NCBI GenBank assembly: GCA_005776395.1
Contig: SXPJ01000048.1
Span: 24,211 to 88,210, forward strand
Direction of reading: 5' to 3'
DNA from: Bdellovibrionales bacterium
Lineage (GTDB): Bacteria; Bdellovibrionota; FAC87; UBA2466
DNA: 64,000 nt
The notes under the pieces were generated by a model. The model was not told where the DNA came from and did not search any database. It was given only the letters and a program-made list of their open reading frames with translations. A program made the translations under genes and the position numbers. Positions 1 through 64,000 of the stretch are shown piece after piece (position 1 is the first letter of the stretch; each line of letters opens with the position of its first letter).

Positions 1-309
1 CTTCAAGTAGGGACTAAAACAGTGCCCCATCACTAAGGTGAGCCCCGCCCCAGTTAAAAGCCAAGGGGTAGTTGCAGGATAAAACCTCGTCAACGCCCAA
101 AGGGGTAGATAGCCTTTAATGAAATCAAGGACAAAAACCAAGAATCCAGCATACCAACCAAAGACTCGGGTGACATTAGTAGCACCTATGTTGCCACTCC
201 CCATCTCACGAACATCGAGTCCGAACTTGCGCTTGGTAATAGCCACTCCCGCAGGAAAACCGCCAAGTAAATAACAGCCTAAAATAATGAGAAGATCTAA
301 GGGGTTCAC
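1..309 (-). CDS. plsY: Glycerol-3-phosphate acyltransferase PlsY. The gene runs off the window edge. Start is probably GTG at 309.
   Basis: Manual reverse translation gives ...LDLLIILGCYLLGGFPAGVAITKRKFGLDVREMGSGNIGATNVTRVFGW...LDFIKGYLPLW...GHCFSPYLK. The SGN(I/P)GATNV and D.xKG.LP motifs are diagnostic of PlsY. Not in the ORF track because it is truncated. Confidence 0.75.
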   Translation of the reverse strand, partial: MNPLDLLIILGCYLLGGFPAGVAITKRKFGLDVREMGSGNIGATNVTRVFGWYAGFLVFVLDFIKGYLPLWALTRFYPATTPWLLTGAGLTLVMGHCFSPYLK

Positions 310-415
310 AGTTTTCTTATACCGCCTGATTGTCTATTTGGCACTGAAAAGAAAAGAGGCAAGGTTTTCCTTTTCAATTCTTCTGAGTTATGGAAGGTTA
401 GAAACTTCTAAATCC

Positions 416-489
416 GGGCGGTTAGCTCAGCTGGATAGAGCACATGGCTTCGAACCATGGGGTCAGGGGTTCGACTCCCTTACCGCCCA
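416..489 (+). tRNA. tRNA-Arg (anticodon UCG)
   Basis: Cloverleaf GGGCGGT/ACCGCCC acceptor, D-arm GCTC-AGCTGGATA-GAGC, anticodon stem CATGG/CCATG with loop CUUCGAA (anticodon UCG), T-arm AGGGG-TTCGACT-CCCTT, discriminator A. CCA is not encoded. Confidence 0.88.
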
Positions 490-592
490 AATTCTTCTTA
501 AAGCCCATCCATTCGTGTTACAATTTCCTTACACATATAATTTTAAACAAGAATTGGACCCGCAAAAATCAAGATAGATTAGGTGGCAGCGA

Positions 593-1816
593 ATGAATTT
601 TAAAATATGTAGTCTATGGATTTGTTTTCTTATCTCAATTACTTTTTTTAAACCTCTATTAGGTGCTGAAGATTCTTGGGATTATGGAAAAAAATGTGCA
701 GAGGAGTTAGGTGTAGAACTCCCTGCTATCGATTGTAACCAAGGGGCTACCGTGCCCGTCACCGGAGCAGCAAATGATAAGTGCGATCGCCCCTCATTTG
801 GTGTTGCACACTGTTACACAGGAAGCAAAGTTCTCCAACTTACAGCTCAATTTAAACGGACCCCCAACGGTCCCCAAGAAAAAGTGGTGACGACTGTTCA
901 ATGTAGAAAAGGCAAGGGAGATGGAGACTATGAATTAGCGGTGATACAGTACAATGAAACTAATAATAAATCGTGTTGGTGGTTTCCTGGCTACAGAACG
1001 ACTCTTCCCAAACCCTATGATGCCAATATCGAAAGACAAGGGGGCAATGCCCTAACAACATTTCAAAAAAATTCAAGGGCAAGATGGGGAAACTCCTTGC
1101 AAACCCAAGACTGTACGGGCTGTCATACGAATGGTGTTTATATCAGGTCCCCTTGGATCATGCAGATTGATGGATCGGAAGCGGGAAGTTTTGTTCGCAA
1201 TGAAAGAACCGGAGCATACGAACCGGGGGGAAGGATCAGATTTCCTTCAACTATCAATAGACGAGGATATTCCTGCGCCGTAGAACCGGGACAGACCTAC
1301 CCGGAACTTGTGAAGATCAACAGTGCCGCCTTTGACAGCTATAAGTATAATGCAACAAATCCCAGGCCTCCAAATACAGCGCCCTCCGATACCTGTACCA
1401 AATGCCATTTCATGGGCTTTGGAGGATCGGTTTGTAGCATGAGTCGTGTAGGCCTCGGGGAACATGTGACAAATAGCACTTTGAAATACCCTGATAATCG
1501 ATGGATGCCTCCGATAAGTGACTGGCCGAGTGAATTAATCCCCAAGGACAACGACACCCAAGAGAAAAAAGACCAGCTAGAAAAAAAGTTTCTTGAATAT
1601 TATAAGCCCGCTATTGACGCTGTCTTATACTGTTGCGATTCTGCGAACCAAGGACGAAAAGTTAATGTGAGGGGTGAACCTGTCGACATTTGCCAAGGGG
1701 GGGAAGTATTTAATGAAACAAGAACAAGAAACCCCAGTCGACCCTGTCCCGAGCCAGTGGGGCAAATAAGAAGGCCAATTAAAAATAGTACATCTACTGA
1801 AGAACCAACGCATTAA
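593..1816 (+). CDS. Cys-rich exported protein with two CXXCH motifs (possible c-type heme sites); unknown function
   Basis: N-terminal signal peptide (MNFKICSLWICFLISITFF...). Many Cys, including DCTGCHTNG and DTCTKCHFMG. The last ~40 codons are duplicated in inverted orientation at 3218..3345. Confidence 0.6.
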   Translation: MNFKICSLWICFLISITFFKPLLGAEDSWDYGKKCAEELGVELPAIDCNQGATVPVTGAANDKCDRPSFGVAHCYTGSKVLQLTAQFKRTPNGPQEKVVTTVQCRKGKGDGDYELAVIQYNETNNKSCWWFPGYRTTLPKPYDANIERQGGNALTTFQKNSRARWGNSLQTQDCTGCHTNGVYIRSPWIMQIDGSEAGSFVRNERTGAYEPGGRIRFPSTINRRGYSCAVEPGQTYPELVKINSAAFDSYKYNATNPRPPNTAPSDTCTKCHFMGFGGSVCSMSRVGLGEHVTNSTLKYPDNRWMPPISDWPSELIPKDNDTQEKKDQLEKKFLEYYKPAIDAVLYCCDSANQGRKVNVRGEPVDICQGGEVFNETRTRNPSRPCPEPVGQIRRPIKNSTSTEEPTH

Positions 1817-1820
1817 CAGG
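1691..1820. repeat. Left arm of a ~130-bp inverted repeat, partner at 3218..3345, ~96% identity
   Basis: The reverse complement of 1691..1820 aligns with 3218..3345 with 3 substitutions and a 2-nt indel. Confidence 0.85.
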
Positions 1821-2135
1821 AGAAATGACTGCGATTTCTCACGACTGCTCTTGAAAGGCTTATATTCGTTTTGTTTGTACTTACTCACCACAACTTGGCT
1901 TCAATTCGATAAAGCGAGAGCTTTCTTTGAGGCCCCTTCTCGAAAAGCAATTCTGACGATTACTCTTATAGCTATGCTTGTCATCTAACTTATATCAGGG
2001 GTCAGCAGCAGGATCCCACCTTGAATTAATTGATGAATGAATCAGAAAGTTTCTCACTTTGTGTGTACGACGTTTCTTGTAAAGTTTCGGATATCTTGAT
2101 AACTTCACACAAGTTCTCGTAAAAAAGGAGATTAC

Positions 2136-3122
2136 ATGTCTATTTACTGGCGCTTTTCGGGATTGTTTGTAGGAATTTTATGTGTAGCCATCGCTTTCCA
2201 AAGCATTGGAGCTATCGGAAGCGAAATCTATTATGAGGTCTTTAAGCCCGGTGATACCGTCACGGACCAATCCACTGACAGCTCGCACTCTTATCTAGTT
2301 GGCTATGAAGGGCAAGTTCCTGATACCGAATTTGCGGACAAAATCGCCAAGACGGCACTTGCTGCCCACGCAAGCCTTTACATGGTCTTTAACCAGTGCT
2401 TCTCGGGGGGATTTATCGATGAGCTTTCAAAGTTGGGAGGAACACAGTTCATTTTCACTGCCGCCCGTCATTCGGAAACAGCCAGTTATGGATCCCCAGC
2501 GCCCAGCGGTGTAGATCTAGACTCTACCGACACTTTTAATATCGCGCTCGCCGATGGCAACGTTCCAGCCTCGATCGTTGCAGCAGAATCGGTCGCACTA
2601 AATCCCTTTGGCCCTAATCCAAATGCCAAACGCATAGGTGAATCCATGGGAAGTGAGCATGCTCAATATTTAGCCATTGGCGGCGGTGACCAACTACGAC
2701 CTGCCAATTTTGCCGACAGAGGGATAGCGATCCTTTGGGCCGGCCATCCCGCGGAGCGCGATGGCAAACAAATGAGTTTGATGATCGACCGCCTTATCAG
2801 TATGGGATTTAACGCCAACAAGATCTGGCTATTTTATGGGGCAGGAACCATTGAAGCATCCCACCCGATCGCCAAAACCCATTTCGTAGGAAAAGCTCAG
2901 CCAATTAATCTTCAGGCGGCGCTACCGAAAAATCTATTTTCCGTATTTGAAAATTCTTTTAACGAGAAAAATTCGACGCCCCCTGAGTTTGTCTTCTTCT
3001 ATGTCGGGGATCACGGGGGACTTAACTTCAAGGAGGTTGCTAAAACCGGTTTCACTCCCGATCCACTCGTTGCGCCGAACTTTTCAATGAAGCCAGGAAT
3101 AAAAACTTATGGAAACAAGTAG
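2136..3122 (+). CDS. Exported/membrane-anchored hypothetical protein. Possible clan-CD-like Cys/His motifs (NQCFSGGF, GDHGG); speculative.
   Basis: Good RBS (AAGGAG) 8 nt upstream of the ATG. N-terminal hydrophobic segment. GC is higher than the flanks. Sits between the two IR arms. Confidence 0.55.
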   Translation: MSIYWRFSGLFVGILCVAIAFQSIGAIGSEIYYEVFKPGDTVTDQSTDSSHSYLVGYEGQVPDTEFADKIAKTALAAHASLYMVFNQCFSGGFIDELSKLGGTQFIFTAARHSETASYGSPAPSGVDLDSTDTFNIALADGNVPASIVAAESVALNPFGPNPNAKRIGESMGSEHAQYLAIGGGDQLRPANFADRGIAILWAGHPAERDGKQMSLMIDRLISMGFNANKIWLFYGAGTIEASHPIAKTHFVGKAQPINLQAALPKNLFSVFENSFNEKNSTPPEFVFFYVGDHGGLNFKEVAKTGFTPDPLVAPNFSMKPGIKTYGNK

Positions 3123-3217
3123 TTCGGTATTGCCACATACCAGAAAACGCTGAACTAAAACACAATACTCTGAATCTCCAAGTCCGTCGAATCGATAAAT
3201 ACAGTTCTCGATTACTA

Positions 3218-3345
3218 CCTGTTAATGCGTTGGCTCTTCAGTAGATGTGCTATTTTTAATTGGCCTTCTTATTTGCCCCACTGGCTCGGGACAGGGTCGA
3301 CTGGGGTTTCTTGTTCTGGTTTCATTAAATACTCCCCCCTTGGCA
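3218..3345 (-). pseudogene. Frameshifted 3'-terminal fragment of a paralog of the 593..1816 gene (right IR arm)
   Basis: Minus-strand translation reproduces ...VFNETRTRNPSRPCPEPVGQIRRPIKNSTSTEEPTH*, but a 2-nt deletion in the G-run breaks the frame upstream. Confidence 0.55.
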
Positions 3346-3393
3346 TTTGAGGTTGTTATAAAGGGGGGAATTTTAGGGTGCAAGGCTAGTTCT

Positions 3394-4572
3394 CTAGATT
3401 AGGGCTCCCAATATTTTCTCATAGCTTCCCACGTGGATTCGTTTATCGGAATAGTATTTCAAATAGTTCTTTTCCGTTACAAGCTGGAAGTTATGTTGGG
3501 TTTTCAACTGAGCTTGAAATTTAATCAGAGTGGGGCTCAACGTTCGCGAATTTGACTTGCACTCGACCAACATCCAAGGTTTTTTATCTCGAGTGATACA
3601 AAAATCCACCTCGGCTTTGTCCTTGGTCCGAAGAAAGTGTAAATCAAATTCCCCTTGGGCTGTATCCGTCCAGAAATGACAGGCTTTCAAAAGATGTAGA
3701 GCGGTTAGGTTCTCTAAGCGCTTAGGAATGGAACTAATCTGTAAGGAGTCAAATAAGTACAGTTTCCGTTCGGCCCTTACCATGCGATTTAACTTTCCAA
3801 CATAAGGACGAATCAAAAAACAGTGATAAAGCACTTCGAGAACCTGGATCCAATCACGAATGGTCGCATAGGCAACACCCACATCCTCTCTTAAGCTATT
3901 CATGGAAAGAAGTGAGCCCACCCGTTCTGGAAGCAGATCAACCAAGACTTTCACAGCCTGTATATCATCGACAGCTCGAAAATCTCTGACATCTTCTTGA
4001 ACAAGACGCTCTAACCGTAAACGACTCCATCGTGCTGCTTTGGAAACACTGGCCTGCATAAATGGTTCTGGAAAACCCGAATACTGCACAAGATCATCCC
4101 AGGAATAGGGGGCGGGACCTTTTAAGAAGGACTCGCATTCGTCGGGAGAGTGTGGGGTTGTCGTTTCTCCAACTGAAAAGGGGTGTAGACGATAAGGAAT
4201 ATACCTTCCCATTAAACTGTCCCCGCCCTTTCTATAAAAATCTAACCGTGCACTTCCGGTAACTAGAATATGTAAACTATTACCTCTCATGTCATAGAGC
4301 CCTTTTAGGCGTTGCTTCCACCGACGATCTTTATGAATTTCATCCAGAACGATAATCCCCTGCATTTCATTCCCAATTGCAATTTCTGGATCTTTAACCC
4401 ATTTTTTTCTGAATCCAGTGCTATCCCAATTGAAATACTGTTGGGGAACTTGAAGCAAACCTTTGGCAAGGGTGGATTTTCCCACCTGCCTGGGGCCTGA
4501 GATAAACGCCATTTTATTGGATTTAAGGGCGTCTTCAGTAATCAAATTTTGTAAATAACGTTGCCGCATCAT
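3394..4572 (-). CDS. AAA+ ATPase of the COG1373 / DUF4143 family (predicted ATP-binding protein)
   Basis: Walker A GPRQVGKST near the N-terminus. Overall architecture typical of AAA_14 + DUF4143 proteins. Confidence 0.8.
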   Translation of the reverse strand: MMRQRYLQNLITEDALKSNKMAFISGPRQVGKSTLAKGLLQVPQQYFNWDSTGFRKKWVKDPEIAIGNEMQGIIVLDEIHKDRRWKQRLKGLYDMRGNSLHILVTGSARLDFYRKGGDSLMGRYIPYRLHPFSVGETTTPHSPDECESFLKGPAPYSWDDLVQYSGFPEPFMQASVSKAARWSRLRLERLVQEDVRDFRAVDDIQAVKVLVDLLPERVGSLLSMNSLREDVGVAYATIRDWIQVLEVLYHCFLIRPYVGKLNRMVRAERKLYLFDSLQISSIPKRLENLTALHLLKACHFWTDTAQGEFDLHFLRTKDKAEVDFCITRDKKPWMLVECKSNSRTLSPTLIKFQAQLKTQHNFQLVTEKNYLKYYSDKRIHVGSYEKILGALI

Positions 4573-4689
4573 AGCCTCTCATATAACTGATAGATAGCCG
4601 CGTCCAGTTATCAGTTTAGTAAGAAGATGTTTGAAAGACAAGGTAATTGAAAGAACCCCTTTTCGTGAACCTGTGGTCTTCTGTTTGGA

Positions 4690-5040
4690 TATTGTAAGAA
4701 ATGGTCGGGGTGGCCCTACAGTGGTTGAACCAATGGTCGTGGTGCGAGAGCACACCCGGCGATGTGGGTGAAATCATCATGAGTTGGGCTGGCTACCAGG
4801 CTTTGGTGAACCGATTGGGAGGATAACGTAATTTCAGGTCACGCGGATCATTTTACGGTGCCAGGCTGGACGGGCCCCGGCCACCTTTAACTCTTCCTGG
4901 TTGGATGTGAGTATTTAAACCTTTTGCGGTACCTGGACCGCCGTTCCGAGCAGTTGGTGTGTCGCTAATTCCTCGTGTGTCGCATTCATTTTTCGCAAGT
5001 TCTCTACTCCCTCCCTCTGCCGGGTCCTTTTTTTTGCTCT
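4690..5040. other. GC-rich (~55%) non-coding block; candidate structured RNA or decayed foreign DNA
   Basis: No ORF of 60 aa or more in any frame across 4573..4914 despite high GC. Local GNRA-capped hairpins (GTGC-GAGA-GCAC; CACCC..GGGTG). Ends in a T8 run at 5031..5038. Confidence 0.3.
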
Positions 5041-5154
5041 CAATTTTGACAAGATTTTCAACCTACCCGATATCTGTACGAACCCGTTTACTATACCGAT
5101 ATCATTCATCATTCGGTAAAACCCTTCAAATCAAACTCTCCCCAAATCGCCGAA

Positions 5155-5406
5155 ATGTACTTAAAAGATGGCCTTTCCGCGTCCCAGATCTCCGACAGAC
5201 TTGGAATTTCAAAGACGGCGGTTTTGGGGCGATTGCACGCTCTCGGCATACGAAAACTGACTTCGAGCAGTGAGAGGATAACCACCCCGAAGAACTATCG
5301 CGCATCGGTTGCGCCCTACGGGTATCGCAACGTTGATGGTCAGTTACTAGCGAACCGGAAGGAGGTTCGCATATGCAGGGTAGTGGCTCCAACGATAAAG
5401 GCGTAG
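5155..5406 (+). CDS. GcrA-like N-terminal HTH domain protein fragment (tentative)
   Basis: GLSASQISDRLGISKTAVLGRLHALGI resembles the GcrA DNA-binding N-domain (GLSASQIA..LG.SRNAVIGKVHRLGL). The C-terminal part is unlike GcrA. Embedded in GC-rich DNA where overlapping ORFs occur on both strands. Confidence 0.3.
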   Translation: MYLKDGLSASQISDRLGISKTAVLGRLHALGIRKLTSSSERITTPKNYRASVAPYGYRNVDGQLLANRKEVRICRVVAPTIKA

Positions 5407-5533
5407 GGAGAAAACATCCATGAAGAATCGGAATCAGGCACAATAAGGGAAACTGACCCAAGCACAAAGGCCATCATCCCAATGGCGGATAGCCGTGTAC
5501 CCCTCGTCATTTCCTTATGTTCATCGTTCCACA

Positions 5534-5857
5534 TTATGATTTCATCTCGTAAAGGTTGCCCCCACAATATCGACAGAATTTAATTCGCAACGATCCTCCA
5601 AGATAGAACCGACAAGTGGGGCACTTCCAAATCCCGCGGAATAGGATTTGCTGAAGGAGAAAACCCAGCCCAATCAACAAGAGGAAAATCGGAGCTCTTA
5701 ACGCAATTTCAAACAACACATATAGATTCTTGTTGTTTGCCCATTTAATGATCGAAGATAGGCAACTTTGCTCAACGTAAACCAGAGCAAAGCCCGTTAA
5801 GAGACCGAGACCAAGGTTCGCAAAGTAGAGTCGTTTTCTTATGACATCAGGAGACAT
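5534..5857 (-). CDS. Small membrane protein with C-terminal zinc-ribbon (CPTC...CRYC)
   Basis: ATG start, two hydrophobic segments, CxxC-x13-CxxC at the C-terminus. Confidence 0.4.
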   Translation of the reverse strand: MSPDVIRKRLYFANLGLGLLTGFALVYVEQSCLSSIIKWANNKNLYVLFEIALRAPIFLLLIGLGFLLQQILFRGIWKCPTCRFYLGGSLRIKFCRYCGGNLYEMKS

Positions 5858-5863
5858 TTAGAT

Positions 5864-6139
5864 CTATTCGGATTCGGGAGAATTCCACCCATCAATAAAG
5901 GCTTTGATGCTGATGTCTTCATCCACTTCTGGCCAATGGATTCCGTACCCATAGGGATCGATCTCGAATTTCTTAAGTTGCGCAGCCGAAGCATTGGATA
6001 AACGCTCCGACCAGGCGATTGGAATTGACACCTCTCGGCCGTCATCAAGAACGGCGGTAATAATGTCTTTACCGATTTTTAGATCCTTTATAGCCGGGTA
6101 GATTCTTTCCGGTTTATTTTTTTTTGCTAAAGAACTCAT
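5864..6139 (-). CDS. DUF2442 family protein
   Basis: ...ITAVLDDGREVSIPIAWSERL...IHWPEVDEDISIKAFIDGW is typical of DUF2442. ATG at 6139 preferred over the upstream TTG at 6232. Confidence 0.6.
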   Translation of the reverse strand: MSSLAKKNKPERIYPAIKDLKIGKDIITAVLDDGREVSIPIAWSERLSNASAAQLKKFEIDPYGYGIHWPEVDEDISIKAFIDGWNSPESE

Positions 6140-6356
6140 TCCATTCCTCCACAAATTTTTCTTTCTTGTTTCTGATGATTCCCAGAATATCTCTCTGTTC
6201 CCGAGGAGAGTAACCACGTACGTCTGCGACAATGACTTCAGGCAGCCAGACTTTCATGATGCCGCCTTTTCCTCTCACATGAACGTGACAAGGTTCATTT
6301 CCTTCGTTGCTAAAAAAACGAAACTGGTATCCTTTCTCAGTGTGTATCGTTGGCAC
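6114..6356 (-). CDS. DUF4160 family protein
   Basis: MPTIHTEKGYQFRFFSNEGNEPCHVHV matches the DUF4160 N-terminal signature (..F.FysnE..ePpHvHv). GTG start. Overlaps the DUF2442 gene by 26 nt. Confidence 0.65.
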   Translation of the reverse strand: MPTIHTEKGYQFRFFSNEGNEPCHVHVRGKGGIMKVWLPEVIVADVRGYSPREQRDILGIIRNKKEKFVEEWNEFFSKKK

Positions 6357-6469
6357 TTAAGCTCCGCTTGAATCCAAAAGCCTTTGGTTCGAATCCGTTC
6401 AAGATGTCAGGCCAGAAATCTTCCCATCATTTCGGGAACATGTGGTCGCCAAAATTCAAAAAATTTCAA

Positions 6470-6543
6470 TCGGGGTGGCGAGATTTGAACTCACTACCCT
6501 CTGCTCCCAAAGCAGATGCGCTAGCCAACTGCGCTACACCCCG
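6470..6543 (-). tRNA. tRNA-Pro (anticodon UGG)
   Basis: Minus-strand cloverleaf CGGGGTG/CACCCCG acceptor, D-arm GCGC-AGTTGGCTA-GCGC, anticodon stem TCTGC/GCAGA with loop UUUGGGA (anticodon UGG), T-arm GTGAG-TTCAAAT-CTCGC, discriminator A. Confidence 0.88.
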
Positions 6544-6953
6544 ATAAAGATTACTTCAGTTGCTTTGGTAACTTAGATTACCTCCTTTCTTTTGTCCACA
6601 TCTTCCATTGGGCTTCATGGAAGATTCGTGAAAGATTTTGATTTTTAGCAAGATTTCCACGCTTGAGATGAGGTGTATTAAGTTAAAACCCACATAGCAC
6701 TATCTTTCGATACTCCATGCGACCATCAACACTTGATAGATGATTTGCCTTTTGAGGGAATTACTTTGTTGCTAGATAGGATGTTCAGATTTGGAATAGA
6801 TTTTCATTTAGAATGCGGCGAGCAAGTATCACCATGAGATAATATGCAAAATTTCCATGATGGGAGCCAGGCAATTTCCAAAGAATGAGTCCACCGGAAA
6901 TACAGGCGGTAACGAGGGTTCGGTGGCAATCTGGATGTGGGCCATAAATAACC

Positions 6954-7220
6954 TTGAAACCAGCATTAAGCTCGCAAGAGATAATTCGGGAAAAATTAAC
7001 GCCCGAAAGAGCCTATCATCTCGACATGAATCAATCTTACATATTCACCTACTATGACAGTGAAATCACCGCCGATGTAACCATGCACCTTGGGACTGAT
7101 TTAGGATGCTTAAGGCGGGACAGGTTAGCCAATCATTCGTTAATGATTTACCGTTTTAATGCCAGTGGGAGCTGGGGAGTGTTCTGTGTTTGCGGACGAA
7201 TCGTTTGGGATTTTCATTAG
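6954..7220 (+). CDS. Hypothetical small protein (weak)
   Basis: 88-aa ORF with no recognisable motif, followed by a hairpin terminator. Confidence 0.25.
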   Translation: MKPALSSQEIIREKLTPERAYHLDMNQSYIFTYYDSEITADVTMHLGTDLGCLRRDRLANHSLMIYRFNASGSWGVFCVCGRIVWDFH

Positions 7221-7235
7221 TAGGTCAAAAAGAAA

Positions 7236-7275
7236 AAGCCGACCAGATTTTCATCGTCGGCTTTCCCTAAATTAT
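7236..7275. terminator. Rho-independent terminator-like hairpin
   Basis: GCCGAC-CAGATTTTCATC-GTCGGC stem-loop followed by a T-rich tract. Confidence 0.45.
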
Positions 7276-7384
7276 TTTAATAGCGTTATCTTAGTTGTAT
7301 TCGCAGGATAATTCTAATGAAGAACCGCCAGAACTCTTTTGAGTAGAACTGGCGATTCTTGCTAACTGAGTTCCGTAACCGGAA

Positions 7385-7633
7385 TTAGTTGATTGAACAG
7401 ATTCGGACCAATGAGTGTGAAGCAATGTCATAGCTGTGCGAGCACTCAATGCGACTGGCGCGAACAGTGAAGGTTCCGCTGTTCAGCTCTTCGATTTTGA
7501 CCCCTGCTTTTTTAAGAGCTGAGTAGAGGTTGAGTGCTGGGGTCACAGCAGGCGACAAATGCTTTTTTGATACGTTATCAGTGAGCGTTCCTTGTGCCCA
7601 TATAAATCCATGTGGGGTATATTCCATTCTCAC
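7385..7633 (-). CDS. Hypothetical protein; possibly the remnant of a larger exported protein whose signal peptide has no start codon
   Basis: The upstream in-frame sequence encodes a signal-peptide-like ...KSVFLSLFFFSLIAQASDGLKVKGEKAKAV... with no ATG/GTG/TTG before the preceding stop. Confidence 0.3.
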   Translation of the reverse strand: MRMEYTPHGFIWAQGTLTDNVSKKHLSPAVTPALNLYSALKKAGVKIEELNSGTFTVRASRIECSHSYDIASHSLVRICSIN

Positions 7634-8029
7634 ATCAGAAACATCCCAAGAAGCGCTTTCAATGGCTTCTAGCGTAACAGCTCCAACGCTCTGTAGGGCA
7701 TCGATAACAGCTTTTGCCTTCTCACCCTTAACCTTAAGGCCATCGCTAGCCTGGGCTATGAGTGAAAAAAAGAATAAAGATAAGAAAACACTTTTTATGG
7801 GGACCTCTTTTTGGGTGGACTATTCTACAGGTAAACAAAAAACCACTCTTCTAATTCGAGTAGGACCAAACCACATTCCGAGGAATTTAACGCGTAACGT
7901 ATAAAATATCCAGGAATATAACTTCGTGAAAAATTCATGATTAAAAAACTTCATCTTAAAGAGTCGCAATTGGCAATGAACAGAGTAAAAAGAGCCTTAA
8001 TAAAAACTGTCCAAACCTAAAAAAGTCGC

Positions 8030-8719
8030 TTAGAAACTTGCACTCAAAGAATAAAACAAGACATGATTCTGTCTATCAGATACCGATCTCGGTTTATGAA
8101 CATAATTGAACAAATAAGCCACATCAGAATTTAAATTCTTTGCCCACTGATAATTAAAACCTACATACAATCGGTTTTGATCAAAGCCTGAAGCAGGTCC
8201 CGTCACGGCCGTAGTATTTAGATTAAAGAAAAACTCATTAGCCAGTAGAGCTTTGAAGTTCGAGTTATCAAACCAAGAATGCAAAGTTCTTAACTGGTAA
8301 CGAAGTCTGTAAGCCTTATCTAAAGTCGTATTAATCGCTCTGTACTCTGCTCTAAAGCGATGAATAAAATTACTTTTAGTTCCAACATTATGATTAAAAA
8401 TGTACTGAAGAAAGATTCGAGTTTCGTTGGATGCTGATGGAGAAAAAGAGGGCTGCCAGAGAAATCCAGCTCCTACAGAGTTCTGAGAATTAATATGATA
8501 AATCGGCGCTAATCGAGCTACAAATGTAGCAAGCTCCCCCTCCGAAAAGGAGATACGAGGCTGAATTTCGGTAAAAAAACTTAAAGAATCGGAAAGTGAA
8601 ACCGTTTGATTGAGCTGTATCCAATTCTCAAGCTTACTATCCGCATTAACGGGTGTAATAGGAACTAAAAATAAAATCAGCCCAACTGCAAGATATTTCA
8701 ATGATTGAAGAACTTTCAC
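8030..8719 (-). CDS. Outer-membrane beta-barrel protein (DUF2490-like, tentative)
   Basis: Signal peptide, alternating amphipathic strands, C-terminal ...YSLSASF typical of outer-membrane beta-barrels. Confidence 0.5.
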   Translation of the reverse strand: MKVLQSLKYLAVGLILFLVPITPVNADSKLENWIQLNQTVSLSDSLSFFTEIQPRISFSEGELATFVARLAPIYHINSQNSVGAGFLWQPSFSPSASNETRIFLQYIFNHNVGTKSNFIHRFRAEYRAINTTLDKAYRLRYQLRTLHSWFDNSNFKALLANEFFFNLNTTAVTGPASGFDQNRLYVGFNYQWAKNLNSDVAYLFNYVHKPRSVSDRQNHVLFYSLSASF

Positions 8720-8835
8720 ATGCGCCCCCTAAGCCTATATTTTAATTATAAAAATTCTATCCTACACCTCCTTTTAGGCAAATACTTTCTCGTTAAGATT
8801 GCATTGTTTTCACTGGATAGATAAAACCCCTTTCA

Positions 8836-9924
8836 ATGACAGCCTCTATCTGCTCACCCTCAATCTCTCTTCCACCTTCTCGCCTTCACAAGCTTGGGCT
8901 CTCTTTTCCCTTTATGGTGGCTCCTATGGTGGGGATTAGCCATGTGGCCTTTCGAGAGCTAATACGAAGCTATCTACCTGATTCCCTCTCCCCCCTTCTT
9001 TTTACTGAAATGTTATCTACGCTAAGACTTCCCCATGAGGATCTAAGTGATCTTCCCGGCCCCTTAACTAGCTTAGGAGAAAACTATTTTGTTCCACAGC
9101 TCTTAGGTAATGATGAGACCTACATTTCTAACTCAATTGAAAGACTTTTGCCGTTTCACCCTTGGGGCTTTGATATCAATATGGGATGTCCAGCCTCTCA
9201 TCAACTTCAACACAATTGGGGTGTCCGACTTCTGGGTGACATAGACTATGCTTCACATGTTGTTGCCATTACAAAAAAACATTCTCCTAGACCTGTGAGT
9301 GTGAAGTTAAGAGCTGCCACAGGAGCTTATATCGACCTAAAATATCTTTTAGAGTTCACAAAAATGATGGAAGAGTCAGGGGCCGATTGGATAACACTTC
9401 ACTGTCGCACCCAAAATCAAGGGCACCACGGATATGCTCATTGGGATCTTGTAGGAGAGGTAGCTAGAGCCAGAAAAATCCCTGTAGTTGCAAATGGAGA
9501 TATTCATACTTGGCAAGATGCTATCGACTTAATGAAAACTTATCAGGTCGATGGAGCCATGATTGCTAGAGCGGCTACGGCTCGACCTTGGATTCTATGG
9601 CAAATAGCTAAAAAATTGGGCTATCAAGAAAAACCGACAAAGAGATGGGAAACTGAACCTCCTTGGACTCCTGATGAGGAAGGAAAAGAATATTTTAGAG
9701 CCGTTCTTAGATTCTCCTGTTTACTTGAAGATCATTTCACTGACTCTCCTTTTGCACTAAAAAAACTTCAGTTTTTTGTGGCACAAGGATCACGTTGGTT
9801 GCTATTTGGTCACCAGTTTTTTCATCTAGTGAAACGGTGTAAAAACTTGGTAGAGGTTCGAGATTTTGTAAATGACTACGCAGAAAAGACCCCTCAACCC
9901 ATGGGACAACGGGCAAGAACCTAA
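8836..9924 (+). CDS. tRNA-dihydrouridine synthase (Dus family). True start may be the internal MVAPM at 8914.
   Basis: APMVGISHVAFREL, DINMGCPA, VKLRAATG, ITLHCRTQ...PVVANGDI...DGAMIARAATARPWI match conserved Dus motifs. Confidence 0.85.
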   Translation: MTASICSPSISLPPSRLHKLGLSFPFMVAPMVGISHVAFRELIRSYLPDSLSPLLFTEMLSTLRLPHEDLSDLPGPLTSLGENYFVPQLLGNDETYISNSIERLLPFHPWGFDINMGCPASHQLQHNWGVRLLGDIDYASHVVAITKKHSPRPVSVKLRAATGAYIDLKYLLEFTKMMEESGADWITLHCRTQNQGHHGYAHWDLVGEVARARKIPVVANGDIHTWQDAIDLMKTYQVDGAMIARAATARPWILWQIAKKLGYQEKPTKRWETEPPWTPDEEGKEYFRAVLRFSCLLEDHFTDSPFALKKLQFFVAQGSRWLLFGHQFFHLVKRCKNLVEVRDFVNDYAEKTPQPMGQRART

Positions 9925-9927
9925 ACT

Positions 9928-11088
9928 CTATTTTTTCCGAACTAAAAGTCCCTCCGCTAAAAACTGAGCAATCTTATCGTTAGAATATCCGAGCCCGTGC
10001 ATAATAGAAAAACTATCCTGCCCTAAGGAAGGGCAAGGCTGTAAATTTGGACAATCTGCAAACCCCGCCCAAGACAAAGGATCCGAGTTAAGTTTGATTC
10101 GTGATTGTGAAACTTTAAGAAATTCTTCCCAAGGGATAACTCTAAAAAGACAGGCTTCAACATTTGTGCTGAGAGCTTCCCAATAAGAGGCCGGAGCATC
10201 TAAAAATAATTTCTCAAGTTCTGGAACCAAAGAAAGATCCTCTGCTCTCTCCTTCCAATCTTTTTTATCAACAATCTCACAAAACTGATCCCAGTGTTTT
10301 TTTTGAATAGCCTGCAAAGATATCCATTGCTGATCGCGACATTTATAAAATCTAGAATGGGCATAGGCTCCATTCAACTTGGAAAAAGCATTAAATTTAC
10401 CCTTGTCCTCTTCACTGGCAGATTCTTTCTCAAGGGCCTCGTAAGCTTTAGGAAGATAAAGACTTCTAAAGCCTTCATTGGCATTAGAGATTAAGTGCAT
10501 GCCTCGACGATTAGGATTAACCAAGTGAAGAAGAAGTTTAGTTAAAGGAGCAAAAACACCGCCAATTACATCTCCAAATTGAGCACTGTAGTTTAATCCC
10601 CCCTCTAAAAACCAATGACCGCAACCACTGGTAGCAATAAAATTAAGATCGTGCCCCGATTTTGCACTAAATTTATCACTCATTCCGCGCAATGATAGAT
10701 AGATAAGATCAGGATTTTTTTCTGCCAAATCTGCGTATCCCAAACCCAAACTATCCATGACTCCAGAGCGAAAATTTTCCACAAAAACATCCGCTTCAGC
10801 CGCCAATATTTTTACAATCTCTTGCCCCTCTTTTTTAGTTAAGTCGGTACAGATCGATTTTTTTCCCTGATTGAGCAGCTCAAAAACAGCGGAATATTCA
10901 GGTGCTCTACAGGGATCACCCTCAGGCCCTTTCTCCACCTTTATTACTTCAGCCCCATATTGGGTTAAAATACGGGTTAAATAAGGCCCCGTTAACATCA
11001 CAGAAAGATCTACAACCCGAATATGCTGAATAGGTTTAATAGCTTCATCATTCCATAGAGATTCTGACACGACGCCCCCTATCCGCAA
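9928..11088 (-). CDS. CoA-transferase family III (CaiB/BaiF-like)
   Basis: IRVVDLSVMLTGPYLTRILTQYGAEVIKVE N-terminal signature of family III CoA transferases. Confidence 0.8.
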   Translation of the reverse strand: MRIGGVVSESLWNDEAIKPIQHIRVVDLSVMLTGPYLTRILTQYGAEVIKVEKGPEGDPCRAPEYSAVFELLNQGKKSICTDLTKKEGQEIVKILAAEADVFVENFRSGVMDSLGLGYADLAEKNPDLIYLSLRGMSDKFSAKSGHDLNFIATSGCGHWFLEGGLNYSAQFGDVIGGVFAPLTKLLLHLVNPNRRGMHLISNANEGFRSLYLPKAYEALEKESASEEDKGKFNAFSKLNGAYAHSRFYKCRDQQWISLQAIQKKHWDQFCEIVDKKDWKERAEDLSLVPELEKLFLDAPASYWEALSTNVEACLFRVIPWEEFLKVSQSRIKLNSDPLSWAGFADCPNLQPCPSLGQDSFSIMHGLGYSNDKIAQFLAEGLLVRKK

Positions 11089-11576
11089 ATGAATTAGATT
11101 TTGTGGTTAATAAAATTAATGTTATCTATTTTAGACTCTTGTAAGGGGTTCACTCAAGTTCTCAAAAAACAAAAAGTCTCCTATGGGATCTCTAACAGAA
11201 AACTGAGACGCCTAGCGAAGTAACTGCTCTACGACGCGCCGAACAAGTTTAGTAATTTCAACGTAATTTTGTAATGGCTTAGCACACCTCTGCTTTGCTA
11301 CAAAGCTACGGATCCAATTTGGAAAGAGAAAGAGGTCAGTGCTCCAATAAGAGTCTGAGATAACTTTTGTATCTAGCAAAAATTAACACCACTCAAAATA
11401 TGGGGATTTACTGTTTTGAGTTTAGATGATGTTTTGTTTGCCAAAACAGCCCAAGAATTTAAATAGTTTGGAAGACAAAGAAGACCCAAAAAACTCCTAA
11501 AAAACACAGTATAAGGTGCCAGGTATAAATTATTAAATGACTCCACTTTTTACCATGCGCTGTGGCTCAGCAAGAA

Positions 11577-12314
11577 CTACTGGGCTTTTGTTATGTTTTT
11601 AGGTGGGAAATATTTTGTTTTAGAGGACTCTAATTTTCGATAGGCCACATCATAAAGCATAAAACGATTACCCGCCTGAGTTAACTCTGGATTTAAATCA
11701 GGATGATATTTTTTAGCCAGTTCTCTATATCTTTTTTGAATCATATTCCAATCTCTTTCGTTTGGAATTCCCATCACTCCAAGAGCATTAATAAGTTCTC
11801 TCGGGAGAAGAGTAATAGTCTCATCTTGTCTGCCATGTGGAGTCTGGTCTTTGTTTAAGGGCTGACTTTTAGAGGATTCAGAAGGGGCTGAGTAAACTTT
11901 CGGTTTTGTTCGATATTGAGGTTCTCTGGCTCTCTGTTTTTTTGAACTTATTAATGAAGTAATTATTTTTTCAGTAAGTTCAACGAATACTATTTTAACG
12001 AACCAAATACAGCTTGTCATTAAAGTTACAGGAATACCACTCAAGTCCCACTTTCGCTCACTGGTGAGTCTTTTCTCCAGATCTCCAGGTTGATAATAGG
12101 TGTAATAAAAGGCCCAGAAAAAGAGAAACCCCATAGGAAATAATAGTCCCGATGAATAACGGTTAAATTTGAGTTGCAAAAAATATTCTACAGCTACAAA
12201 AGCACCAATCGAAAGATAGAGTGAGGTGGCATCAGCCTTTTGATTAACGACCCCCTCTTTAATAGGATGGGCACGATTCTGATAAAGGTGAACTCTATAA
12301 TCTCTTACGTTCAT
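11577..12314 (-). CDS. Membrane protein with C-terminal J-domain (DnaJ-like)
   Basis: N-terminal transmembrane segments. C-terminal ALGVMGIPNERDWNMIQKRYRELAKKYHPDLN with an HPD motif. Confidence 0.6.
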   Translation of the reverse strand: MNVRDYRVHLYQNRAHPIKEGVVNQKADATSLYLSIGAFVAVEYFLQLKFNRYSSGLLFPMGFLFFWAFYYTYYQPGDLEKRLTSERKWDLSGIPVTLMTSCIWFVKIVFVELTEKIITSLISSKKQRAREPQYRTKPKVYSAPSESSKSQPLNKDQTPHGRQDETITLLPRELINALGVMGIPNERDWNMIQKRYRELAKKYHPDLNPELTQAGNRFMLYDVAYRKLESSKTKYFPPKNITKAQ

Positions 12315-12607
12315 AAATTACACTCTTAGCTTTTAAAGAAATGCAATTTCGAACCCAAGTTTTTTAGAGTGTTTAGGAGTTGAAGAGTTGATTATCTTTT
12401 TAACAGTGGCTAAGAAGAGTTTAATAGGTTGTCGAATTCATTCAGTTTTTAATGTGCCATCTTTTAAACACTTAAAAGAAAATTAAGTAAGATCTTAATA
12501 ATAGAAGAGTTTTTTACGCAATAGTTAAAAAACGACTAGCCCGATGGCGGTTTCCATGGTCAAATGCCGACTTAAATTTTTTTGTTTCTTTATTGGAAGG
12601 ATAAACA

Positions 12608-13234
12608 ATGGCTCTAACAGATTTAAACTCAAACCTTTTACTCATCTTAAGATGGATTCATATCTTAGCCGGTATCACTTGGATCGGACATCTTTACTTC
12701 TTTAATTTTGTAAATGTCCCCTTTCAAGCGGCGTTAGAAAAAGAGATTAAACCTAAAGTAAATCCCATTCTACTCTCTAGAGCCCTTTGGTGGTTTCGAT
12801 GGGGTGCGATGGTAACTTTCGTGATTGGCTTACTTCTATTCCTTATCAAGTATGGAATGCTTGGCGAAGCCACTGGGTTACTAAAAGACGAATCTGGTCA
12901 GATCACTGGTCGTGCTCAATGGATTATGTTGGGAATGCTGCTTGGAACTATCATGTGGTTCAATGTTTGGTTTGTAATTTGGCCTGCTCAAAAGCAAATT
13001 ATTACCTGGGTAAAAGCAGGACAAACTCCCCCTGAAATGCCGGGCTTAGCAAAGAGAGCTTTATTGTTCTCTAGAACCAACACTTATCTGTCAGCTCCCA
13101 TGCTATTTGCAATGATTGCTCCTAACAACTACGGAGCCTTTAGCTGGTGCACAGTGGTTGTTGTTTCTGTGATCGGATCAGCTGTTATTTGGGGACTTAT
13201 CAAAATGTCCCACAAAGTCGGTCAAACCGTCTAA
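12608..13234 (+). CDS. Integral membrane protein, HemJ/UPF0093-like (tentative)
   Basis: LRWIHILAGITWIGHLYFFNFVNVPF resembles the first HemJ helix (W.KalHii.vv.WfaGlfYL.RlfV). About 5 transmembrane segments. Confidence 0.4.
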   Translation: MALTDLNSNLLLILRWIHILAGITWIGHLYFFNFVNVPFQAALEKEIKPKVNPILLSRALWWFRWGAMVTFVIGLLLFLIKYGMLGEATGLLKDESGQITGRAQWIMLGMLLGTIMWFNVWFVIWPAQKQIITWVKAGQTPPEMPGLAKRALLFSRTNTYLSAPMLFAMIAPNNYGAFSWCTVVVVSVIGSAVIWGLIKMSHKVGQTV

Positions 13235-13242
13235 AAAATTAA

Positions 13243-13286
13243 AGGCCCGTGAGAATATCTTTAAGATTTTTCACGGGCTTTTTTAT
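13243..13286. terminator. Bidirectional rho-independent terminator
   Basis: GCCCGTGA-(19 nt)-TCACGGGC stem followed by TTTTTTAT. Lies between convergent genes. Confidence 0.6.
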
Positions 13287-13338
13287 GTCTTTTATTTTTT
13301 AATTAACTAGATTTTATCGGAGTTCGTCCCAATAAAAA

Positions 13339-13614
13339 CTAACTATCAATTCGCTTTTTAAGCTCTTTACCTACTTTAAAGAAAGGGAGCTTTTTTTCTG
13401 GAACAAAAACATCAGCGCCAGTTTTGGGATTTCTACCCACATAAGACTTATAGCTTTTTACAAACCAGCTTCCAAAACCACGAATCTCAATTCGATCCCC
13501 TTTGACCATAGACATAAAGAAGGAGTCAAAAATAGTATTCACTAGCTCTTCAGCCTTTTTCTTAGTCAAATTTGCTTTGCGCGCTAAATTTTCAATCAAT
13601 TCGGATTTGGTCAC
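13339..13614 (-). CDS. ihfB: Integration host factor beta subunit (HU/IHF family)
   Basis: MTKSELIENLA..., GDRIEIRGFGSW, GRNPKTGADVFVPEKKLPFFKVGKELKKR closely follow IHF-beta. Confidence 0.75.
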   Translation of the reverse strand: MTKSELIENLARKANLTKKKAEELVNTIFDSFFMSMVKGDRIEIRGFGSWFVKSYKSYVGRNPKTGADVFVPEKKLPFFKVGKELKKRIDS

Positions 13615-13819
13615 GATGCCTCCTCAAAACGTAGCCATACAATGCGTTGAGCCATTCAAAATCCTAAGTACTTTATTATTATAAGTTTTTGCTTAACTTA
13701 ATCCAAGTAAAAACAAATATTTGAGTGTTCTCACAATAGGAGTCAGTTGAGAAGGTATTATATATTGCGTCTAAATTAGGAGTCTACACCCCCACCACTT
13801 CTACTCAAAATAGGGGATC

Positions 13820-14431
13820 TCACACAACATCACGCCAAACGTTAGGTTCTTTGGAGCAGATGGCATCAGCTATTTCATAAAGAGGTAAAAAAGAGGTTAA
13901 ATTCTCGCGAAGTGACCTTCCATGAAGCTCGGGGCTGACAAGACATACTTTAAAATTATTTTTTAATCCCTTAACTAATTTCTCCGAAACCGGTTTTCCT
14001 TGAAAACAATCCACCCAAACCCAGTCTGCTTTTCCTTTGAAACAATTCACGAAAATATCAGGCTCGTAAGTGGAAAAACGGATTGCAAACCGGTTTTTAG
14101 CTTCAAAATGGGTCTTTTTAACTAGAGTTGGTAGCACAGTGTCTAAAAAGCAATAGTTCTCAATTTGATATTTTGCCAAAAGCTCTTCAACTCGATTTTC
14201 AAGCCCGTCCTCTTTAGTGTTAAGCCAAATAGGGCCTTGAATTCCAAGACTCTTAAACTCTTTGATCCATATTTCAAAATCATCCCCAAAGGTCCACGGA
14301 TCATGGGAGAGATGAATCGCCCCCCATCTTGAAACATCAGATCTTAAATCGATCTCAACTCCCCATGATTTTTCAAGAGATGCGAGATCTTTGATGGCAT
14401 TAACTCGATGTTTTAAAAATAACTTACTCAT
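13820..14431 (-). CDS. GDPD / PI-PLC-like TIM-barrel phosphodiesterase family protein (tentative); last gene of the glycan operon
   Basis: FLKHRVNAI...EIDLRSDVSRWGAIHLSHD resembles the HR(G)..E.D....dG...v.HD motif of glycerophosphodiester phosphodiesterases. The ATG overlaps the upstream stop. Confidence 0.4.
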   Translation of the reverse strand: MSKLFLKHRVNAIKDLASLEKSWGVEIDLRSDVSRWGAIHLSHDPWTFGDDFEIWIKEFKSLGIQGPIWLNTKEDGLENRVEELLAKYQIENYCFLDTVLPTLVKKTHFEAKNRFAIRFSTYEPDIFVNCFKGKADWVWVDCFQGKPVSEKLVKGLKNNFKVCLVSPELHGRSLRENLTSFLPLYEIADAICSKEPNVWRDVV

Positions 14432-16461
14432 GAACCCATTTCCTCGGTCATTCCCCCTGAAAGTAAAGCGATAGCTGTTAATTGATTTAATCCATCAACT
14501 CCAGACCGCCAGTGAGGTTTTCTCCAGGCTCGCGTAATACTTCTCAGGTTAGGAAAAATATTTTTCGCAACAGCTTGAACCTCTTGATCTGTCGGATTGC
14601 CCTTAATCTCAACTAAGGTACGATTAATATCATTGGGCAAAACTTCAAAAGAGATTTTACAATTAGCGATCTCTTTTAGGGCCTTAAGTAGCGTTCCAAT
14701 AGGGGCATCATTCCAAAAAGTATATCTAACGATAAACTCGAAAGTACTCCCAGCCATGACCTCTTCACGCGTAACCTCTTTTTCCGGAAGATACTGAATA
14801 ACCCAATCAGCAAACTCTTTCTGAGGAGCAATGTGTTTTATAGAATCGGACTCTCTCTTTACAAAACTATCAACCACCTGTTTGGGTGAATGGCCTCGTT
14901 CATTCACGTCTCTTCGATACTTCCATGCAAATCTAACAATTTCATGAGGATCGATAAAAATTTTCAAATCAAACTTGGATCTAAGACCTCGTAAATAAAG
15001 GGTATGGAGCCCCTGAATAATTAGAGTCTTAGTCGGTTTGATCTCTTTAGCCTCTGAAAATATTCCCATGGCATGATCGTAATGAGATTGTAAAACTGTA
15101 GAGCCCTTAGCAAGTTGCAAAGCGTGGCTAGCCATCATTGATAAATGATTAGCTTTAGGATTAAGATGGGTATACTCCTGCCACTTCTCATGGTTACGTT
15201 CCCACTTATGATAATCATCTCCTTCGACGACTAGGGTGTTTTTAGAATTAAAGAGATCTTGAAAAATATGGCTTAGATGATTTTTTCCTGAACCACTATT
15301 TCCTGCAATTCCTAAAATTAAGGGACGAGCTCGTCCCTGAAGTTTAGCCTCTTGCTCAAGAACCAACTTCCAAATAACCAATAAGATTCCTGCCATAGCT
15401 GTTTGTAATAAAGTAAAGGCTACACCGGTCACCATTCCCTCTAAATGGCCCCCTAATTTGGAAAGGAGAACAAAGTTAACCATGTAAATAATCTGAAAGC
15501 CCCAAAAGAGTGCTTTCGAAACATTTAGATAAAGGGCAAAGAAAAGACAGAAGAAAGGGATAACCCAATAATACCAGCCAGGCATAGCATTGGTACCCAT
15601 AAGTAGGGCCCCAAACAAGGAAGCGGATCCAAAGATAAGTCCCCTTTCAGTAATTCTAGAGGAGACGCAAAGGCGTCCTAAAACAACTAGCACAATAAAA
15701 ACCCCTAAATAGACAACTTGCCCGGATCCAAAATTAAGGTTGGCAGCAAAAAGTCTCATAGCTTCAGGCGAAGTCGCGCTCGCATAAAACAACCTACCTG
15801 CATGGTAAACCGGAATAAAACCTAAAGCTGTAATTCCACTCCAAATCGCAAGCCACAATCCTATACAGGCTAATGCTTTCTTTGCGAAATTCTGATGCCA
15901 CAAATAGGCCAGAATAAAAGGGACTAGAACCACTACATGAAACTTAGACAAAGTCGCACAGGCCATTAATAGAGCTGAGGCTTCTATTTTTCGAAGCGTT
16001 AAAAAAATGAGAGATAAAATACACAACATCATAACCACTACATCTAACTGCCCGTGGATATAGGTAATAAAAATAGTAATGGGATTAAACCAATAGAGCA
16101 AAAAGAAAGACCTTCGTCTCTCTCCACAAATTCTCATCATTCCCCACAACAGAAAAACATCCGCCACTAATAGGGGAAGTTTCATTGCGATAAGACTTAA
16201 GGGTATATCGCCCATACTCATAGCACCCAAAATCTTAAAGGCTAAAAACTTAGGTAAAAATAAAATTCCAAATAAAAAGCTTCCATAAGGAAAAAAATGG
16301 GCCGGAGATAATGCCCAGGGATTTTGTCCTAAATGTAAAATTGAGGTGTCTATAAAAGGAATAAATAGCTCTTTTAAATACTGAGAACCGAAAAAGGGCA
16401 TCAGCCCCACACGAATCAAAACACCCCACCAAAACAGACGGTTTTTTAGCAGTTGTCTCAT
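14428..16461 (-). CDS. Fusion protein: N-terminal multi-TM GT-C-like (DUF2029 / mannosyltransferase-like) domain plus C-terminal uridine-kinase / phosphoribulokinase-family P-loop kinase domain
   Basis: About 12 transmembrane helices, then LILGIAGNSGSGKNHLS (P-loop) and VVEGDDYHK, typical of the PRK/UDK family. ATG at 16461 overlaps the GT2 stop (ATGA). Confidence 0.65.
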   Translation of the reverse strand: MRQLLKNRLFWWGVLIRVGLMPFFGSQYLKELFIPFIDTSILHLGQNPWALSPAHFFPYGSFLFGILFLPKFLAFKILGAMSMGDIPLSLIAMKLPLLVADVFLLWGMMRICGERRRSFFLLYWFNPITIFITYIHGQLDVVVMMLCILSLIFLTLRKIEASALLMACATLSKFHVVVLVPFILAYLWHQNFAKKALACIGLWLAIWSGITALGFIPVYHAGRLFYASATSPEAMRLFAANLNFGSGQVVYLGVFIVLVVLGRLCVSSRITERGLIFGSASLFGALLMGTNAMPGWYYWVIPFFCLFFALYLNVSKALFWGFQIIYMVNFVLLSKLGGHLEGMVTGVAFTLLQTAMAGILLVIWKLVLEQEAKLQGRARPLILGIAGNSGSGKNHLSHIFQDLFNSKNTLVVEGDDYHKWERNHEKWQEYTHLNPKANHLSMMASHALQLAKGSTVLQSHYDHAMGIFSEAKEIKPTKTLIIQGLHTLYLRGLRSKFDLKIFIDPHEIVRFAWKYRRDVNERGHSPKQVVDSFVKRESDSIKHIAPQKEFADWVIQYLPEKEVTREEVMAGSTFEFIVRYTFWNDAPIGTLLKALKEIANCKISFEVLPNDINRTLVEIKGNPTDQEVQAVAKNIFPNLRSITRAWRKPHWRSGVDGLNQLTAIALLSGGMTEEMGS

Positions 16462-17186
16462 ACTCTTCCTTGTGAACGGGAAAGCTGGCACATGTACTTC
16501 ACCATTCCCAAAATGGTTTTGTATCGACTAAAAAAACTAGAAGCCCAATTGGAAACTCCATGAACCCTAGGAGGAAAAAGAACCGGTATGGTCTCAACAT
16601 GGAATTTATTTTTAAGAGCACAGAAAAGAACATAAAGATCGAACGCAAAGTTATTTGGAGGCGCAGTTAGAGAATTTAACAATTGTCTTGTAAAAATTTT
16701 AGGCTGGGCATTTAGCTCTTTGGTTTTAATTCCTAAAATTAAAAAGGCTAGGATCTCAAAAATATGAGTTACCCATTTATCTTTCCAGTTTCTTCCACTT
16801 CTAACCCCTTTAACAAGCACCTTATCTTTTTCAACTGACTTTAGCTTTTTCAGAGCCGTAAAAGCATCCCTAGGATCACACTGCTGATCCGCATGGGACC
16901 AACCAATAATCGGCGCTGAAGTATTTTTCAAACCCTGAAGTACGCCATAACCATAACCTAAATTAACTGGAACAATTACAGTACTAAACCACTGGGAAAG
17001 TTCTGTTTTTTGAAGTTCAGTTAACACCTCTTTGGAATTATCCTGACTTCCATTCTCAACAAGAACCAATTGAAATCGTTTCGAGTCGAATCCAGCTTCT
17101 TCAGCAGCGCTGACAGCTCTTTGCAATAGAGTTTTTAAGGATTTAGATTCGTTGTAACAAGGCAATACCAGTTCAAACTCTTTCAC
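16458..17186 (-). CDS. Family 2 glycosyltransferase (polyprenyl-phosphate sugar transferase, DPM1/GtrB-like)
   Basis: LVLPCYNESKSL...LVLVENGSQDNS GT-A signature. GTG start overlaps the upstream stop. Confidence 0.7.
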   Translation of the reverse strand: MKEFELVLPCYNESKSLKTLLQRAVSAAEEAGFDSKRFQLVLVENGSQDNSKEVLTELQKTELSQWFSTVIVPVNLGYGYGVLQGLKNTSAPIIGWSHADQQCDPRDAFTALKKLKSVEKDKVLVKGVRSGRNWKDKWVTHIFEILAFLILGIKTKELNAQPKIFTRQLLNSLTAPPNNFAFDLYVLFCALKNKFHVETIPVLFPPRVHGVSNWASSFFSRYKTILGMVKYMCQLSRSQGRV

Positions 17187-18766
17187 TTTGTAATCTCCTT
17201 TGAAAACTTAGTTCTAGGTTCAAAATGATACCCTCCAAAAATCTCCTGCCAATAAAGTGCTTCAGCTAGAGAGTCGGGATCTCCCCAACACAGATAACCC
17301 GTTAGTGGGATTTCTCTAACTCTAAAACCCTGCTTAATTAAAACCTCAAAAACAGAATCAAGATACATCTCGCCATTAACTAAAATCTCCTGCTTTTTTA
17401 GTTCCTGGATTCCTTGAGCTAATATTTCAATATTTCGAAACCAAAAGGTCCCTACTAATAACGAATCTTTACTTGGATTTTTGGAGAGGGGTGACTTTAC
17501 CGATACTTTTTTAACTTGAGGATAGTCCCCCTGATTGTCAGATTCTACATAGGCAAAGGCCTTAGGATGAGAATCAGCTCCTGGATATCCTTTTATCGTA
17601 AAAATAGCTGCATCGCAGTCGGGGTGAGCCTTAAACCGATTCCATAATCTAGGATCTAAAACAATTCCATGATCACAGGAACTCACAATGACCTCTTTTT
17701 TAAGATCTAGCGCCGTTATTCCAAACTCCGTTGATAAAGCCTGGCCACTAGGCGTCTGTTTTAACGAAACAATCTTTTCCTTGGAGCCCGATAGGTAAGA
17801 CTTTACTGAATCTAAGGTTACAAGAACGGAAGTTTTACTTTTGGGCAATGTTTCCAATGCCCTCTGGTACATGGGAGTCCCTGAAATTGGAATGAAGGGC
17901 TTCGGACAGGAGGTCACTGAAGCAAATCGACTTCCTAGACCTGCCATGGGCATGAGAACTTGATCGACTTCACCTCTTTGCATTCCTAAAAACCTATTGT
18001 GATCTTTCAAGCTTTTTTCCCAATACTCAAAGATTCTTAAATCTTCAGGAGTTCCCCATTGAAAAAAACCAGGAATTTCAAATACCCGGACATGAGCGTT
18101 AGATCTCATTTGAAGTAAGGACTGAACAGTAAGACTCGAGTAGTACTCGCCATTGAGCTGTATCTTATTCGTAATCTGATACTCAATCGCCTCTCTTAAA
18201 AGCTTTGCACTTTTGAAATAGTAGCCCCCTGAAGAGGCAAATTCCTGTTCTCTGTTCTCTGTGAAAGAGCCCTTCTCTTTAACCTCAACTACCCGTTCCC
18301 CCTCCATTCGAGAGTACGCGTACTGTAAAGGGCTTCGATAATGAGCATGATAGCCTCGATAGGAGATGACACAAGCATCACATTCGGTCTCTCTTACAAA
18401 GTTAGAGAAACGAACTCCATCCCAAACCATCGCGTAATCACAATAGCTTAAAAAAACAGGGGCCTCAGGATCTAGAAACTCCATTGCTTTTAATGCAGCA
18501 AAGCCCGGTCCCTGATTATGTTTCTCAATAAAAATCTGTTTTCCTTGAGGTCTCTCCTTCGATAGAACGGTAGGCAGCTCAGTGTTTTTATGATTCTCAG
18601 CCATGACAAAAAAACAGGGCCAGCTCTCAGGAAAGTTCTCCAAAAGTCGCTGAATCATTGGAGTTCCATTGATCGGGATAAGCGGCTTAGGTTCAAGATA
18701 GCCCGCGGCCTGATAACGGGTCCCTTGTCCCGACATCGGAATAAGTAGTTGGATCTTTTTATCCAT
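17183..18766 (-). CDS. Tandem-domain sugar-phosphate nucleotidyltransferase (two RmlA/GalU-like NTP-transferase domains)
   Basis: LLIPMSGQGTRYQ...PKPLIPINGTPMIQ and a second copy LMPMAGLGSRFAS...PKPFIPISGTPMYQ, each like the G-x-G-T-R-(L) nucleotidyltransferase N-terminus. Confidence 0.65.
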   Translation of the reverse strand: MDKKIQLLIPMSGQGTRYQAAGYLEPKPLIPINGTPMIQRLLENFPESWPCFFVMAENHKNTELPTVLSKERPQGKQIFIEKHNQGPGFAALKAMEFLDPEAPVFLSYCDYAMVWDGVRFSNFVRETECDACVISYRGYHAHYRSPLQYAYSRMEGERVVEVKEKGSFTENREQEFASSGGYYFKSAKLLREAIEYQITNKIQLNGEYYSSLTVQSLLQMRSNAHVRVFEIPGFFQWGTPEDLRIFEYWEKSLKDHNRFLGMQRGEVDQVLMPMAGLGSRFASVTSCPKPFIPISGTPMYQRALETLPKSKTSVLVTLDSVKSYLSGSKEKIVSLKQTPSGQALSTEFGITALDLKKEVIVSSCDHGIVLDPRLWNRFKAHPDCDAAIFTIKGYPGADSHPKAFAYVESDNQGDYPQVKKVSVKSPLSKNPSKDSLLVGTFWFRNIEILAQGIQELKKQEILVNGEMYLDSVFEVLIKQGFRVREIPLTGYLCWGDPDSLAEALYWQEIFGGYHFEPRTKFSKEITK

Positions 18767-19712
18767 GAGGTAACTCTCTTTGCTGGCGTAATTTTTCAGT
18801 GGGCAAATCTCTAATAACGGCTCTTATCTCTTTGGGAACCTCTTGGAAGTTGGGTGAAAGCCGATAAAGAATCGCTGTCGCAAGCCATAATTCTGCCATA
18901 TCCTTATCTTTCGAGATTGAAGACACAGGAAAGAAAACCTCGCCTGAAGCTGTAGGTTGCAAAACCCTATCTAGTCTTTCAGAAAAGACTGCTACATCGG
19001 GAAAAAAACACCTAAAAGGCATTGGGTTAGCGGCAAAAAGCTGAAAGAGTTTATCAAAGTTTGGGATCTCAGTAAGCAATGAATAGAGTCCAGAGTAATT
19101 AAAATCTTTGCAGAACTCTTTTTCCAGAGACTCCCATTCGGTAATAATAGAATCGTCATCTCCATGAAGAATGATCCCATGGCTCTCAAGAAAATAGATT
19201 CCAGCATCTCCCTTGATCTGTTTCGAAAGAACCCAACCTGGACGACAGGCCTCTACAAAAATAGTTTCTCTTTGAGTGTTGTTTTTTAACCACCCGATGA
19301 CTCGAGTTCGATCCATGTTAAATTCGTGATAGAAAAGCAATGATGCTAAAGAGTGAAAGTGAAGAACATACTTTTTAGGTAACAAAGCATGAAAGCCGGT
19401 CTCCATTGAGGCCCTTCCAAGGCCGTCCCCTAGGAGAGTTGTTTCTTTAATTAGTTTCGCGTAATTTTCTTCGGCCTCTGATTCTTTCCAAGACTCACTT
19501 TTTAGAACCTGAGCCATGGTTTTGTAATCAACATGAGCTATCCCTGTATTTTCAGTGACTCTATCCAAACGAAAGCCGGTGGCTTTAATCCAAAGGGTAT
19601 TTTTATCCTCTTTGATTGAAATATTTCCTCCAGCCCCTTGAGTCCAGACTGGAATACGAGCGCCTATTTTTTGGCACAAATAGCTTAATTCTATTTCTAT
19701 TTTTTTAGTCAT
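18759..19712 (-). CDS. Class II aldolase/adducin-family protein (MtnB / AraD-like)
   Basis: GAGGNISIKEDKNTLWIKATG and HFHS motifs resemble the class II aldolase N-terminal fold and its zinc-binding His pair. Confidence 0.5.
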   Translation of the reverse strand: MTKKIEIELSYLCQKIGARIPVWTQGAGGNISIKEDKNTLWIKATGFRLDRVTENTGIAHVDYKTMAQVLKSESWKESEAEENYAKLIKETTLLGDGLGRASMETGFHALLPKKYVLHFHSLASLLFYHEFNMDRTRVIGWLKNNTQRETIFVEACRPGWVLSKQIKGDAGIYFLESHGIILHGDDDSIITEWESLEKEFCKDFNYSGLYSLLTEIPNFDKLFQLFAANPMPFRCFFPDVAVFSERLDRVLQPTASGEVFFPVSSISKDKDMAELWLATAILYRLSPNFQEVPKEIRAVIRDLPTEKLRQQRELPHG

Positions 19713-20389
19713 TGCAGTAACATTTCTAGTTCATTCAAAGAGTTGATTACTTTCACATCACTTGGAATGGTATCTTTTTGAATCAATTTTCTAAATTCTG
19801 TTGTCAAAACACTTTGCATTCCCAATTTCAGTGCTGGAGCTATATCAGTTTCTAAGCTGTCTCCCACCATCACGCACTCATTGGGTTTGCAACCTAACTT
19901 TTCAAGAGCAGATTGAAAAAGACTTAAGTGGGGTTTTTCCACCCCCATTTCTTCTGAGGTAATAATAGCAGGAAATAAACTCCCAGTAGGATCTATCACT
20001 CTTAGTTTAATCATCTGGGTTCTAATATTTTCATTAGTTAAAATTATTTTAGGCAATTTACCTAATCGTCCCTCAAAAAGTTTTTGGCGTTCCAAGCTTC
20101 TCCATTGCTCACCAATATGTTCAGCTATTTTTTTTTCATAGGCCTGCATCAGATCTAAAACTGCACCATGAGAATATTGATTATTTGTATCGAGTAACTG
20201 CTTGAAATAGAGAATTCGATTTCTAGCCCCCACATGCCCCTCTCCCAATCGAGACTTAATTATCTGACGCGCTATTAAAAATTCCTCAGAGAGGGGATCG
20301 ATTCCTATCGCTTTAAGAGCATAAGCATAGGCAGCCTCCGCGTCATAAAGCGTGTCATCTAAATCTAAAATAAGGCAGGTCTTTGTCAT
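19709..20389 (-). CDS. HAD-superfamily hydrolase/phosphatase
   Basis: ILDLDDTLYD (motif I DxDxT), later K and DD motifs. First gene of the operon. Confidence 0.8.
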   Translation of the reverse strand: MTKTCLILDLDDTLYDAEAAYAYALKAIGIDPLSEEFLIARQIIKSRLGEGHVGARNRILYFKQLLDTNNQYSHGAVLDLMQAYEKKIAEHIGEQWRSLERQKLFEGRLGKLPKIILTNENIRTQMIKLRVIDPTGSLFPAIITSEEMGVEKPHLSLFQSALEKLGCKPNECVMVGDSLETDIAPALKLGMQSVLTTEFRKLIQKDTIPSDVKVINSLNELEMLLQ

Positions 20390-20426
20390 CTTATAATTTT
20401 CCTAAAGCTTGCCGTAGGTAGCAAGC

Positions 20427-20476
20427 ACCAAAAGGTACCACCAAAAGGCACCAAAAGGTACGGCTTTACTTTGGGT
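20427..20476. repeat. CCAAAAGG motif array ending in a 26-nt direct repeat (copy 1 at 20451..20476)
   Basis: caccaaaaggtaccaccaaaaggcaccaaaaggtacggctttactttgggt. The last 26 nt recur at 21051..21076 (25/26 identical). Confidence 0.8.
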
Positions 20477-20513
20477 TGGACGCACCTCCCCACCATCCCC
20501 CCAAGATATGGTT

Positions 20514-20981
20514 TTACAATAACAGTATCGAAACAGGGTAACTAATCCCCTCTCCAATAGTTATAGCCTCTTTATCTTCACCGATTAAAATAAATCGGTT
20601 TATATTCAGGGCAGTTCCAAGGAACTTATGCTCCTCTTTCTTCAGACCTCTTCCCTTTAAAGGTAGGACAATTTCAATACGATCGACTATCGCTTCAGGA
20701 ATTAAGTACTGCATCTGACGAAGCCCAGACTTAAGTTGCTCTAGGGCCTTAGTTACCAAACGTTCCTCTAATTTGAACTTAACCTCCCGGAGACGAAACA
20801 GAGTTCTATTTCCAATAGAGGTAGAACTAAAGAGATCGGGCAGGGACAATCCTTTTCCTAAACAAATATCGGTTTTGTAAGAGGGATTAAGATACTGAGC
20901 AAGTTGCTTGTCTCCAACTGAAAGAAATACCTCCCCTTCAGTCACTCTTAAAATATCAGCACAATAGGCTTCAGGGTTCAA
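20514..20981 (-). CDS. Hypothetical protein, flanked by 26-nt direct repeats
   Basis: 155-aa ORF with no recognisable domain. Confidence 0.45.
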   Translation of the reverse strand: MNPEAYCADILRVTEGEVFLSVGDKQLAQYLNPSYKTDICLGKGLSLPDLFSSTSIGNRTLFRLREVKFKLEERLVTKALEQLKSGLRQMQYLIPEAIVDRIEIVLPLKGRGLKKEEHKFLGTALNINRFILIGEDKEAITIGEGISYPVSILLL

Positions 20982-21050
20982 AGATCTCTCTCCTCACTAA
21001 TAATTGGGGCTAAGTTAAAGATGACATAAGGATTTTAATAAGTGAATATA

Positions 21051-21122
21051 CCAAAAGGTATGGCTTTACTTTGGGTAGTCCCGCCAAAAGTAAAGCCATA
21101 CCTTTTGATACCTTTTGGTACC
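21051..21122. repeat. Direct repeat copy 2 folded into a ~23-bp hairpin, plus a further CCTTTTGG copy
   Basis: ccaaaaggtatggctttactttgg - gtagtcccg - ccaaaagtaaagccataccttttg, then ataccttttggtacc. Confidence 0.8.
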
Positions 21123-21124
21123 TT

Positions 21125-22327
21125 ATGCCTGTAGTGCCCATTACCGCCAGCCCCCATGTCTTTTATATTCGCCCTGCTCCAGGTTGGTTGGAGTTGCTTC
21201 ATGAAGAGGTCATTTCTTTAGTTAAAACCCCTCTTCAAAAGTATAAGTTCGAACCTAAAATCACACTTTTAAAAGGAACTGTAAAACTTCACCGCTGCGA
21301 TTGGCGTCAGGGTTTAGAGATCATGCTTAGACTTACCACGGCTCACGATGTGGAGTGGATGATTCTAGAGTCTAAATGCAACCAGTGGACTGAGGTCGAT
21401 GCCATTTTAAATAGAGTCCCCTGGAATGACATTCTTCCCAATAGAGAGATTCCCATTCATGTCACTGCCGATGTTTCAAATGGATTTACCACCGCATCAG
21501 GAAAACTTCGGGAAAATCTTTGTCGGATTGCTAAGGTTAATCATGTCTCTGAAGGAGGGGTTCTCCGATTCAAAATTGAGTTACGATCAGATTTTTTGAG
21601 AATATCGGTAAGCCTTTGTGGAGATCCCTTATACAAACGTGGCTATAAGGCGAAATTACTGGCGACAGCGCCACTTCCAGAACATCAAGCCGCAGCTTGC
21701 ACCCGATGGGTATTGGCCGGTGTCGAACCAACTCATCCCGTGAGCTCTGTTTTTATCCCCTTTGCGGGTTCGGGAACATTTGGATTTGAATCTCTCATTG
21801 TTCTTTCTGGAGCTGGACCTGGAGCCTTTTTAAGGCAGTTCTCATGCGATATATTCCCCTGCACCTCAGAAGCCACAATGCGCTTTTTAAGACGGAAAAT
21901 TTCAGAGAAACTTACCTCAACCCCACACCCACGGCTTCTATTTAATGAATTAAATTCGGATGCCGCTTCAACTCTCAAAGAGAACGCAGCCGCATTTTCA
22001 ATAAATTCCAAATTTGAAATCATTGAAGGGGATATTTTTGAAATTCAGCCCAACTTTTCCCCAGAGGGAAACATCCTAATCTTATTAAACCCACCCTATG
22101 GAAACAGACTCGCAAAAAACTCCTCTATTTCAGCTCTCTACAATCGCCTTGGAATCTATATTCAAAAACTCTCAGAGAGTTATTCAGGTCGAATCATTGG
22201 AGGTTGTATTTGTCCAGATGCTCATTCTTGGCGGAGTTTTCTCAATGGGCTTAAAACCCCAACCCAGGAAACCCATCACTTTACCCATGGAGGGAAAGAG
22301 ATGCGCCTAGTACGATGGCAAGGATAA
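21125..22327 (+). CDS. THUMP-domain RNA (guanine-N2) methyltransferase, RlmL-like
   Basis: FAGSGTFGFESLIV (SAM motif I-like) and LNPPYGNRL (motif IV NPPY) in the expected order. The track start at 21071 is TTG inside the hairpin repeat; ATG at 21125 is preferred. Confidence 0.6.
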   Translation: MPVVPITASPHVFYIRPAPGWLELLHEEVISLVKTPLQKYKFEPKITLLKGTVKLHRCDWRQGLEIMLRLTTAHDVEWMILESKCNQWTEVDAILNRVPWNDILPNREIPIHVTADVSNGFTTASGKLRENLCRIAKVNHVSEGGVLRFKIELRSDFLRISVSLCGDPLYKRGYKAKLLATAPLPEHQAAACTRWVLAGVEPTHPVSSVFIPFAGSGTFGFESLIVLSGAGPGAFLRQFSCDIFPCTSEATMRFLRRKISEKLTSTPHPRLLFNELNSDAASTLKENAAAFSINSKFEIIEGDIFEIQPNFSPEGNILILLNPPYGNRLAKNSSISALYNRLGIYIQKLSESYSGRIIGGCICPDAHSWRSFLNGLKTPTQETHHFTHGGKEMRLVRWQG

Positions 22328-22695
22328 AATTTATTATGACAGATAGTAAACTTATCTTTTCAACTGATCCTAAGTTAAATCAAAAATGTCCCAAATGCCG
22401 AGAGCTACTAATCTACTGTAAATGTGAAGTTGAAATCAAACTTAAATCCTCTAACTTCATCGCTCTATTACGTATAGAAAAAGCCGGTCGCTCAGGAAAA
22501 ACTGTCACAGTCATAGATAATCTACCCAAGATTAATGTCTTTCTAAAAGATTTAACTAAGGAGCTAAAAAACCGGTGTGGTTCTGGCGGAACCTACAGTC
22601 TCGAAAACAAAGAGGGTAAAATAGAAATTCAAGGGGATAAAAGAGAGCTTATTAGAACTTTGCTTTCAGCTCGAGGCATTCGAACCCAAGGTTAA
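22315..22695 (+). CDS. yciH: Translation initiation factor SUI1-family protein YciH
   Basis: GRSGKTVTVIDNL...LKNRCGSGGTY...IEIQGDKRE matches the SUI1/YciH pattern. Confidence 0.75.
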   Translation: MARIKFIMTDSKLIFSTDPKLNQKCPKCRELLIYCKCEVEIKLKSSNFIALLRIEKAGRSGKTVTVIDNLPKINVFLKDLTKELKNRCGSGGTYSLENKEGKIEIQGDKRELIRTLLSARGIRTQG

Positions 22696-22923
22696 TGATT
22701 TTAGACTAAAATAAAAATAACGGGTCTGGCTACAAAAACTAGAATTACTTTCTTTGAATTATTTAAATTAAATCAATAAGTTATAATTACCCATTAAGCG
22801 TCTTAAAATTCAATTTTATCCCCCCCTATTTGATTCGTATTGCGTTCCATTTGGAAACCCCCACAAAACATTCGCAATTTTTCTTCGCTTTTAATCAGCC
22901 CCAAGGAACTCTATAGTAAAAAG

Positions 22924-23313
22924 ATGAGACCTTTACGAGTAACGCGAAAGCCACTGGACCCTGAGTTTCAAAAAACAGAAGTTCTTCGCATCTCTCAGCT
23001 TATTTCATCAACTGTTCATCCTTTAGCGATTTATAGTTTTGGTTCGGCAGCGGAAAATAAAGCCACGGATCAATCCGATTTTGATTTTTTAATAGTAGTA
23101 GAAGATTCTGAAAATTTGACTAAGGCAAGAATCAAATTGAGAAAGCTCATGCCTCTATCTCAATTCCCAGTTGATCTTATTTGGAAAAAAAGAACAGAGT
23201 TTTTAACCCAACGAGAGATAGGTGGGATTGCTTGGGTTGTCTGGGAAGATGGTAACTGTACTTTTCATACTAACTCCAAGGAGTTTATCAATGACAAAAA
23301 AACGAAAATTTAA
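22924..23313 (+). CDS. Minimal nucleotidyltransferase (MntA-like antitoxin) of an MNT-HEPN pair
   Basis: IYSFGSAAENKATDQSDFDFLIVVE is the GS...SD.D nucleotidyltransferase signature. Confidence 0.7.
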   Translation: MRPLRVTRKPLDPEFQKTEVLRISQLISSTVHPLAIYSFGSAAENKATDQSDFDFLIVVEDSENLTKARIKLRKLMPLSQFPVDLIWKKRTEFLTQREIGGIAWVVWEDGNCTFHTNSKEFINDKKTKI

Positions 23314-23689
23314 AAAAGAATATTCTGTGGAGTTACTTCGAATTGCCGAGGGAGATCTGCAGACTGCTAGAGGCCTTATTCAAGTTAAGATGGGAAGACG
23401 GGAGAATATTTTTTTCCATCTAGAGCAAGCCATAGAAAAGGCTCTCAAAGCAGTTCTCTGCTCACGAGAAATTGCGACTCCTTTTGTTCATGAAATGGGA
23501 ATTGTATTAGAGCTATTTCCAGCCGACTTAGAAGTTCCTCGTTCTGAGGAGATGTTAGATTTAGGACAGTTTGCTACTATTCGTCGTTATGAGGAAGATA
23601 TTGCTGATCTCACGGATGAAGAGGTTCAGGCTACTCTTGATTTAGCTGTTCAAACCTTGGATTGGGCTAAAAATAATTTGGGAAAATAG
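23291..23689 (+). CDS. HEPN-domain protein (HepT-like toxin)
   Basis: RRENIFFH R-x(4-6)-H motif inside a helical HEPN-like region. Overlaps the MNT gene by 23 nt. Confidence 0.7.
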   Translation: MTKKRKFKKEYSVELLRIAEGDLQTARGLIQVKMGRRENIFFHLEQAIEKALKAVLCSREIATPFVHEMGIVLELFPADLEVPRSEEMLDLGQFATIRRYEEDIADLTDEEVQATLDLAVQTLDWAKNNLGK

Positions 23690-23758
23690 TCCTGATTTTA
23701 AGTAGTAACGTTTCGCGATAGTTCGGTTCTTTATAAATAACGGCTAGAGGACTAGCCA

Positions 23759-24100
23759 TCACTCGAGGGCTTTGCATAATTTGTAAAGGTGACGAGCGAG
23801 TTTGTCCGTGATTTCATTCAATTCAGCGTTATGAATCTCAAGTAATTGAAGAGCTCCTATACTTTCACGAAAACTGCCAAGAGCAATACGGTAGAATCTT
23901 GCTCTGTCTTTGGGACTGGGTTTAGCCGAGCCACTTCTGCAGATAGGCGAAGGTTCTTCCAGATCGCTTTTGGGAGTCACAGAGAAGTACAAGCCATTAT
24001 TCAACTTGAACCTGATGAATTTAACGAAAAGGAACGAGATACTTTGGACCCTCTAGCTGCCAGCGTCTTCAAACTCTTGCGCAATTGCCTGGCGCCTTGA
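23759..24100. pseudogene. Two overlapping, oppositely oriented C-terminal fragments of four-helix-bundle (PF05635 / Avd-like) genes
   Basis: Minus ORF: ...KDRARFYRIALGSFRESIGALQLL. Plus ORF: ...ADRRRFFQIAFGSHREVQAIIQL...SVFKLLRNCLAP*. Both match the C-terminal half of PF05635 (f.~fL.iA.GS..E). The N-terminal halves are absent. Confidence 0.45.
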
Positions 24101-24150
24101 CCGCAACCCGGTATGCCGGTTTTGCTGCAATGCCGAAATCAGATATCAGC
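24062..24150. repeat. Repeat R1, copy a (inverted copy at 39950..40038, ~90% identity)
   Basis: The reverse complement aligns with 39950..40038. Corresponds to the 3' end of the four-helix-bundle gene plus ~50 nt downstream. Confidence 0.8.
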
Positions 24151-24252
24151 TAGGCGGGGACATACAAATAAAAGAAAGAGCGCGATAGATCTGTGACCCG
24201 TTACAAATAAAAAAGAGCCTAGCTATCAAGCCAACCCCTTTTCAAACTTCTC

Positions 24253-25452
24253 TTAAGGAATATCCATCCTAACTTTTCCAGCAGCAATCGGTTTAGCGGC
24301 AAACTTAACTTTCAACTCATCGGGTCCGTTACATGCCATTTCAGTTGCTTTAGAGAACTTAAAAGCGTTGATATTGTTAACGCAAGCTTCTAATGGCCCT
24401 TCAATAAGCAAAGTACCGTCCGAATTTTCAACGTGAAGCCATACCTCTTCTGCATCAATCACAAGATCTTTAACGCACTCTCCACCTTTAAGAGTAGACC
24501 AGCCTTTTGAAATTACCTGTCCACTGAATTCAGCATCTTTCCAAGCAATAGCAACAAGAATACTATTTTCTTCACTTCGAGAGTTGCAAATGTCCATCAT
24601 TGAACGAGCTACATAAGCTTCATTAGTTTTAAAATGATGCCCATATTCTCCAGAGGTCGGAAGTGCCTCTTTTTGGAAATACTCCATTTTCAATTTATTT
24701 AACGAACAGTCCATAATTTCAGCATCTGGATGATTAAACCCATCATAATCATTGGTGCACAAGGGGACATTACCTCGCCATTTATGAGATCCATTAGATG
24801 AAGTAGCGAAATAGAGAATTTCACTAGCCTCCTCTTTTCGATCTACCTCAAAACATTTTCCAGGTTTAGCCATCAACCAACCATTGACTGTGGTTTTAGC
24901 ATCGCTCGATCTCTTTTGGGCAGACGAAATAAAAATATCTTCCGAGGTATCATTACAAAACTTTACACCCCCTCCTACCTTAGTCGCATCGGAAAGTTTA
25001 AATTCGATCTTAGGAATTTCTTCTCCTGTGGCAGTTCTTAAATTAGCTATTGAAAACTCTTTAAAGGGCCTAATCTCCTGTTCCGATTCATTACAGGAAA
25101 TCGTACCCGCATTCTCTAAGTTATAAATATCGACTGTGTTTATACAAAGCTTGGTCTCACCTAGCCATTGATATATTTTAGAGAATGATTGGGCGTAAAC
25201 TAGAATTTTATCCCCTGATATTGGAAATGACAGCTCTGAGCATTTATTCGGTTCAATTCCCCACCAACCTCGAGCCATTAAATTGGCATTCTCATCTGGC
25301 TTATAAGCTACTGAAATAAATATTTTTCCTTCATCTCTATTGCAAAAATTTATCTTTGTTTCAATGTTAGAGTCTGTTGTTGCAGCCAGTAACAGAGGAG
25401 TATAAAACCCCACACCAAGAAGCGCCAATCCAAAGACAATCTTTTTTTTCAT
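24253..25452 (-). CDS. Exported protein with three Cys-bracketed ~110-aa repeats (DUF1036-like, tentative)
   Basis: Signal peptide MKKKIVFGLALLGVGF. Recurring C..D...IFISVAY....ARGWW.I.P.KC modules. Confidence 0.5.
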   Translation of the reverse strand: MKKKIVFGLALLGVGFYTPLLLAATTDSNIETKINFCNRDEGKIFISVAYKPDENANLMARGWWGIEPNKCSELSFPISGDKILVYAQSFSKIYQWLGETKLCINTVDIYNLENAGTISCNESEQEIRPFKEFSIANLRTATGEEIPKIEFKLSDATKVGGGVKFCNDTSEDIFISSAQKRSSDAKTTVNGWLMAKPGKCFEVDRKEEASEILYFATSSNGSHKWRGNVPLCTNDYDGFNHPDAEIMDCSLNKLKMEYFQKEALPTSGEYGHHFKTNEAYVARSMMDICNSRSEENSILVAIAWKDAEFSGQVISKGWSTLKGGECVKDLVIDAEEVWLHVENSDGTLLIEGPLEACVNNINAFKFSKATEMACNGPDELKVKFAAKPIAAGKVRMDIP

Positions 25453-25571
25453 GGTTAAACTCCCCAATAAAAATAGTTAAAACGACTCTAGAGAGAGGAG
25501 TAAAGCAAGCTGCATGCCATTTGAATTTTATTTTTATAACTGATAAAGAAAGGCTCGATTTTCCACTTCAT

Positions 25572-26066
25572 CTATCGAGAATTATATTTGTCGGCATCCA
25601 CATTAACTGGAACACCAATCCCCTGCCATTTTGTCGTTTGATAGCCCTCATTTCTCTTCTTTTCAGAGGTCACTACCACATCGACGAGAGCGTTAAAATT
25701 AGACTGAGCCGCAAAAAAAGCTAACCTCATAATTATTTCATTTCGGTCATCGCAATTAGTAACCTTAATCGGTTTCTCAGTTCGCCTAATAAGTCGAGTT
25801 TCCTCTCCTTGGCTTTTAGAAAAAATAAAAACCTCTTTAGCCCGCGTCATAACTTCACGATAAGATTCCAGGGCAGGAGCTACCTTTTCATCAAAACAGG
25901 ATCCACAATATTTTCGATAGGAAAGTTCCTTAGGAATTACTTCTAAAAAAGAGAAGCTCTCTTTTTTTAGTTTCTGTATGCAGTTCTTACATTGAATTGC
26001 AAAACAACATTCACACTTTAAAATACCCTTAGGTAATCGACATGATGAACAGACCGAGTTTTCCAT
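25572..26066 (-). CDS. YbjQ/UPF0145-like domain protein with N-terminal Cys-rich zinc ribbon (tentative)
   Basis: CSSC...CECC..CKNC, then a C-terminal region resembling UPF0145 (..AQSNFNALVDVVV..). Confidence 0.4.
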   Translation of the reverse strand: MENSVCSSCRLPKGILKCECCFAIQCKNCIQKLKKESFSFLEVIPKELSYRKYCGSCFDEKVAPALESYREVMTRAKEVFIFSKSQGEETRLIRRTEKPIKVTNCDDRNEIIMRLAFFAAQSNFNALVDVVVTSEKKRNEGYQTTKWQGIGVPVNVDADKYNSR

Positions 26067-26152
26067 GGTGAAGCCAGTACCACAATTAAAACAAACAATG
26101 GAGTCTTTTAATCAAAAAACTCAAAAACCCATCCCAGGCTCACTTTTCTACT

Positions 26153-26566
26153 CTAATTAAACGAAGAAAATCCAGCGCTCGCACTGCAAATAGCCTGTCC
26201 AGAGGGACTTTCTATGCTGATCTTTTGAGTAAATGCCAAAAACTTACGATCCACCAGCCCCTCTGCCTCAACAAATATTTGATTTTCCCCTTTTGGAAAG
26301 CTTTTCTCGACTTTGAAATCTCCCATAACTCCATAAAGCCCAAACTGTGTCAGGCCGTGCAGGAATCCAGTTTTGTTTTTATTCTGATAATTGAGAACAG
26401 CTGTAGTTCCCCCCATCCCAGTCAAAATAAAGTTAGCATTATATTGAGACACCTGAAAAATCTGGTCACAGATCCCACCCGATGAATGAATTTCAGAAAA
26501 CTCTCCGCTATAAATTTGAGAGTAACTCGCAAACGACAAAACTAGAGCAAAGAAAATAACCTTCAT
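26153..26566 (-). CDS. Small exported protein, paralog of 26586..27089
   Basis: Signal peptide from MKVIFFALVL (ATG 26566). The GGICDQ motif parallels DGCGLGWQ in the neighbour. Confidence 0.45.
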   Translation of the reverse strand: MKVIFFALVLSFASYSQIYSGEFSEIHSSGGICDQIFQVSQYNANFILTGMGGTTAVLNYQNKNKTGFLHGLTQFGLYGVMGDFKVEKSFPKGENQIFVEAEGLVDRKFLAFTQKISIESPSGQAICSASAGFSSFN

Positions 26567-26585
26567 AAAACCTCCACAATCTATC

Positions 26586-27089
26586 TTAAACGCCACAAGA
26601 AGCTGATAGTTCAGGATCCTGTGCGATCTGAGTTTTTACATTTTTATACATTTGAACTGCAGAATCGTTCTCTCGAATGATTTCAGAGTATTTAGATTGA
26701 ATCCTACGTCCCAAGGTGACTACATCACTGCAGCCTAGCGCCTGAGCAAATCCAGCTACATACTCCCCTTCCCCTTTTGCTAACTCAATAGATAAATTTT
26801 CTTGGTTAGCAAGTGCAAAGGTAATTCCAGCCTCTTCATTTTTAGCAAAATTGTGTTTATCGCATCCCATAGTTCCAAAGCTCATTCCAAACGAGGGGGG
26901 AAGAAAGGCATTGGTAGTTCCACGAGTTGTGGTAGCTAAAAAACTTTTCTTCTGAGTTATCTGCCAACCTAAACCACAGCCATCAGTTCCTACATCATTC
27001 ATTCCTAGAGTGCTTTTTGCCGCAGCTGCCATGGAGAGGGTTGGGAGTAGAGCTAAAAAACTCACGACTAACGTTAATACGTATTTCAT
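26586..27089 (-). CDS. Small exported protein (DUF3015-like, tentative)
   Basis: Signal peptide. GMNDVGTDGCGLGWQ resembles the N-terminal signature recalled for DUF3015. Confidence 0.45.
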   Translation of the reverse strand: MKYVLTLVVSFLALLPTLSMAAAAKSTLGMNDVGTDGCGLGWQITQKKSFLATTTRGTTNAFLPPSFGMSFGTMGCDKHNFAKNEEAGITFALANQENLSIELAKGEGEYVAGFAQALGCSDVVTLGRRIQSKYSEIIRENDSAVQMYKNVKTQIAQDPELSASCGV

Positions 27090-27197
27090 ATTTATCCTTT
27101 CAGCGATAATAAAACACTTTTACTTCATTCTTAGAATTATAAATAAAAAAAGGGGAAAGTATATTTGAGTTTTATACCATGGTCATTTTACGGAAAA

Positions 27198-29105
27198 TTA
27201 AAAATAATAATTCAGAGAAAATTTTCCTTCATAGAAAGAAGAGTTCTCCTGGGAAGAGATAACTGCCTGAGTCATGAATCTTAATTCCCAGATCTGACTC
27301 AACGCTAACGACTGATTAAGTTGAAACTCAAAGAACTGAGCTCTTCGCTCCCTTTGAAAAAGATCCCATAACCAGCTCGACTGCAGCTGGATTTTATATT
27401 TTTCAAAAAGATAGATAATACTTCCCATTTGCCATTTAGGAATCACACGATATCTCAATCGAAAACTATTTCCGGCCTCTATCTGTGCGACCCCTAAACT
27501 ATAAAATATCGCCTTATTTTTACCCACCCCAATAGCTCCTCCACCTCCCAGATCGAAATGAAAAACCTGGCAGTGATTACAGGAGAGATCTTTCGGAGAC
27601 AATACTTCAAGATGAAATGTCCAAGAAGGATGTTTATCAAGATCGGCCAATGGAGACAGCGAAGTTAGAGACAAAATATGAATATTTTCAAACCTTAACT
27701 GATAACTCTTTAAATAATATCTCAGCGTTACCGCCGGAAAATCAACCTGAGAAAAAGGGGTATATCCCAGATCACTATTTAAAAGATCATGAAACGCAAA
27801 TTTGAATTGAATATCTTGAAAGAATTGGGTCTCAAGGAAAGGGTGTTGCCTATGTTCAACCCCAGAAGACAAGCCCAATCTATACGTGTTATGAGCTAAA
27901 TCGGGACGAGAAGAATCCATAAGATTTCCCATGGAGTCATTTTCTTGATTAGACTTCCCTAGAGTACTGCGCTGAACCAAAACCTGTCTAAAAAGTTTTT
28001 TCTCACTTTCATTTAACTCATTTTCTTTTTTCTTTTTAACGTAAAGAAGATAGTCCGATACTTCATCTAATACTTCTATATCACTGACCTCTTGGGGCGT
28101 TGTCTTATATGCAATAATGTTTTGAAAACTATTTTTTTGAGACCTCTCTAACTTCTCATAATTTCCCATCATCTTTTTTTGCAAAGACGGACGATACTTA
28201 ATATTTTTAATCGCACCCGAAATTGCAGAAACCTTTTTAATAGTTTCCCCCGGAATCACATAAATGGGAAAATCGGTCAATTCCCAATCAGGCTTAGCAA
28301 CTTCAAGAAATGCAAGTAATTGATAGGAACAGTTTTCATCTAAAAAGTAATAGTCAAAAAAACTATTAGTTTCGACCTCCCAAACATTTCTTATAAGTCG
28401 ATAGGTTTCCTCACGATTAAGATTTAACTCATACTCCCAAACATCTCGACTTTCATTGTTCACATATTCATTAACTTTAGCGTAATAGGGAAGGAGTGAA
28501 AATTGTCCTCGATACCCTCCAGTAAGTCCCAAATAGACAAACGCAAACCCATTTTCATCATTCTCTACTTGAGCCGCATAACTAATTCCCCAATCTAAAA
28601 GATCCTGTTTTTTTTGATTCTTCGATTTAGAGTTAATCCGCAAAAAGGTATGCCCAAACATAGATCCTGGGTTGTGGGGATAGGCGCTAGAAAAGACGAG
28701 AGTTACCGATTCAGGGTTAAGCTTATCCAAATACTCATTCAACTTAGAGCATAAGACATCTTTAGTTTTTAGCTTTAAGCCCTCTTTAAGAAAACGATAA
28801 CGTTCTGGAAAGGCACATTGAGGGTGCTGTTTCAATCGTCCCACTTCAATATCTTTTGACATAGCAGCAAGAGTTGCCTGCATTTCTAAGTAAGGATTGC
28901 TCTTACCCTCAGGAGAAAAAAAGAATTCACCTCCCTCAACTCGACTTCGGTACCCTCCCCAAAAACTTTTCTCATAATGAATAAGCCTCAGCCAATAAGG
29001 AGATTTGGCTAAAGTCTCTAATTCAGATTCAGGGGATAAGGTTCCAGTCAAAGAGGATTGAATACCGATCCCAATTAATATCAAGAGAATAAAATGCAAT
29101 CTCAC
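27198..29105 (-). CDS. DUF4105 domain-containing exported protein
   Basis: LAKSPYWLRLIHYEKSFWGGYRSRVEGGEFFFSPEGKSNPYLEMQATLAAM matches the DUF4105 core (WlrLlHY...FFls..G...P..El.Atl.a). Confidence 0.55.
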   Translation of the reverse strand: MRLHFILLILIGIGIQSSLTGTLSPESELETLAKSPYWLRLIHYEKSFWGGYRSRVEGGEFFFSPEGKSNPYLEMQATLAAMSKDIEVGRLKQHPQCAFPERYRFLKEGLKLKTKDVLCSKLNEYLDKLNPESVTLVFSSAYPHNPGSMFGHTFLRINSKSKNQKKQDLLDWGISYAAQVENDENGFAFVYLGLTGGYRGQFSLLPYYAKVNEYVNNESRDVWEYELNLNREETYRLIRNVWEVETNSFFDYYFLDENCSYQLLAFLEVAKPDWELTDFPIYVIPGETIKKVSAISGAIKNIKYRPSLQKKMMGNYEKLERSQKNSFQNIIAYKTTPQEVSDIEVLDEVSDYLLYVKKKKENELNESEKKLFRQVLVQRSTLGKSNQENDSMGNLMDSSRPDLAHNTYRLGLSSGVEHRQHPFLETQFFQDIQFKFAFHDLLNSDLGYTPFSQVDFPAVTLRYYLKSYQLRFENIHILSLTSLSPLADLDKHPSWTFHLEVLSPKDLSCNHCQVFHFDLGGGGAIGVGKNKAIFYSLGVAQIEAGNSFRLRYRVIPKWQMGSIIYLFEKYKIQLQSSWLWDLFQRERRAQFFEFQLNQSLALSQIWELRFMTQAVISSQENSSFYEGKFSLNYYF

Positions 29106-29148
29106 AAGAGAGCAATACTAGTTTTAGACTTTTAATAAAACAAAAAAA

Positions 29149-29469
29149 TCAGGGGACCGAATCTAAGATCTCTAAACTTGAACTTTCAACTCTTAGTTTT
29201 ATCGACTTGCCATGGGTTTCAGCCTCTTTTAGATGGCTTTCTAGGACTTTAAATCTGGGATTATTAGATTTTAAATAATAGATTCCCGCGTGTTTTTTAA
29301 AAGTAATTTGATATCCCTCATTATGAGTCATTACAGATCTCACTGAATCCATAAGTTCTAAAAACTTTTTTTCTGACATGACGCTTTTTTCAGGCTTAGA
29401 ATTCTTAAAAGCTAAGCCCTCTCCAAAAAAATTGGCACCTATTAATAAAATGAGTGCCACAATTCTCAT
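29149..29469 (-). CDS. Small exported protein co-transcribed with the protein glutaminase (possible partner/inhibitor; inference)
   Basis: Signal peptide. The start overlaps the upstream stop by 4 nt. Confidence 0.4.
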   Translation of the reverse strand: MRIVALILLIGANFFGEGLAFKNSKPEKSVMSEKKFLELMDSVRSVMTHNEGYQITFKKHAGIYYLKSNNPRFKVLESHLKEAETHGKSIKLRVESSSLEILDSVP

Positions 29470-30263
29470 TTCTTTTCCTTAATTCGCTCTAACTGAATCT
29501 GTAAATAGCTCTGCAGAGTTTGTTTTGTATCTGTGATGTCTTGTGATTGATAACTATCTAGCTCCTCTTTTTTAGCACCTGGAAGATAGTTATACCTCTT
29601 AGTGTGGTAGATCTCATCTATCTTCCCATTTTTATGAGAGGTCTGTAATTTAACCCATTCATCTATAGTGACTGGTTTTTTAAATAACGAAGGATCAATC
29701 ACATACAGGATCGTTTTACCCTCTTTTTTCACAGCTACGAATGGCGCTACATGATACCACCACTCGACAAAGCCTTTCGGGGCATTTGTGGTTTCAACTC
29801 TAAGATCTCCCTCTAAAAACACCTTGCCTGTTACTACCCCCTTTTTCTCCATTAGTTGGGTCATTTCATGGGCTCTCGCATAGCATCCATCCTCTGGATA
29901 ACAAAATGGAATATGTTTTTGCTCTGCCATCTCTTGAAATAATTTATTAAGTTGATCTTCGGTTAGTAGACTTACTTTAAAAACCTTTCCAGAGGGGGAA
30001 GAAATCTTGTGGGTTTTAGAATTGATTAAAAGAGTAAAGATCCCTTTTTTTATGGCCTCTTTGAGGATCATTAGAGAGGGGGATAAATTCTTTAATTCAA
30101 TAGCTATGGGCCTAGCTTTATTCGTTTCTGGATTAATGGGTGGGTCCACTCGAGCTGAAATGTGGTCATCTGCTGCTGTTAAAATTGAACTCAATGTTAC
30201 AAAAAGAACTAAAAAATACCGCACTCGCATCTCTCCTGTTTTTTGATAAATATGACGCCTCAT
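29466..30263 (-). CDS. Protein-glutamine glutaminase (protein glutaminase family, Cys-His-Asp papain-like)
   Basis: FCYPEDGCYARAHEM...WWYHVAPFV...ILYVIDPSLFKKPVT closely parallels the Chryseobacterium protein glutaminase core (YPVDGCYARAHKM...WSYHVAILV...RIIDPSLFSSGPVT). Signal peptide present. Confidence 0.7.
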   Translation of the reverse strand: MRRHIYQKTGEMRVRYFLVLFVTLSSILTAADDHISARVDPPINPETNKARPIAIELKNLSPSLMILKEAIKKGIFTLLINSKTHKISSPSGKVFKVSLLTEDQLNKLFQEMAEQKHIPFCYPEDGCYARAHEMTQLMEKKGVVTGKVFLEGDLRVETTNAPKGFVEWWYHVAPFVAVKKEGKTILYVIDPSLFKKPVTIDEWVKLQTSHKNGKIDEIYHTKRYNYLPGAKKEELDSYQSQDITDTKQTLQSYLQIQLERIKEKK

Positions 30264-30475
30264 ACCGTCACAGTGTATTCCTCTTAGCCACTCTTCCTAC
30301 TGCAACTTAGCCTTACGGCCAGTTGCACACCGCCAGAGTGCAAGGACAGTGCTAGACGCTTTGTTTCTTAATCCTAAACTTGATTTGATTATTGCGACCT
30401 GCGAATTGCCTCATTTACGCTCTAAGTGTTACACTTAAAGGGTCTTCACTAACTCTTTAAAAAAACGATAACTTC

Positions 30476-31540
30476 ATGAAAATACTAATCACAGGCGGAG
30501 CCGGTTTTGTGGGATCCTCTTTGGCTCTTCACTTTAAAAATAGATATCCCCAAGGTCGGGTAGTGGCTTTTGACAACCTAAAACGCAGAGGCTCTGAAAT
30601 TAATCTCTCCAAATTTCGTGAACAGGGAATAGAGTTTATTCATGGAGACATTAGAAATCCATCAGACTTTGAATCTATTAAAGAGTCATGGGATATTTTT
30701 ATTGAATGTTCGGCTGAACCCAGTGTCTTAGCTGGGCTTAACTCCTCTCCAAAGTATTTACTAGAAACCAATTTAACTGGAACCCTCAACTGTCTTGAAT
30801 TAGCCAGACACTCTTGTGGACTATTTATTTTTCTTTCAACATCGAGAGTTTATTCAATCGTTCCTTTAAAAGAATTAAATCTGGTAGAGGGCCCTACCCG
30901 ATTCGAATTAGCAAAACATCAAACTCTCTCTGGAATTACATCAAAAGGAATTTCAGAGCAATTTCCCAGTGACTCTAGCCGTTCTCTTTATGGAACTAGC
31001 AAACTAGCCTCGGAGTATTTAGTTCAAGAATATGCTTTCACCTATGGTCTCAAATCAATCATTAACCGATGTGGAGTCATTGCAGGGCCGGGACAGTTTG
31101 GTAAAACCGATCAAGGGGTTTACACACTTTGGGTTGCTCGCCACTTCTTCAAACAAGGACTTAAGTACACAGGTTTTGGGGGAACAGGAAAACAGGTCAG
31201 AGATCTCCTGCATATTGAAGATCTTATCTCTTTGCTAGAAAAGCAAATTGAAAGTAAACCCGGCTTACAATCTGAAACCTATAATATTGGCGGGGGGAAC
31301 GAATGTTCTACCTCACTTTTTGAGCTCACTCAAATCTGTCAAGAGGTCACAGGAAATTCAGTTGCGATCGGAAGTGAAAAAGATTCACCTGCGGTCGATA
31401 TTCCTTGGTATATCTCGGACTGCTCAAAAGCAAAATCAGCTTTCGATTGGAATCCTAAAAAAACCGTTAAGAACTTAGCCTATGACATTAAAGATTGGTT
31501 AAGCTGCAACGAAAATTTATTAAAGCATTCTTTCACTTGA
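30476..31540 (+). CDS. NAD-dependent epimerase/dehydratase (extended SDR, CDP-paratose 2-epimerase-like)
   Basis: [17 protein letters not shown] Rossmann motif. YGTSK catalytic [17 protein letters not shown]. Confidence 0.8.
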
Positions 31541-31559
31541 AAAAGCAAAAAGGGATCTT

Positions 31560-32636
31560 ATGGCTATTGCAATCATCACGGGTTCATCGGGACTTATCGG
31601 AAGTGAATCAGCTCATTTTTTTCATGACAAAGGATTTGAAGTTGTCGGCATTGACAATGATCTTCGAAGTTATTTTTTCGGAAAAGAAAGTTCTACAGCC
31701 TGGAATACTCAAAGACTTTCTAAAAAATTAAAAAACTTTAGTTCCCATTCAATCGACATTAGAAACCAAGAGGAAATTTTCAAACTATTTAAAAAGCATG
31801 GAACCCAAATCAAACTAGTTGTGCACACGGCTGCACAACCTAGCCATGATTGGGCGGCTCGCGAACCCTTCACCGATTTCACCGTTAACGCTAATGGAAC
31901 CCTGGTTCTACTCGAGGCCACACGGCAATTTTGTCCTGAAGCCACCTTCATTTTTACATCAACCAACAAAGTTTATGGGGACACACCCAATAATCTACCC
32001 CTTGTTGAAACTAAATTACGTTGGGAAATAGATTCTAAACATCCCTATTTCCAATTTGGAATTGATGAATCGATGTCAATTGATCATTCAAAACACAGCT
32101 TATTTGGGGCTAGTAAAGTAGCTGGCGATATTCTTGTTCAAGAATATGGCCGATATTTCGAAATGAAAACCGGCGTATTTAGAGGGGGTTGTTTAACAGG
32201 CCCCATGCATTCTGGAGCTGAACTTCATGGCTTTCTGGCCTATTTGGTTCACTGCGGAGTTAATAGGAAATCTTATAATATCTATGGATATAAAGGAAAA
32301 CAGGTAAGAGACAATATTCACTCTTATGATTTGGTAAATGCATTCTGGCACTTTTTCCAAAGTCCTAAGACAGGAGCGGTTTATAACATTGGGGGAAGTC
32401 GCCATAGTAATTGCTCTGTTTTAGAAGCTATCGAAAAAATAGAAAAATTAACTCACACACCTTTTAAGTATCAGCTCCTGGATCAAGCTCGATCGGGTGA
32501 TCATATTTGGTGGATCAGTGATGTAAGAAGATTTCAAAGTGATTATCCGAATTGGTCTTATCGTTACAACATCGATACTATTCTAGAAGAAATGGTTACA
32601 CTAAGTATTGAATCTCTACCCAAAAAGGTCGCATGA
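31560..32636 (+). CDS. NAD-dependent epimerase (CDP-paratose 2-epimerase RfbE-like), tandem paralog
   Basis: [20 protein letters not shown]...FGASKVAGD...[16 protein letters not shown] parallels RfbE (SSTNKVYGD...YGCSKGAAD...GNGKQVRDVLHAED). Confidence 0.8.
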
Positions 32637-33406
32637 AACTTTCCATTATTATACCCGCCCACAACGAGGAGGAATGCATTGAAAGTACCGTTTCGCAACT
32701 CTCGAAACATTTAAAAAGCGAATCAATCCCTCACGAAATCTTAGTTATTAATGACAGTTCAACTGACAACACCTCTGAAATCCTGGAAAACCTTTCTCAG
32801 TCTATAAATGAATTAAGATGCATTAGAAATGCCCCACCAAATGGTTTTGGTTATGCCGTTCGCTGTGGACTTAACCAATTCAAAGGAGAGGCTGTTGCTA
32901 TCTATATGGCTGACGCATCGGATACCCCCCAAGATTTAGTTCGTTTTTATCGAGCTATGATTGCTCAAAAGGTAGACTGTGTTTTTGGTTCACGATGGGA
33001 AAAAGAGTCAAAGGTTGTTGATTATCCTCTTTTTAAATTGGTTTTAAATCGAATGGTGAATCGCTTTATTCAGTGCTTATTTGGGATTCGATATAACGAT
33101 GTCACTAATGCCTTTAAACTTTACTCTAAAGATACTCTCCGAGGGGTTGAACCCATCATAAGTCCGCACTTCAACCTCACAGTGGAACTTCCTTTGAAAG
33201 CCATTGTACGAGGTTACAGTTATGCAGTGCTTCCCAATACCTGGGTTAATAGAAAAACAGGTGAGTCGAAACTCAAAGTTAAAGAGATGGGTTCAAGATA
33301 TCTGTTTATTATCCTTTACTGTTTTATTGAGAAATGGCTTTCACGTGGAGATTATCGACTTAACGCAACTGTAGAGCACGCCAAAAAGGCTGTTTCTATT
33401 AAGTAA
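32633..33406 (+). CDS. Family 2 glycosyltransferase
   Basis: [14 protein letters not shown]...[13 protein letters not shown] signature. The start overlaps the upstream stop. Confidence 0.75.
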
Positions 33407-33464
33407 TTTGACCTTTTTATACTTATTTACTCAAGAACACCTCTCCCATTCCGATAAACTAGAT

Positions 33465-34223
33465 ATGAAATACAATATGAATAAATTTATTTTTGGATCA
33501 TTAACTTTAACCTCAATTTTCTTCTCTCAAGGACTCATAGCCGACAGTGATAACAGGCCAGTCTTAAGAAAAGTGCAGCCCGAGGTCGAATCGCTCGACT
33601 CGCTACATCCCAAAGCTTCCCCTCTTGCCAATAACGCCCAGCACAACGACAACAAGGCAACTCGAAGACTTGCTAGCGGAAACAATGCAGAAGATTTAGA
33701 GCATTATTCTAAATTAGAGCGTCGTTTAGGAGTTGATATAGGACTCATGGTTCCATTCAATGACTTCCAAAAAGATTTTTCAAACGCTACAATGCTTGGA
33801 CTGCATTTTACCTGGGAGGCGATCGCCCCTTTTGCTTTAAGAGTGAGTACCCATAGAGCCTCTTCGTATCACAAGTCAGGAGCCGCTTCAGGAAAGCTCA
33901 CTGTTTCCGCAATTAACATTGGAACACAGGCTTCATTCCCGATAGGTCGATTTATTCCCTTCTTAAAGTTTGAGGGCTCATTTAACTTCAATGATGTTTC
34001 TTTTGACGCCAGTAAAATCGTAACCGCAGGTAGCGACACTTTTGTCACGACTCTGGGACTTAATGCAGGGATCGGAATTGACTTCATCGTAGGTAGAGAG
34101 GTGAGTTTCGGTTTTGAAGGCACCTATCACTACTTAATTCCCAAAAAAATCAACCTAAGCGATAGCACAATGTTCGACTTAGGTAGTAGCTACGCAACCG
34201 CAGGCTTTAGAGTGAATTTTTAA
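33465..34223 (+). CDS. Outer-membrane beta-barrel protein
   Basis: Signal peptide MKYNMNKFIFGSLTLTSIFFSQG. C-terminal ...GFRVNF*. Confidence 0.55.
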   Translation: MKYNMNKFIFGSLTLTSIFFSQGLIADSDNRPVLRKVQPEVESLDSLHPKASPLANNAQHNDNKATRRLASGNNAEDLEHYSKLERRLGVDIGLMVPFNDFQKDFSNATMLGLHFTWEAIAPFALRVSTHRASSYHKSGAASGKLTVSAINIGTQASFPIGRFIPFLKFEGSFNFNDVSFDASKIVTAGSDTFVTTLGLNAGIGIDFIVGREVSFGFEGTYHYLIPKKINLSDSTMFDLGSSYATAGFRVNF

Positions 34224-34309
34224 TACCTAATCTCAGTTTGGGTAAGCTTATTCGGCGCGGCGTGGCGCACCTGCTGCGCTAACCCTCTCACCTATTTATT
34301 AGAGATCCT

Positions 34310-34368
34310 AGATCTCCATCACAAAAACCCCATTGCGAGAGGTGGAGAGTATAGCCTTAGTAATATTG
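34310..34368. repeat. Repeat R2, copy a (direct copy at 44258..44316, ~80% identity)
   Basis: agatctccatcacaaaaaccccattgcgagaggtggagagtatagccttagtaatatt versus agatctccagcacaaaaaaaccattgcgaatggtggcgagcataggcttagcaatatt. Confidence 0.75.
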
Positions 34369-34480
34369 CGACGCTACGCATCAGCCCCTATCTTACTTTC
34401 TTGAAATCCCCTCAAGTGTCCCCTATCATGCCGTCTATCTTAAACGGGTATCTGTTTTTTACTGAAAGAGAGTCATTACG

Positions 34481-35254
34481 ATGGGTTTTATTAAACAACA
34501 TACACAGCTTGTGCTTATGCTCGCGGCTCTATTTGCGTTGCGGTGGAGCGTAGTAGAGCCCTATGTCGTTCCTACAGGATCTATGGAGCCCACGCTCAAG
34601 ACTGGGGACAGGTTATATGCCTTGAAATGCGCTTATGACCTTCGCATTCCCATGACCAATAAAATTTTATTTCGCACCGGCAGTGTCAAACGGGGAGATG
34701 TTATTTTATTTCAGGCCCCTAGAACCCCTGAAATCACTTATGTAAAAAGAGCCGTAGGACTTCCCGGAGATAAACTGGCCTTCAGAGATGGGGCTCTCTA
34801 CATCAATGGGCAAGAGGTGCAAAAATCTATATTTCCTAATCGCGATGTTATGTACGACATCGATATGAAAGAGCTCAAAACTCTTTATTTAGAACAGCTC
34901 GGAGATAAAAAACATTACGTCATTCTGATTAATGAAAACTCTCAAAGTGCATCACGATTCATGGATGAAATCCAGATTCCTGAGGGTTATCTATTTGCAG
35001 TAGGCGACAATCGAGACCAAAGCTATGACAGCAGAGCCTGGGGTTTTGTACCCCTAGAAAACTTAAAAGGTAAAGCCATGTTTATCTGGTATTCAAGCTG
35101 GGATCCGTTGGTTAAAGAAAGCATGACCGCAACCTCACTCACAGTATTCGAAAGAATCTATTATTACATTTATGAATTTTTTGTTTTCTTCCCTCATTAT
35201 TTTAACGATGAAGCCTGGATACGCAAAGAGCGGGTAGGAACTTTTATTCAGTAA
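34481..35254 (+). CDS. lepB: Signal peptidase I
   Basis: VPTGSMEPTLKTGDRL (catalytic Ser box), KRAVGLPGD, GDNRDQSYDSRAWG. Confidence 0.9.
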   Translation: MGFIKQHTQLVLMLAALFALRWSVVEPYVVPTGSMEPTLKTGDRLYALKCAYDLRIPMTNKILFRTGSVKRGDVILFQAPRTPEITYVKRAVGLPGDKLAFRDGALYINGQEVQKSIFPNRDVMYDIDMKELKTLYLEQLGDKKHYVILINENSQSASRFMDEIQIPEGYLFAVGDNRDQSYDSRAWGFVPLENLKGKAMFIWYSSWDPLVKESMTATSLTVFERIYYYIYEFFVFFPHYFNDEAWIRKERVGTFIQ

Positions 35255-35284
35255 TTATTTAATTAGGGGTCGAGAACTTACAAA

Positions 35285-38200
35285 ATGGCAGCAGAGTTTA
35301 CACATCTACATGTGCACTCCAATTATAGTCTATTGGACAGCACGATTCGTATTGAAGATTTAGTTAAAACTGCTTCGAACGATAAAATGGCGGCCTTAGC
35401 TCTCACCGATCATGGCAATATGTTCGGAGCCCTAGACTTCTATCTCTATGCTAAAAAATATGGCCTTAAACCCATCCTGGGTTGTGAAGTCTATTTAGCT
35501 CCTGGAAATCGATTTCTCCGAGGTAATAATACCAGTGGAGATGAAGAGGTAGCCCCCTACTCCACTAGCCGTTCTGGAATGAACCACCTAATTCTTTTGG
35601 TTCAAAATGAAATCGGATACCAAAATCTTTGTAAACTAGTGAGCAGCGGATTTCTAGAGGGCTTTTATTATAAACCTCGAATTGATAAAGATATTTTAAA
35701 AGAACACTGTGAAGGACTTATAGCTACTTCAGCCTGCCTTAAAGGTGAGGTTTCAAATCTCTGTCTTCTCGGTGACATGGATCGAGCTAGAGAAGCCGCT
35801 ATTTTCTATCGCAATCTCTTTAAGGGAAATTTTTATTTGGAACTCCAACAAAATGGAATTCCCCAACAGATGTTGGTTAACCAACGCTTTCAAGAGTTAT
35901 CAAAAGAGTTGGGAATCCCGCTAATCGCAACTGCCGATTGCCATTACTTAACTCAAAAAGAGGCTTTTGCTCAGGAAGTTTTATTAGCAATCCAAACTGG
36001 GCGAACCCTAGAAGATCCCTCAGCCCAAAATATCGCAAGTGATGAGTTTTACTTTAAACCTCAAGCGGTAATGAAAGAAGAATTTTCCTACTGTCCTGAA
36101 GCCATTAATAACACCATGGCTATTGCTGAAAAATGTACCTTTGAATTTAAGTTTGATGATGAAAAAGGGAAAAAGATCTACCACTTCCCAAAATTTGACC
36201 CCCCCGATGGAAAAACAGCAGAGCAATTTATTATTGATTCAGCAAAAGCTGGTTTAGACCGAATCCTTTCTGAGAAAGAACAGATTGAAGGAAAAAAACT
36301 AACTTCGGAGCAGAGAAAAAAATATGATGATCGGCTTGAGAAAGAACTCAACGTCATCACCTCCATGGGATTTATCGGCTACTTCTTAATCGTTTCTGAT
36401 TTTATCGGCTATGCTAAAGATCATGGAGTCCCTGTCGGACCTGGTAGGGGTTCAGGTGCAGGTAGTTTGGTAGCTTACTGTCTTAGAATTACTGAACTTG
36501 ATCCCCTAGAACATGGACTTCTCTTTGAACGCTTTCTAAATCCGGAACGGATCTCTCTTCCCGATTTTGACGTCGATTTTTGCATGGATAAAAGAGACCA
36601 GATTATTAAGTATGTCGTTGATAAGTATGGCAAAGAGTGTGTCGCTCAAATTATCACCTACGGAAAACTTCAAGCTCGCGGAGTTATTCGAGACGTAGGC
36701 CGAGCCTTTGGAATGCCGGTCAGTGAAGTCGATAAGATAGCAAAGCTGGTTCCAGAGACGGTCAATATTACTTTAGATAAAGCATTCGAACAGGAATCAA
36801 GACTGAGAGATCTCACAGCCAATGATCCTAAGCTACATCATCTGTTCTCTGTATGCCGATCTTTAGAAGGATTGGCTCGTCATGCCTCTATCCATGCTGC
36901 GGGGATTGTAATTTCTAATCGGCCCATGGTCGAGCACTGTCCTCTTTATCGAGGGAAAAATGATGAACTGGTGATTCAGTTCGACATGAAAAAAGCTGAG
37001 GAGATAGGCTTAATCAAGTTCGACTTCTTAGGACTTAAGACCCTCACCTTTTTACAGTCAGCTGAGAGACTTGTTAATAATCGATATCCCGAAAATGAAT
37101 TTAGACTCTCTCATTTAGATTTAGCTAATAAAAAAATGTATGAGATGCTTTCAAAGGGGGACACCTTCGGAATTTTCCAGTTAGAAAGTTCCGGAATGCA
37201 AGATCTTCTCAAAAAGGCACGCCCTGACTGCTTTGCAGATATCGTAGCTATTATTTCTCTCTATCGTCCAGGCCCCATGGTGATGCTAGATGATTTTATC
37301 GGCCGTAAACACGGAACCATTCCTATTCAATATGAATTTGAAGAGCTGAGACCTATTCTGCAAGAAACTTACGGAATCATGGTTTATCAAGAACAGGTTC
37401 AGCAGATCGCAATGAAACTTGCTAGCTATACTGCAGGAGGGGCCGATCTTCTCCGTCGTGCAATGGGAAAGAAGAAGCCTGAAGAGATGGCAAAGCAAAA
37501 GACTGTCTTTTTGGAAGGGGCAGCTAAAAATAATCACGATCCTATTAAGGCGGAAAAACTTTTCGATCTGATGGCCAACTTCGCAGGTTACGGATTCAAC
37601 AAATCCCATGCAGCCGCTTACTCAGTGATCACCTGCCAAACAGCCTTTCTCAAAGCTCATTACCCTGTCGAATTTTATGCAACCCTGCTTTCAACCGAGC
37701 GTGAGAACACCGACAAGATCACAAAATATATCGCCGATGCTAAAAGGCATCATATCGATGTCCTTCCACCTGACATCAATGAAAGTGACACCGACTTTAC
37801 TGTACTCACCGAATCTCAAATTCGCTTTGGTTTAGGCGCTATTAAAGGGGTAGGACAGATTGCTATCGACTCTGTTTTAGAGGCACGAAAAAAGGGGGGC
37901 CCCTTCACGGATCTCTTTGATCTTTGCGCCCGTGGTAATACCCGTACCGTGAATAAGAGAGTCCTAGAAGCTTTTGTAAAAGCTGGCGCTTTAGATAGTT
38001 TTAAAATTCACAGAGCCTCTCTCTTTAAGGCAATCGATGAAGCCTTACAGATGGGCTCTGCCCTACAAAAAACCAAAGACGATCTGCAACCCTCCTTTTC
38101 TGATCTTTTGGGCCCAGAAGAAGACTCAAGCTTCACTCACAGAAAAGTTTCCTATCCTCATGAAACTCCATGGCCTAGACTTTATGAATTAAAATTGGAA

Positions 38201-38839
38201 AAAGAGACGATCGGATTTTTCGTCTCTGGCCATCCTCTTGACGATTTTTCTGAGGAACTTGAATGTTACACCACCACCTCTATCTCAGACTGTTTAACCT
38301 CTACGAGTTCTAAAGAGGTCTTTGTAGGCGTTGAAATAGTCTCTTCAAGAGAAATTATTACAAAACGCGGAGACCGAATGGCGTTTCTAACCCTCGAGGA
38401 CAAAACAGGACAGATTGATACTGTGGCCTTCTCAGATATCTATTTAGAGAACGAAACCCTCTTAAAAGCGGGAGAACCCATTTGGGTTAAAGGCCAAGTA
38501 GAGATCAATGAAGGTGGAGCTAAGCTAATTCTATCCAAAAAAGGGCACGCTAAAATCTTGCCTTTGCGTCATGCTTACGAGGCTATGGCTAAAGAGATTC
38601 ATCTCCACTTTGCAGTTGAAGAAAAAACCAATCTAAACCCTCAGACTTTAAACAAACTTCAAAACTATCTTAAAGCTATCGCTGATAAGAATGGATCTCC
38701 TCTATTTTTACATTTAAAAACCTCTAAACGCTCTGAAGCAGTGCTTCGTATGAAAGAGACTATTCCTCTTAATCGAGACACGATAAGCTTTATTAAAAAT
38801 ATTCTCCAAGAAGAAAGGATTCGACTTGAATTTAGGTAA
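35285..38839 (+). CDS. dnaE: DNA polymerase III alpha subunit
   Basis: FTHLHVHSNYSLLDS PHP domain, GPGRGSGAGSLVAY, LPDFDVDF, FNKSHAAAYS. 1184 aa. Confidence 0.95.
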   Translation: MAAEFTHLHVHSNYSLLDSTIRIEDLVKTASNDKMAALALTDHGNMFGALDFYLYAKKYGLKPILGCEVYLAPGNRFLRGNNTSGDEEVAPYSTSRSGMNHLILLVQNEIGYQNLCKLVSSGFLEGFYYKPRIDKDILKEHCEGLIATSACLKGEVSNLCLLGDMDRAREAAIFYRNLFKGNFYLELQQNGIPQQMLVNQRFQELSKELGIPLIATADCHYLTQKEAFAQEVLLAIQTGRTLEDPSAQNIASDEFYFKPQAVMKEEFSYCPEAINNTMAIAEKCTFEFKFDDEKGKKIYHFPKFDPPDGKTAEQFIIDSAKAGLDRILSEKEQIEGKKLTSEQRKKYDDRLEKELNVITSMGFIGYFLIVSDFIGYAKDHGVPVGPGRGSGAGSLVAYCLRITELDPLEHGLLFERFLNPERISLPDFDVDFCMDKRDQIIKYVVDKYGKECVAQIITYGKLQARGVIRDVGRAFGMPVSEVDKIAKLVPETVNITLDKAFEQESRLRDLTANDPKLHHLFSVCRSLEGLARHASIHAAGIVISNRPMVEHCPLYRGKNDELVIQFDMKKAEEIGLIKFDFLGLKTLTFLQSAERLVNNRYPENEFRLSHLDLANKKMYEMLSKGDTFGIFQLESSGMQDLLKKARPDCFADIVAIISLYRPGPMVMLDDFIGRKHGTIPIQYEFEELRPILQETYGIMVYQEQVQQIAMKLASYTAGGADLLRRAMGKKKPEEMAKQKTVFLEGAAKNNHDPIKAEKLFDLMANFAGYGFNKSHAAAYSVITCQTAFLKAHYPVEFYATLLSTERENTDKITKYIADAKRHHIDVLPPDINESDTDFTVLTESQIRFGLGAIKGVGQIAIDSVLEARKKGGPFTDLFDLCARGNTRTVNKRVLEAFVKAGALDSFKIHRASLFKAIDEALQMGSALQKTKDDLQPSFSDLLGPEEDSSFTHRKVSYPHETPWPRLYELKLEKETIGFFVSGHPLDDFSEELECYTTTSISDCLTSTSSKEVFVGVEIVSSREIITKRGDRMAFLTLEDKTGQIDTVAFSDIYLENETLLKAGEPIWVKGQVEINEGGAKLILSKKGHAKILPLRHAYEAMAKEIHLHFAVEEKTNLNPQTLNKLQNYLKAIADKNGSPLFLHLKTSKRSEAVLRMKETIPLNRDTISFIKNILQEERIRLEFR

Positions 38840-39947
38840 ACTGATTTTTTACAGTCTATTTTTCGTGAAACTTCTTTTTGCTGAAGGAGTTCCTTTTAAA
38901 GTTTCCTCCTCATCTCTTAATACGGCCCCCACAACCGCAGGGCAATCGATTGAAAATGGAGATCCAGAATCCACCCTTATTGATGAGCTGAAATATCTGG
39001 CAGTATCTAATTGGCTTCAAGACTACTTAAGTCAACGCTACAATCAGTTCGATAAATATGTAACCCCAGAATTCGCAGAAAAATATATTTTAGACTACAA
39101 AGTTTCTCGTACTGGAACCCCTTCAGGAGGGCTAGATCTCATAGGCCACTTAGATGGAGAGGCCCTTAAAAAATGGGTTCGTCTGGTTGATTCGAAATCG
39201 AAAGCTTCAAATCAAATCAAACCGCTATTTATCATTTCATCCCAGTTACCCGGATTAAGTATCTCACCTGGGGAGACAGCCCATAAGCTTAGAGACTCTT
39301 CTACAGCTCAGTTGCTATCTCAAATGACTCAGCAGCAACTTAATAAACTAAATGCCCATTTGAGCCCACTAGAAAGCTCTTTAAGTATAGAATCTCCGCC
39401 CAAGAACAGCTCTGAAATTCAAAGTCTTACATCACTAGCAAGAGAGCGAGGTCAGAGCCTAGTATTATGGGAATCCTTCTCTACCTGTCCCGGCTGTACC
39501 AATCCTAGATTCGACATCTTTTTGTATAATACACAAACTCAAAATATCTCTTTTGTCGTTGGAGATGACTTAGCTCTCTCTATGAAAGATTTAACAAACA
39601 CAGAACTCTTAAAGAGATCCCTTCTTCCCATTTTTCAGCAGTTTCAATCTGAACTGGAAAAAACCTTCTCCGAAGGATCCCTACAAGAAACCCCTTTCAA
39701 ACTCATTCTTGAAAATGTCGATTCCTATCGAGCTTTAAAAACTGCAGAAGCTGAACTCAGCCGTGGTAACGGTTTTAGCAGCCCCATTTTCAAAAGGGTT
39801 GGAAAAAAAACAGCCGAGTATGAAGTTAAATCTTCCCTTTCCATCGAGGAACTCGCCGTAAGAGTACAATCGACCGTACTGCCTGGTTTTAAAACCGAGG
39901 TTTCTAAAGTCGATAGTTCAACTTTAGTTGTGAGATATTCCAAATGA
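38826..39947 (+). CDS. Exported hypothetical protein
   Basis: Signal peptide. No recognisable domain. Overlaps the dnaE stop by 14 nt. Confidence 0.5.
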   Translation: MNLGKLIFYSLFFVKLLFAEGVPFKVSSSSLNTAPTTAGQSIENGDPESTLIDELKYLAVSNWLQDYLSQRYNQFDKYVTPEFAEKYILDYKVSRTGTPSGGLDLIGHLDGEALKKWVRLVDSKSKASNQIKPLFIISSQLPGLSISPGETAHKLRDSSTAQLLSQMTQQQLNKLNAHLSPLESSLSIESPPKNSSEIQSLTSLARERGQSLVLWESFSTCPGCTNPRFDIFLYNTQTQNISFVVGDDLALSMKDLTNTELLKRSLLPIFQQFQSELEKTFSEGSLQETPFKLILENVDSYRALKTAEAELSRGNGFSSPIFKRVGKKTAEYEVKSSLSIEELAVRVQSTVLPGFKTEVSKVDSSTLVVRYSK

Positions 39948-39949
39948 AT

Positions 39950-40096
39950 GCTGATTTCTGATTTCGGCATTGCGGCAACCGGCACACCGAGTTGCGGTCA
40001 AGGCACCCGGTAATTGCGCAAGAGTTTGAAGACGCTGACGTTTCCCGTATGCACCACCGCTGAATCGATTCCCGCATGGCCATTGCTGCAGCCCTA
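39950..40096 (-). pseudogene. Repeat R1 copy b with a 33-codon C-terminal remnant of a four-helix-bundle gene
   Basis: Minus-strand ...GIDSAVVHTGNVSVFKLLRNYRVP* parallels ...LDPLAASVFKLLRNCLAP* at 24100. 39950..40038 aligns with the reverse complement of 24062..24150. Confidence 0.5.
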
Positions 40097-40163
40097 GAAT
40101 CATGAGATACTTTACTAGTTAGCCTTTCTAATCTTTAACCACTTCCTAAAATAAAATATCGCT

Positions 40164-41147
40164 ATGCAATACACTCAATTTTTGTCCCTTGTTTTAGCCT
40201 TAAGTCTTCTCACTCAATGTGCGGGGCTCAACCCCTTTGGCTCCGACTCAACTGAAAAAATAGAGTCTGAAGATAAAGGCCAAGCCGAAAATTCTAATAG
40301 TCCTCCAAGGTATACCTGGGAAATAAATGAATCTTTAAAAAATTCTCTTAAGAAAAAAATTGTGGTTTTAAACTTCCACAACAAGACCCAATTCGGCGGA
40401 AAAGAGCTGGGAGAGTATGCGGCTAGTACCGTTCAAGACACCATTTCAAAAATGCCCGAATTTGTCATCGTAACCCAAGAGGAGATCAACCCTGACGAAG
40501 CCATTATTTTTGAGGATGGCAAATACAACATGAAACAGGTTTTTGAAAGGGCTCGCGCTCGAGGGGTTTCGGCTGTGGTGATGGGTTCAATCGATGATGT
40601 TAAGATTCAAGAAAAAGGGGATGAGATTGGTTTGTTCCGAACTCGCTACCACTCGGTCACTGCAAAAATTAAGTTCCAACTTCATGACGCCACTAATGAA
40701 AAGATCTTAGTTTCCAAAGATTCTACCGCAGAAGTTATTGAGGAACACACTCGATTTCTAGCTAGCCGTACGATTGAAAGCTATGATGCCTCTCGAGCCG
40801 AAGGAGCTGTCTCAAAAGCTATTAATAAAGTCCTTCCCCTCTTCTCTCAGTACGCTAAAAGAATCTCGTGGGTAGGTAAAATTGTAAAAATCGAAATGAA
40901 CCGTTTCTTTATTAATGCCGGAGAGCCTACTGGAATCACCCAAGGACAGCTTCTTAAGGTATTTGGCTCGAGTGAACCTATTATTGATGATGAATCTCAA
41001 CAATTACTCGGAATGGCCCCCGGACGTTTCAAAGGTATTTTGAAAGTAGTAGACTACTTTGGAAATGATGGAGCTGTCGCCATTGTTCACGCCGGTGCAG
41101 GTTTTCAGGAAAAAGACAGAGTTGAAATCTACAGCCCTCCGCACTAA
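40164..41147 (+). CDS. Lipoprotein (CsgG/LpoB-like fold suggested; tentative)
   Basis: Lipobox LLTQC. KKIVVLNFHNKTQ...VQDTISKMPEFVIVTQEEIN resembles the iAVl.F.N.t ... R..l..il.E pattern. Confidence 0.45.
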   Translation: MQYTQFLSLVLALSLLTQCAGLNPFGSDSTEKIESEDKGQAENSNSPPRYTWEINESLKNSLKKKIVVLNFHNKTQFGGKELGEYAASTVQDTISKMPEFVIVTQEEINPDEAIIFEDGKYNMKQVFERARARGVSAVVMGSIDDVKIQEKGDEIGLFRTRYHSVTAKIKFQLHDATNEKILVSKDSTAEVIEEHTRFLASRTIESYDASRAEGAVSKAINKVLPLFSQYAKRISWVGKIVKIEMNRFFINAGEPTGITQGQLLKVFGSSEPIIDDESQQLLGMAPGRFKGILKVVDYFGNDGAVAIVHAGAGFQEKDRVEIYSPPH

Positions 41148-41184
41148 AAGTATTCCACTCTAGCTCCTCTTTACAACTCATGTT

Positions 41185-41856
41185 ATGAGAATTCTCATGA
41201 CGTGGAATTTTATCTTTCACCAAAATATCTCTTGGGATGATTTAGAGGCTAAACAGCAAGAGCTCATTCAACAGGTCCAAAGTCATAAAAACGAGGCCTA
41301 CCTTCTCATCTCAGAGCCCTCTCCTACTTTTACTTACGGTCGAAATTCTAATCCTCAGGAGCTTTTGTGGTCGAAATCGGAGCTTAAAAACAAGCAAGTT
41401 CAAGTGGCTTCAGTAACCCGAGGTGGAAAATGGACCTACCATGGCCCTGGACAGATCTTAATTTATCCGATTCTTCATTTACCTAGCTGGGGATATTCCT
41501 CCAAGTCGGTCCGAGCCTTTCTCGAAGATTTTAGGACGGCGATTCGAGAGGCCTTAGAAAAATTGGGTTGTAAAAACCTGCAACCTCAAGAGCCTTTTGG
41601 TCTCTATATCGACAATAAAAAACTAGTGTCATTTGGACTGGCCTTTGAAAGAACCATCTCCTCTCATGGAATGGCTCTTTATTACAGTGACCAATCTCAG
41701 TTTTTTTCTGGAATCACTCCCTGTGGAGTCACTCACGGTAGCACGACCGATTTAAAAGAAAAACTCCCTCAAGAAACCTCATGGAACTCCGTGGCAAACA
41801 TTGTCGCAGAGGCCATAAAAAATAGTTTAAGTTTAAGATTAACTCAGGTACTCTAA
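41185..41856 (+). CDS. lipB: Octanoyltransferase (lipoate-protein ligase B)
   Basis: RGGKWTYHGPGQILIYPILHL matches the LipB core RGG.vTYHGPGQ.v.Y. Confidence 0.85.
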   Translation: MRILMTWNFIFHQNISWDDLEAKQQELIQQVQSHKNEAYLLISEPSPTFTYGRNSNPQELLWSKSELKNKQVQVASVTRGGKWTYHGPGQILIYPILHLPSWGYSSKSVRAFLEDFRTAIREALEKLGCKNLQPQEPFGLYIDNKKLVSFGLAFERTISSHGMALYYSDQSQFFSGITPCGVTHGSTTDLKEKLPQETSWNSVANIVAEAIKNSLSLRLTQVL

Positions 41857-41895
41857 GCCCTGCATTTTAATGCCTTTTATTTTTAGGAGACATAC

Positions 41896-42975
41896 ATGTT
41901 AAAACAAAACTGTAGTGAAAATTCACTCAAAATTAATAACAAAGGCAATATCACTATTTACTCTTTATGTGGGGTAGTCGGTATTGTCGTCGGTATTTTA
42001 GCAGGAATGGCCTTTTCAGGCGGGATGGGATCTTCAGGTGAGAATCCTGTCATTGCCGAATACAATGGAAAATCGGTTCGTTCCTCGGAAGTTTTCACCC
42101 AAGTTAAAACAAGATTATTCGAACTTGAAGAAGAGGTTTATCGTACTAAAGAACAGGCCATCAGAGAGTTTGTCGAACAGAGACTTTTGGATGATGAGGC
42201 CAAAAAAGCCAATCTGAAGATTGAAGAGCTTCTTGATAAACAGGCCGGGGGGGCTGTTGCAGAGGTCGCCGATAAAGATATCGAAGCCTTTTTAGCTTCG
42301 AAGGGATTAAGCTTAAAAGATCCCCGAATCAAAAAAGATGATGTTCGAGAATACTTAAAATACCGTCAGAAATTTGAAAAACGACAAGGTTATGTTGAAA
42401 AACTTCGCGAAAGTGCGAAGCTCAAGATTCTTATTAAAGAACCTGAATCTCCAAAATTAACCGTGAGTACGGACGGGCATCCTTCATGGGGAAATGCTAA
42501 AGCCCCTGTCACAGTGGTCGAATTCTCTGACTTCCAATGTCCGTTCTGCTCAAGAGCGGTACCTGTTATCGACCGCATCAAGAAAGAATTTGGACCAGAG
42601 AAGGTTCGCATTGTATTCCGCGATATGCCTCTACCTAATCACAACCGAGCTCTTCCAGCTAGCTTAGCGGCTCGTTGTGCTAATGAGCAGGGTAAATTCT
42701 GGGAAATGCACAATGCTTTGTTTGAAAATCAACAGAAGTTAGAAGACAAAGACTTGAAAGAATATGCCAAAACAGTTGGATTGGATTTACCTAAGTTCAA
42801 TGATTGCTTCGACAATAAAAAGTATGTGGCCGATCTTGAAAAAAGCCGATCCGAAGCTGAGAAGGTTGGAATTACTGCAACTCCTTCTTTCTTAATTAAC
42901 GGAGTTCTATTGCAAGGCGCTCAACCCTTTGAAAAATTCAAAGAAAAAATTGATCGCGCTGCTAAACAGGGCTAA
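41896..42975 (+). CDS. DsbA-family thiol:disulfide oxidoreductase with N-terminal membrane anchor
   Basis: FSDFQCPFCSRAVP (CxxC thioredoxin active site), TPSFLINGVLLQGAQP. Confidence 0.75.
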   Translation: MLKQNCSENSLKINNKGNITIYSLCGVVGIVVGILAGMAFSGGMGSSGENPVIAEYNGKSVRSSEVFTQVKTRLFELEEEVYRTKEQAIREFVEQRLLDDEAKKANLKIEELLDKQAGGAVAEVADKDIEAFLASKGLSLKDPRIKKDDVREYLKYRQKFEKRQGYVEKLRESAKLKILIKEPESPKLTVSTDGHPSWGNAKAPVTVVEFSDFQCPFCSRAVPVIDRIKKEFGPEKVRIVFRDMPLPNHNRALPASLAARCANEQGKFWEMHNALFENQQKLEDKDLKEYAKTVGLDLPKFNDCFDNKKYVADLEKSRSEAEKVGITATPSFLINGVLLQGAQPFEKFKEKIDRAAKQG

Positions 42976-42991
42976 GTCTTAAAAAATTAAA

Positions 42992-43028
42992 AGGCCTGCT
43001 TACTCTTCAGTAAGCAGGCCTTTTTTTA
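42992..43028. terminator. Bidirectional rho-independent terminator
   Basis: GGCCTGCTTACT-CTTC-AGTAAGCAGGCC perfect 12-bp stem followed by TTTTTTTAT. Confidence 0.65.
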
Positions 43029-43072
43029 TGCCTAAAATAACCTCATCCGTATTTCACACAAACTGCTTTACA

Positions 43073-43834
43073 CTACTCACATACCCTACCACCTGCGATT
43101 GCAGTAACCATTCTCATCACACCGGCGTTATGGCGCATTGTTCTAACTGTATGGCAACCATTCATAATGGCAGGTATTTGGCATTCCAAAGGGAAATTTA
43201 GAACGGGGTCCATTGATATCAAGCCTATCCTGAACATCGTGCTCGTCGCCTCATTAGAATCTCGAATCGCTTCTTGAGCTTCTTGACCCCCTTGAGTTAA
43301 TAGACCCCTAAAGCCGTTCTGCAATCCGGCATTTACAATCCTCGTTATTCCACCTACCGCTCTTTCGCGGGGATTCAGAAAAGATTTCTTGGCCCCACCT
43401 AAACTCGTGGAAAAACTCAAGTTCATACTGCCCACAGCCGGAACAGTCCCGCCCCCGAGAGAAACCCCCAACTTAGAAGAATCGCAACCTGTCAAAATAT
43501 CGCCAATTTTTTTGAACACCTGCGAGTAGACTGTGGCGTGCGCCTTTGCCACAGGCGTTGCATTGATATCATTCTTAATCGTATCAAGTCTTCTTACGAG
43601 AGTATTAATCAATGCTCTGGAATCGACCGGCTGTGGAGCGAGAGCGTTGACTGGCATCTGAACCCTGGCGACCTCTCTTATCGTATGGAGGGCTAAATTA
43701 GCTGTAACGTTTGCCCCCTCAAAAAGTGACCTGGTCAGATCAAAAAGGGATTGGACGGCGGCAACCTGCCCTGGCTGACGATTGCCTCCCAGGACATCCT
43801 GTACGACATTCCTAATGAAGTTGATTCTATCCAC
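43073..43834 (-). CDS. Hypothetical protein, GC-rich (~50%), no signal peptide, no recognisable domain
   Basis: 253-aa ORF, compositionally distinct from its neighbours. Confidence 0.5.
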   Translation of the reverse strand: MDRINFIRNVVQDVLGGNRQPGQVAAVQSLFDLTRSLFEGANVTANLALHTIREVARVQMPVNALAPQPVDSRALINTLVRRLDTIKNDINATPVAKAHATVYSQVFKKIGDILTGCDSSKLGVSLGGGTVPAVGSMNLSFSTSLGGAKKSFLNPRERAVGGITRIVNAGLQNGFRGLLTQGGQEAQEAIRDSNEATSTMFRIGLISMDPVLNFPLECQIPAIMNGCHTVRTMRHNAGVMRMVTAIAGGRVCE

Positions 43835-43917
43835 ATCTTGCCCAAAGGCCGGCAGCGCTCCCGCCCTAAGAATGATAAAATTGAACGGCCAATTCGTAAC
43901 ATCACCACCAAGATTTA

Positions 43918-43982
43918 TTTTCTTTCCTTTAAAAAATTAGTTTCCGCCCTTGGTGAAAACTAATTTTTTAAAGGAAAGAAAA
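43918..43982. promoter_or_regulatory. Perfect 23-bp inverted repeat with 19-nt spacer (operator-like palindrome)
   Basis: ttttctttcctttaaaaaattag - 19 nt - ctaattttttaaaggaaagaaaa, in a divergent promoter region. Confidence 0.5.
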
Positions 43983-44131
43983 TGAATGATTTTAGAACTT
44001 ACGAATTAGCCGTTCAATTTTATCGCTTGGTTTCGAAATTTAAAGTGCCCTGTCATCTGAAGGGGCAATTGCAATGGGCCGCTTCAAACGAGTTCTTAAA
44101 AAAGATTCACTCTCCTTATCCGAATTAACAC
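43982..44131 (+). pseudogene. N-terminal fragment (49 codons) of a four-helix-bundle (PF05635 / Avd-like) gene
   Basis: MNDFRTYELAVQFYRLVSKFKVPCHLKGQLQWAASNEFL... follows the PF05635 N-terminal helix pair (QlrRAa.SI.NIAEG region), then stops. Confidence 0.45.
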
Positions 44132-44257
44132 AGTCAACGCAACACTAAGAAAATAGAAAAGGGCTAACAAAAGGTCCATAATTCTATCCCTAACGACCAA
44201 GCTAGGAGTGAATAATGGGATACCTTAGGCTAACCCATGTCAGAATAAAAGAGGGTT

Positions 44258-44316
44258 AGATCTCCAGCACAAAAAAACCATTGCGAATGGTGGCGAGCAT
44301 AGGCTTAGCAATATTA
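44258..44316. repeat. Repeat R2, copy b
   Basis: See 34310..34368. One frame encodes RMVASIGLAIL, a degenerate RAAvSIPlNIAEG-like peptide. Confidence 0.7.
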
Positions 44317-44539
44317 CAACCCTCTGCCGACAACATCACAGACTCCTTCATCAAAAAATATTTTAGCAGAGGGAGAACCCGATACAAAAATTATGACCGA
44401 TTTGAAGAGGGGCACCGACTCTAAAAAAACAGGGGCCGTAGCTTTGCGAAGAAAACGTAGGACTGACAAGCCGTTACACAACTATTTATGAACTGAAATC
44501 AATTGGCGAGTCAGGAACTCAATCCTGCACTTTTAAGAG

Positions 44540-46495
44540 TCAGGGCAAATCCAGACTTGGATTTTTCGTAAAAAATCCCCCAGGCAAAAGCTTAAAGCCC
44601 AAATGAGCCACCGGCATAATAGGCCATTCTTCTGGTCGAGGCACATGAGTTATTCCTACTGTATACCAGGTCACGAGATCCTGATTTACAATCGACTCAT
44701 CGTTAGAGGCCCACTGTTTTAAGCCATAGCCCAATTTATTTTGGTTAATAAAGTCCCCCGCTGAATAGATCTCATCAGGATGATATTGAGTCGTCCAAAA
44801 ATGATAATCAATAAAACCGGCTCGCTTTCTCACTCCAGATTCAGCTCGAGAGTAAGGAATCGTGTTGTCTTCAGGGATTAAGATATAACCAGGTTGATAT
44901 CCTAAACTGCTTCTAAGATTCGGATTAAATACCCTCCACTTTCTTGCCTCCTCTAAACTCATATTACGGCAAGATTCCCCCTCTTTTTTAAAGACAACCT
45001 CTTCCATCTGAATTGCATTATTAAAGGGATTATCTTTCCCTTTTTCAACACTACGCGTGTTGATCTCCATGACAGAATTTTTCTCTCCATCGATATCAAA
45101 ATCGAGACGAAAATTAAAAAAATGCTGATGATGAGGAGCCACCACATTAGGAGCTACTAAATGGCCATAGTGCCCCCCCTCGTGAAGTTTGGGATCTTGC
45201 AAGTTCTTCGCATCGACCCCTTTAGGTAACATAATTCCACTAAGATCTAGCTCCTGTCGAATGCCCCCCTCTTGGCCAAAGATCCACTTAAACGCATAAT
45301 CGTAATTACCCACTGCAGTCGTGAAGGTAATGATCAATTCTCTAGCCCTACGAACCTCATTTTTATCGGAATAGATGTCCCAGTGTTTCCAGATCATCCC
45401 TCCATCTCTCTCATAAATACCAACTACATTCTTTCTTTCGTAGGGCTTTCCATTGTCATTACTAAAAGTCGCATTAAAAAGTTCTCCGTTATCAGGAATG
45501 TCCTTCCCCTTTTCTAAAGGTGCAGCTAAACGTCCAATACCATATTCACCTGCATCAAAGGCATTTCTCCAAGCCCAATTCCCATCAGGATCTCCATAGG
45601 GAACTACCATTTCAGAGACCGAAGCCCGATAAAGAACGGGACGAATTTTTCCTTGATCTTCATATCCAATATCGTAGAGAACTAGCCCCTCTCTTGGATG
45701 CAGAGACCAACGGAAATGCCACTTCTGCCAAATAATCTCATTTCCATTCTTTTTGTAACTCGCCCCCTTGGGCTGAGAGATCTTTAAAGGCTTAATATCT
45801 TTTCTTGTGGGGCTTTGAGATTTTGCATCGAACTGTTCCGATTTTTCAGCAATCTGAACGACTCCAGTATCTATGACCTCAAGCACCTTTTCTGCATTCA
45901 TATCGACGAGCACAATGACCCCCTCGATAGGTCGACCATAGAAATTCATATCCTTTTCTTTAACATAGGAAATCGCTCGAAGGAGACGTCGTCCGTCATC
46001 AAAATCCTTATTGATGAGATGTCCTGCGGCCCAGGCATCGATCTGAATTTTTGAAAAATCGGTGATGCCTCTTTTTTTCATTGCCTCTTGCCAGCGAACA
46101 TCTTTGTTCACTATCACTGGCAGCTTTTCGTACTCATCTAGAAGCACCATGGGTTGAGCCTTTTTTTCCTCTTTCCATAAAAGTAAACTCTGCTTTTTTA
46201 AATCACACACCACCTGAAAAGTTTGGTTACTCTTTTTTTCAAAAACCCAAATCAAGGCCTCCCGACGAAAGGTTTTCCCAGGGCTAAAAGCTCTCACCTC
46301 TTCTTTAGGAGGTTCATTTAAAACGATAAGGGGAAACATCCCCTCTTTAGGAAATTGCGGGGATGTTCTGGCGCATTTTCCAGCCAGTTCAAGTTCCTTC
46401 TTATTTAAGGGCTCTAAAGGATGATTCGCGGCCCTAAGCGACACTGCAAAAAAAACAGCCAAAACAATCAAATTAAATTTCATTTTTATCCTCAA
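44540..46495 (-). CDS. Copper amine oxidase (topaquinone enzyme)
   Basis: TTAVGNYDYAFKWIF contains the TPQ consensus N-Y-D-Y. Conserved HHQH copper-ligand region. Signal peptide. Confidence 0.85.
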   Translation of the reverse strand: MRIKMKFNLIVLAVFFAVSLRAANHPLEPLNKKELELAGKCARTSPQFPKEGMFPLIVLNEPPKEEVRAFSPGKTFRREALIWVFEKKSNQTFQVVCDLKKQSLLLWKEEKKAQPMVLLDEYEKLPVIVNKDVRWQEAMKKRGITDFSKIQIDAWAAGHLINKDFDDGRRLLRAISYVKEKDMNFYGRPIEGVIVLVDMNAEKVLEVIDTGVVQIAEKSEQFDAKSQSPTRKDIKPLKISQPKGASYKKNGNEIIWQKWHFRWSLHPREGLVLYDIGYEDQGKIRPVLYRASVSEMVVPYGDPDGNWAWRNAFDAGEYGIGRLAAPLEKGKDIPDNGELFNATFSNDNGKPYERKNVVGIYERDGGMIWKHWDIYSDKNEVRRARELIITFTTAVGNYDYAFKWIFGQEGGIRQELDLSGIMLPKGVDAKNLQDPKLHEGGHYGHLVAPNVVAPHHQHFFNFRLDFDIDGEKNSVMEINTRSVEKGKDNPFNNAIQMEEVVFKKEGESCRNMSLEEARKWRVFNPNLRSSLGYQPGYILIPEDNTIPYSRAESGVRKRAGFIDYHFWTTQYHPDEIYSAGDFINQNKLGYGLKQWASNDESIVNQDLVTWYTVGITHVPRPEEWPIMPVAHLGFKLLPGGFFTKNPSLDLP

Positions 46496-46660
46496 AGAAA
46501 GTCATGAACGTACTTATAAACTACTTAGTAACCTACTTTCTCTTTTTCATCTTTTCAAATCCTTAAATCTAATGCAATGGGTTAGCTCTCGTATTTTCTC
46601 TGAAACTCTCTTTACCAACTAAACTTTGAGTGTTGAAATGGGCGCATCTATAGAGTTCAG

Positions 46661-48094
46661 ATGGGGGATTTCATGAAGTCGCAAGAGGAACAGCTAAAAA
46701 AAGACGCTCAACAATTAGAAAAGCTCGGCTACAACCAGGAGCTTCTTCGAGGGCTTAGTGGATTCTCTAATTTTGCAGTCGCATTTTCGGTAGTTTCCAT
46801 TCTCACCGGCATCAGTCAGCTCTATGGCTATGGACTCCAACATGGCGGTCCTAGCCAAATGTTCTGGGGTTGGATCCTCGTAGGTTTTTTTACCCTTCTT
46901 GTTTCTCTCTCAATGGCGGAACTTGCCAGCGCCTATCCGACAGCAGGCGCTCTTTACCATTGGAGCAGTTTTTTAGGCGGCCGAACTCTCGGTTGGTTTA
47001 CGGCCTGTTTTAATGCGATTGGGATGTTTGCGATCCTTGCTGGAATCGACTATGGACTCGCTAAATTCTTAACTCCGTTACTTCATCTTCCCAATACCTC
47101 TTGGGTCGTAAACTCTCTCTATGCGGCCCTACTCTTCTCCCATGCCTTTTTAAATTATCGAGGCATTAAACTTGTAGCTTGGCTCAATGATTTTTCTGCG
47201 ATCTACCATGTAGCAGTTGTTCTTATTTTGATTGTAGCTCTTGCTATTAAAGGTTTTCATCAACCCTTAAGTTTTTTAAATCAATTTAATTCAACCGATG
47301 GCTTTTCCATGCCCTACAGTTTTATGATGGGGCTTCTACTCGCTCAATGGACCTTAACTGGATACGATGCCTCTGCCCAGGTCACTGAAGAGACAATTGA
47401 TCCCGGAAGAAAAGCCCCCTGGGGAATTTTTTTCGCTGTTATTTTGTCCTTTTTTAGTGGCCTTTTTATGTTAATGGCAGTCACCCTCTCTATTCCCGAC
47501 TTAGCTGAATTTACACAAAAAGGAGATACAGCCTTCTTAGATATTTTTCGTTATAACTTAGGCAATGGCTTTGGTTCTTTAGTCGTAGGGCTTGTTGCAG
47601 GTGCTATGTGGCTCTGTGGTCTAGCGGGAATGACCTCAGCCTCACGTATGGTCTACGCTTTTGCGAGAGATAAAGGACTTCCTCTTTCTCACCTACTGGC
47701 CAAAGTAGATGAAACTTACAAGACCCCTGCTCCTGCGATTTTTGCCTTGGCTATTTTAGCTCTCATTCTAGCTTTTTCTGTAAGCATCTATAGTGCTGTG
47801 GTTTCTATTGCAACTGTAGCCCTCTATATTTCCTATGGTCTTCCCATTGCTGGACGACTTTGGGCTAGATTCACTCACAAGCATGAAAAAATTGGCCCTT
47901 GGAATTTGGGTCGAGCTAGTACTTTTATCTCTCTGTTAGCGGTCTTGTGGATCGGTTTTATCACCGTCGTTTTCATGCTGCCTCCTAATGAACAGGCCGG
48001 TCAGGTCATGGGTGTTTGTGTAATTTTTTTAGTTATTCTATGGGTTTTTTATGTTCGAAATAAATATGTGGGCCCCCAATACCATGAAAATTAA
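46661..48094 (+). CDS. Amino acid/polyamine permease (APC superfamily)
   Basis: About 12 transmembrane segments. N-terminal APC-like GSG/FS motif region. Confidence 0.75.
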   Translation: MGDFMKSQEEQLKKDAQQLEKLGYNQELLRGLSGFSNFAVAFSVVSILTGISQLYGYGLQHGGPSQMFWGWILVGFFTLLVSLSMAELASAYPTAGALYHWSSFLGGRTLGWFTACFNAIGMFAILAGIDYGLAKFLTPLLHLPNTSWVVNSLYAALLFSHAFLNYRGIKLVAWLNDFSAIYHVAVVLILIVALAIKGFHQPLSFLNQFNSTDGFSMPYSFMMGLLLAQWTLTGYDASAQVTEETIDPGRKAPWGIFFAVILSFFSGLFMLMAVTLSIPDLAEFTQKGDTAFLDIFRYNLGNGFGSLVVGLVAGAMWLCGLAGMTSASRMVYAFARDKGLPLSHLLAKVDETYKTPAPAIFALAILALILAFSVSIYSAVVSIATVALYISYGLPIAGRLWARFTHKHEKIGPWNLGRASTFISLLAVLWIGFITVVFMLPPNEQAGQVMGVCVIFLVILWVFYVRNKYVGPQYHEN

Positions 48095-48119
48095 TTTTTA
48101 AGGATCAAAGGAGAACTTC

Positions 48120-49586
48120 ATGAAATCCTATCGCATGTATGTCCGAGGAGAATGGATCGAAGCTAAATCTAAAGCTAAACGAGAAATTTTTGATCCAGGC
48201 AATGGAGAGCTTTTAGCCACGGTTCCTGAATCTGGCAGAGAAGATGTGATTGAAGCTGTTAAAGCGGCTAGAGAAGCTTTTGACAATGGTCCATGGAGGA
48301 ACACCACAGCTTTAGATCGTGGTAAATTTCTATTTAAAATCTCAGAGCTAATCAAGCGAGAATCAAAAAAACTTGCTGAGCTCGAAGTTAAAAACTGTGG
48401 AAAACCTTTAGCTGAAGCTGAATTTGATGCCGCTGATGCTGCTAACTGTTTTGAATTTTATGGAGGGCTTGCTACCAAAATTCATGGGGAGACGATGTCG
48501 GTTCCGGCCAACTCTATGAGTTTTGTGATTCGTGAACCCCTTGGAGTCTGTGGTCAAATCATCCCTTGGAACTATCCCTTACTCATGTCGGCTTGGAAAT
48601 TAGCTCCAGCTTTAGCTGCAGGTTGTACAGTTATTTTAAAGCCTTCTGAACTCACCCCTCTTACAGCTCTGGAGTTAGCGGCACTTATTCATGAGGCAGG
48701 ACTCCCACCCGGCGTTGTCAATATCATCTCAGGCCCTGGGGCAGGAGCAGGTGAAGAACTAGCTTCAAATAAACTCTGTGACAAAGTGGCCTTCACAGGG
48801 GGAACAGCCACCGGAAGAAAAATTTTAGAGGGGGCTTCAACCAATCTTAAAAAAGTTACTTTGGAGCTTGGGGGGAAAAATCCTAATATCGTTTTTGCCG
48901 ATTGTGACTTAGAGGCAGCTATTGATGGGGCTCTTTTTGCGGCCTTCGCCAATCAAGGAGAGGTTTGCTCTGCAGGCTCGAGACTTCTCGTCGAAAAATC
49001 GATTCACAAAGCCATGGTAGATGGAATGCTTTCTAAAATTAATCGTATTAAATTGGGCCATGGTCTTACTCCCGGAGTCAAAATGGGGCCCCTGGTTTCA
49101 AAGGCCCATTTAGAGAAGGTTCAAAACTATATTCAAATTGGAATTCAGGAGGGGGCTAAACTCCTCTGGGGTGGGCAACGGCCTGAGGGTTCTGAATTTA
49201 CTAAAGGAAACTTCCTGATGCCGACTATTTTCGACAATGTGACTCCTAAAATGAGAATCGCAAAAGAGGAAATATTTGGACCCGTACTCTCAGTCATCCC
49301 CTTCTCGACTGAAGAAGAGGCCATTCAAATTGCCAATGACACCGATTACGGTCTTGCGGCCGGAGTATGGAGCAAAAATATTTTCCAGGCCATGAGAGTC
49401 ATTCGCCAAATCCGAGCTGGAATCACTTGGATTAACACCTATCATCCCACTTTTAATGAAATGCCTTGGGGGGGATACAAACAGAGCGGTTGGGGGAGAG
49501 AATTGGGATTCCACGGTATTGAAGGGTATTTAGAAACTAAACAGATCAATATCAACCTCGATGAGGCTCCAATTAACTGGTACTAA
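48120..49586 (+). CDS. NAD-dependent aldehyde dehydrogenase (aminobutyraldehyde / betaine-aldehyde DH-like)
   Basis: VTLELGGKNP, FANQGEVCSAGSRL (catalytic Cys), EEIFGPV. Confidence 0.9.
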   Translation: MKSYRMYVRGEWIEAKSKAKREIFDPGNGELLATVPESGREDVIEAVKAAREAFDNGPWRNTTALDRGKFLFKISELIKRESKKLAELEVKNCGKPLAEAEFDAADAANCFEFYGGLATKIHGETMSVPANSMSFVIREPLGVCGQIIPWNYPLLMSAWKLAPALAAGCTVILKPSELTPLTALELAALIHEAGLPPGVVNIISGPGAGAGEELASNKLCDKVAFTGGTATGRKILEGASTNLKKVTLELGGKNPNIVFADCDLEAAIDGALFAAFANQGEVCSAGSRLLVEKSIHKAMVDGMLSKINRIKLGHGLTPGVKMGPLVSKAHLEKVQNYIQIGIQEGAKLLWGGQRPEGSEFTKGNFLMPTIFDNVTPKMRIAKEEIFGPVLSVIPFSTEEEAIQIANDTDYGLAAGVWSKNIFQAMRVIRQIRAGITWINTYHPTFNEMPWGGYKQSGWGRELGFHGIEGYLETKQININLDEAPINWY

Positions 49587-49588
49587 TT

Positions 49589-50911
49589 ATGATCGAACTC
49601 AAAACTAAAATTCCAGGACCTAAAAGTTTAGCGTTAATGGAACGCCGAAAAAAAGCAGTAGCTAGAGGCCCTTTTCATGCCACTCCAATCTTTGCTGAAA
49701 AAGCTCTAGGGGCATGGATTATCGATGTGGATGGAAATAAACTTTTAGATTTCTCCTCTGGAATTGGAGTTGTTAATGTAGGCCACTCTCCCAAAGAGGT
49801 CGTAGAGGCCTCTAAAAAACAGCTCGATAAATTCATTCATACGAGCTTCAACGTAGTGGCTTATGAGAACTACATTACGGTTTGTGAAAAACTCAATTCG
49901 GCAATGCCAGGAGCTTTTCAGAAAAAAAGTTTCCTTGCTAATAGTGGCGCAGAAGCTGTGGAGAATGCCATTAAGATTGCTCGAGCTACCACGGGGAAAC
50001 AGGCAATTGTCTGTTTCCAACACGCCTATCATGGACGCACCTACATGGCGATGTCTTTAACAGCTAAAGCCAAGCCCTATAAACACGGATTTGCTCCATT
50101 TAATTGCGAAGTTTATCGAGCCCCTTTCCCCTATCCCTATCGATGGCCCACCACAAGCCAACCTGAAAAAGTAGCCGAAGAGTGCTTTCAAGAATTTAAA
50201 ACTTTGGTGAGTTCAGAAATTGGAACTTCTCAAGTTGCGGCTGTCATTATCGAACCCGTGCTGGGTGAAGGGGGTTTTATCCCTGCCCCAAAAAAATTCC
50301 TTTCTCTGCTCAGAGAATTTTGTAGTGAAAATAAAATAGTTCTTATTTTTGATGAAGTCCAATGTGGATTTGGACGTACCGGAACTCTTTTTGCTTGCGA
50401 GCAATTAGAGGTCTATCCCGATCTCTTAGTTTCAGCTAAAGGAATTGCTGCAGGCCTTCCTCTTTCGGCCGTTACTGGAAAAGCTGAAATCATGGACGGG
50501 CCGCCGGAAGGAGGCATCGGAGGCACTTATGGTGGAAACCCTGTAGCCTGCGCTGCAGCTCTAGCTGTCATTGAACAGTGGGAAAAAGGTGAACTCTATA
50601 AAAATGCAAAAGCCATGGAGAGGATCCTTACTGAAACAACTCAGAGCTGGCTAAAAAAATTTCCTATAGTGGGAGATGCTCGAGGCCTGGGGCCCATGCG
50701 AGCCATTGAATTAGTCAAAGATAGAGAAACAAAAGAGCCTAATCCGGAAGCTGTAAAAATAATTATCAAAGCGGCTTATGAAAAAGGGCTTATCCTTATG
50801 AGTGCGGGGACCTTTAGCAATGTGATCCGTTTTTTACCACCTTTATGTATTACTGAAAATGATCTCACTCAAGGATTAGAGATAGTTCAAGAGGTAATTT
50901 CCAAGGCTTAG
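49589..50911 (+). CDS. Class III aminotransferase (4-aminobutyrate aminotransferase-like)
   Basis: LIFDEVQCGFGRTG and AKGIAAGLPL (PLP-lysine region) are typical of GabT-type enzymes. Confidence 0.85.
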   Translation: MIELKTKIPGPKSLALMERRKKAVARGPFHATPIFAEKALGAWIIDVDGNKLLDFSSGIGVVNVGHSPKEVVEASKKQLDKFIHTSFNVVAYENYITVCEKLNSAMPGAFQKKSFLANSGAEAVENAIKIARATTGKQAIVCFQHAYHGRTYMAMSLTAKAKPYKHGFAPFNCEVYRAPFPYPYRWPTTSQPEKVAEECFQEFKTLVSSEIGTSQVAAVIIEPVLGEGGFIPAPKKFLSLLREFCSENKIVLIFDEVQCGFGRTGTLFACEQLEVYPDLLVSAKGIAAGLPLSAVTGKAEIMDGPPEGGIGGTYGGNPVACAAALAVIEQWEKGELYKNAKAMERILTETTQSWLKKFPIVGDARGLGPMRAIELVKDRETKEPNPEAVKIIIKAAYEKGLILMSAGTFSNVIRFLPPLCITENDLTQGLEIVQEVISKA

Positions 50912-50912
50912 A

Positions 50913-51779
50913 TTAAAAGAAGTTTCCAATAAGGATAATGAAGAATCCGATACAGGTTGAAAGCCAAAAGAAATTTAATTTCTCCATGGTTCTTTCAAAA
51001 TAGATGAGGCTAGGATTTCTTTGAATATCCCGAATGGCTCTCCAAACAAATCCCACAGCGGCTCCAATAAGTAAGTAAGCCGCTCCACTAAGAGCCACTG
51101 CAATATTATCAAGAGATGTATTGATTAGGGCATCCCCTAAATAGGCCCAAACCCACAAAAGACCACAACCTATCGAAACAAAAGTCAGCGTTCTCGCCCT
51201 GGATAAATTTTTATTCGCAAACCACTCCACATACTGAGTTAGAGTTTTTTGCACAGCGAAAAATTTATTTTCCCGAAACAAAAACAAAATCAAACTAAAG
51301 CCAATAAAAAGAGCAGGAATTCCTAGAAACCCTTTAAGTGCAAAATCTTGATAATCAAAACCGAAAAAACTTCGAATTAAATACGCCATTAAAGGAGCTA
51401 CCGAAAAGAAGAGAGCCAGTTGATACGAAACCCAGAATCCCCCTATATGATTCAAAGCTTTAGCAAGGGGTTCGTTACTATCTGATTTTACATAGTTTTG
51501 AGATTGCTTAAAGAAAAGAGAAACCTGCCAAGCCATAAAAAAGAAGGCGACCGCAAGAGCGATCTTCCAGGTTCCCATTAAAATATTTTCACGAATAAAA
51601 AATGAAATAATTCCAAAGATCAATTGTTGAATCGCAATAGAACAACTTAAATAAAATAGTAACCGAGTTGGAAATACACTCCAGGCCATCAAACCATGAA
51701 CTTCATTTTCATGTGCCATTAATGGAGATATGTTCTTTGCCACCTCCCTATTATATCTTAATTCCCAGCAACTATTCAC
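50913..51779 (-). CDS. Integral membrane protein, unknown function
   Basis: Multiple hydrophobic helices. No motif recognised. Confidence 0.5.
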   Translation of the reverse strand: MNSCWELRYNREVAKNISPLMAHENEVHGLMAWSVFPTRLLFYLSCSIAIQQLIFGIISFFIRENILMGTWKIALAVAFFFMAWQVSLFFKQSQNYVKSDSNEPLAKALNHIGGFWVSYQLALFFSVAPLMAYLIRSFFGFDYQDFALKGFLGIPALFIGFSLILFLFRENKFFAVQKTLTQYVEWFANKNLSRARTLTFVSIGCGLLWVWAYLGDALINTSLDNIAVALSGAAYLLIGAAVGFVWRAIRDIQRNPSLIYFERTMEKLNFFWLSTCIGFFIILIGNFF

Positions 51780-51992
51780 CCTATAAAAGGGGTGAGCTTT
51801 TTAAAAATGGGGAGAAAACTATCTTTTTTAATCAAATACAGCAGCAGTTCTCGGTGAATAAATTTTGAGGCTAATTGAGGAGCACTAGAAAAACCTTTTC
51901 GCAAAGTCTCGGTGTGCCATTGGGATAATTTTATGTGGGCGCGCTGTGACTCACCGAGAATCGCTGCAAATACAGGTAAATAGTTGCAATTT

Positions 51993-52808
51993 TTATTGAT
52001 TCAAAAACTGCAAAAGCAAAGTGGGATAATCCGTAGTAAGCCCAGTGACGCCCAATGCAATCATCTCTTGAAAGCCTTGCACCGTATTAATCGTATAAGG
52101 AATTACTTCAATCTCCTTAGTTCTAGCCTCGAAAACATTTTCAAGAGAGAGATCTTTATAAAAAGGGGCCCAGATTTTAGGTTGAAATTTCTGACAGATT
52201 TCACTAACTGAAATCTGCCTCTGATAGGTTAATACTGCTATAGGAATTTCAGGAGCTTGGCGCTTCACCTCTTCTAGAACCGAGAAATCAAAGGATCTTA
52301 AAACTGTTTTCTTAACATCCCAATTTTTCCTAATTTCAGCCACAACTTGTTGAACCATAAACTCCACGCTAGGAGCTTTTTTCTCGATTAAGTCTTGGTG
52401 TTTAATCTCGATGTCTAAGGTGGGAGAACTCCCATATTCGCCCCCCCAGTTTTTTACAGCTTGAAAGACATCTCTTAGTGTAGGAATTTTTTTTTCTACG
52501 TCCGCGAGGGTTCGTTTATTAGCGAGTCTCCGATCTACTCTTGTCTCTAATTCCTTAATTTCTTGAAGACTTAGTTCCCATATAGGTAAAGAGGTCTTAA
52601 CCGGATTTCCCAATTTGTCCCGGCACCATTCTGGAGTAATTTCGAAATCATGAAAAACAACGACCTCTCCATCTTGGGTCAAATGGACATCTAACTCAAT
52701 GCTGTCTACTTTCAATTCAACCGCTCTTTGAAAAGCAGGAAGAGTATTTTCAACATACTCAGAGCAAGCGCCACGATGGGCCTGAACATGAATTTTTCTC
52801 TCACCCAT
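51993..52808 (-). CDS. Glycerophosphodiester phosphodiesterase
   Basis: VQAHRGACSEYVENTLPAFQRAVELKVDSIELDVHLTQDGEVVVFHD is the canonical GDPD N-terminal motif. Confidence 0.85.
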   Translation of the reverse strand: MGERKIHVQAHRGACSEYVENTLPAFQRAVELKVDSIELDVHLTQDGEVVVFHDFEITPEWCRDKLGNPVKTSLPIWELSLQEIKELETRVDRRLANKRTLADVEKKIPTLRDVFQAVKNWGGEYGSSPTLDIEIKHQDLIEKKAPSVEFMVQQVVAEIRKNWDVKKTVLRSFDFSVLEEVKRQAPEIPIAVLTYQRQISVSEICQKFQPKIWAPFYKDLSLENVFEARTKEIEVIPYTINTVQGFQEMIALGVTGLTTDYPTLLLQFLNQ

Positions 52809-52845
52809 TGGCGACTCCTAAAAAAAAAGCTAGTATGACTTCACT

Positions 52846-53154
52846 ATGAAAGACATTAAATCAGAAGCACAAGATTGCAAAGTCCAAGTCTTAGTTTGTA
52901 CCAATGAACGTCCCCCAGGAAAGAGTTGCTGCCATAAATTAGGCGGTCAGGATTTTTATCTAGCTCTAAAAAATCGCCTTAAACAAGAAGGGCTTTACAA
53001 CACCCACTGGGTGACTCGTACAGGCTGTTTGGGTTTTTGTAACGATGTAGGAACCACAGTGGCTATCTATCGACAGGGGCAATCCACTCAGTGGTTTAAT
53101 GAAGTTACTGCAGCGGACATGGATTCCCTGTGGCAAGAGATTGTGAGAGAATAA
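52846..53154 (+). CDS. Thioredoxin-like [2Fe-2S] ferredoxin
   Basis: Cys pattern C(24)...C(38)C(39)...C(81)...C(85) in a ~100-aa protein. Confidence 0.6.
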   Translation: MKDIKSEAQDCKVQVLVCTNERPPGKSCCHKLGGQDFYLALKNRLKQEGLYNTHWVTRTGCLGFCNDVGTTVAIYRQGQSTQWFNEVTAADMDSLWQEIVRE

Positions 53155-53158
53155 AGGG

Positions 53159-53980
53159 ATGAACCCCCTTATTTTGCTGTGCTGCATCTTTATTTCATTA
53201 CATTCTCTTCCTCTATTTTCTGAAGAATCTAAAGAAGCCCCCCCCACCGAGCTGGTTGATTTAATTTCAACCCCAATCCATCCGGGTGAAGGGGCTCTGA
53301 TCTTTGCTAGTGAAAACGAACAAGAGATCATAAATTTAGGGACCCAATCTGGAATTTATGGCGTTGGACTGCTGATGAAGGGCTCATGGTTTGCAGAGCC
53401 ATTCAAAAAGAATCTAGCCCAAGCTTTTATTATTCAAATTTCTCTAGGAACTTTAAAATCTAAACTCGAAGGTAAAGTCCCGCAGTTTGGAGTTCTTACT
53501 TTGGTAAGTTCAGAAATCCCCAAAGAAACCACCGCTTTTGTTTTGCCAGAGGCCGGAAAATCCCCCTCAAAAAAACAGTCCGAGGCAAGAATCCTTTTTA
53601 TGTCTCCCAAAACTCAAATAACTCAAAACGACCAAGAAAAACTCCAAAATACATTTTTTGGAAAAACAGGTGGAGTTACGTTAACTCCGGTAGGTGAAAA
53701 CAAAGAGGTCTCAGTTCGCACTAAAGAAAGAAAGGTTTTTTTTAAAAGTCAGAAAATGAAATTAGACTTTCAAACAACTCTCGGAACACCTTTCAATGGA
53801 ATGGAAAAAAAATTGATCGGCTCAGTAACCTTTCCAGTTTATACCCCCTTTGGAACCGCAGCTGAAGCACTGGCCATGAAATTAGGAAACAGTCTAGAGG
53901 GTATCATCCCCCCTACCCCAACCCATACTAAGGCCAATCGCAAAATTACAGGATTGAAGACCAACTCTTCCCAAAAATAG
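53159..53980 (+). CDS. Exported hypothetical protein
   Basis: Signal peptide. No motif recognised. Confidence 0.5.
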   Translation: MNPLILLCCIFISLHSLPLFSEESKEAPPTELVDLISTPIHPGEGALIFASENEQEIINLGTQSGIYGVGLLMKGSWFAEPFKKNLAQAFIIQISLGTLKSKLEGKVPQFGVLTLVSSEIPKETTAFVLPEAGKSPSKKQSEARILFMSPKTQITQNDQEKLQNTFFGKTGGVTLTPVGENKEVSVRTKERKVFFKSQKMKLDFQTTLGTPFNGMEKKLIGSVTFPVYTPFGTAAEALAMKLGNSLEGIIPPTPTHTKANRKITGLKTNSSQK

Positions 53981-54138
53981 GGGTTAATTCAGTTAAAACC
54001 TCCTTGCCCCCCATAACTCCTATCAAGCACAAGCATAAATACTTGAAATTAAACATTTTTTTTACCACTTCCAATTAGCTCTATATTCCCGCATTTATCA
54101 TTGTAATTACTCAAGGAATTTCATAGGATGCGTGCCTT

Positions 54139-55101
54139 ATGAGTGTAGCCTTGTCTCATGAAGAGAATTTCAAGCTTCTTTCGGGAACTGCCAATGTGGC
54201 GTTGTCGAAGTCTATTGCTGACCACTTAGGCATGCCTTTGTGCCAGGCGGAAGTACGTCGATTTTCAGATGGTGAAATTTTTGTAGAGATTCAGGAAAGT
54301 GTCCGCGGCGCAGATACCTTTATTATCCAGTCAACCTGTCATCCAGTGAATGATTCATTGATGGAACTTTTGATTATGGCAGACTCCCTCAAACGCTCAT
54401 CTGCCTCTTCAATCACAGCGGTCATCCCCTATTACGGCTATGGACGACAAGATAGAAAAGTTCAGCCGCGCGTTCCTATTACAGCAAAATTAGTAGCGGA
54501 TCTCTTAGTGGCCGCTGGAGTCACTCGAGTGATTTCAATGGATCTTCACGCAAGCCAAATTCAAGGATTTTTTAATATTCCCTTTGACCATCTTTTCGCA
54601 AAACCGGTCATTACCCAATACCTAAAGCAGCACTATGATCTGAATAAAGTTATTATAGTGAGCCCAGATGCTGGAGGGGTAGAAAGAGCCCGAGCTTTTG
54701 CTAAAAGACTAGATGTGCCACTTGCTATTATCGACAAACGTCGAGTCAAAGCCAATGAAGTGGGCGGAATGAATCTCATCGGAGAGGTCCAGGGACGTCA
54801 CGCTATCATCGTAGATGACATGATCGATACAGCTGGAACTTTGATTCAAGCCACAAAAGTTTTATTAGATAATGGAGCAGAACAGGTAAGTGCTGTTTGC
54901 TCTCATGGAGTTTTTTCAGGTACGGCGTATGAACGGATTCGAGACAGCCAATTAAAGGAAGTCATTTGTACCGACACGATTCCGTTTTCGCCGGCATTAG
55001 CAAAACTAGCCAAAGTAAAGAGCCTTTCGGTGGCTCCCATCTTGGCAGAAGCAATGCGAAGAGTTCAAACACGACAGTCGGTCAGTAGTCTTTTTGATTA
55101 A
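54139..55101 (+). CDS. prs: Ribose-phosphate pyrophosphokinase
   Basis: LLSGTAN, DLHASQIQGFF, IIVDDMIDTAGT (PRPP-binding motif). Confidence 0.95.
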   Translation: MSVALSHEENFKLLSGTANVALSKSIADHLGMPLCQAEVRRFSDGEIFVEIQESVRGADTFIIQSTCHPVNDSLMELLIMADSLKRSSASSITAVIPYYGYGRQDRKVQPRVPITAKLVADLLVAAGVTRVISMDLHASQIQGFFNIPFDHLFAKPVITQYLKQHYDLNKVIIVSPDAGGVERARAFAKRLDVPLAIIDKRRVKANEVGGMNLIGEVQGRHAIIVDDMIDTAGTLIQATKVLLDNGAEQVSAVCSHGVFSGTAYERIRDSQLKEVICTDTIPFSPALAKLAKVKSLSVAPILAEAMRRVQTRQSVSSLFD

Positions 55102-55123
55102 CGAAAGTAGTAGGTAGATAAAA

Positions 55124-55801
55124 ATGGAACAACAATCTCTTTCAGTAGAAAGCAGAACAGGCACTGGTAAAAGTGTCACTCGAAAACTAAGAGCTGTAGG
55201 AAAACTTCCCGCAGTACTTTACGGATTGGGCAAAAGCCAACCCATTACAGTAGAGCCCTCCTTCATCACTAAGCTATTGCTCAGTGAAGGGGGACGTAAT
55301 CAAATCCTAAACCTCAAAGGGGCCGGATTAGATGGTAAACACGTTCTAGTAAAAGACTATGACGTCGATCCAGTAACTCGAAAGTTAGTTCACGTCGATC
55401 TTCTAGAAATCGATGTCACTAAAAAAATTGAGGTTACCGTAGCTCTTAATTTTACAGGGAAAGCTATCGGCATAGGTGAAGGTGGCGTACTAAACTTTAT
55501 CGAAAGAACTATTCGAATCAAATGCTTGCCCACTGCAATTCCACAACACATCGATGTAGATGTAAGTGGATTGGCTATTGGGGATTCGCTGCATTCTGAT
55601 GACTTGAATTTGCCTGAAGGCATTGAAAAAACAGGTCAGCTCAATTCAACTCTAGTCACCTGCGTTCCTCCCACTAAAGAGGAAGAGGCAGTGGCCTCCT
55701 TGGCTCCGACAGCTGAGCCGGAAGTTATTACTGAGAAAAAACCTGCTGAAGGCGCGGCTACAGCGGGTGCAGATGCTAAAAAAGAGGAGAAGAAGAAGTA
55801 A
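55124..55801 (+). CDS. rplY: 50S ribosomal protein L25 / general stress protein Ctc
   Basis: RKLRAVGKLPAVLYG N-terminal L25 motif with an Ala/Lys-rich C-terminal tail. Conserved position between prs and pth. Confidence 0.88.
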   Translation: MEQQSLSVESRTGTGKSVTRKLRAVGKLPAVLYGLGKSQPITVEPSFITKLLLSEGGRNQILNLKGAGLDGKHVLVKDYDVDPVTRKLVHVDLLEIDVTKKIEVTVALNFTGKAIGIGEGGVLNFIERTIRIKCLPTAIPQHIDVDVSGLAIGDSLHSDDLNLPEGIEKTGQLNSTLVTCVPPTKEEEAVASLAPTAEPEVITEKKPAEGAATAGADAKKEEKKK

Positions 55802-55822
55802 TTTCTTCTCTGATTCGATTCT

Positions 55823-56422
55823 GTGTCTAATTCAATTGAGACCTTTCTTATTGTCGGCCTGGGTAATCCCGGGCCGAAATATGAAAAAACCAGGCACAAT
55901 ATTGGCTTTGAACTTGTGGATCGATTGGCAAAAACGTGGGGAGCCCCTGCATTTTTACCCAAATTTCAAGGTCTCTTGGCCCAGGTTAATCGAAGCGGCC
56001 TAAAAGTTATTCTTCTAAAGCCAGAAACCTTCATGAATCTTTCGGGAAGAAGTGTTCAAGAAACCCTTCACTTTTTTAAACTTGATCCATCGACACAACT
56101 TCTGGTGATTAACGATGATCTGGATTTACCCCCGGCTCAACTTAGATTGAGACTTGCAGGCGGAGCAGGGGGCCACAATGGCCTAAAATCAATTATCGAG
56201 TGCTTAGGAACTGAAGGTTTTGCCAGATTAAGAATCGGCATAGGTCGTTCGGAACAGGGGCCGAGTGAAAACTATGTTTTAGGAAAAATTCCTAAAGCGG
56301 AGCAACAAGCTTTTAATGAAGCCCTTATCGATGCCCAAGAGGGAATTGAAGCCATCTTAAAAGATGGACTCTCTAAAGCTATGAATGTTATCAATAAAAA
56401 AAGAGGTTCTCATGAGTCTTAA
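55823..56422 (+). CDS. pth: Peptidyl-tRNA hydrolase
   Basis: LIVGLGNPGPKYEKTRHNIGF, GGHNGLKS. Confidence 0.9.
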   Translation: MSNSIETFLIVGLGNPGPKYEKTRHNIGFELVDRLAKTWGAPAFLPKFQGLLAQVNRSGLKVILLKPETFMNLSGRSVQETLHFFKLDPSTQLLVINDDLDLPPAQLRLRLAGGAGGHNGLKSIIECLGTEGFARLRIGIGRSEQGPSENYVLGKIPKAEQQAFNEALIDAQEGIEAILKDGLSKAMNVINKKRGSHES

Positions 56423-57500
56423 ATGCGGAATCGTTGGGTTACCCAACGTTGGAAAATCTACACTTTTTAATGCACTTGGTTCAGCTAAGGCCGAAGCGGC
56501 AAATTATCCTTTTTGTACTATCGAACCCAATATGGGAATGGTAGAGGTTCCCGATCTAAGACTTCATCAATTGGCCAAAATCATGGGCTCACAGAAAAGC
56601 ATCTCAGCGACCACCGAAATTGTGGATATCGCCGGCATTGTTAAAGGGGCCAGTAAAGGGGAAGGTTTAGGTAATCAATTTCTATCTCACATTCGACAGG
56701 TGGATGCGATTGTTCATTTAGTTCGTTGTTTTACTAACGACGATATCATTCATGTGGATGGCAGCGTCGATCCCGCAAGAGATATCGAGGTTATTAATAC
56801 TGAACTTCTCTTAGCCGATCTTCAAACTCTGGAAAAACGTATTGATAAAGATCGACGCCTTGCTAAATCTGGGGACAAAGAGGCTCGTAGAAATGCTGAG
56901 ATTTTTGAAGGGCTTTTAAAACACATGAATGAAGGCAATCCTGTTCGTTCATTCCCATTAGATCCTAGTGATCTTCCAAGAATTGCCCCTCTTTTCTTCT
57001 TAACAGCGAAACCCGTTCTCTATGTAGCTAACTCCAGCGGCAAACCGGAAGAGCAGCCCTATGTGCAAATAGTAGCTGAAATCGCGAAGAGGGAAAATGC
57101 TAAACAGATCGTGATCGATTGCAGTATAGAAAGCGAAATTGCCCAACTCCCTGACAATGAAAAACTGGAGATGCTCGAAACCATGGGACTTGAAGAGCCT
57201 GGCCTTCACCGTTTTATTCGAACCGCTTTTGAACTGTTGGGCCTTGCTACCTATTACACCCTAGGCCCCAAAGAGGCTCGTGCCTGGACTATCCAAAATG
57301 GAATGAAAGCCCCACAGGCTGCCGGTGTGATTCATACCGACTTCGAACGCGGATTTATCTGTGCTGAAACCTATCGCAGTGAAGATTTAATTAAGTTGGG
57401 CAGTGAACAAAAAATTAAAGAGGCAGGCCTCTATCGACAAGAAGGTAAAGAATATATTGTACAAACAGGAGATGTGCTGCTCTTTAGATTCAATGTTTAA
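56412..57500 (+). CDS. ychF: Ribosome-binding ATPase YchF
   Basis: GIVGLPNVGKSTLFNAL, FCTIEPN, C-terminal TGS domain. ATG at 56412 preferred over the upstream alternative start. Confidence 0.92.
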   Translation: MSLKCGIVGLPNVGKSTLFNALGSAKAEAANYPFCTIEPNMGMVEVPDLRLHQLAKIMGSQKSISATTEIVDIAGIVKGASKGEGLGNQFLSHIRQVDAIVHLVRCFTNDDIIHVDGSVDPARDIEVINTELLLADLQTLEKRIDKDRRLAKSGDKEARRNAEIFEGLLKHMNEGNPVRSFPLDPSDLPRIAPLFFLTAKPVLYVANSSGKPEEQPYVQIVAEIAKRENAKQIVIDCSIESEIAQLPDNEKLEMLETMGLEEPGLHRFIRTAFELLGLATYYTLGPKEARAWTIQNGMKAPQAAGVIHTDFERGFICAETYRSEDLIKLGSEQKIKEAGLYRQEGKEYIVQTGDVLLFRFNV

Positions 57501-58378
57501 TGAATAAAACACCCACAATTAGCGGCTTTACGATTGTTCGTAACGCCTCTCTTTTAGAATATCCTTTTAGAGAATCGGTACTATCCGTTCTCCCTCTTTG
57601 CGATGAATTCATCATTAATTGTGGTGATTCGACAGATGATACCGCTGAAATCATAAGACAACTTGTCCAAGAGTTTCCCCATAAAATTAAGACTATTTTC
57701 ACCGAGTGGACAAAAGAGAATCAATCGGGAGGATTTCAACTTAAAAAGCAATCCGATCTAGCGCTTCAAAAAGCCACAGGCGATTGGTGTTTTTATATTC
57801 AGGCCGATGAAGTGATTCATGAAACGGATCATCCAGCTATTTTGCGAGCTATTCAAAAGGCCTCAATACGTCCCGAAGTCGACGGTATTTTATTTGATTA
57901 TCTCCATTTTTACGGAAACTTTTCCTACCAAATTAAAGGGCGCAATTGGTATCGAAAAGAGGTTAGAGTTTTTAAGAACCATCGAGGAATTGAAGCCTTC
58001 CGAGATGCTCAAGGCTTTAGAAAAACCGGCAAAAGAATCAACGTAATCCCAAGTGGGGCTAGAGTTTTTCACTACGGATATGTCAGAACTTCGCAATCTC
58101 TAAGAAAAAAAGCGGAACAAATGGCTCAATGGTGGGGAGAAAAGGCTACTAAATCACCCGAGAGCTTTTTATTAAAAAGACACGTAGGACTTTCAAAGTT
58201 CTTAGATAGTCACCCTCAAGAAATGGCCAGTAAAATTTCTCAAAACACAAAGTACTGTGATCCCATAAAAGGAAAGCGCTCTTGGGATAAAAATGAAATT
58301 AAGAATGCAATAACTCTTATTTGGGAATCAATTATCCCTTATCGAATCGGCGAGTTTAAAAACTACGAAATAGTTTGA
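57500..58378 (+). CDS. Glycosyltransferase family 2-like protein
   Basis: FTIVRNASLLEY...IINCGDSTDDT GT-A-like N-terminal pattern. Confidence 0.5.
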   Translation: MNKTPTISGFTIVRNASLLEYPFRESVLSVLPLCDEFIINCGDSTDDTAEIIRQLVQEFPHKIKTIFTEWTKENQSGGFQLKKQSDLALQKATGDWCFYIQADEVIHETDHPAILRAIQKASIRPEVDGILFDYLHFYGNFSYQIKGRNWYRKEVRVFKNHRGIEAFRDAQGFRKTGKRINVIPSGARVFHYGYVRTSQSLRKKAEQMAQWWGEKATKSPESFLLKRHVGLSKFLDSHPQEMASKISQNTKYCDPIKGKRSWDKNEIKNAITLIWESIIPYRIGEFKNYEIV

Positions 58379-58391
58379 AGAGATCTATCAT

Positions 58392-61106
58392 CTAATCTTC
58401 TAAATGGCTGACCAATACCTGAATCTCAAACCTGCCCTTTAGAGTAGTTCCAGTCACCTTATGGGTCGCATAGAGACGATTGAAATTATTAACAGAGGCC
58501 TTACCCAGATAAATACTTGGAAGTGAAAGTTGAAAATTAATACCCTTCTGTTCTAGTTCTCTCATAAGATTTCCACCAATCATATTGCTGGTTTCATTAA
58601 GACAATCAAAAAGATCTAATTTCCTTCCTTCGGCTCCTAAATTATCAGCTTTAATCGTGTTTTGAAGCAATGCTTTGGCTAAATTAAGTTCGTAGCTCAA
58701 AAATAACGTCATATCGGGTTCAGTCTCAATAGGCGACGAGCAAGAAATAATTGCAGTGACCCCACCTTCGAATCCAATGAGATCGGACTGTGAAGAGAGG
58801 GGATGGTACGTTAGAGACAACTCAACCGATGCAAATTGAATTTGGCACTGCTTCTTAGCCTCATCTAAAATAGTTCGAGTGTTAAATGAAACTCTCTCAG
58901 GTAATGACAGGGGAATCTGCATTTCCTGAGGCAGCCTAAAGTCCCCTACCAAATAAAAGAGAAAACCGTCGACTTCAACAGAGTAACAATAGGTGGGCTT
59001 ACCTAAAATCCTTAATGGCTGTCCCCAACCGAAATATGAAAGTGGATAGAGAGCGCGAATAGAAACCCCATCTGAAGTACTGCGTTCGGAAATTTCTATT
59101 CCCATATGTTTTCCAAATTCAGTTAAGGCTTCAATATGGTATTTTATAGAGACCCTATTTTTATTACCGGTAAGTCTCGGCAAAATACATTTTTCAAAGG
59201 TATCCTCAGGAACAAGTAGCCCCGCATATCCTATTCGTTCTCCATTAAACTGAATTAAAGTTCCATAGGGTTGAGAGAGTGCTTTTTGAAAATCAAACTC
59301 AGGCAAAATTTTAATTTTTTTCCCTGTCGCAGGAATTCCAAGAATTTTTTCGAGACTACTCAAATGATATTTCCCAAGAAAAAAGCAACCCTTCTGTTCA
59401 TTTTGAGTGGAAGCCCAGATAGCTTGTAGAATTCTAGCCTCAAGCCTTCTAACCTGAACCATTGAATAATGATTGTTTTCACGAAAAGCTTCACAGAGTG
59501 ACTTAATGCATATTCCACCCTCTACTATTAGATCAATTTGAGCATTATCTAGCTCAGCCTTCTCCTCAGCCACCAATTTTAAAATCTCTTCGTAATGGTG
59601 ACATAAACTTGTGATTCGACTCCAATTTAAAAATCCCACCACCCCTTTGATACTATGAACTAAACGATAGGCTTCATAGGCTGCGCTCACACGTTTCTCT
59701 TTGGAGATGGCCTGTAAACTAAGAGTTAAACGATCCAGATATTGTGACAACTCATCCAAGAGCAGAGTTTTTTCTTCCTCTTCCGCGGTAGAATAATCTC
59801 CGGAAGAGACCAAGTTAGGCGAGATCGCTAATGAAAAATCTTCGTTCAACGGAATAAGAAGTTCTATTGCTGTTCCAAAAGAGGTACTTGATAAAACTCT
59901 AATCTCTCCTCCTATAGCTTCAATTCCTCTCTTAACAATATCAAGTCCTAAACCTCTTCCCGAGATAGTATCGGCAGAATTTCGTGTCGAAAAACCTGAA
60001 TAAAAAACGAAAGGCGCCAACTCTTCACTTAATAAAGTTTGGGCCTGCTGTTCAGAGATAATCCCCTTCATTAAAGCCTTTTCCCTGATTCTCTCAAAAT
60101 CAAAACCCGAACCATCATCACTAATTACAAGATGTAATTCATTCTCCAAGAAAGCAGCTCTTATCTTAATGGTTCCACGAGCATTCTTTCCTTTTCGTTC
60201 TCGCTCTAATGGGGCTTCAATACCATGATCTACGGCATTTCTAAAAAGATGAAGCATCGGTTCGTAGAGATGATTTAAAAGAGATTTATCTAAATAGAGC
60301 CAAGCTCCCTGCGTGACAAATTGAATCTCTTTCCCCTGATCTTTAGCAATCTCCTGAACAAGCTTATGAGCTGGAATAAACAATATCTCAAGCGGCTCCG
60401 ATTTCATCTGTCGCATCATTCGCTTTACACGTTTAATTTCAGCCCGCATCTGAGCTCGTGCTTTTGGGCCGGTAAAAAGACGACTTTCTAACAATTCAAT
60501 GTTTTTTAATCGACTATAAACCATCTCTAATTGAGAGGCATAGACCCTTATTTTTCGAGGTTCTAGAATGGCCTGACGACTTGAGATCTCTTCAAGAAGT
60601 TCAGGAGAAGAGGCATTTAAACTAAAAAACACCTTAAAGGAACCATATCGAGTTTCAATAGGGCACACAAGACATGAACCCAAATCAGTGGAAAGAGAAT
60701 AATTATTTTGAAGCCCACTTCCCTTCTTTAATTCGCTCTGAAAATCCTCTGAAGCAAACTGTTTCTCAAGTGAACTAGCTAAAGACTCAAAAATAACCGA
60801 CAAAGTTAAGGCTAAAGAATCATTTTCGCTTTCCTCTTGAATATTAAGTTGATGGGAAAAAAGTTTCAGCGCAGGGACATCAATCCCCACTCCGATAAAA
60901 CCCTTAAATTCTCCGATCACTTTTGCATCTAACCAGTAAGCAAACCTCTCCTCCCCAGCTAAAGGAGTCATTTCACCAAAAAGAACTTCAGATTTTAATA
61001 ACGGGCAAAGAGCCTCAATTAAAACGCGTGTAACTAGAGTGTAAATCGGAAACTCTTTGGCGGTTTCCAGAACTCGATAATCTAGTTTTAATACCGATGA
61101 ACTCAT
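58392..61106 (-). CDS. CheA-like histidine kinase with atypical domain order (kinase core, then HPt, then CheX/CheC-like C-terminal domain)
   Basis: HLFRNAVDHGIE...DDGSGFD...GFSTR...SGRGLGLDIVK (CheA HATPase_c). HPt-like ...YRLVHSIKGVVGFL. C-terminal ETSNMIGGNLMRELEQKG...SLPSI (CheX/CheC-like). Confidence 0.75.
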   Translation of the reverse strand: MSSSVLKLDYRVLETAKEFPIYTLVTRVLIEALCPLLKSEVLFGEMTPLAGEERFAYWLDAKVIGEFKGFIGVGIDVPALKLFSHQLNIQEESENDSLALTLSVIFESLASSLEKQFASEDFQSELKKGSGLQNNYSLSTDLGSCLVCPIETRYGSFKVFFSLNASSPELLEEISSRQAILEPRKIRVYASQLEMVYSRLKNIELLESRLFTGPKARAQMRAEIKRVKRMMRQMKSEPLEILFIPAHKLVQEIAKDQGKEIQFVTQGAWLYLDKSLLNHLYEPMLHLFRNAVDHGIEAPLERERKGKNARGTIKIRAAFLENELHLVISDDGSGFDFERIREKALMKGIISEQQAQTLLSEELAPFVFYSGFSTRNSADTISGRGLGLDIVKRGIEAIGGEIRVLSSTSFGTAIELLIPLNEDFSLAISPNLVSSGDYSTAEEEEKTLLLDELSQYLDRLTLSLQAISKEKRVSAAYEAYRLVHSIKGVVGFLNWSRITSLCHHYEEILKLVAEEKAELDNAQIDLIVEGGICIKSLCEAFRENNHYSMVQVRRLEARILQAIWASTQNEQKGCFFLGKYHLSSLEKILGIPATGKKIKILPEFDFQKALSQPYGTLIQFNGERIGYAGLLVPEDTFEKCILPRLTGNKNRVSIKYHIEALTEFGKHMGIEISERSTSDGVSIRALYPLSYFGWGQPLRILGKPTYCYSVEVDGFLFYLVGDFRLPQEMQIPLSLPERVSFNTRTILDEAKKQCQIQFASVELSLTYHPLSSQSDLIGFEGGVTAIISCSSPIETEPDMTLFLSYELNLAKALLQNTIKADNLGAEGRKLDLFDCLNETSNMIGGNLMRELEQKGINFQLSLPSIYLGKASVNNFNRLYATHKVTGTTLKGRFEIQVLVSHLED

Positions 61107-61108
61107 AA

Positions 61109-61492
61109 TTAAGCAGCCTCCTCACTTGATTGAATAGGGATATTAATTTTGAGAATCAATTGACGAAGAGACTCTTTATCAAAAGGCTTCTTTAAAAAAC
61201 CGTTAGATCCAGATTGGCTTGCAGCCAGTTCATTGGCTAGGGTTGCGGCTGAACTCACCATGACAATCCAAATCTTTCTGTTTTCATAACGAATGGCTCG
61301 TAACACAGAAAGACCATCCAATTCCGGCATGACTAGATCCAAAGTCACAAGATCAGGTTTCTTTTCGGCCACTAGTTTTAGAGCTTCATAGCCATTAACA
61401 GCCTCTCCAATGACTTCATGCCCCAACTCCTTAAAATAACGACCCAATTTTATTCGAATACTTGAAGAATCATCAGCAATAACAACTTTCAT
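61109..61492 (-). CDS. CheY-like single-domain response regulator
   Basis: MKVVIADDSSSIR...DLVTLDLVMPELDG...KKPF receiver motifs (D-D...D...K). ATG at 61492 preferred over GTG at 61540. Confidence 0.8.
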   Translation of the reverse strand: MKVVIADDSSSIRIKLGRYFKELGHEVIGEAVNGYEALKLVAEKKPDLVTLDLVMPELDGLSVLRAIRYENRKIWIVMVSSAATLANELAASQSGSNGFLKKPFDKESLRQLILKINIPIQSSEEAA

Positions 61493-62057
61493 GGATATTC
61501 CTTCCTGAGTACCCCTAGTTATCGGAAAACTTAAAGACACACTGAAGCCGTTGTTAATACCGGGCGACTTGGTGCGGTCTACTTATGAATCAATACGCTT
61601 TGTCGCCTCTGACAAATTAGAGTGATGGGATAAAATAAAGTCTTTTCATAAAGCATCTTAATAAAATGGAAGCTATGACATTACGGGCCAGGAATCATAA
61701 GGGGAGACTTATGGAAATCGAGGAACAACTGCATCATTTGAATGGCATCGTAAAGATTATGAACAGAGCAAATGACAGGGGAGCATAAAAAATGGAAGCT
61801 AGAAGAGAACAGGGAGGTACAGAATTTTTTGGGGAAACAAAATCCCAATGCAGTAAGCTCTAAAATTTTATATGTGATTTTCTCTCTTTAGTGGAACATT
61901 TTTATTACCTGGTCTAGGTTCTCTAGGAGACTCGTCACAATCGTTAGCTCGTTCTCTTGCAGAACAAAGAGCACAAGGTTCACGGTAAACTTCAAGATGA
62001 AAAAGTTACGGGTATAGGAGCTATACTATGCCCTAGCGAATTAGATTATGTTTTGAA

Positions 62058-62372
62058 TTACTCAATCAGCCCTTGTTGTTTAAATACTTCGCCGGCTGAA
62101 TCTCTCAATTCAATAAGGTCAGACTCTTCTACGTCTCTCTTTTTCTCAACCTCGTCCTTCTCTACGATTTCCTGATTTTTCTTTTCCTGATTGGGAACTG
62201 TTAATTTTAAAACCTTTGCGTAGGGAATGGTTACTGCAACCGGAGATTTAACTCTCTGTTCATTTGCATTGCTCTCACCTTTCGGAAAATAGAGAGGTTG
62301 ATTATCAACCGACCCTCCAAAGTAGTAACCCACTGCGATCACCAAGAATAATACTAGCCAAAAAATTTTCAT
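62058..62372 (-). CDS. Small membrane-anchored hypothetical protein
   Basis: N-terminal transmembrane segment and a charged C-terminal region. Confidence 0.4.
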   Translation of the reverse strand: MKIFWLVLFLVIAVGYYFGGSVDNQPLYFPKGESNANEQRVKSPVAVTIPYAKVLKLTVPNQEKKNQEIVEKDEVEKKRDVEESDLIELRDSAGEVFKQQGLIE

Positions 62373-62381
62373 GCCATTATT

Positions 62382-63698
62382 ATGCCGACTATGAAAATAA
62401 AAAGCAAAGTCAGTTCTAGCATCATTCTACTCGTTTTAACTTCTCTAGTAGGGGGAGGTTATCTAATCAAAAAACGCACAACATCAAATCCTTATACCTA
62501 TAAATTTCGTTTAATAGAGAGCGCAACTTCACAAACAGACTTGGAAATTTTAGTGAAAAAGCACTTAGAAGCCCCCTCCAATCCCTATACGTTAGATGCC
62601 CTATCATGGGCCTATCTCGCAAAAGCCAAGGAGACTGATGATCCCGAACTCTATAATAAAGCAATGGAATTTGCTGGCAAGTATTCAAAGTTAAATCTCG
62701 GGAGAAATTCCAATCCTGGACTTATCATGGCTCAACTCCACCAAGCCCAACATCAGTTTGATGACGCAATTAAAATTGCACTGCCTTTACTTCTTAAAAC
62801 AAGCGACATTGGAGCTCTTCAAATATTAGTAACAAGTTATCTTGCCTTAGGAGAATTAGATAAGGCTGCTGAGCGAGCCGTACAGTGGGTATATCGACTT
62901 CCTAGTTTAACCAGTTATGTGATGTTGGCTCTAGTTCAAGAGGCACAAGGGCGTAACTCTGAAGCAGAACAAAGTTTTAAATCAGCATTGCGAGTGGAGG
63001 ATATCGGGGAAGAATGGGCTGGAGCTTGGGGGCGTAGTCTTTACGCTAGACACTTGATGCAAATGGGAAATTTAGGAGAGGCTAAAAAATTAATTGAAGC
63101 TGCACTTGCGATTCGTCCTAAGGATCCCTTTGCCTTACTTCAACTGGCCGACTTTAATTTTAAAAAGGAAAATTTTAAAATTGCCAGCGACCTATATTTT
63201 AAAATTTTCACGGAACATCAAAAATTAATTGCACTCATTGGATATATTCACACTAAAAAAGCTATGAATGAGATCGAAACCGCCAAAGAGTGGATTACAA
63301 AATCTGAAGAATTGGCCAGAAAACAAATTGGAACCTCGAAGTTTGGGCACCGATTAGAGTTAGTACAAATATTGTTAGAAAAGGAAACCTCCGAAGCGGC
63401 TAAAGAAGCAATGCTCATTGTACAGGAAGAAACTAAAGTACGTAAAGATGCCAATACCTATTATTGGCTGGCGAAAAGTTTTTCTGCTGTTAAAGAAATA
63501 CCTCGAGCTCGCATGGCAATCCAGAATACATTGGCCACAGGAGCTATCAAAGCAGACTATTATTTACTAGCAGGAGAGCTTGAAGAATCTGTACAAAGCG
63601 TACATCGAGCTCTGCTTTATTATAGTCTTGCACTAGAACTCGATCCAAATTTAAAAGCCGCTGCCAAAGGGAGGCAACGGCTTCAGCAGTATAGTTAA
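62382..63698 (+). CDS. Tetratricopeptide-repeat protein
   Basis: N-terminal transmembrane segment. Repeated W-LG-Y-A-F-P-like TPR helices. Confidence 0.6.
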   Translation: MPTMKIKSKVSSSIILLVLTSLVGGGYLIKKRTTSNPYTYKFRLIESATSQTDLEILVKKHLEAPSNPYTLDALSWAYLAKAKETDDPELYNKAMEFAGKYSKLNLGRNSNPGLIMAQLHQAQHQFDDAIKIALPLLLKTSDIGALQILVTSYLALGELDKAAERAVQWVYRLPSLTSYVMLALVQEAQGRNSEAEQSFKSALRVEDIGEEWAGAWGRSLYARHLMQMGNLGEAKKLIEAALAIRPKDPFALLQLADFNFKKENFKIASDLYFKIFTEHQKLIALIGYIHTKKAMNEIETAKEWITKSEELARKQIGTSKFGHRLELVQILLEKETSEAAKEAMLIVQEETKVRKDANTYYWLAKSFSAVKEIPRARMAIQNTLATGAIKADYYLLAGELEESVQSVHRALLYYSLALELDPNLKAAAKGRQRLQQYS

Positions 63699-63706
63699 AT
63701 TCCGTC

Positions 63707-63728
63707 CGCGTGAAACGCGACAGAATTT
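63707..63728. terminator. Weak hairpin (CGCGT-GAA-ACGCG) between convergent genes
   Basis: Short stem and a poor T tract. Confidence 0.2.
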
Positions 63729-63745
63729 AGTTAAAGAATAACGCC

Positions 63746-64000
63746 TTAAAGTATTGTCGTAATAGTAGCGTAAAATTGATTCATAACATCACGCTGAATC
63801 ACATTTGCGGAGTTTGGAGAGGCGCTTATAGCGCGTCTGGCATATTCCATACCAAAGCGGAATTGTGCATCCCAAATATAATTAGCATTAACGCGTATTC
63901 GACTGAAGGAACCTGAGTTAAAGGTCGCAGAAGCTGTATCTGTAGAGCCTGTGGTATTTTTCAAACTCGGAGAAGTGGCAAAGGCCAGTGCAAAGTCAGC
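63746..64000 (-). CDS. Hypothetical protein, 5'-truncated by the window edge
   Basis: The ORF continues in frame to the window end. Confidence 0.35.
   Translation of the reverse strand, partial: ADFALAFATSPSLKNTTGSTDTASATFNSGSFSRIRVNANYIWDAQFRFGMEYARRAISASPNSANVIQRDVMNQFYATITTIL

Follow-up and report, generated by a model that had tools for sequence, protein, structure and literature searches.

The window, the whole stretch of 64,000 nucleotides analysed here, contains two adjacent open reading frames on the minus strand, one of 904 amino acids (58392..61106) and one encoding a CheY-like receiver (61109..61540; ORF listing of the window). The mechanical receiver ORF begins with a GTG at 61540 (143 aa) and is longer than the gene predicted by the gene callers (Table 1). 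An earlier note on this DNA had placed a single-domain receiver immediately upstream of the kinase in the same operon, in a span (58392-61492) that corresponds exactly to the receiver gene plus the kinase gene. This arrangement was borne out, as the receiver stop codon (61109-61111) and the kinase ATG (61104-61106) are separated by 2 nt. Each gene has a candidate ribosome-binding site, that of the receiver being the RBS-like sequence GGAAGGA ahead of its ATG, and the sequence predicts that the two genes are translationally coupled. Scans for consensus promoters and terminators around the operon scored no better than shuffled sequence and revealed no convincing promoter. The same two-gene unit is conserved at the loci of related proteins, with housekeeping genes alongside.

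Table 1. Features of the receiver-kinase operon, with positions in the window and residues of the 904-aa protein.
Feature	Position	Strand	Remarks
Presumed promoter/regulatory region of the operon	61493..62057	(-)	Non-coding stretch upstream of the receiver, ~565 nt
Receiver gene, single-domain CheY-like	61109..61492	(-)	127 aa from ATG at 61492 (gene callers)
GAGGAGG, putative ribosome-binding site of the kinase gene	61117..61123	(-)	Read from sequence; within the end of the receiver gene, 10 nt upstream of the ATG
Gene for 904-aa CheA-derived kinase/phosphatase (predicted)	58392..61106	(-)	CheX'(N)-P3-P4-Hpt-CheX(M)-CheX(C)
N domain, residues 20-175, predicted CheX fold	60582..61049	(-)	E107-x2-A110, without catalytic Asn
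P3 dimerization hairpin, residues 181-235	60402..60566	(-)	Opens with K-I-R-V...L-E motif; ~9 residues shorter than in canonical CheA
P4, CheA-type ATP-binding kinase domain, residues 236-421	59844..60401	(-)	N, G1 and G2 boxes invariant
P1-type Hpt, five helices, residues 435-567	59406..59804	(-)	
His484 codon, predicted phospho-accepting His	59655..59657	(-)	Context RLVH-SIKG
M domain, residues 578-729, predicted CheX fold	58920..59375	(-)	E663, P688 and G693 invariant; Lys666 at the catalytic Asn position
C domain, residues 743-900, CheX	58407..58880	(-)	Complete catalytic consensus
Catalytic motif D834-x3-E838-x2-N841-x21-P863 (DCLNETSNMIGGNLMRELEQKGINFQLSLP)	58518..58607	(-)	From translation; followed by conserved G868

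The Pfam Response_reg profile covers residues 19-129 of the 143-aa receiver ORF (E = 3.3e-25). The receiver carries an acidic pocket (D7/D8), a phospho-acceptor (D52) and K102, all invariant when the receiver is aligned with CheY of E. coli and with two of its orthologues, as well as Ser at the T87 position and Phe at the position of CheY Y106. The receiver fold and the equivalents of D12/D13, D57, T87 and K109 are therefore present in a protein of 127 aa that has no second or output domain. The best NCBIfam models for the receiver are CheY types, which score far under their cutoffs (76.7 versus 200 bits and 61.6 versus 189). Across the whole window there is a single receiver and a single CheA-type P4.

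Kinase core and phosphotransfer domain

Pfam detected HATPase_c (residues 284-421, E = 1.2e-14), Hpt (448-541, E = 2.6e-6) and CheX (798-869, E = 4.5e-8), in this order, in the 904-aa protein. Sequence searches of the PDB matched residues 227-421 to the end of P3 and the P4 of T. maritima and E. coli CheA (E = 1e-40), residues 448-531 to CheA P1 (E = 1.5e-6) and residues 780-871 to a CheC-like protein (E = 0.008). HATPase_c and the PDB matches identify P4 as CheA-type, in agreement with the kinase core described in the earlier note, and the Hpt domain lies C-terminal to the HATPase core as stated there. The Hpt (435-567) follows P4 (236-421) in all 25 aligned members of the family, an order different from that of canonical CheA. 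The N box of P4 comprises H286, N290, D293, H294, G295 and E297, the G1 box D330-D331-G332-x-G334, and the G2 box G383-R384-G385-L386-G387.

The two P3 helices span residues 190-208 and 214-232 in the structure model. From the IRV motif on, the family profile is collinear with canonical CheA P3, and residues K185 and R187 are invariant in the family alignment. Pfam H-kinase_dim matched none of the 25 members; this domain often goes undetected in CheAs, and P3 is poorly conserved (PMC10782961). His484 aligns with the phospho-accepting histidines of T. maritima CheA P1 (RALHTLKG) and R. sphaeroides CheA3 P1 (RAVHTFKG), and H484, K487 and G488 are invariant in the 25 sequences. A linker of ~13 residues (422-434), modelled with low confidence, joins P4 to the Hpt domain and calls for caution as to whether His484 may reach the ATP site in cis or in trans. 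The pTM of the structure model is 0.46, so its inter-domain geometry is unreliable. The protein is predicted to be soluble, based on sequence and structure prediction. We rejected the possibility of a hybrid HisKA kinase, as neither HisKA nor Response_reg matched the 904-aa protein or any of the 25 members.

CheX-fold domains and their conservation

The earlier note had also recognised a CheX/CheC-like domain at the C-terminus, quoting the motif ETSNMIGGN, which we locate at residues 838-846 of the 904-aa protein. The assignment to CheX is sound and the catalytic consensus is complete; the claim of a single such domain did not stand, because structure modelling predicts three CheX folds (N, M and C). 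The two further domains, the shortened P3 and the absence of P5 had been overlooked. The published CheX catalytic consensus is D/S-X3-E-X2-N-X21-P plus an adjacent Gly (PMC12887009). In the window protein, the C domain matches it and is the predicted CheY~P phosphatase site, whereas M and N keep the Glu and lack the Asn. The corresponding motif of M there is E-x2-K-x21-P (E663, K666, P688).

Several comparisons support a CheX fold for the M domain. Its topology in the structure model is that of the CheX fold, its profile matched CheX 3hm4 in the PDB collinearly across 117 columns (E = 0.18), and hhalign aligned M with C over the active-site helix (E = 5e-5). Pfam CheX matched 7 of 19 isolated M domains (best 6.6e-7), the window's own M not being among them, and in one relative (P0252) the Pfam CheX match falls on M (611-695). 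The sole non-family match of the combined M and C profile (P0259) was spurious, being a kelch/beta-propeller protein. The N domain lies just N-terminal of P3, in the position held in canonical CheA by the CheY-docking P2. CheX folds that, like this one, are beyond detection by sequence methods may hide in 'unannotated' parts of signalling proteins.

The full-length architecture was found again in ~32 clusters with 40-100% identity from independent assemblies (NCBI, JGI, ENA and Logan), a recurrence far beyond chance. The proteins are collinear, 884-912 aa long and invariant in their catalytic boxes. The family is small and occurs in a single uncultured lineage. In a search with DnaE, all matches above 63% identity were MAGs, and cultured genera of Desulfuromonadia type followed at ~50%. 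At least one complete E-x2-N is present in 17 of 25 members, in C only, in M only or in both, and the remaining 8 have it in neither domain. The complementary pattern between M and C suggests that at least one active site has been kept by selection. The extended motif D-x3-E-x2-N-x21-P-x4-G is complete in the C domain throughout the subclade of the window protein, this protein included. Three loci (L004, L006 and L100) have no complete motif and still keep the receiver pair, while the two lineages that lost the adjacent receiver also lack the motif. As the C-domain catalytic Asn/Glu varies across the family and the receiver pair is retained at these three loci, phosphatase activity cannot by itself explain why the CheX folds have been kept.

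Probable absence of receptor coupling and proposed function

CheA is held to be unique among histidine kinases in having no sensor domain of its own and relying on P5/CheW coupling to chemoreceptor arrays. As the earlier note had stated, the window contains no MCP or CheW gene: none of its 350 stop-to-stop segments of at least 50 aa is MCP- or CheW/P5-like, the MCP probe being one conserved Tsr hairpin, with limited sensitivity. Likewise, no CheW/P5- or MCP-like genes were detected in the 6-10 kb flanks of 20 family loci. The neighbourhood search covered 64 kb of this genome, and MCP, CheW and flagellar genes may exist elsewhere in it. A P5 profile, which recovered 87 of 88 canonical CheAs, matched none of 32 family proteins, so a canonical CheA with an overlooked P5 was rejected. 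This result and the confirmed Hpt clearly rule out the outcome that the earlier note had named as fatal to its reading, an only CheW-like C-terminus and a wrong HPt assignment. The absence of P5 implies that the module is not receptor-coupled, and the description 'chemosensory-like' holds for its CheA-derived ancestry only. Without P5 and a nearby CheW or MCP gene, the input is presumably not a chemoreceptor array.

We propose that the two genes probably form a self-contained two-component module that derives from a CheA-CheY-CheX system and has been freed from chemoreceptor arrays. The kinase dimer would autophosphorylate His484, and the co-translated receiver would then accept the phosphoryl group on its Asp52. 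The C-terminal CheX domain would then put Glu838 and Asn841 into the receiver active site and hydrolyse the acyl phosphate. As both steps would take place on the same protein, receiver~P would be made and destroyed on one scaffold, and the signal would be short-lived and tunable. The N and M domains keep the CheY~P-binding Glu (E107 and E663) without the water-positioning Asn, and their sequences indicate that they are most likely non-catalytic docking or regulatory sites for the receiver or receiver~P. Overall, the module resembles a kinase/phosphatase switch that is complete in itself and has no connection to chemoreceptors. The 'self-resetting' behaviour suggested in the earlier note may reasonably be expected of the window protein; it is not a family-wide rule, as E-x2-N is complete in 17/25.

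Alternatively, the CheX folds could be mainly non-catalytic modules for receiver binding, scaffolding or oligomerisation that replace P2 and perhaps P5, with phosphatase activity incidental and the kinase constitutive or allosterically controlled. The CheC-like fold plays such a role in FliM and FliY. We nevertheless consider this unlikely, because every member of the subclade of the window protein retains a complete C-domain consensus, as does this protein, because the complementary M/C motif in 17/25 members suggests selection for an active site, and because both receiver-less lineages have lost the motif too. It is also conceivable, although we regard it as decidedly unlikely, that this is the first CheA-type (P3-P4) kinase to work without P5, CheW and chemoreceptors in which the CheX fold has been repurposed, one catalytic copy resetting the partner receiver and two Asn-less pseudo-phosphatase copies sensing the phospho-receiver and feeding back on the kinase. 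If true, it would represent a kinase/phosphatase cycle that runs autonomously, generating pulses or integrating CheY~P levels, and would add a new class of input domain to two-component systems. Very unlikely, in our estimate, is a kinase in which degenerate N and/or M domains bind, but do not hydrolyse, either a phosphorylated CheY-like protein belonging to a different pathway or the receiver~P that the kinase itself produces, and switch P4 allosterically, resulting in cross-pathway integration or product feedback (pulse or oscillator). The CheY~P-contacting Glu retained without the catalytic Asn in N and M is consistent with such sensing, as are the lack of any other candidate sensor domain in the kinase and the location of N beside P3, from where conformational signals could reach P4; however, the case is purely inferential, the window has no second receiver, and a CheX fold as allosteric input is without known precedent.

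Bipartite CheAs exist (PMC10782961) and our inspection covered 64 kb of the genome, so the kinase could be one part of a split CheA, still receptor-coupled within a normal chemosensory array through a P5/CheW-containing partner encoded elsewhere (compare R. sphaeroides CheA3/CheA4). This appears highly improbable given that both halves of known bipartite systems have CheW domains and share one operon (PMC10782961), that the 20 loci have no CheW/P5- or MCP-like gene within 8-10 kb, and that the receiver and kinase genes are conserved as a pair with housekeeping genes as neighbours. The unusual architecture and metagenomic origin, and nothing more, would suggest an artefact in the form of a chimera created during assembly, of separate cheX, cheA and hpt genes joined by a frameshift, or of a pseudogene undergoing decay; we consider its probability negligible, as it is refuted by the conservation of the family, with ~32 clusters, independent assemblies and invariant catalytic boxes.

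Comparison with known systems

The kinase shares with canonical CheA (E. coli and T. maritima, P1-P2-P3-P4-P5) the P3 hairpin, a P4 of ~35-38% identity with all ATP-binding boxes, and a P1-type Hpt with HxxKG; it differs in its permuted order, with the Hpt ~13 residues after P4, and in lacking P2 and P5. The CheA core has been defined as P1, P3, P4 and P5, and a 2023 survey found P5 in 100% of 13,673 CheAs and P3 always with P4 and CheW (PMC10782961). The family described here breaks both rules, that of P5 in every CheA and that of P3 never without P4 and CheW, and keeps every catalytic residue, thus offering a natural experiment on a receptor-free CheA core. Its predicted combination of kinase, phosphotransfer domain, substrate-binding pseudo-phosphatases and phosphatase on one chain would also be a compact unit in which to study the balance of receiver phosphorylation and dephosphorylation.

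Known CheA-phosphatase fusions likewise combine a CheA core and a CheC-clan phosphatase domain in one polypeptide, and they have been proposed to act on CheY both as kinase and as phosphatase. They keep the canonical core with CheW/P5, and the phosphatase follows CheW where the order is tabulated, whereas the window kinase lacks P5, has the Hpt after P4 and three predicted CheX folds (one N-terminal), and has no MCP or CheW gene nearby. Literature searches turned up no relevant description of a CheA without P5 or of a histidine kinase with a 'CheX domain'. Compared with stand-alone CheX (T. maritima 1xko, B. burgdorferi 3hzh, D. desulfuricans 3hm4 and V. vulnificus), the CheX folds have 10-20% sequence identity and differ in being three copies fused to a kinase, two of them without the catalytic Asn. 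A paper on CheX of Campylobacterota deals with the stand-alone protein.

According to the survey's summary of 2008 work (PMC10782961), R. sphaeroides CheA3 unites a P1 phosphodonor and dephosphorylation of the cognate CheY in one CheA-family protein, as we propose for the window kinase. In that summary, its phosphatase region consists of degenerate CheA domains rather than CheX, and CheA3 has P5, is devoid of a functional kinase domain and depends on CheA4 together with a cytoplasmic array of receptors. Hybrid kinases of the ArcB/BarA/TorS type also carry an Hpt C-terminal to the HATPase, but their autophosphorylation site is a histidine in HisKA/DHp and their relay runs through a receiver within the protein. 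The window kinase, whose core is CheA-type, has neither a HisKA domain nor an internal receiver. Matches of NCBIfam TorS/BarA hybrid-kinase models were limited to the last 40-60 residues of the HATPase segment.

A CheA-derived kinase and its receiver

The region 58392-61492, described in the earlier note as a receiver followed by a kinase, corresponds exactly to two co-directional minus-strand genes. Pfam assigned Response_reg to the smaller ORF, consistent with the proposed single-domain receiver directly upstream in the same operon, and its 127-residue product was the gene-caller result on three independent contigs. A gap of 2 nt separates the receiver TAA (61109-61111) from the kinase ATG, and GAGGAGG sits 10 nt 5' of that ATG, thus the genes are translationally coupled. 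The ~565 nt upstream of the receiver gene (61493-62057), presumably regulatory DNA of the operon, contain no convincing ORF; one gene caller set a 37-residue gene there, and consensus promoter scans of this region performed no better than on shuffled sequence.

Pfam matches in the kinase are ordered HATPase_c (284-421), Hpt (448-541) and CheX (798-869), confirming the claims that the Hpt region is C-terminal to the ATPase core and that the protein ends in a CheX/CheC-like domain (ETSNMIGGN, residues 838-846). The best NCBIfam models for residues 233-420 are CheA equivalogs, with scores far under full-length cutoffs because the match is limited to the core. A PDB sequence search matched the P3-end/P4 (dimerization and ATP-binding) region of CheA (E 1e-40), CheA P1 (Hpt; 1.5e-6) and a CheC-like protein (0.008). 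Residues 181-235 are collinear with canonical CheA P3, starting at its hallmark IRV...L(D/E) motif, and form a hairpin ~9 residues shorter.

We assign the middle (M) of three predicted CheX-fold domains on four lines of sequence evidence. It is collinear with CheX 3hm4, at a weak profile match (E 0.18); hhalign aligns it to the C-terminal (C) domain across the active-site helix (E 5e-5); Pfam finds CheX in 7 of 19 isolated M domains (best 6.6e-7; that of the window is not among them) and on the M domain of P0252, a 40% identical family protein; and M and C share the spacing E-x2-X-x21-P-x4-G. The architecture is CheX'-P3-P4-Hpt-CheX-CheX, CheX' being an N-terminal (N) copy without the catalytic Asn. 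A profile of P5, the CheW-like coupling domain, built from 88 canonical CheAs and recovering 87 of them, gave no match among 32 family proteins with the cutoff relaxed to E<=10, and Pfam CheW matched no family member.

Features of the window (nucleotides) and of the 904-residue kinase (residues)
Feature	Position	Strand	Remarks
Receiver ORF	61109-61540	minus	ATG at 61492, 127-aa product
Kinase ORF	58392-61106	minus	904 aa
N domain	residues 20-175		alpha/beta
P3 helical hairpin	residues 186-232		
P4 ATP-binding domain	residues 236-421		
Linker	residues 422-434		~13 residues, low-confidence
Hpt five-helix bundle	residues 435-567		
M domain	residues 578-729		alpha/beta
C domain	residues 743-900		alpha/beta
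AAA_14/DUF4143 ATPase	3394-4572	minus	
Two small overlapping ORFs	6114-6356, 5864-6232	minus	
tRNA	6470-6543	minus	
404-aa protein	24253-25467		two DUF1036 stretches
635-aa protein	27198-29105		DUF7843, Lnb_N, DUF7840
Pfam-less ORFs	593-1816, 2136-3122, 38826-39947, 40164-41147, 43073-43834		

Catalytic residues and the phosphatase motif

Invariance was scored across 25 family members (41-85% identity to the window protein). All conserve the P4 N box (H286, N290, D293, H294, G295, E297), G1 (D330 D331 G332 x G334) and G2 (G383 R384 G385 L386 G387), as well as the Hpt motif H484-x-x-K487-G488. H484 aligns with the established phospho-accepting histidines of Thermotoga maritima CheA P1 and R. 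sphaeroides CheA3 P1. The receiver retains equivalents of CheY D12/D13, D57, T87 (as Ser) and K109, with Phe at the position of Y106.

CheC/CheX/FliY phosphatases share the consensus D/S-X3-E-X2-N-X21-P with a conserved Gly after it; its Glu is the CheY~P-binding residue, and its Asn places the attacking water (PMC12887009). The C domain matches it exactly (D834, E838, N841, P863, G868). The M domain has E663 (family-invariant), P688 and G693, and Lys in place of Asn; in the N domain E107 is present and Ala replaces Asn.

Family-wide, the complete E-x2-N motif is distributed between M and C in a complementary pattern, with at least one complete site in 17 of 25 members. It occurs in C only (the window clade and family proteins P0014 and P0019-21), in both (P0010-13), in M only (P0015, P0022, P0025, P0028, P0029) or in neither (P0016-18, P0023, P0024, P0026, P0027, P0030). 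Both lineages without an adjacent receiver, at loci L005 and L091/L092, lack a complete motif in either M or C, L091/L092 carrying E838G in a protein 76% identical to that of the window. Locus L090 (77% identical) retains both motif and receiver. The receiver partner and phosphatase site may have been lost jointly, in two independent events only.

A family confined to an uncultured lineage

A word-indexed search recovered 32 clusters with the full-length architecture (41-100% identity), named 'Hpt domain-containing protein', 'ATP-binding protein' or 'hypothetical protein' and originating from Deltaproteobacteria, Proteobacteria or unclassified 'bacterium' MAGs; beyond these, only canonical CheAs matched, through P4, at ~20-29% coverage. 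An exhaustive HMM search of 1.84 billion representatives with an M+C profile returned eight proteins (one full-length family member, six fragments and one spurious match, a kelch protein that we rejected), indicating that the tandem module is limited to this family. By DnaE comparison the source organism falls in an uncultured clade: matches of at least 63% identity come from MAGs only, one labelled Bdellovibrionaceae, and cultured Deferrisoma, Geomonas and Geoalkalibacter share ~50%.

Sixteen further family loci were taken from JGI/ENA metagenomes. Of the 15 loci having upstream DNA, 12 carry the receiver directly before the kinase, at a gap of -8 to +20 nt; according to a gene table, the P0014 locus also has it there. 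A prs-rplY-pth-ychF-glycosyltransferase block adjoins all well-covered loci, which indicates vertical descent of the kinase locus rather than mobility. At L004, the P0023 locus, four to five AAA_14/DUF4143 genes (1-5350) directly precede the receiver-kinase pair, and the kinase is separated from the conserved GT2-ychF block by a SprT-like/DUF2786 gene, a VapB/PIN pair and HutD (9288-12131); this otherwise syntenic site seems open to insertions.

In a 2023 survey of 13,673 CheAs, P1, P3, P4 and P5 form the universal core, CheW occurs in 100% of sequences, and P3 always accompanies P4 and CheW (PMC10782961). CheC/CheX fusions were limited to F1 CheAs of Leptospirae, for which a dual kinase/phosphatase role was suggested (PMC10782961). 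As that data set comprised MiST-classified CheAs of RefSeq genomes, P5-less MAG relatives would fall outside its sampling. The 904-residue protein is clearly derived from CheA, but without P5 and with a permuted Hpt it lies outside CheA as now defined. The survey's passages on R. sphaeroides CheA3 describe a known bifunctional kinase-phosphatase which, unlike our protein, has P5, lacks an active kinase and uses degenerate CheA domains as its phosphatase region (PMC10782961). The ArcB/BarA/TorS hybrid kinases share a C-terminal Hpt, but use HisKA and an internal receiver, neither of which Pfam finds here. All component folds, and a precedent for kinase-phosphatase fusion, are already known. What is new is that P5 has been lost, that Hpt and P4 are permuted, that three CheX folds occur together, the N-terminal one cryptic, and that the family, with its conserved receiver partner, is confined to one small uncultured lineage. 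The family is narrow. A conserved, catalytically intact P5-less CheA would surprise chemotaxis and two-component specialists and offer them an experimentally tractable subject.

Proposed mechanism and other genes of the window

The protein probably works like a CheA-plus-CheX pair. A P3-mediated dimer would autophosphorylate His484 on the Hpt tethered behind P4, and the phosphoryl group would pass to receiver Asp52. In the final step, Glu838 and Asn841 of the C domain would hydrolyse receiver~P, by analogy with the B. burgdorferi CheX-CheY3 complex. Since N and M retain the CheY~P-contacting Glu and have lost the Asn, they would most plausibly dock receiver(~P); N occupies the position of P2, the CheY-docking domain of canonical CheA. 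We consider this scheme, including its independence of receptors, the probable one. It appears unlikely that the three CheX folds serve chiefly for docking or scaffolding and contribute negligible catalysis, the C domain carrying the exact consensus, and still less likely that the degenerate copies are inputs sensing the phospho-receiver.

The earlier note had seen no MCP or CheW gene in the window; neither the window nor any of 20 family loci contains an ORF resembling CheW/P5 or an MCP. With P5 missing from the protein, and CheW and MCPs from these loci, kinase control is not expected to come from a receptor array, and a split, receptor-coupled CheA is highly improbable. An artefact is ruled out by the family evidence.

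A single receiver and a single CheA-type P4 are encoded in the window, whose other Pfam-annotated genes have housekeeping and metabolic functions only. Pfam gave no hit at E<=1e-5 for five ORFs (253-407 aa), two of which come right after dnaE (35285-38839). A minus-strand cluster (14428-20389) appears to encode an uncharacterised pathway for sugar nucleotides or phosphosugars: a 687-residue protein (sole Pfam domain phosphoribulokinase/uridine-kinase at 392-573; N-terminal 390 residues unannotated) is followed by a GT2 glycosyltransferase, a MobA-like NTP transferase (527 aa), a class II aldolase and a HAD hydrolase. GC content is 0.44-0.46 across the first 6 kb and ~0.39-0.42 elsewhere. The slightly GC-richer, ORF-poor region 3394-8029, whose overlapping ORFs are a candidate DUF4160/DUF2442-type pair, may be the leftover of an element integrated at the tRNA.
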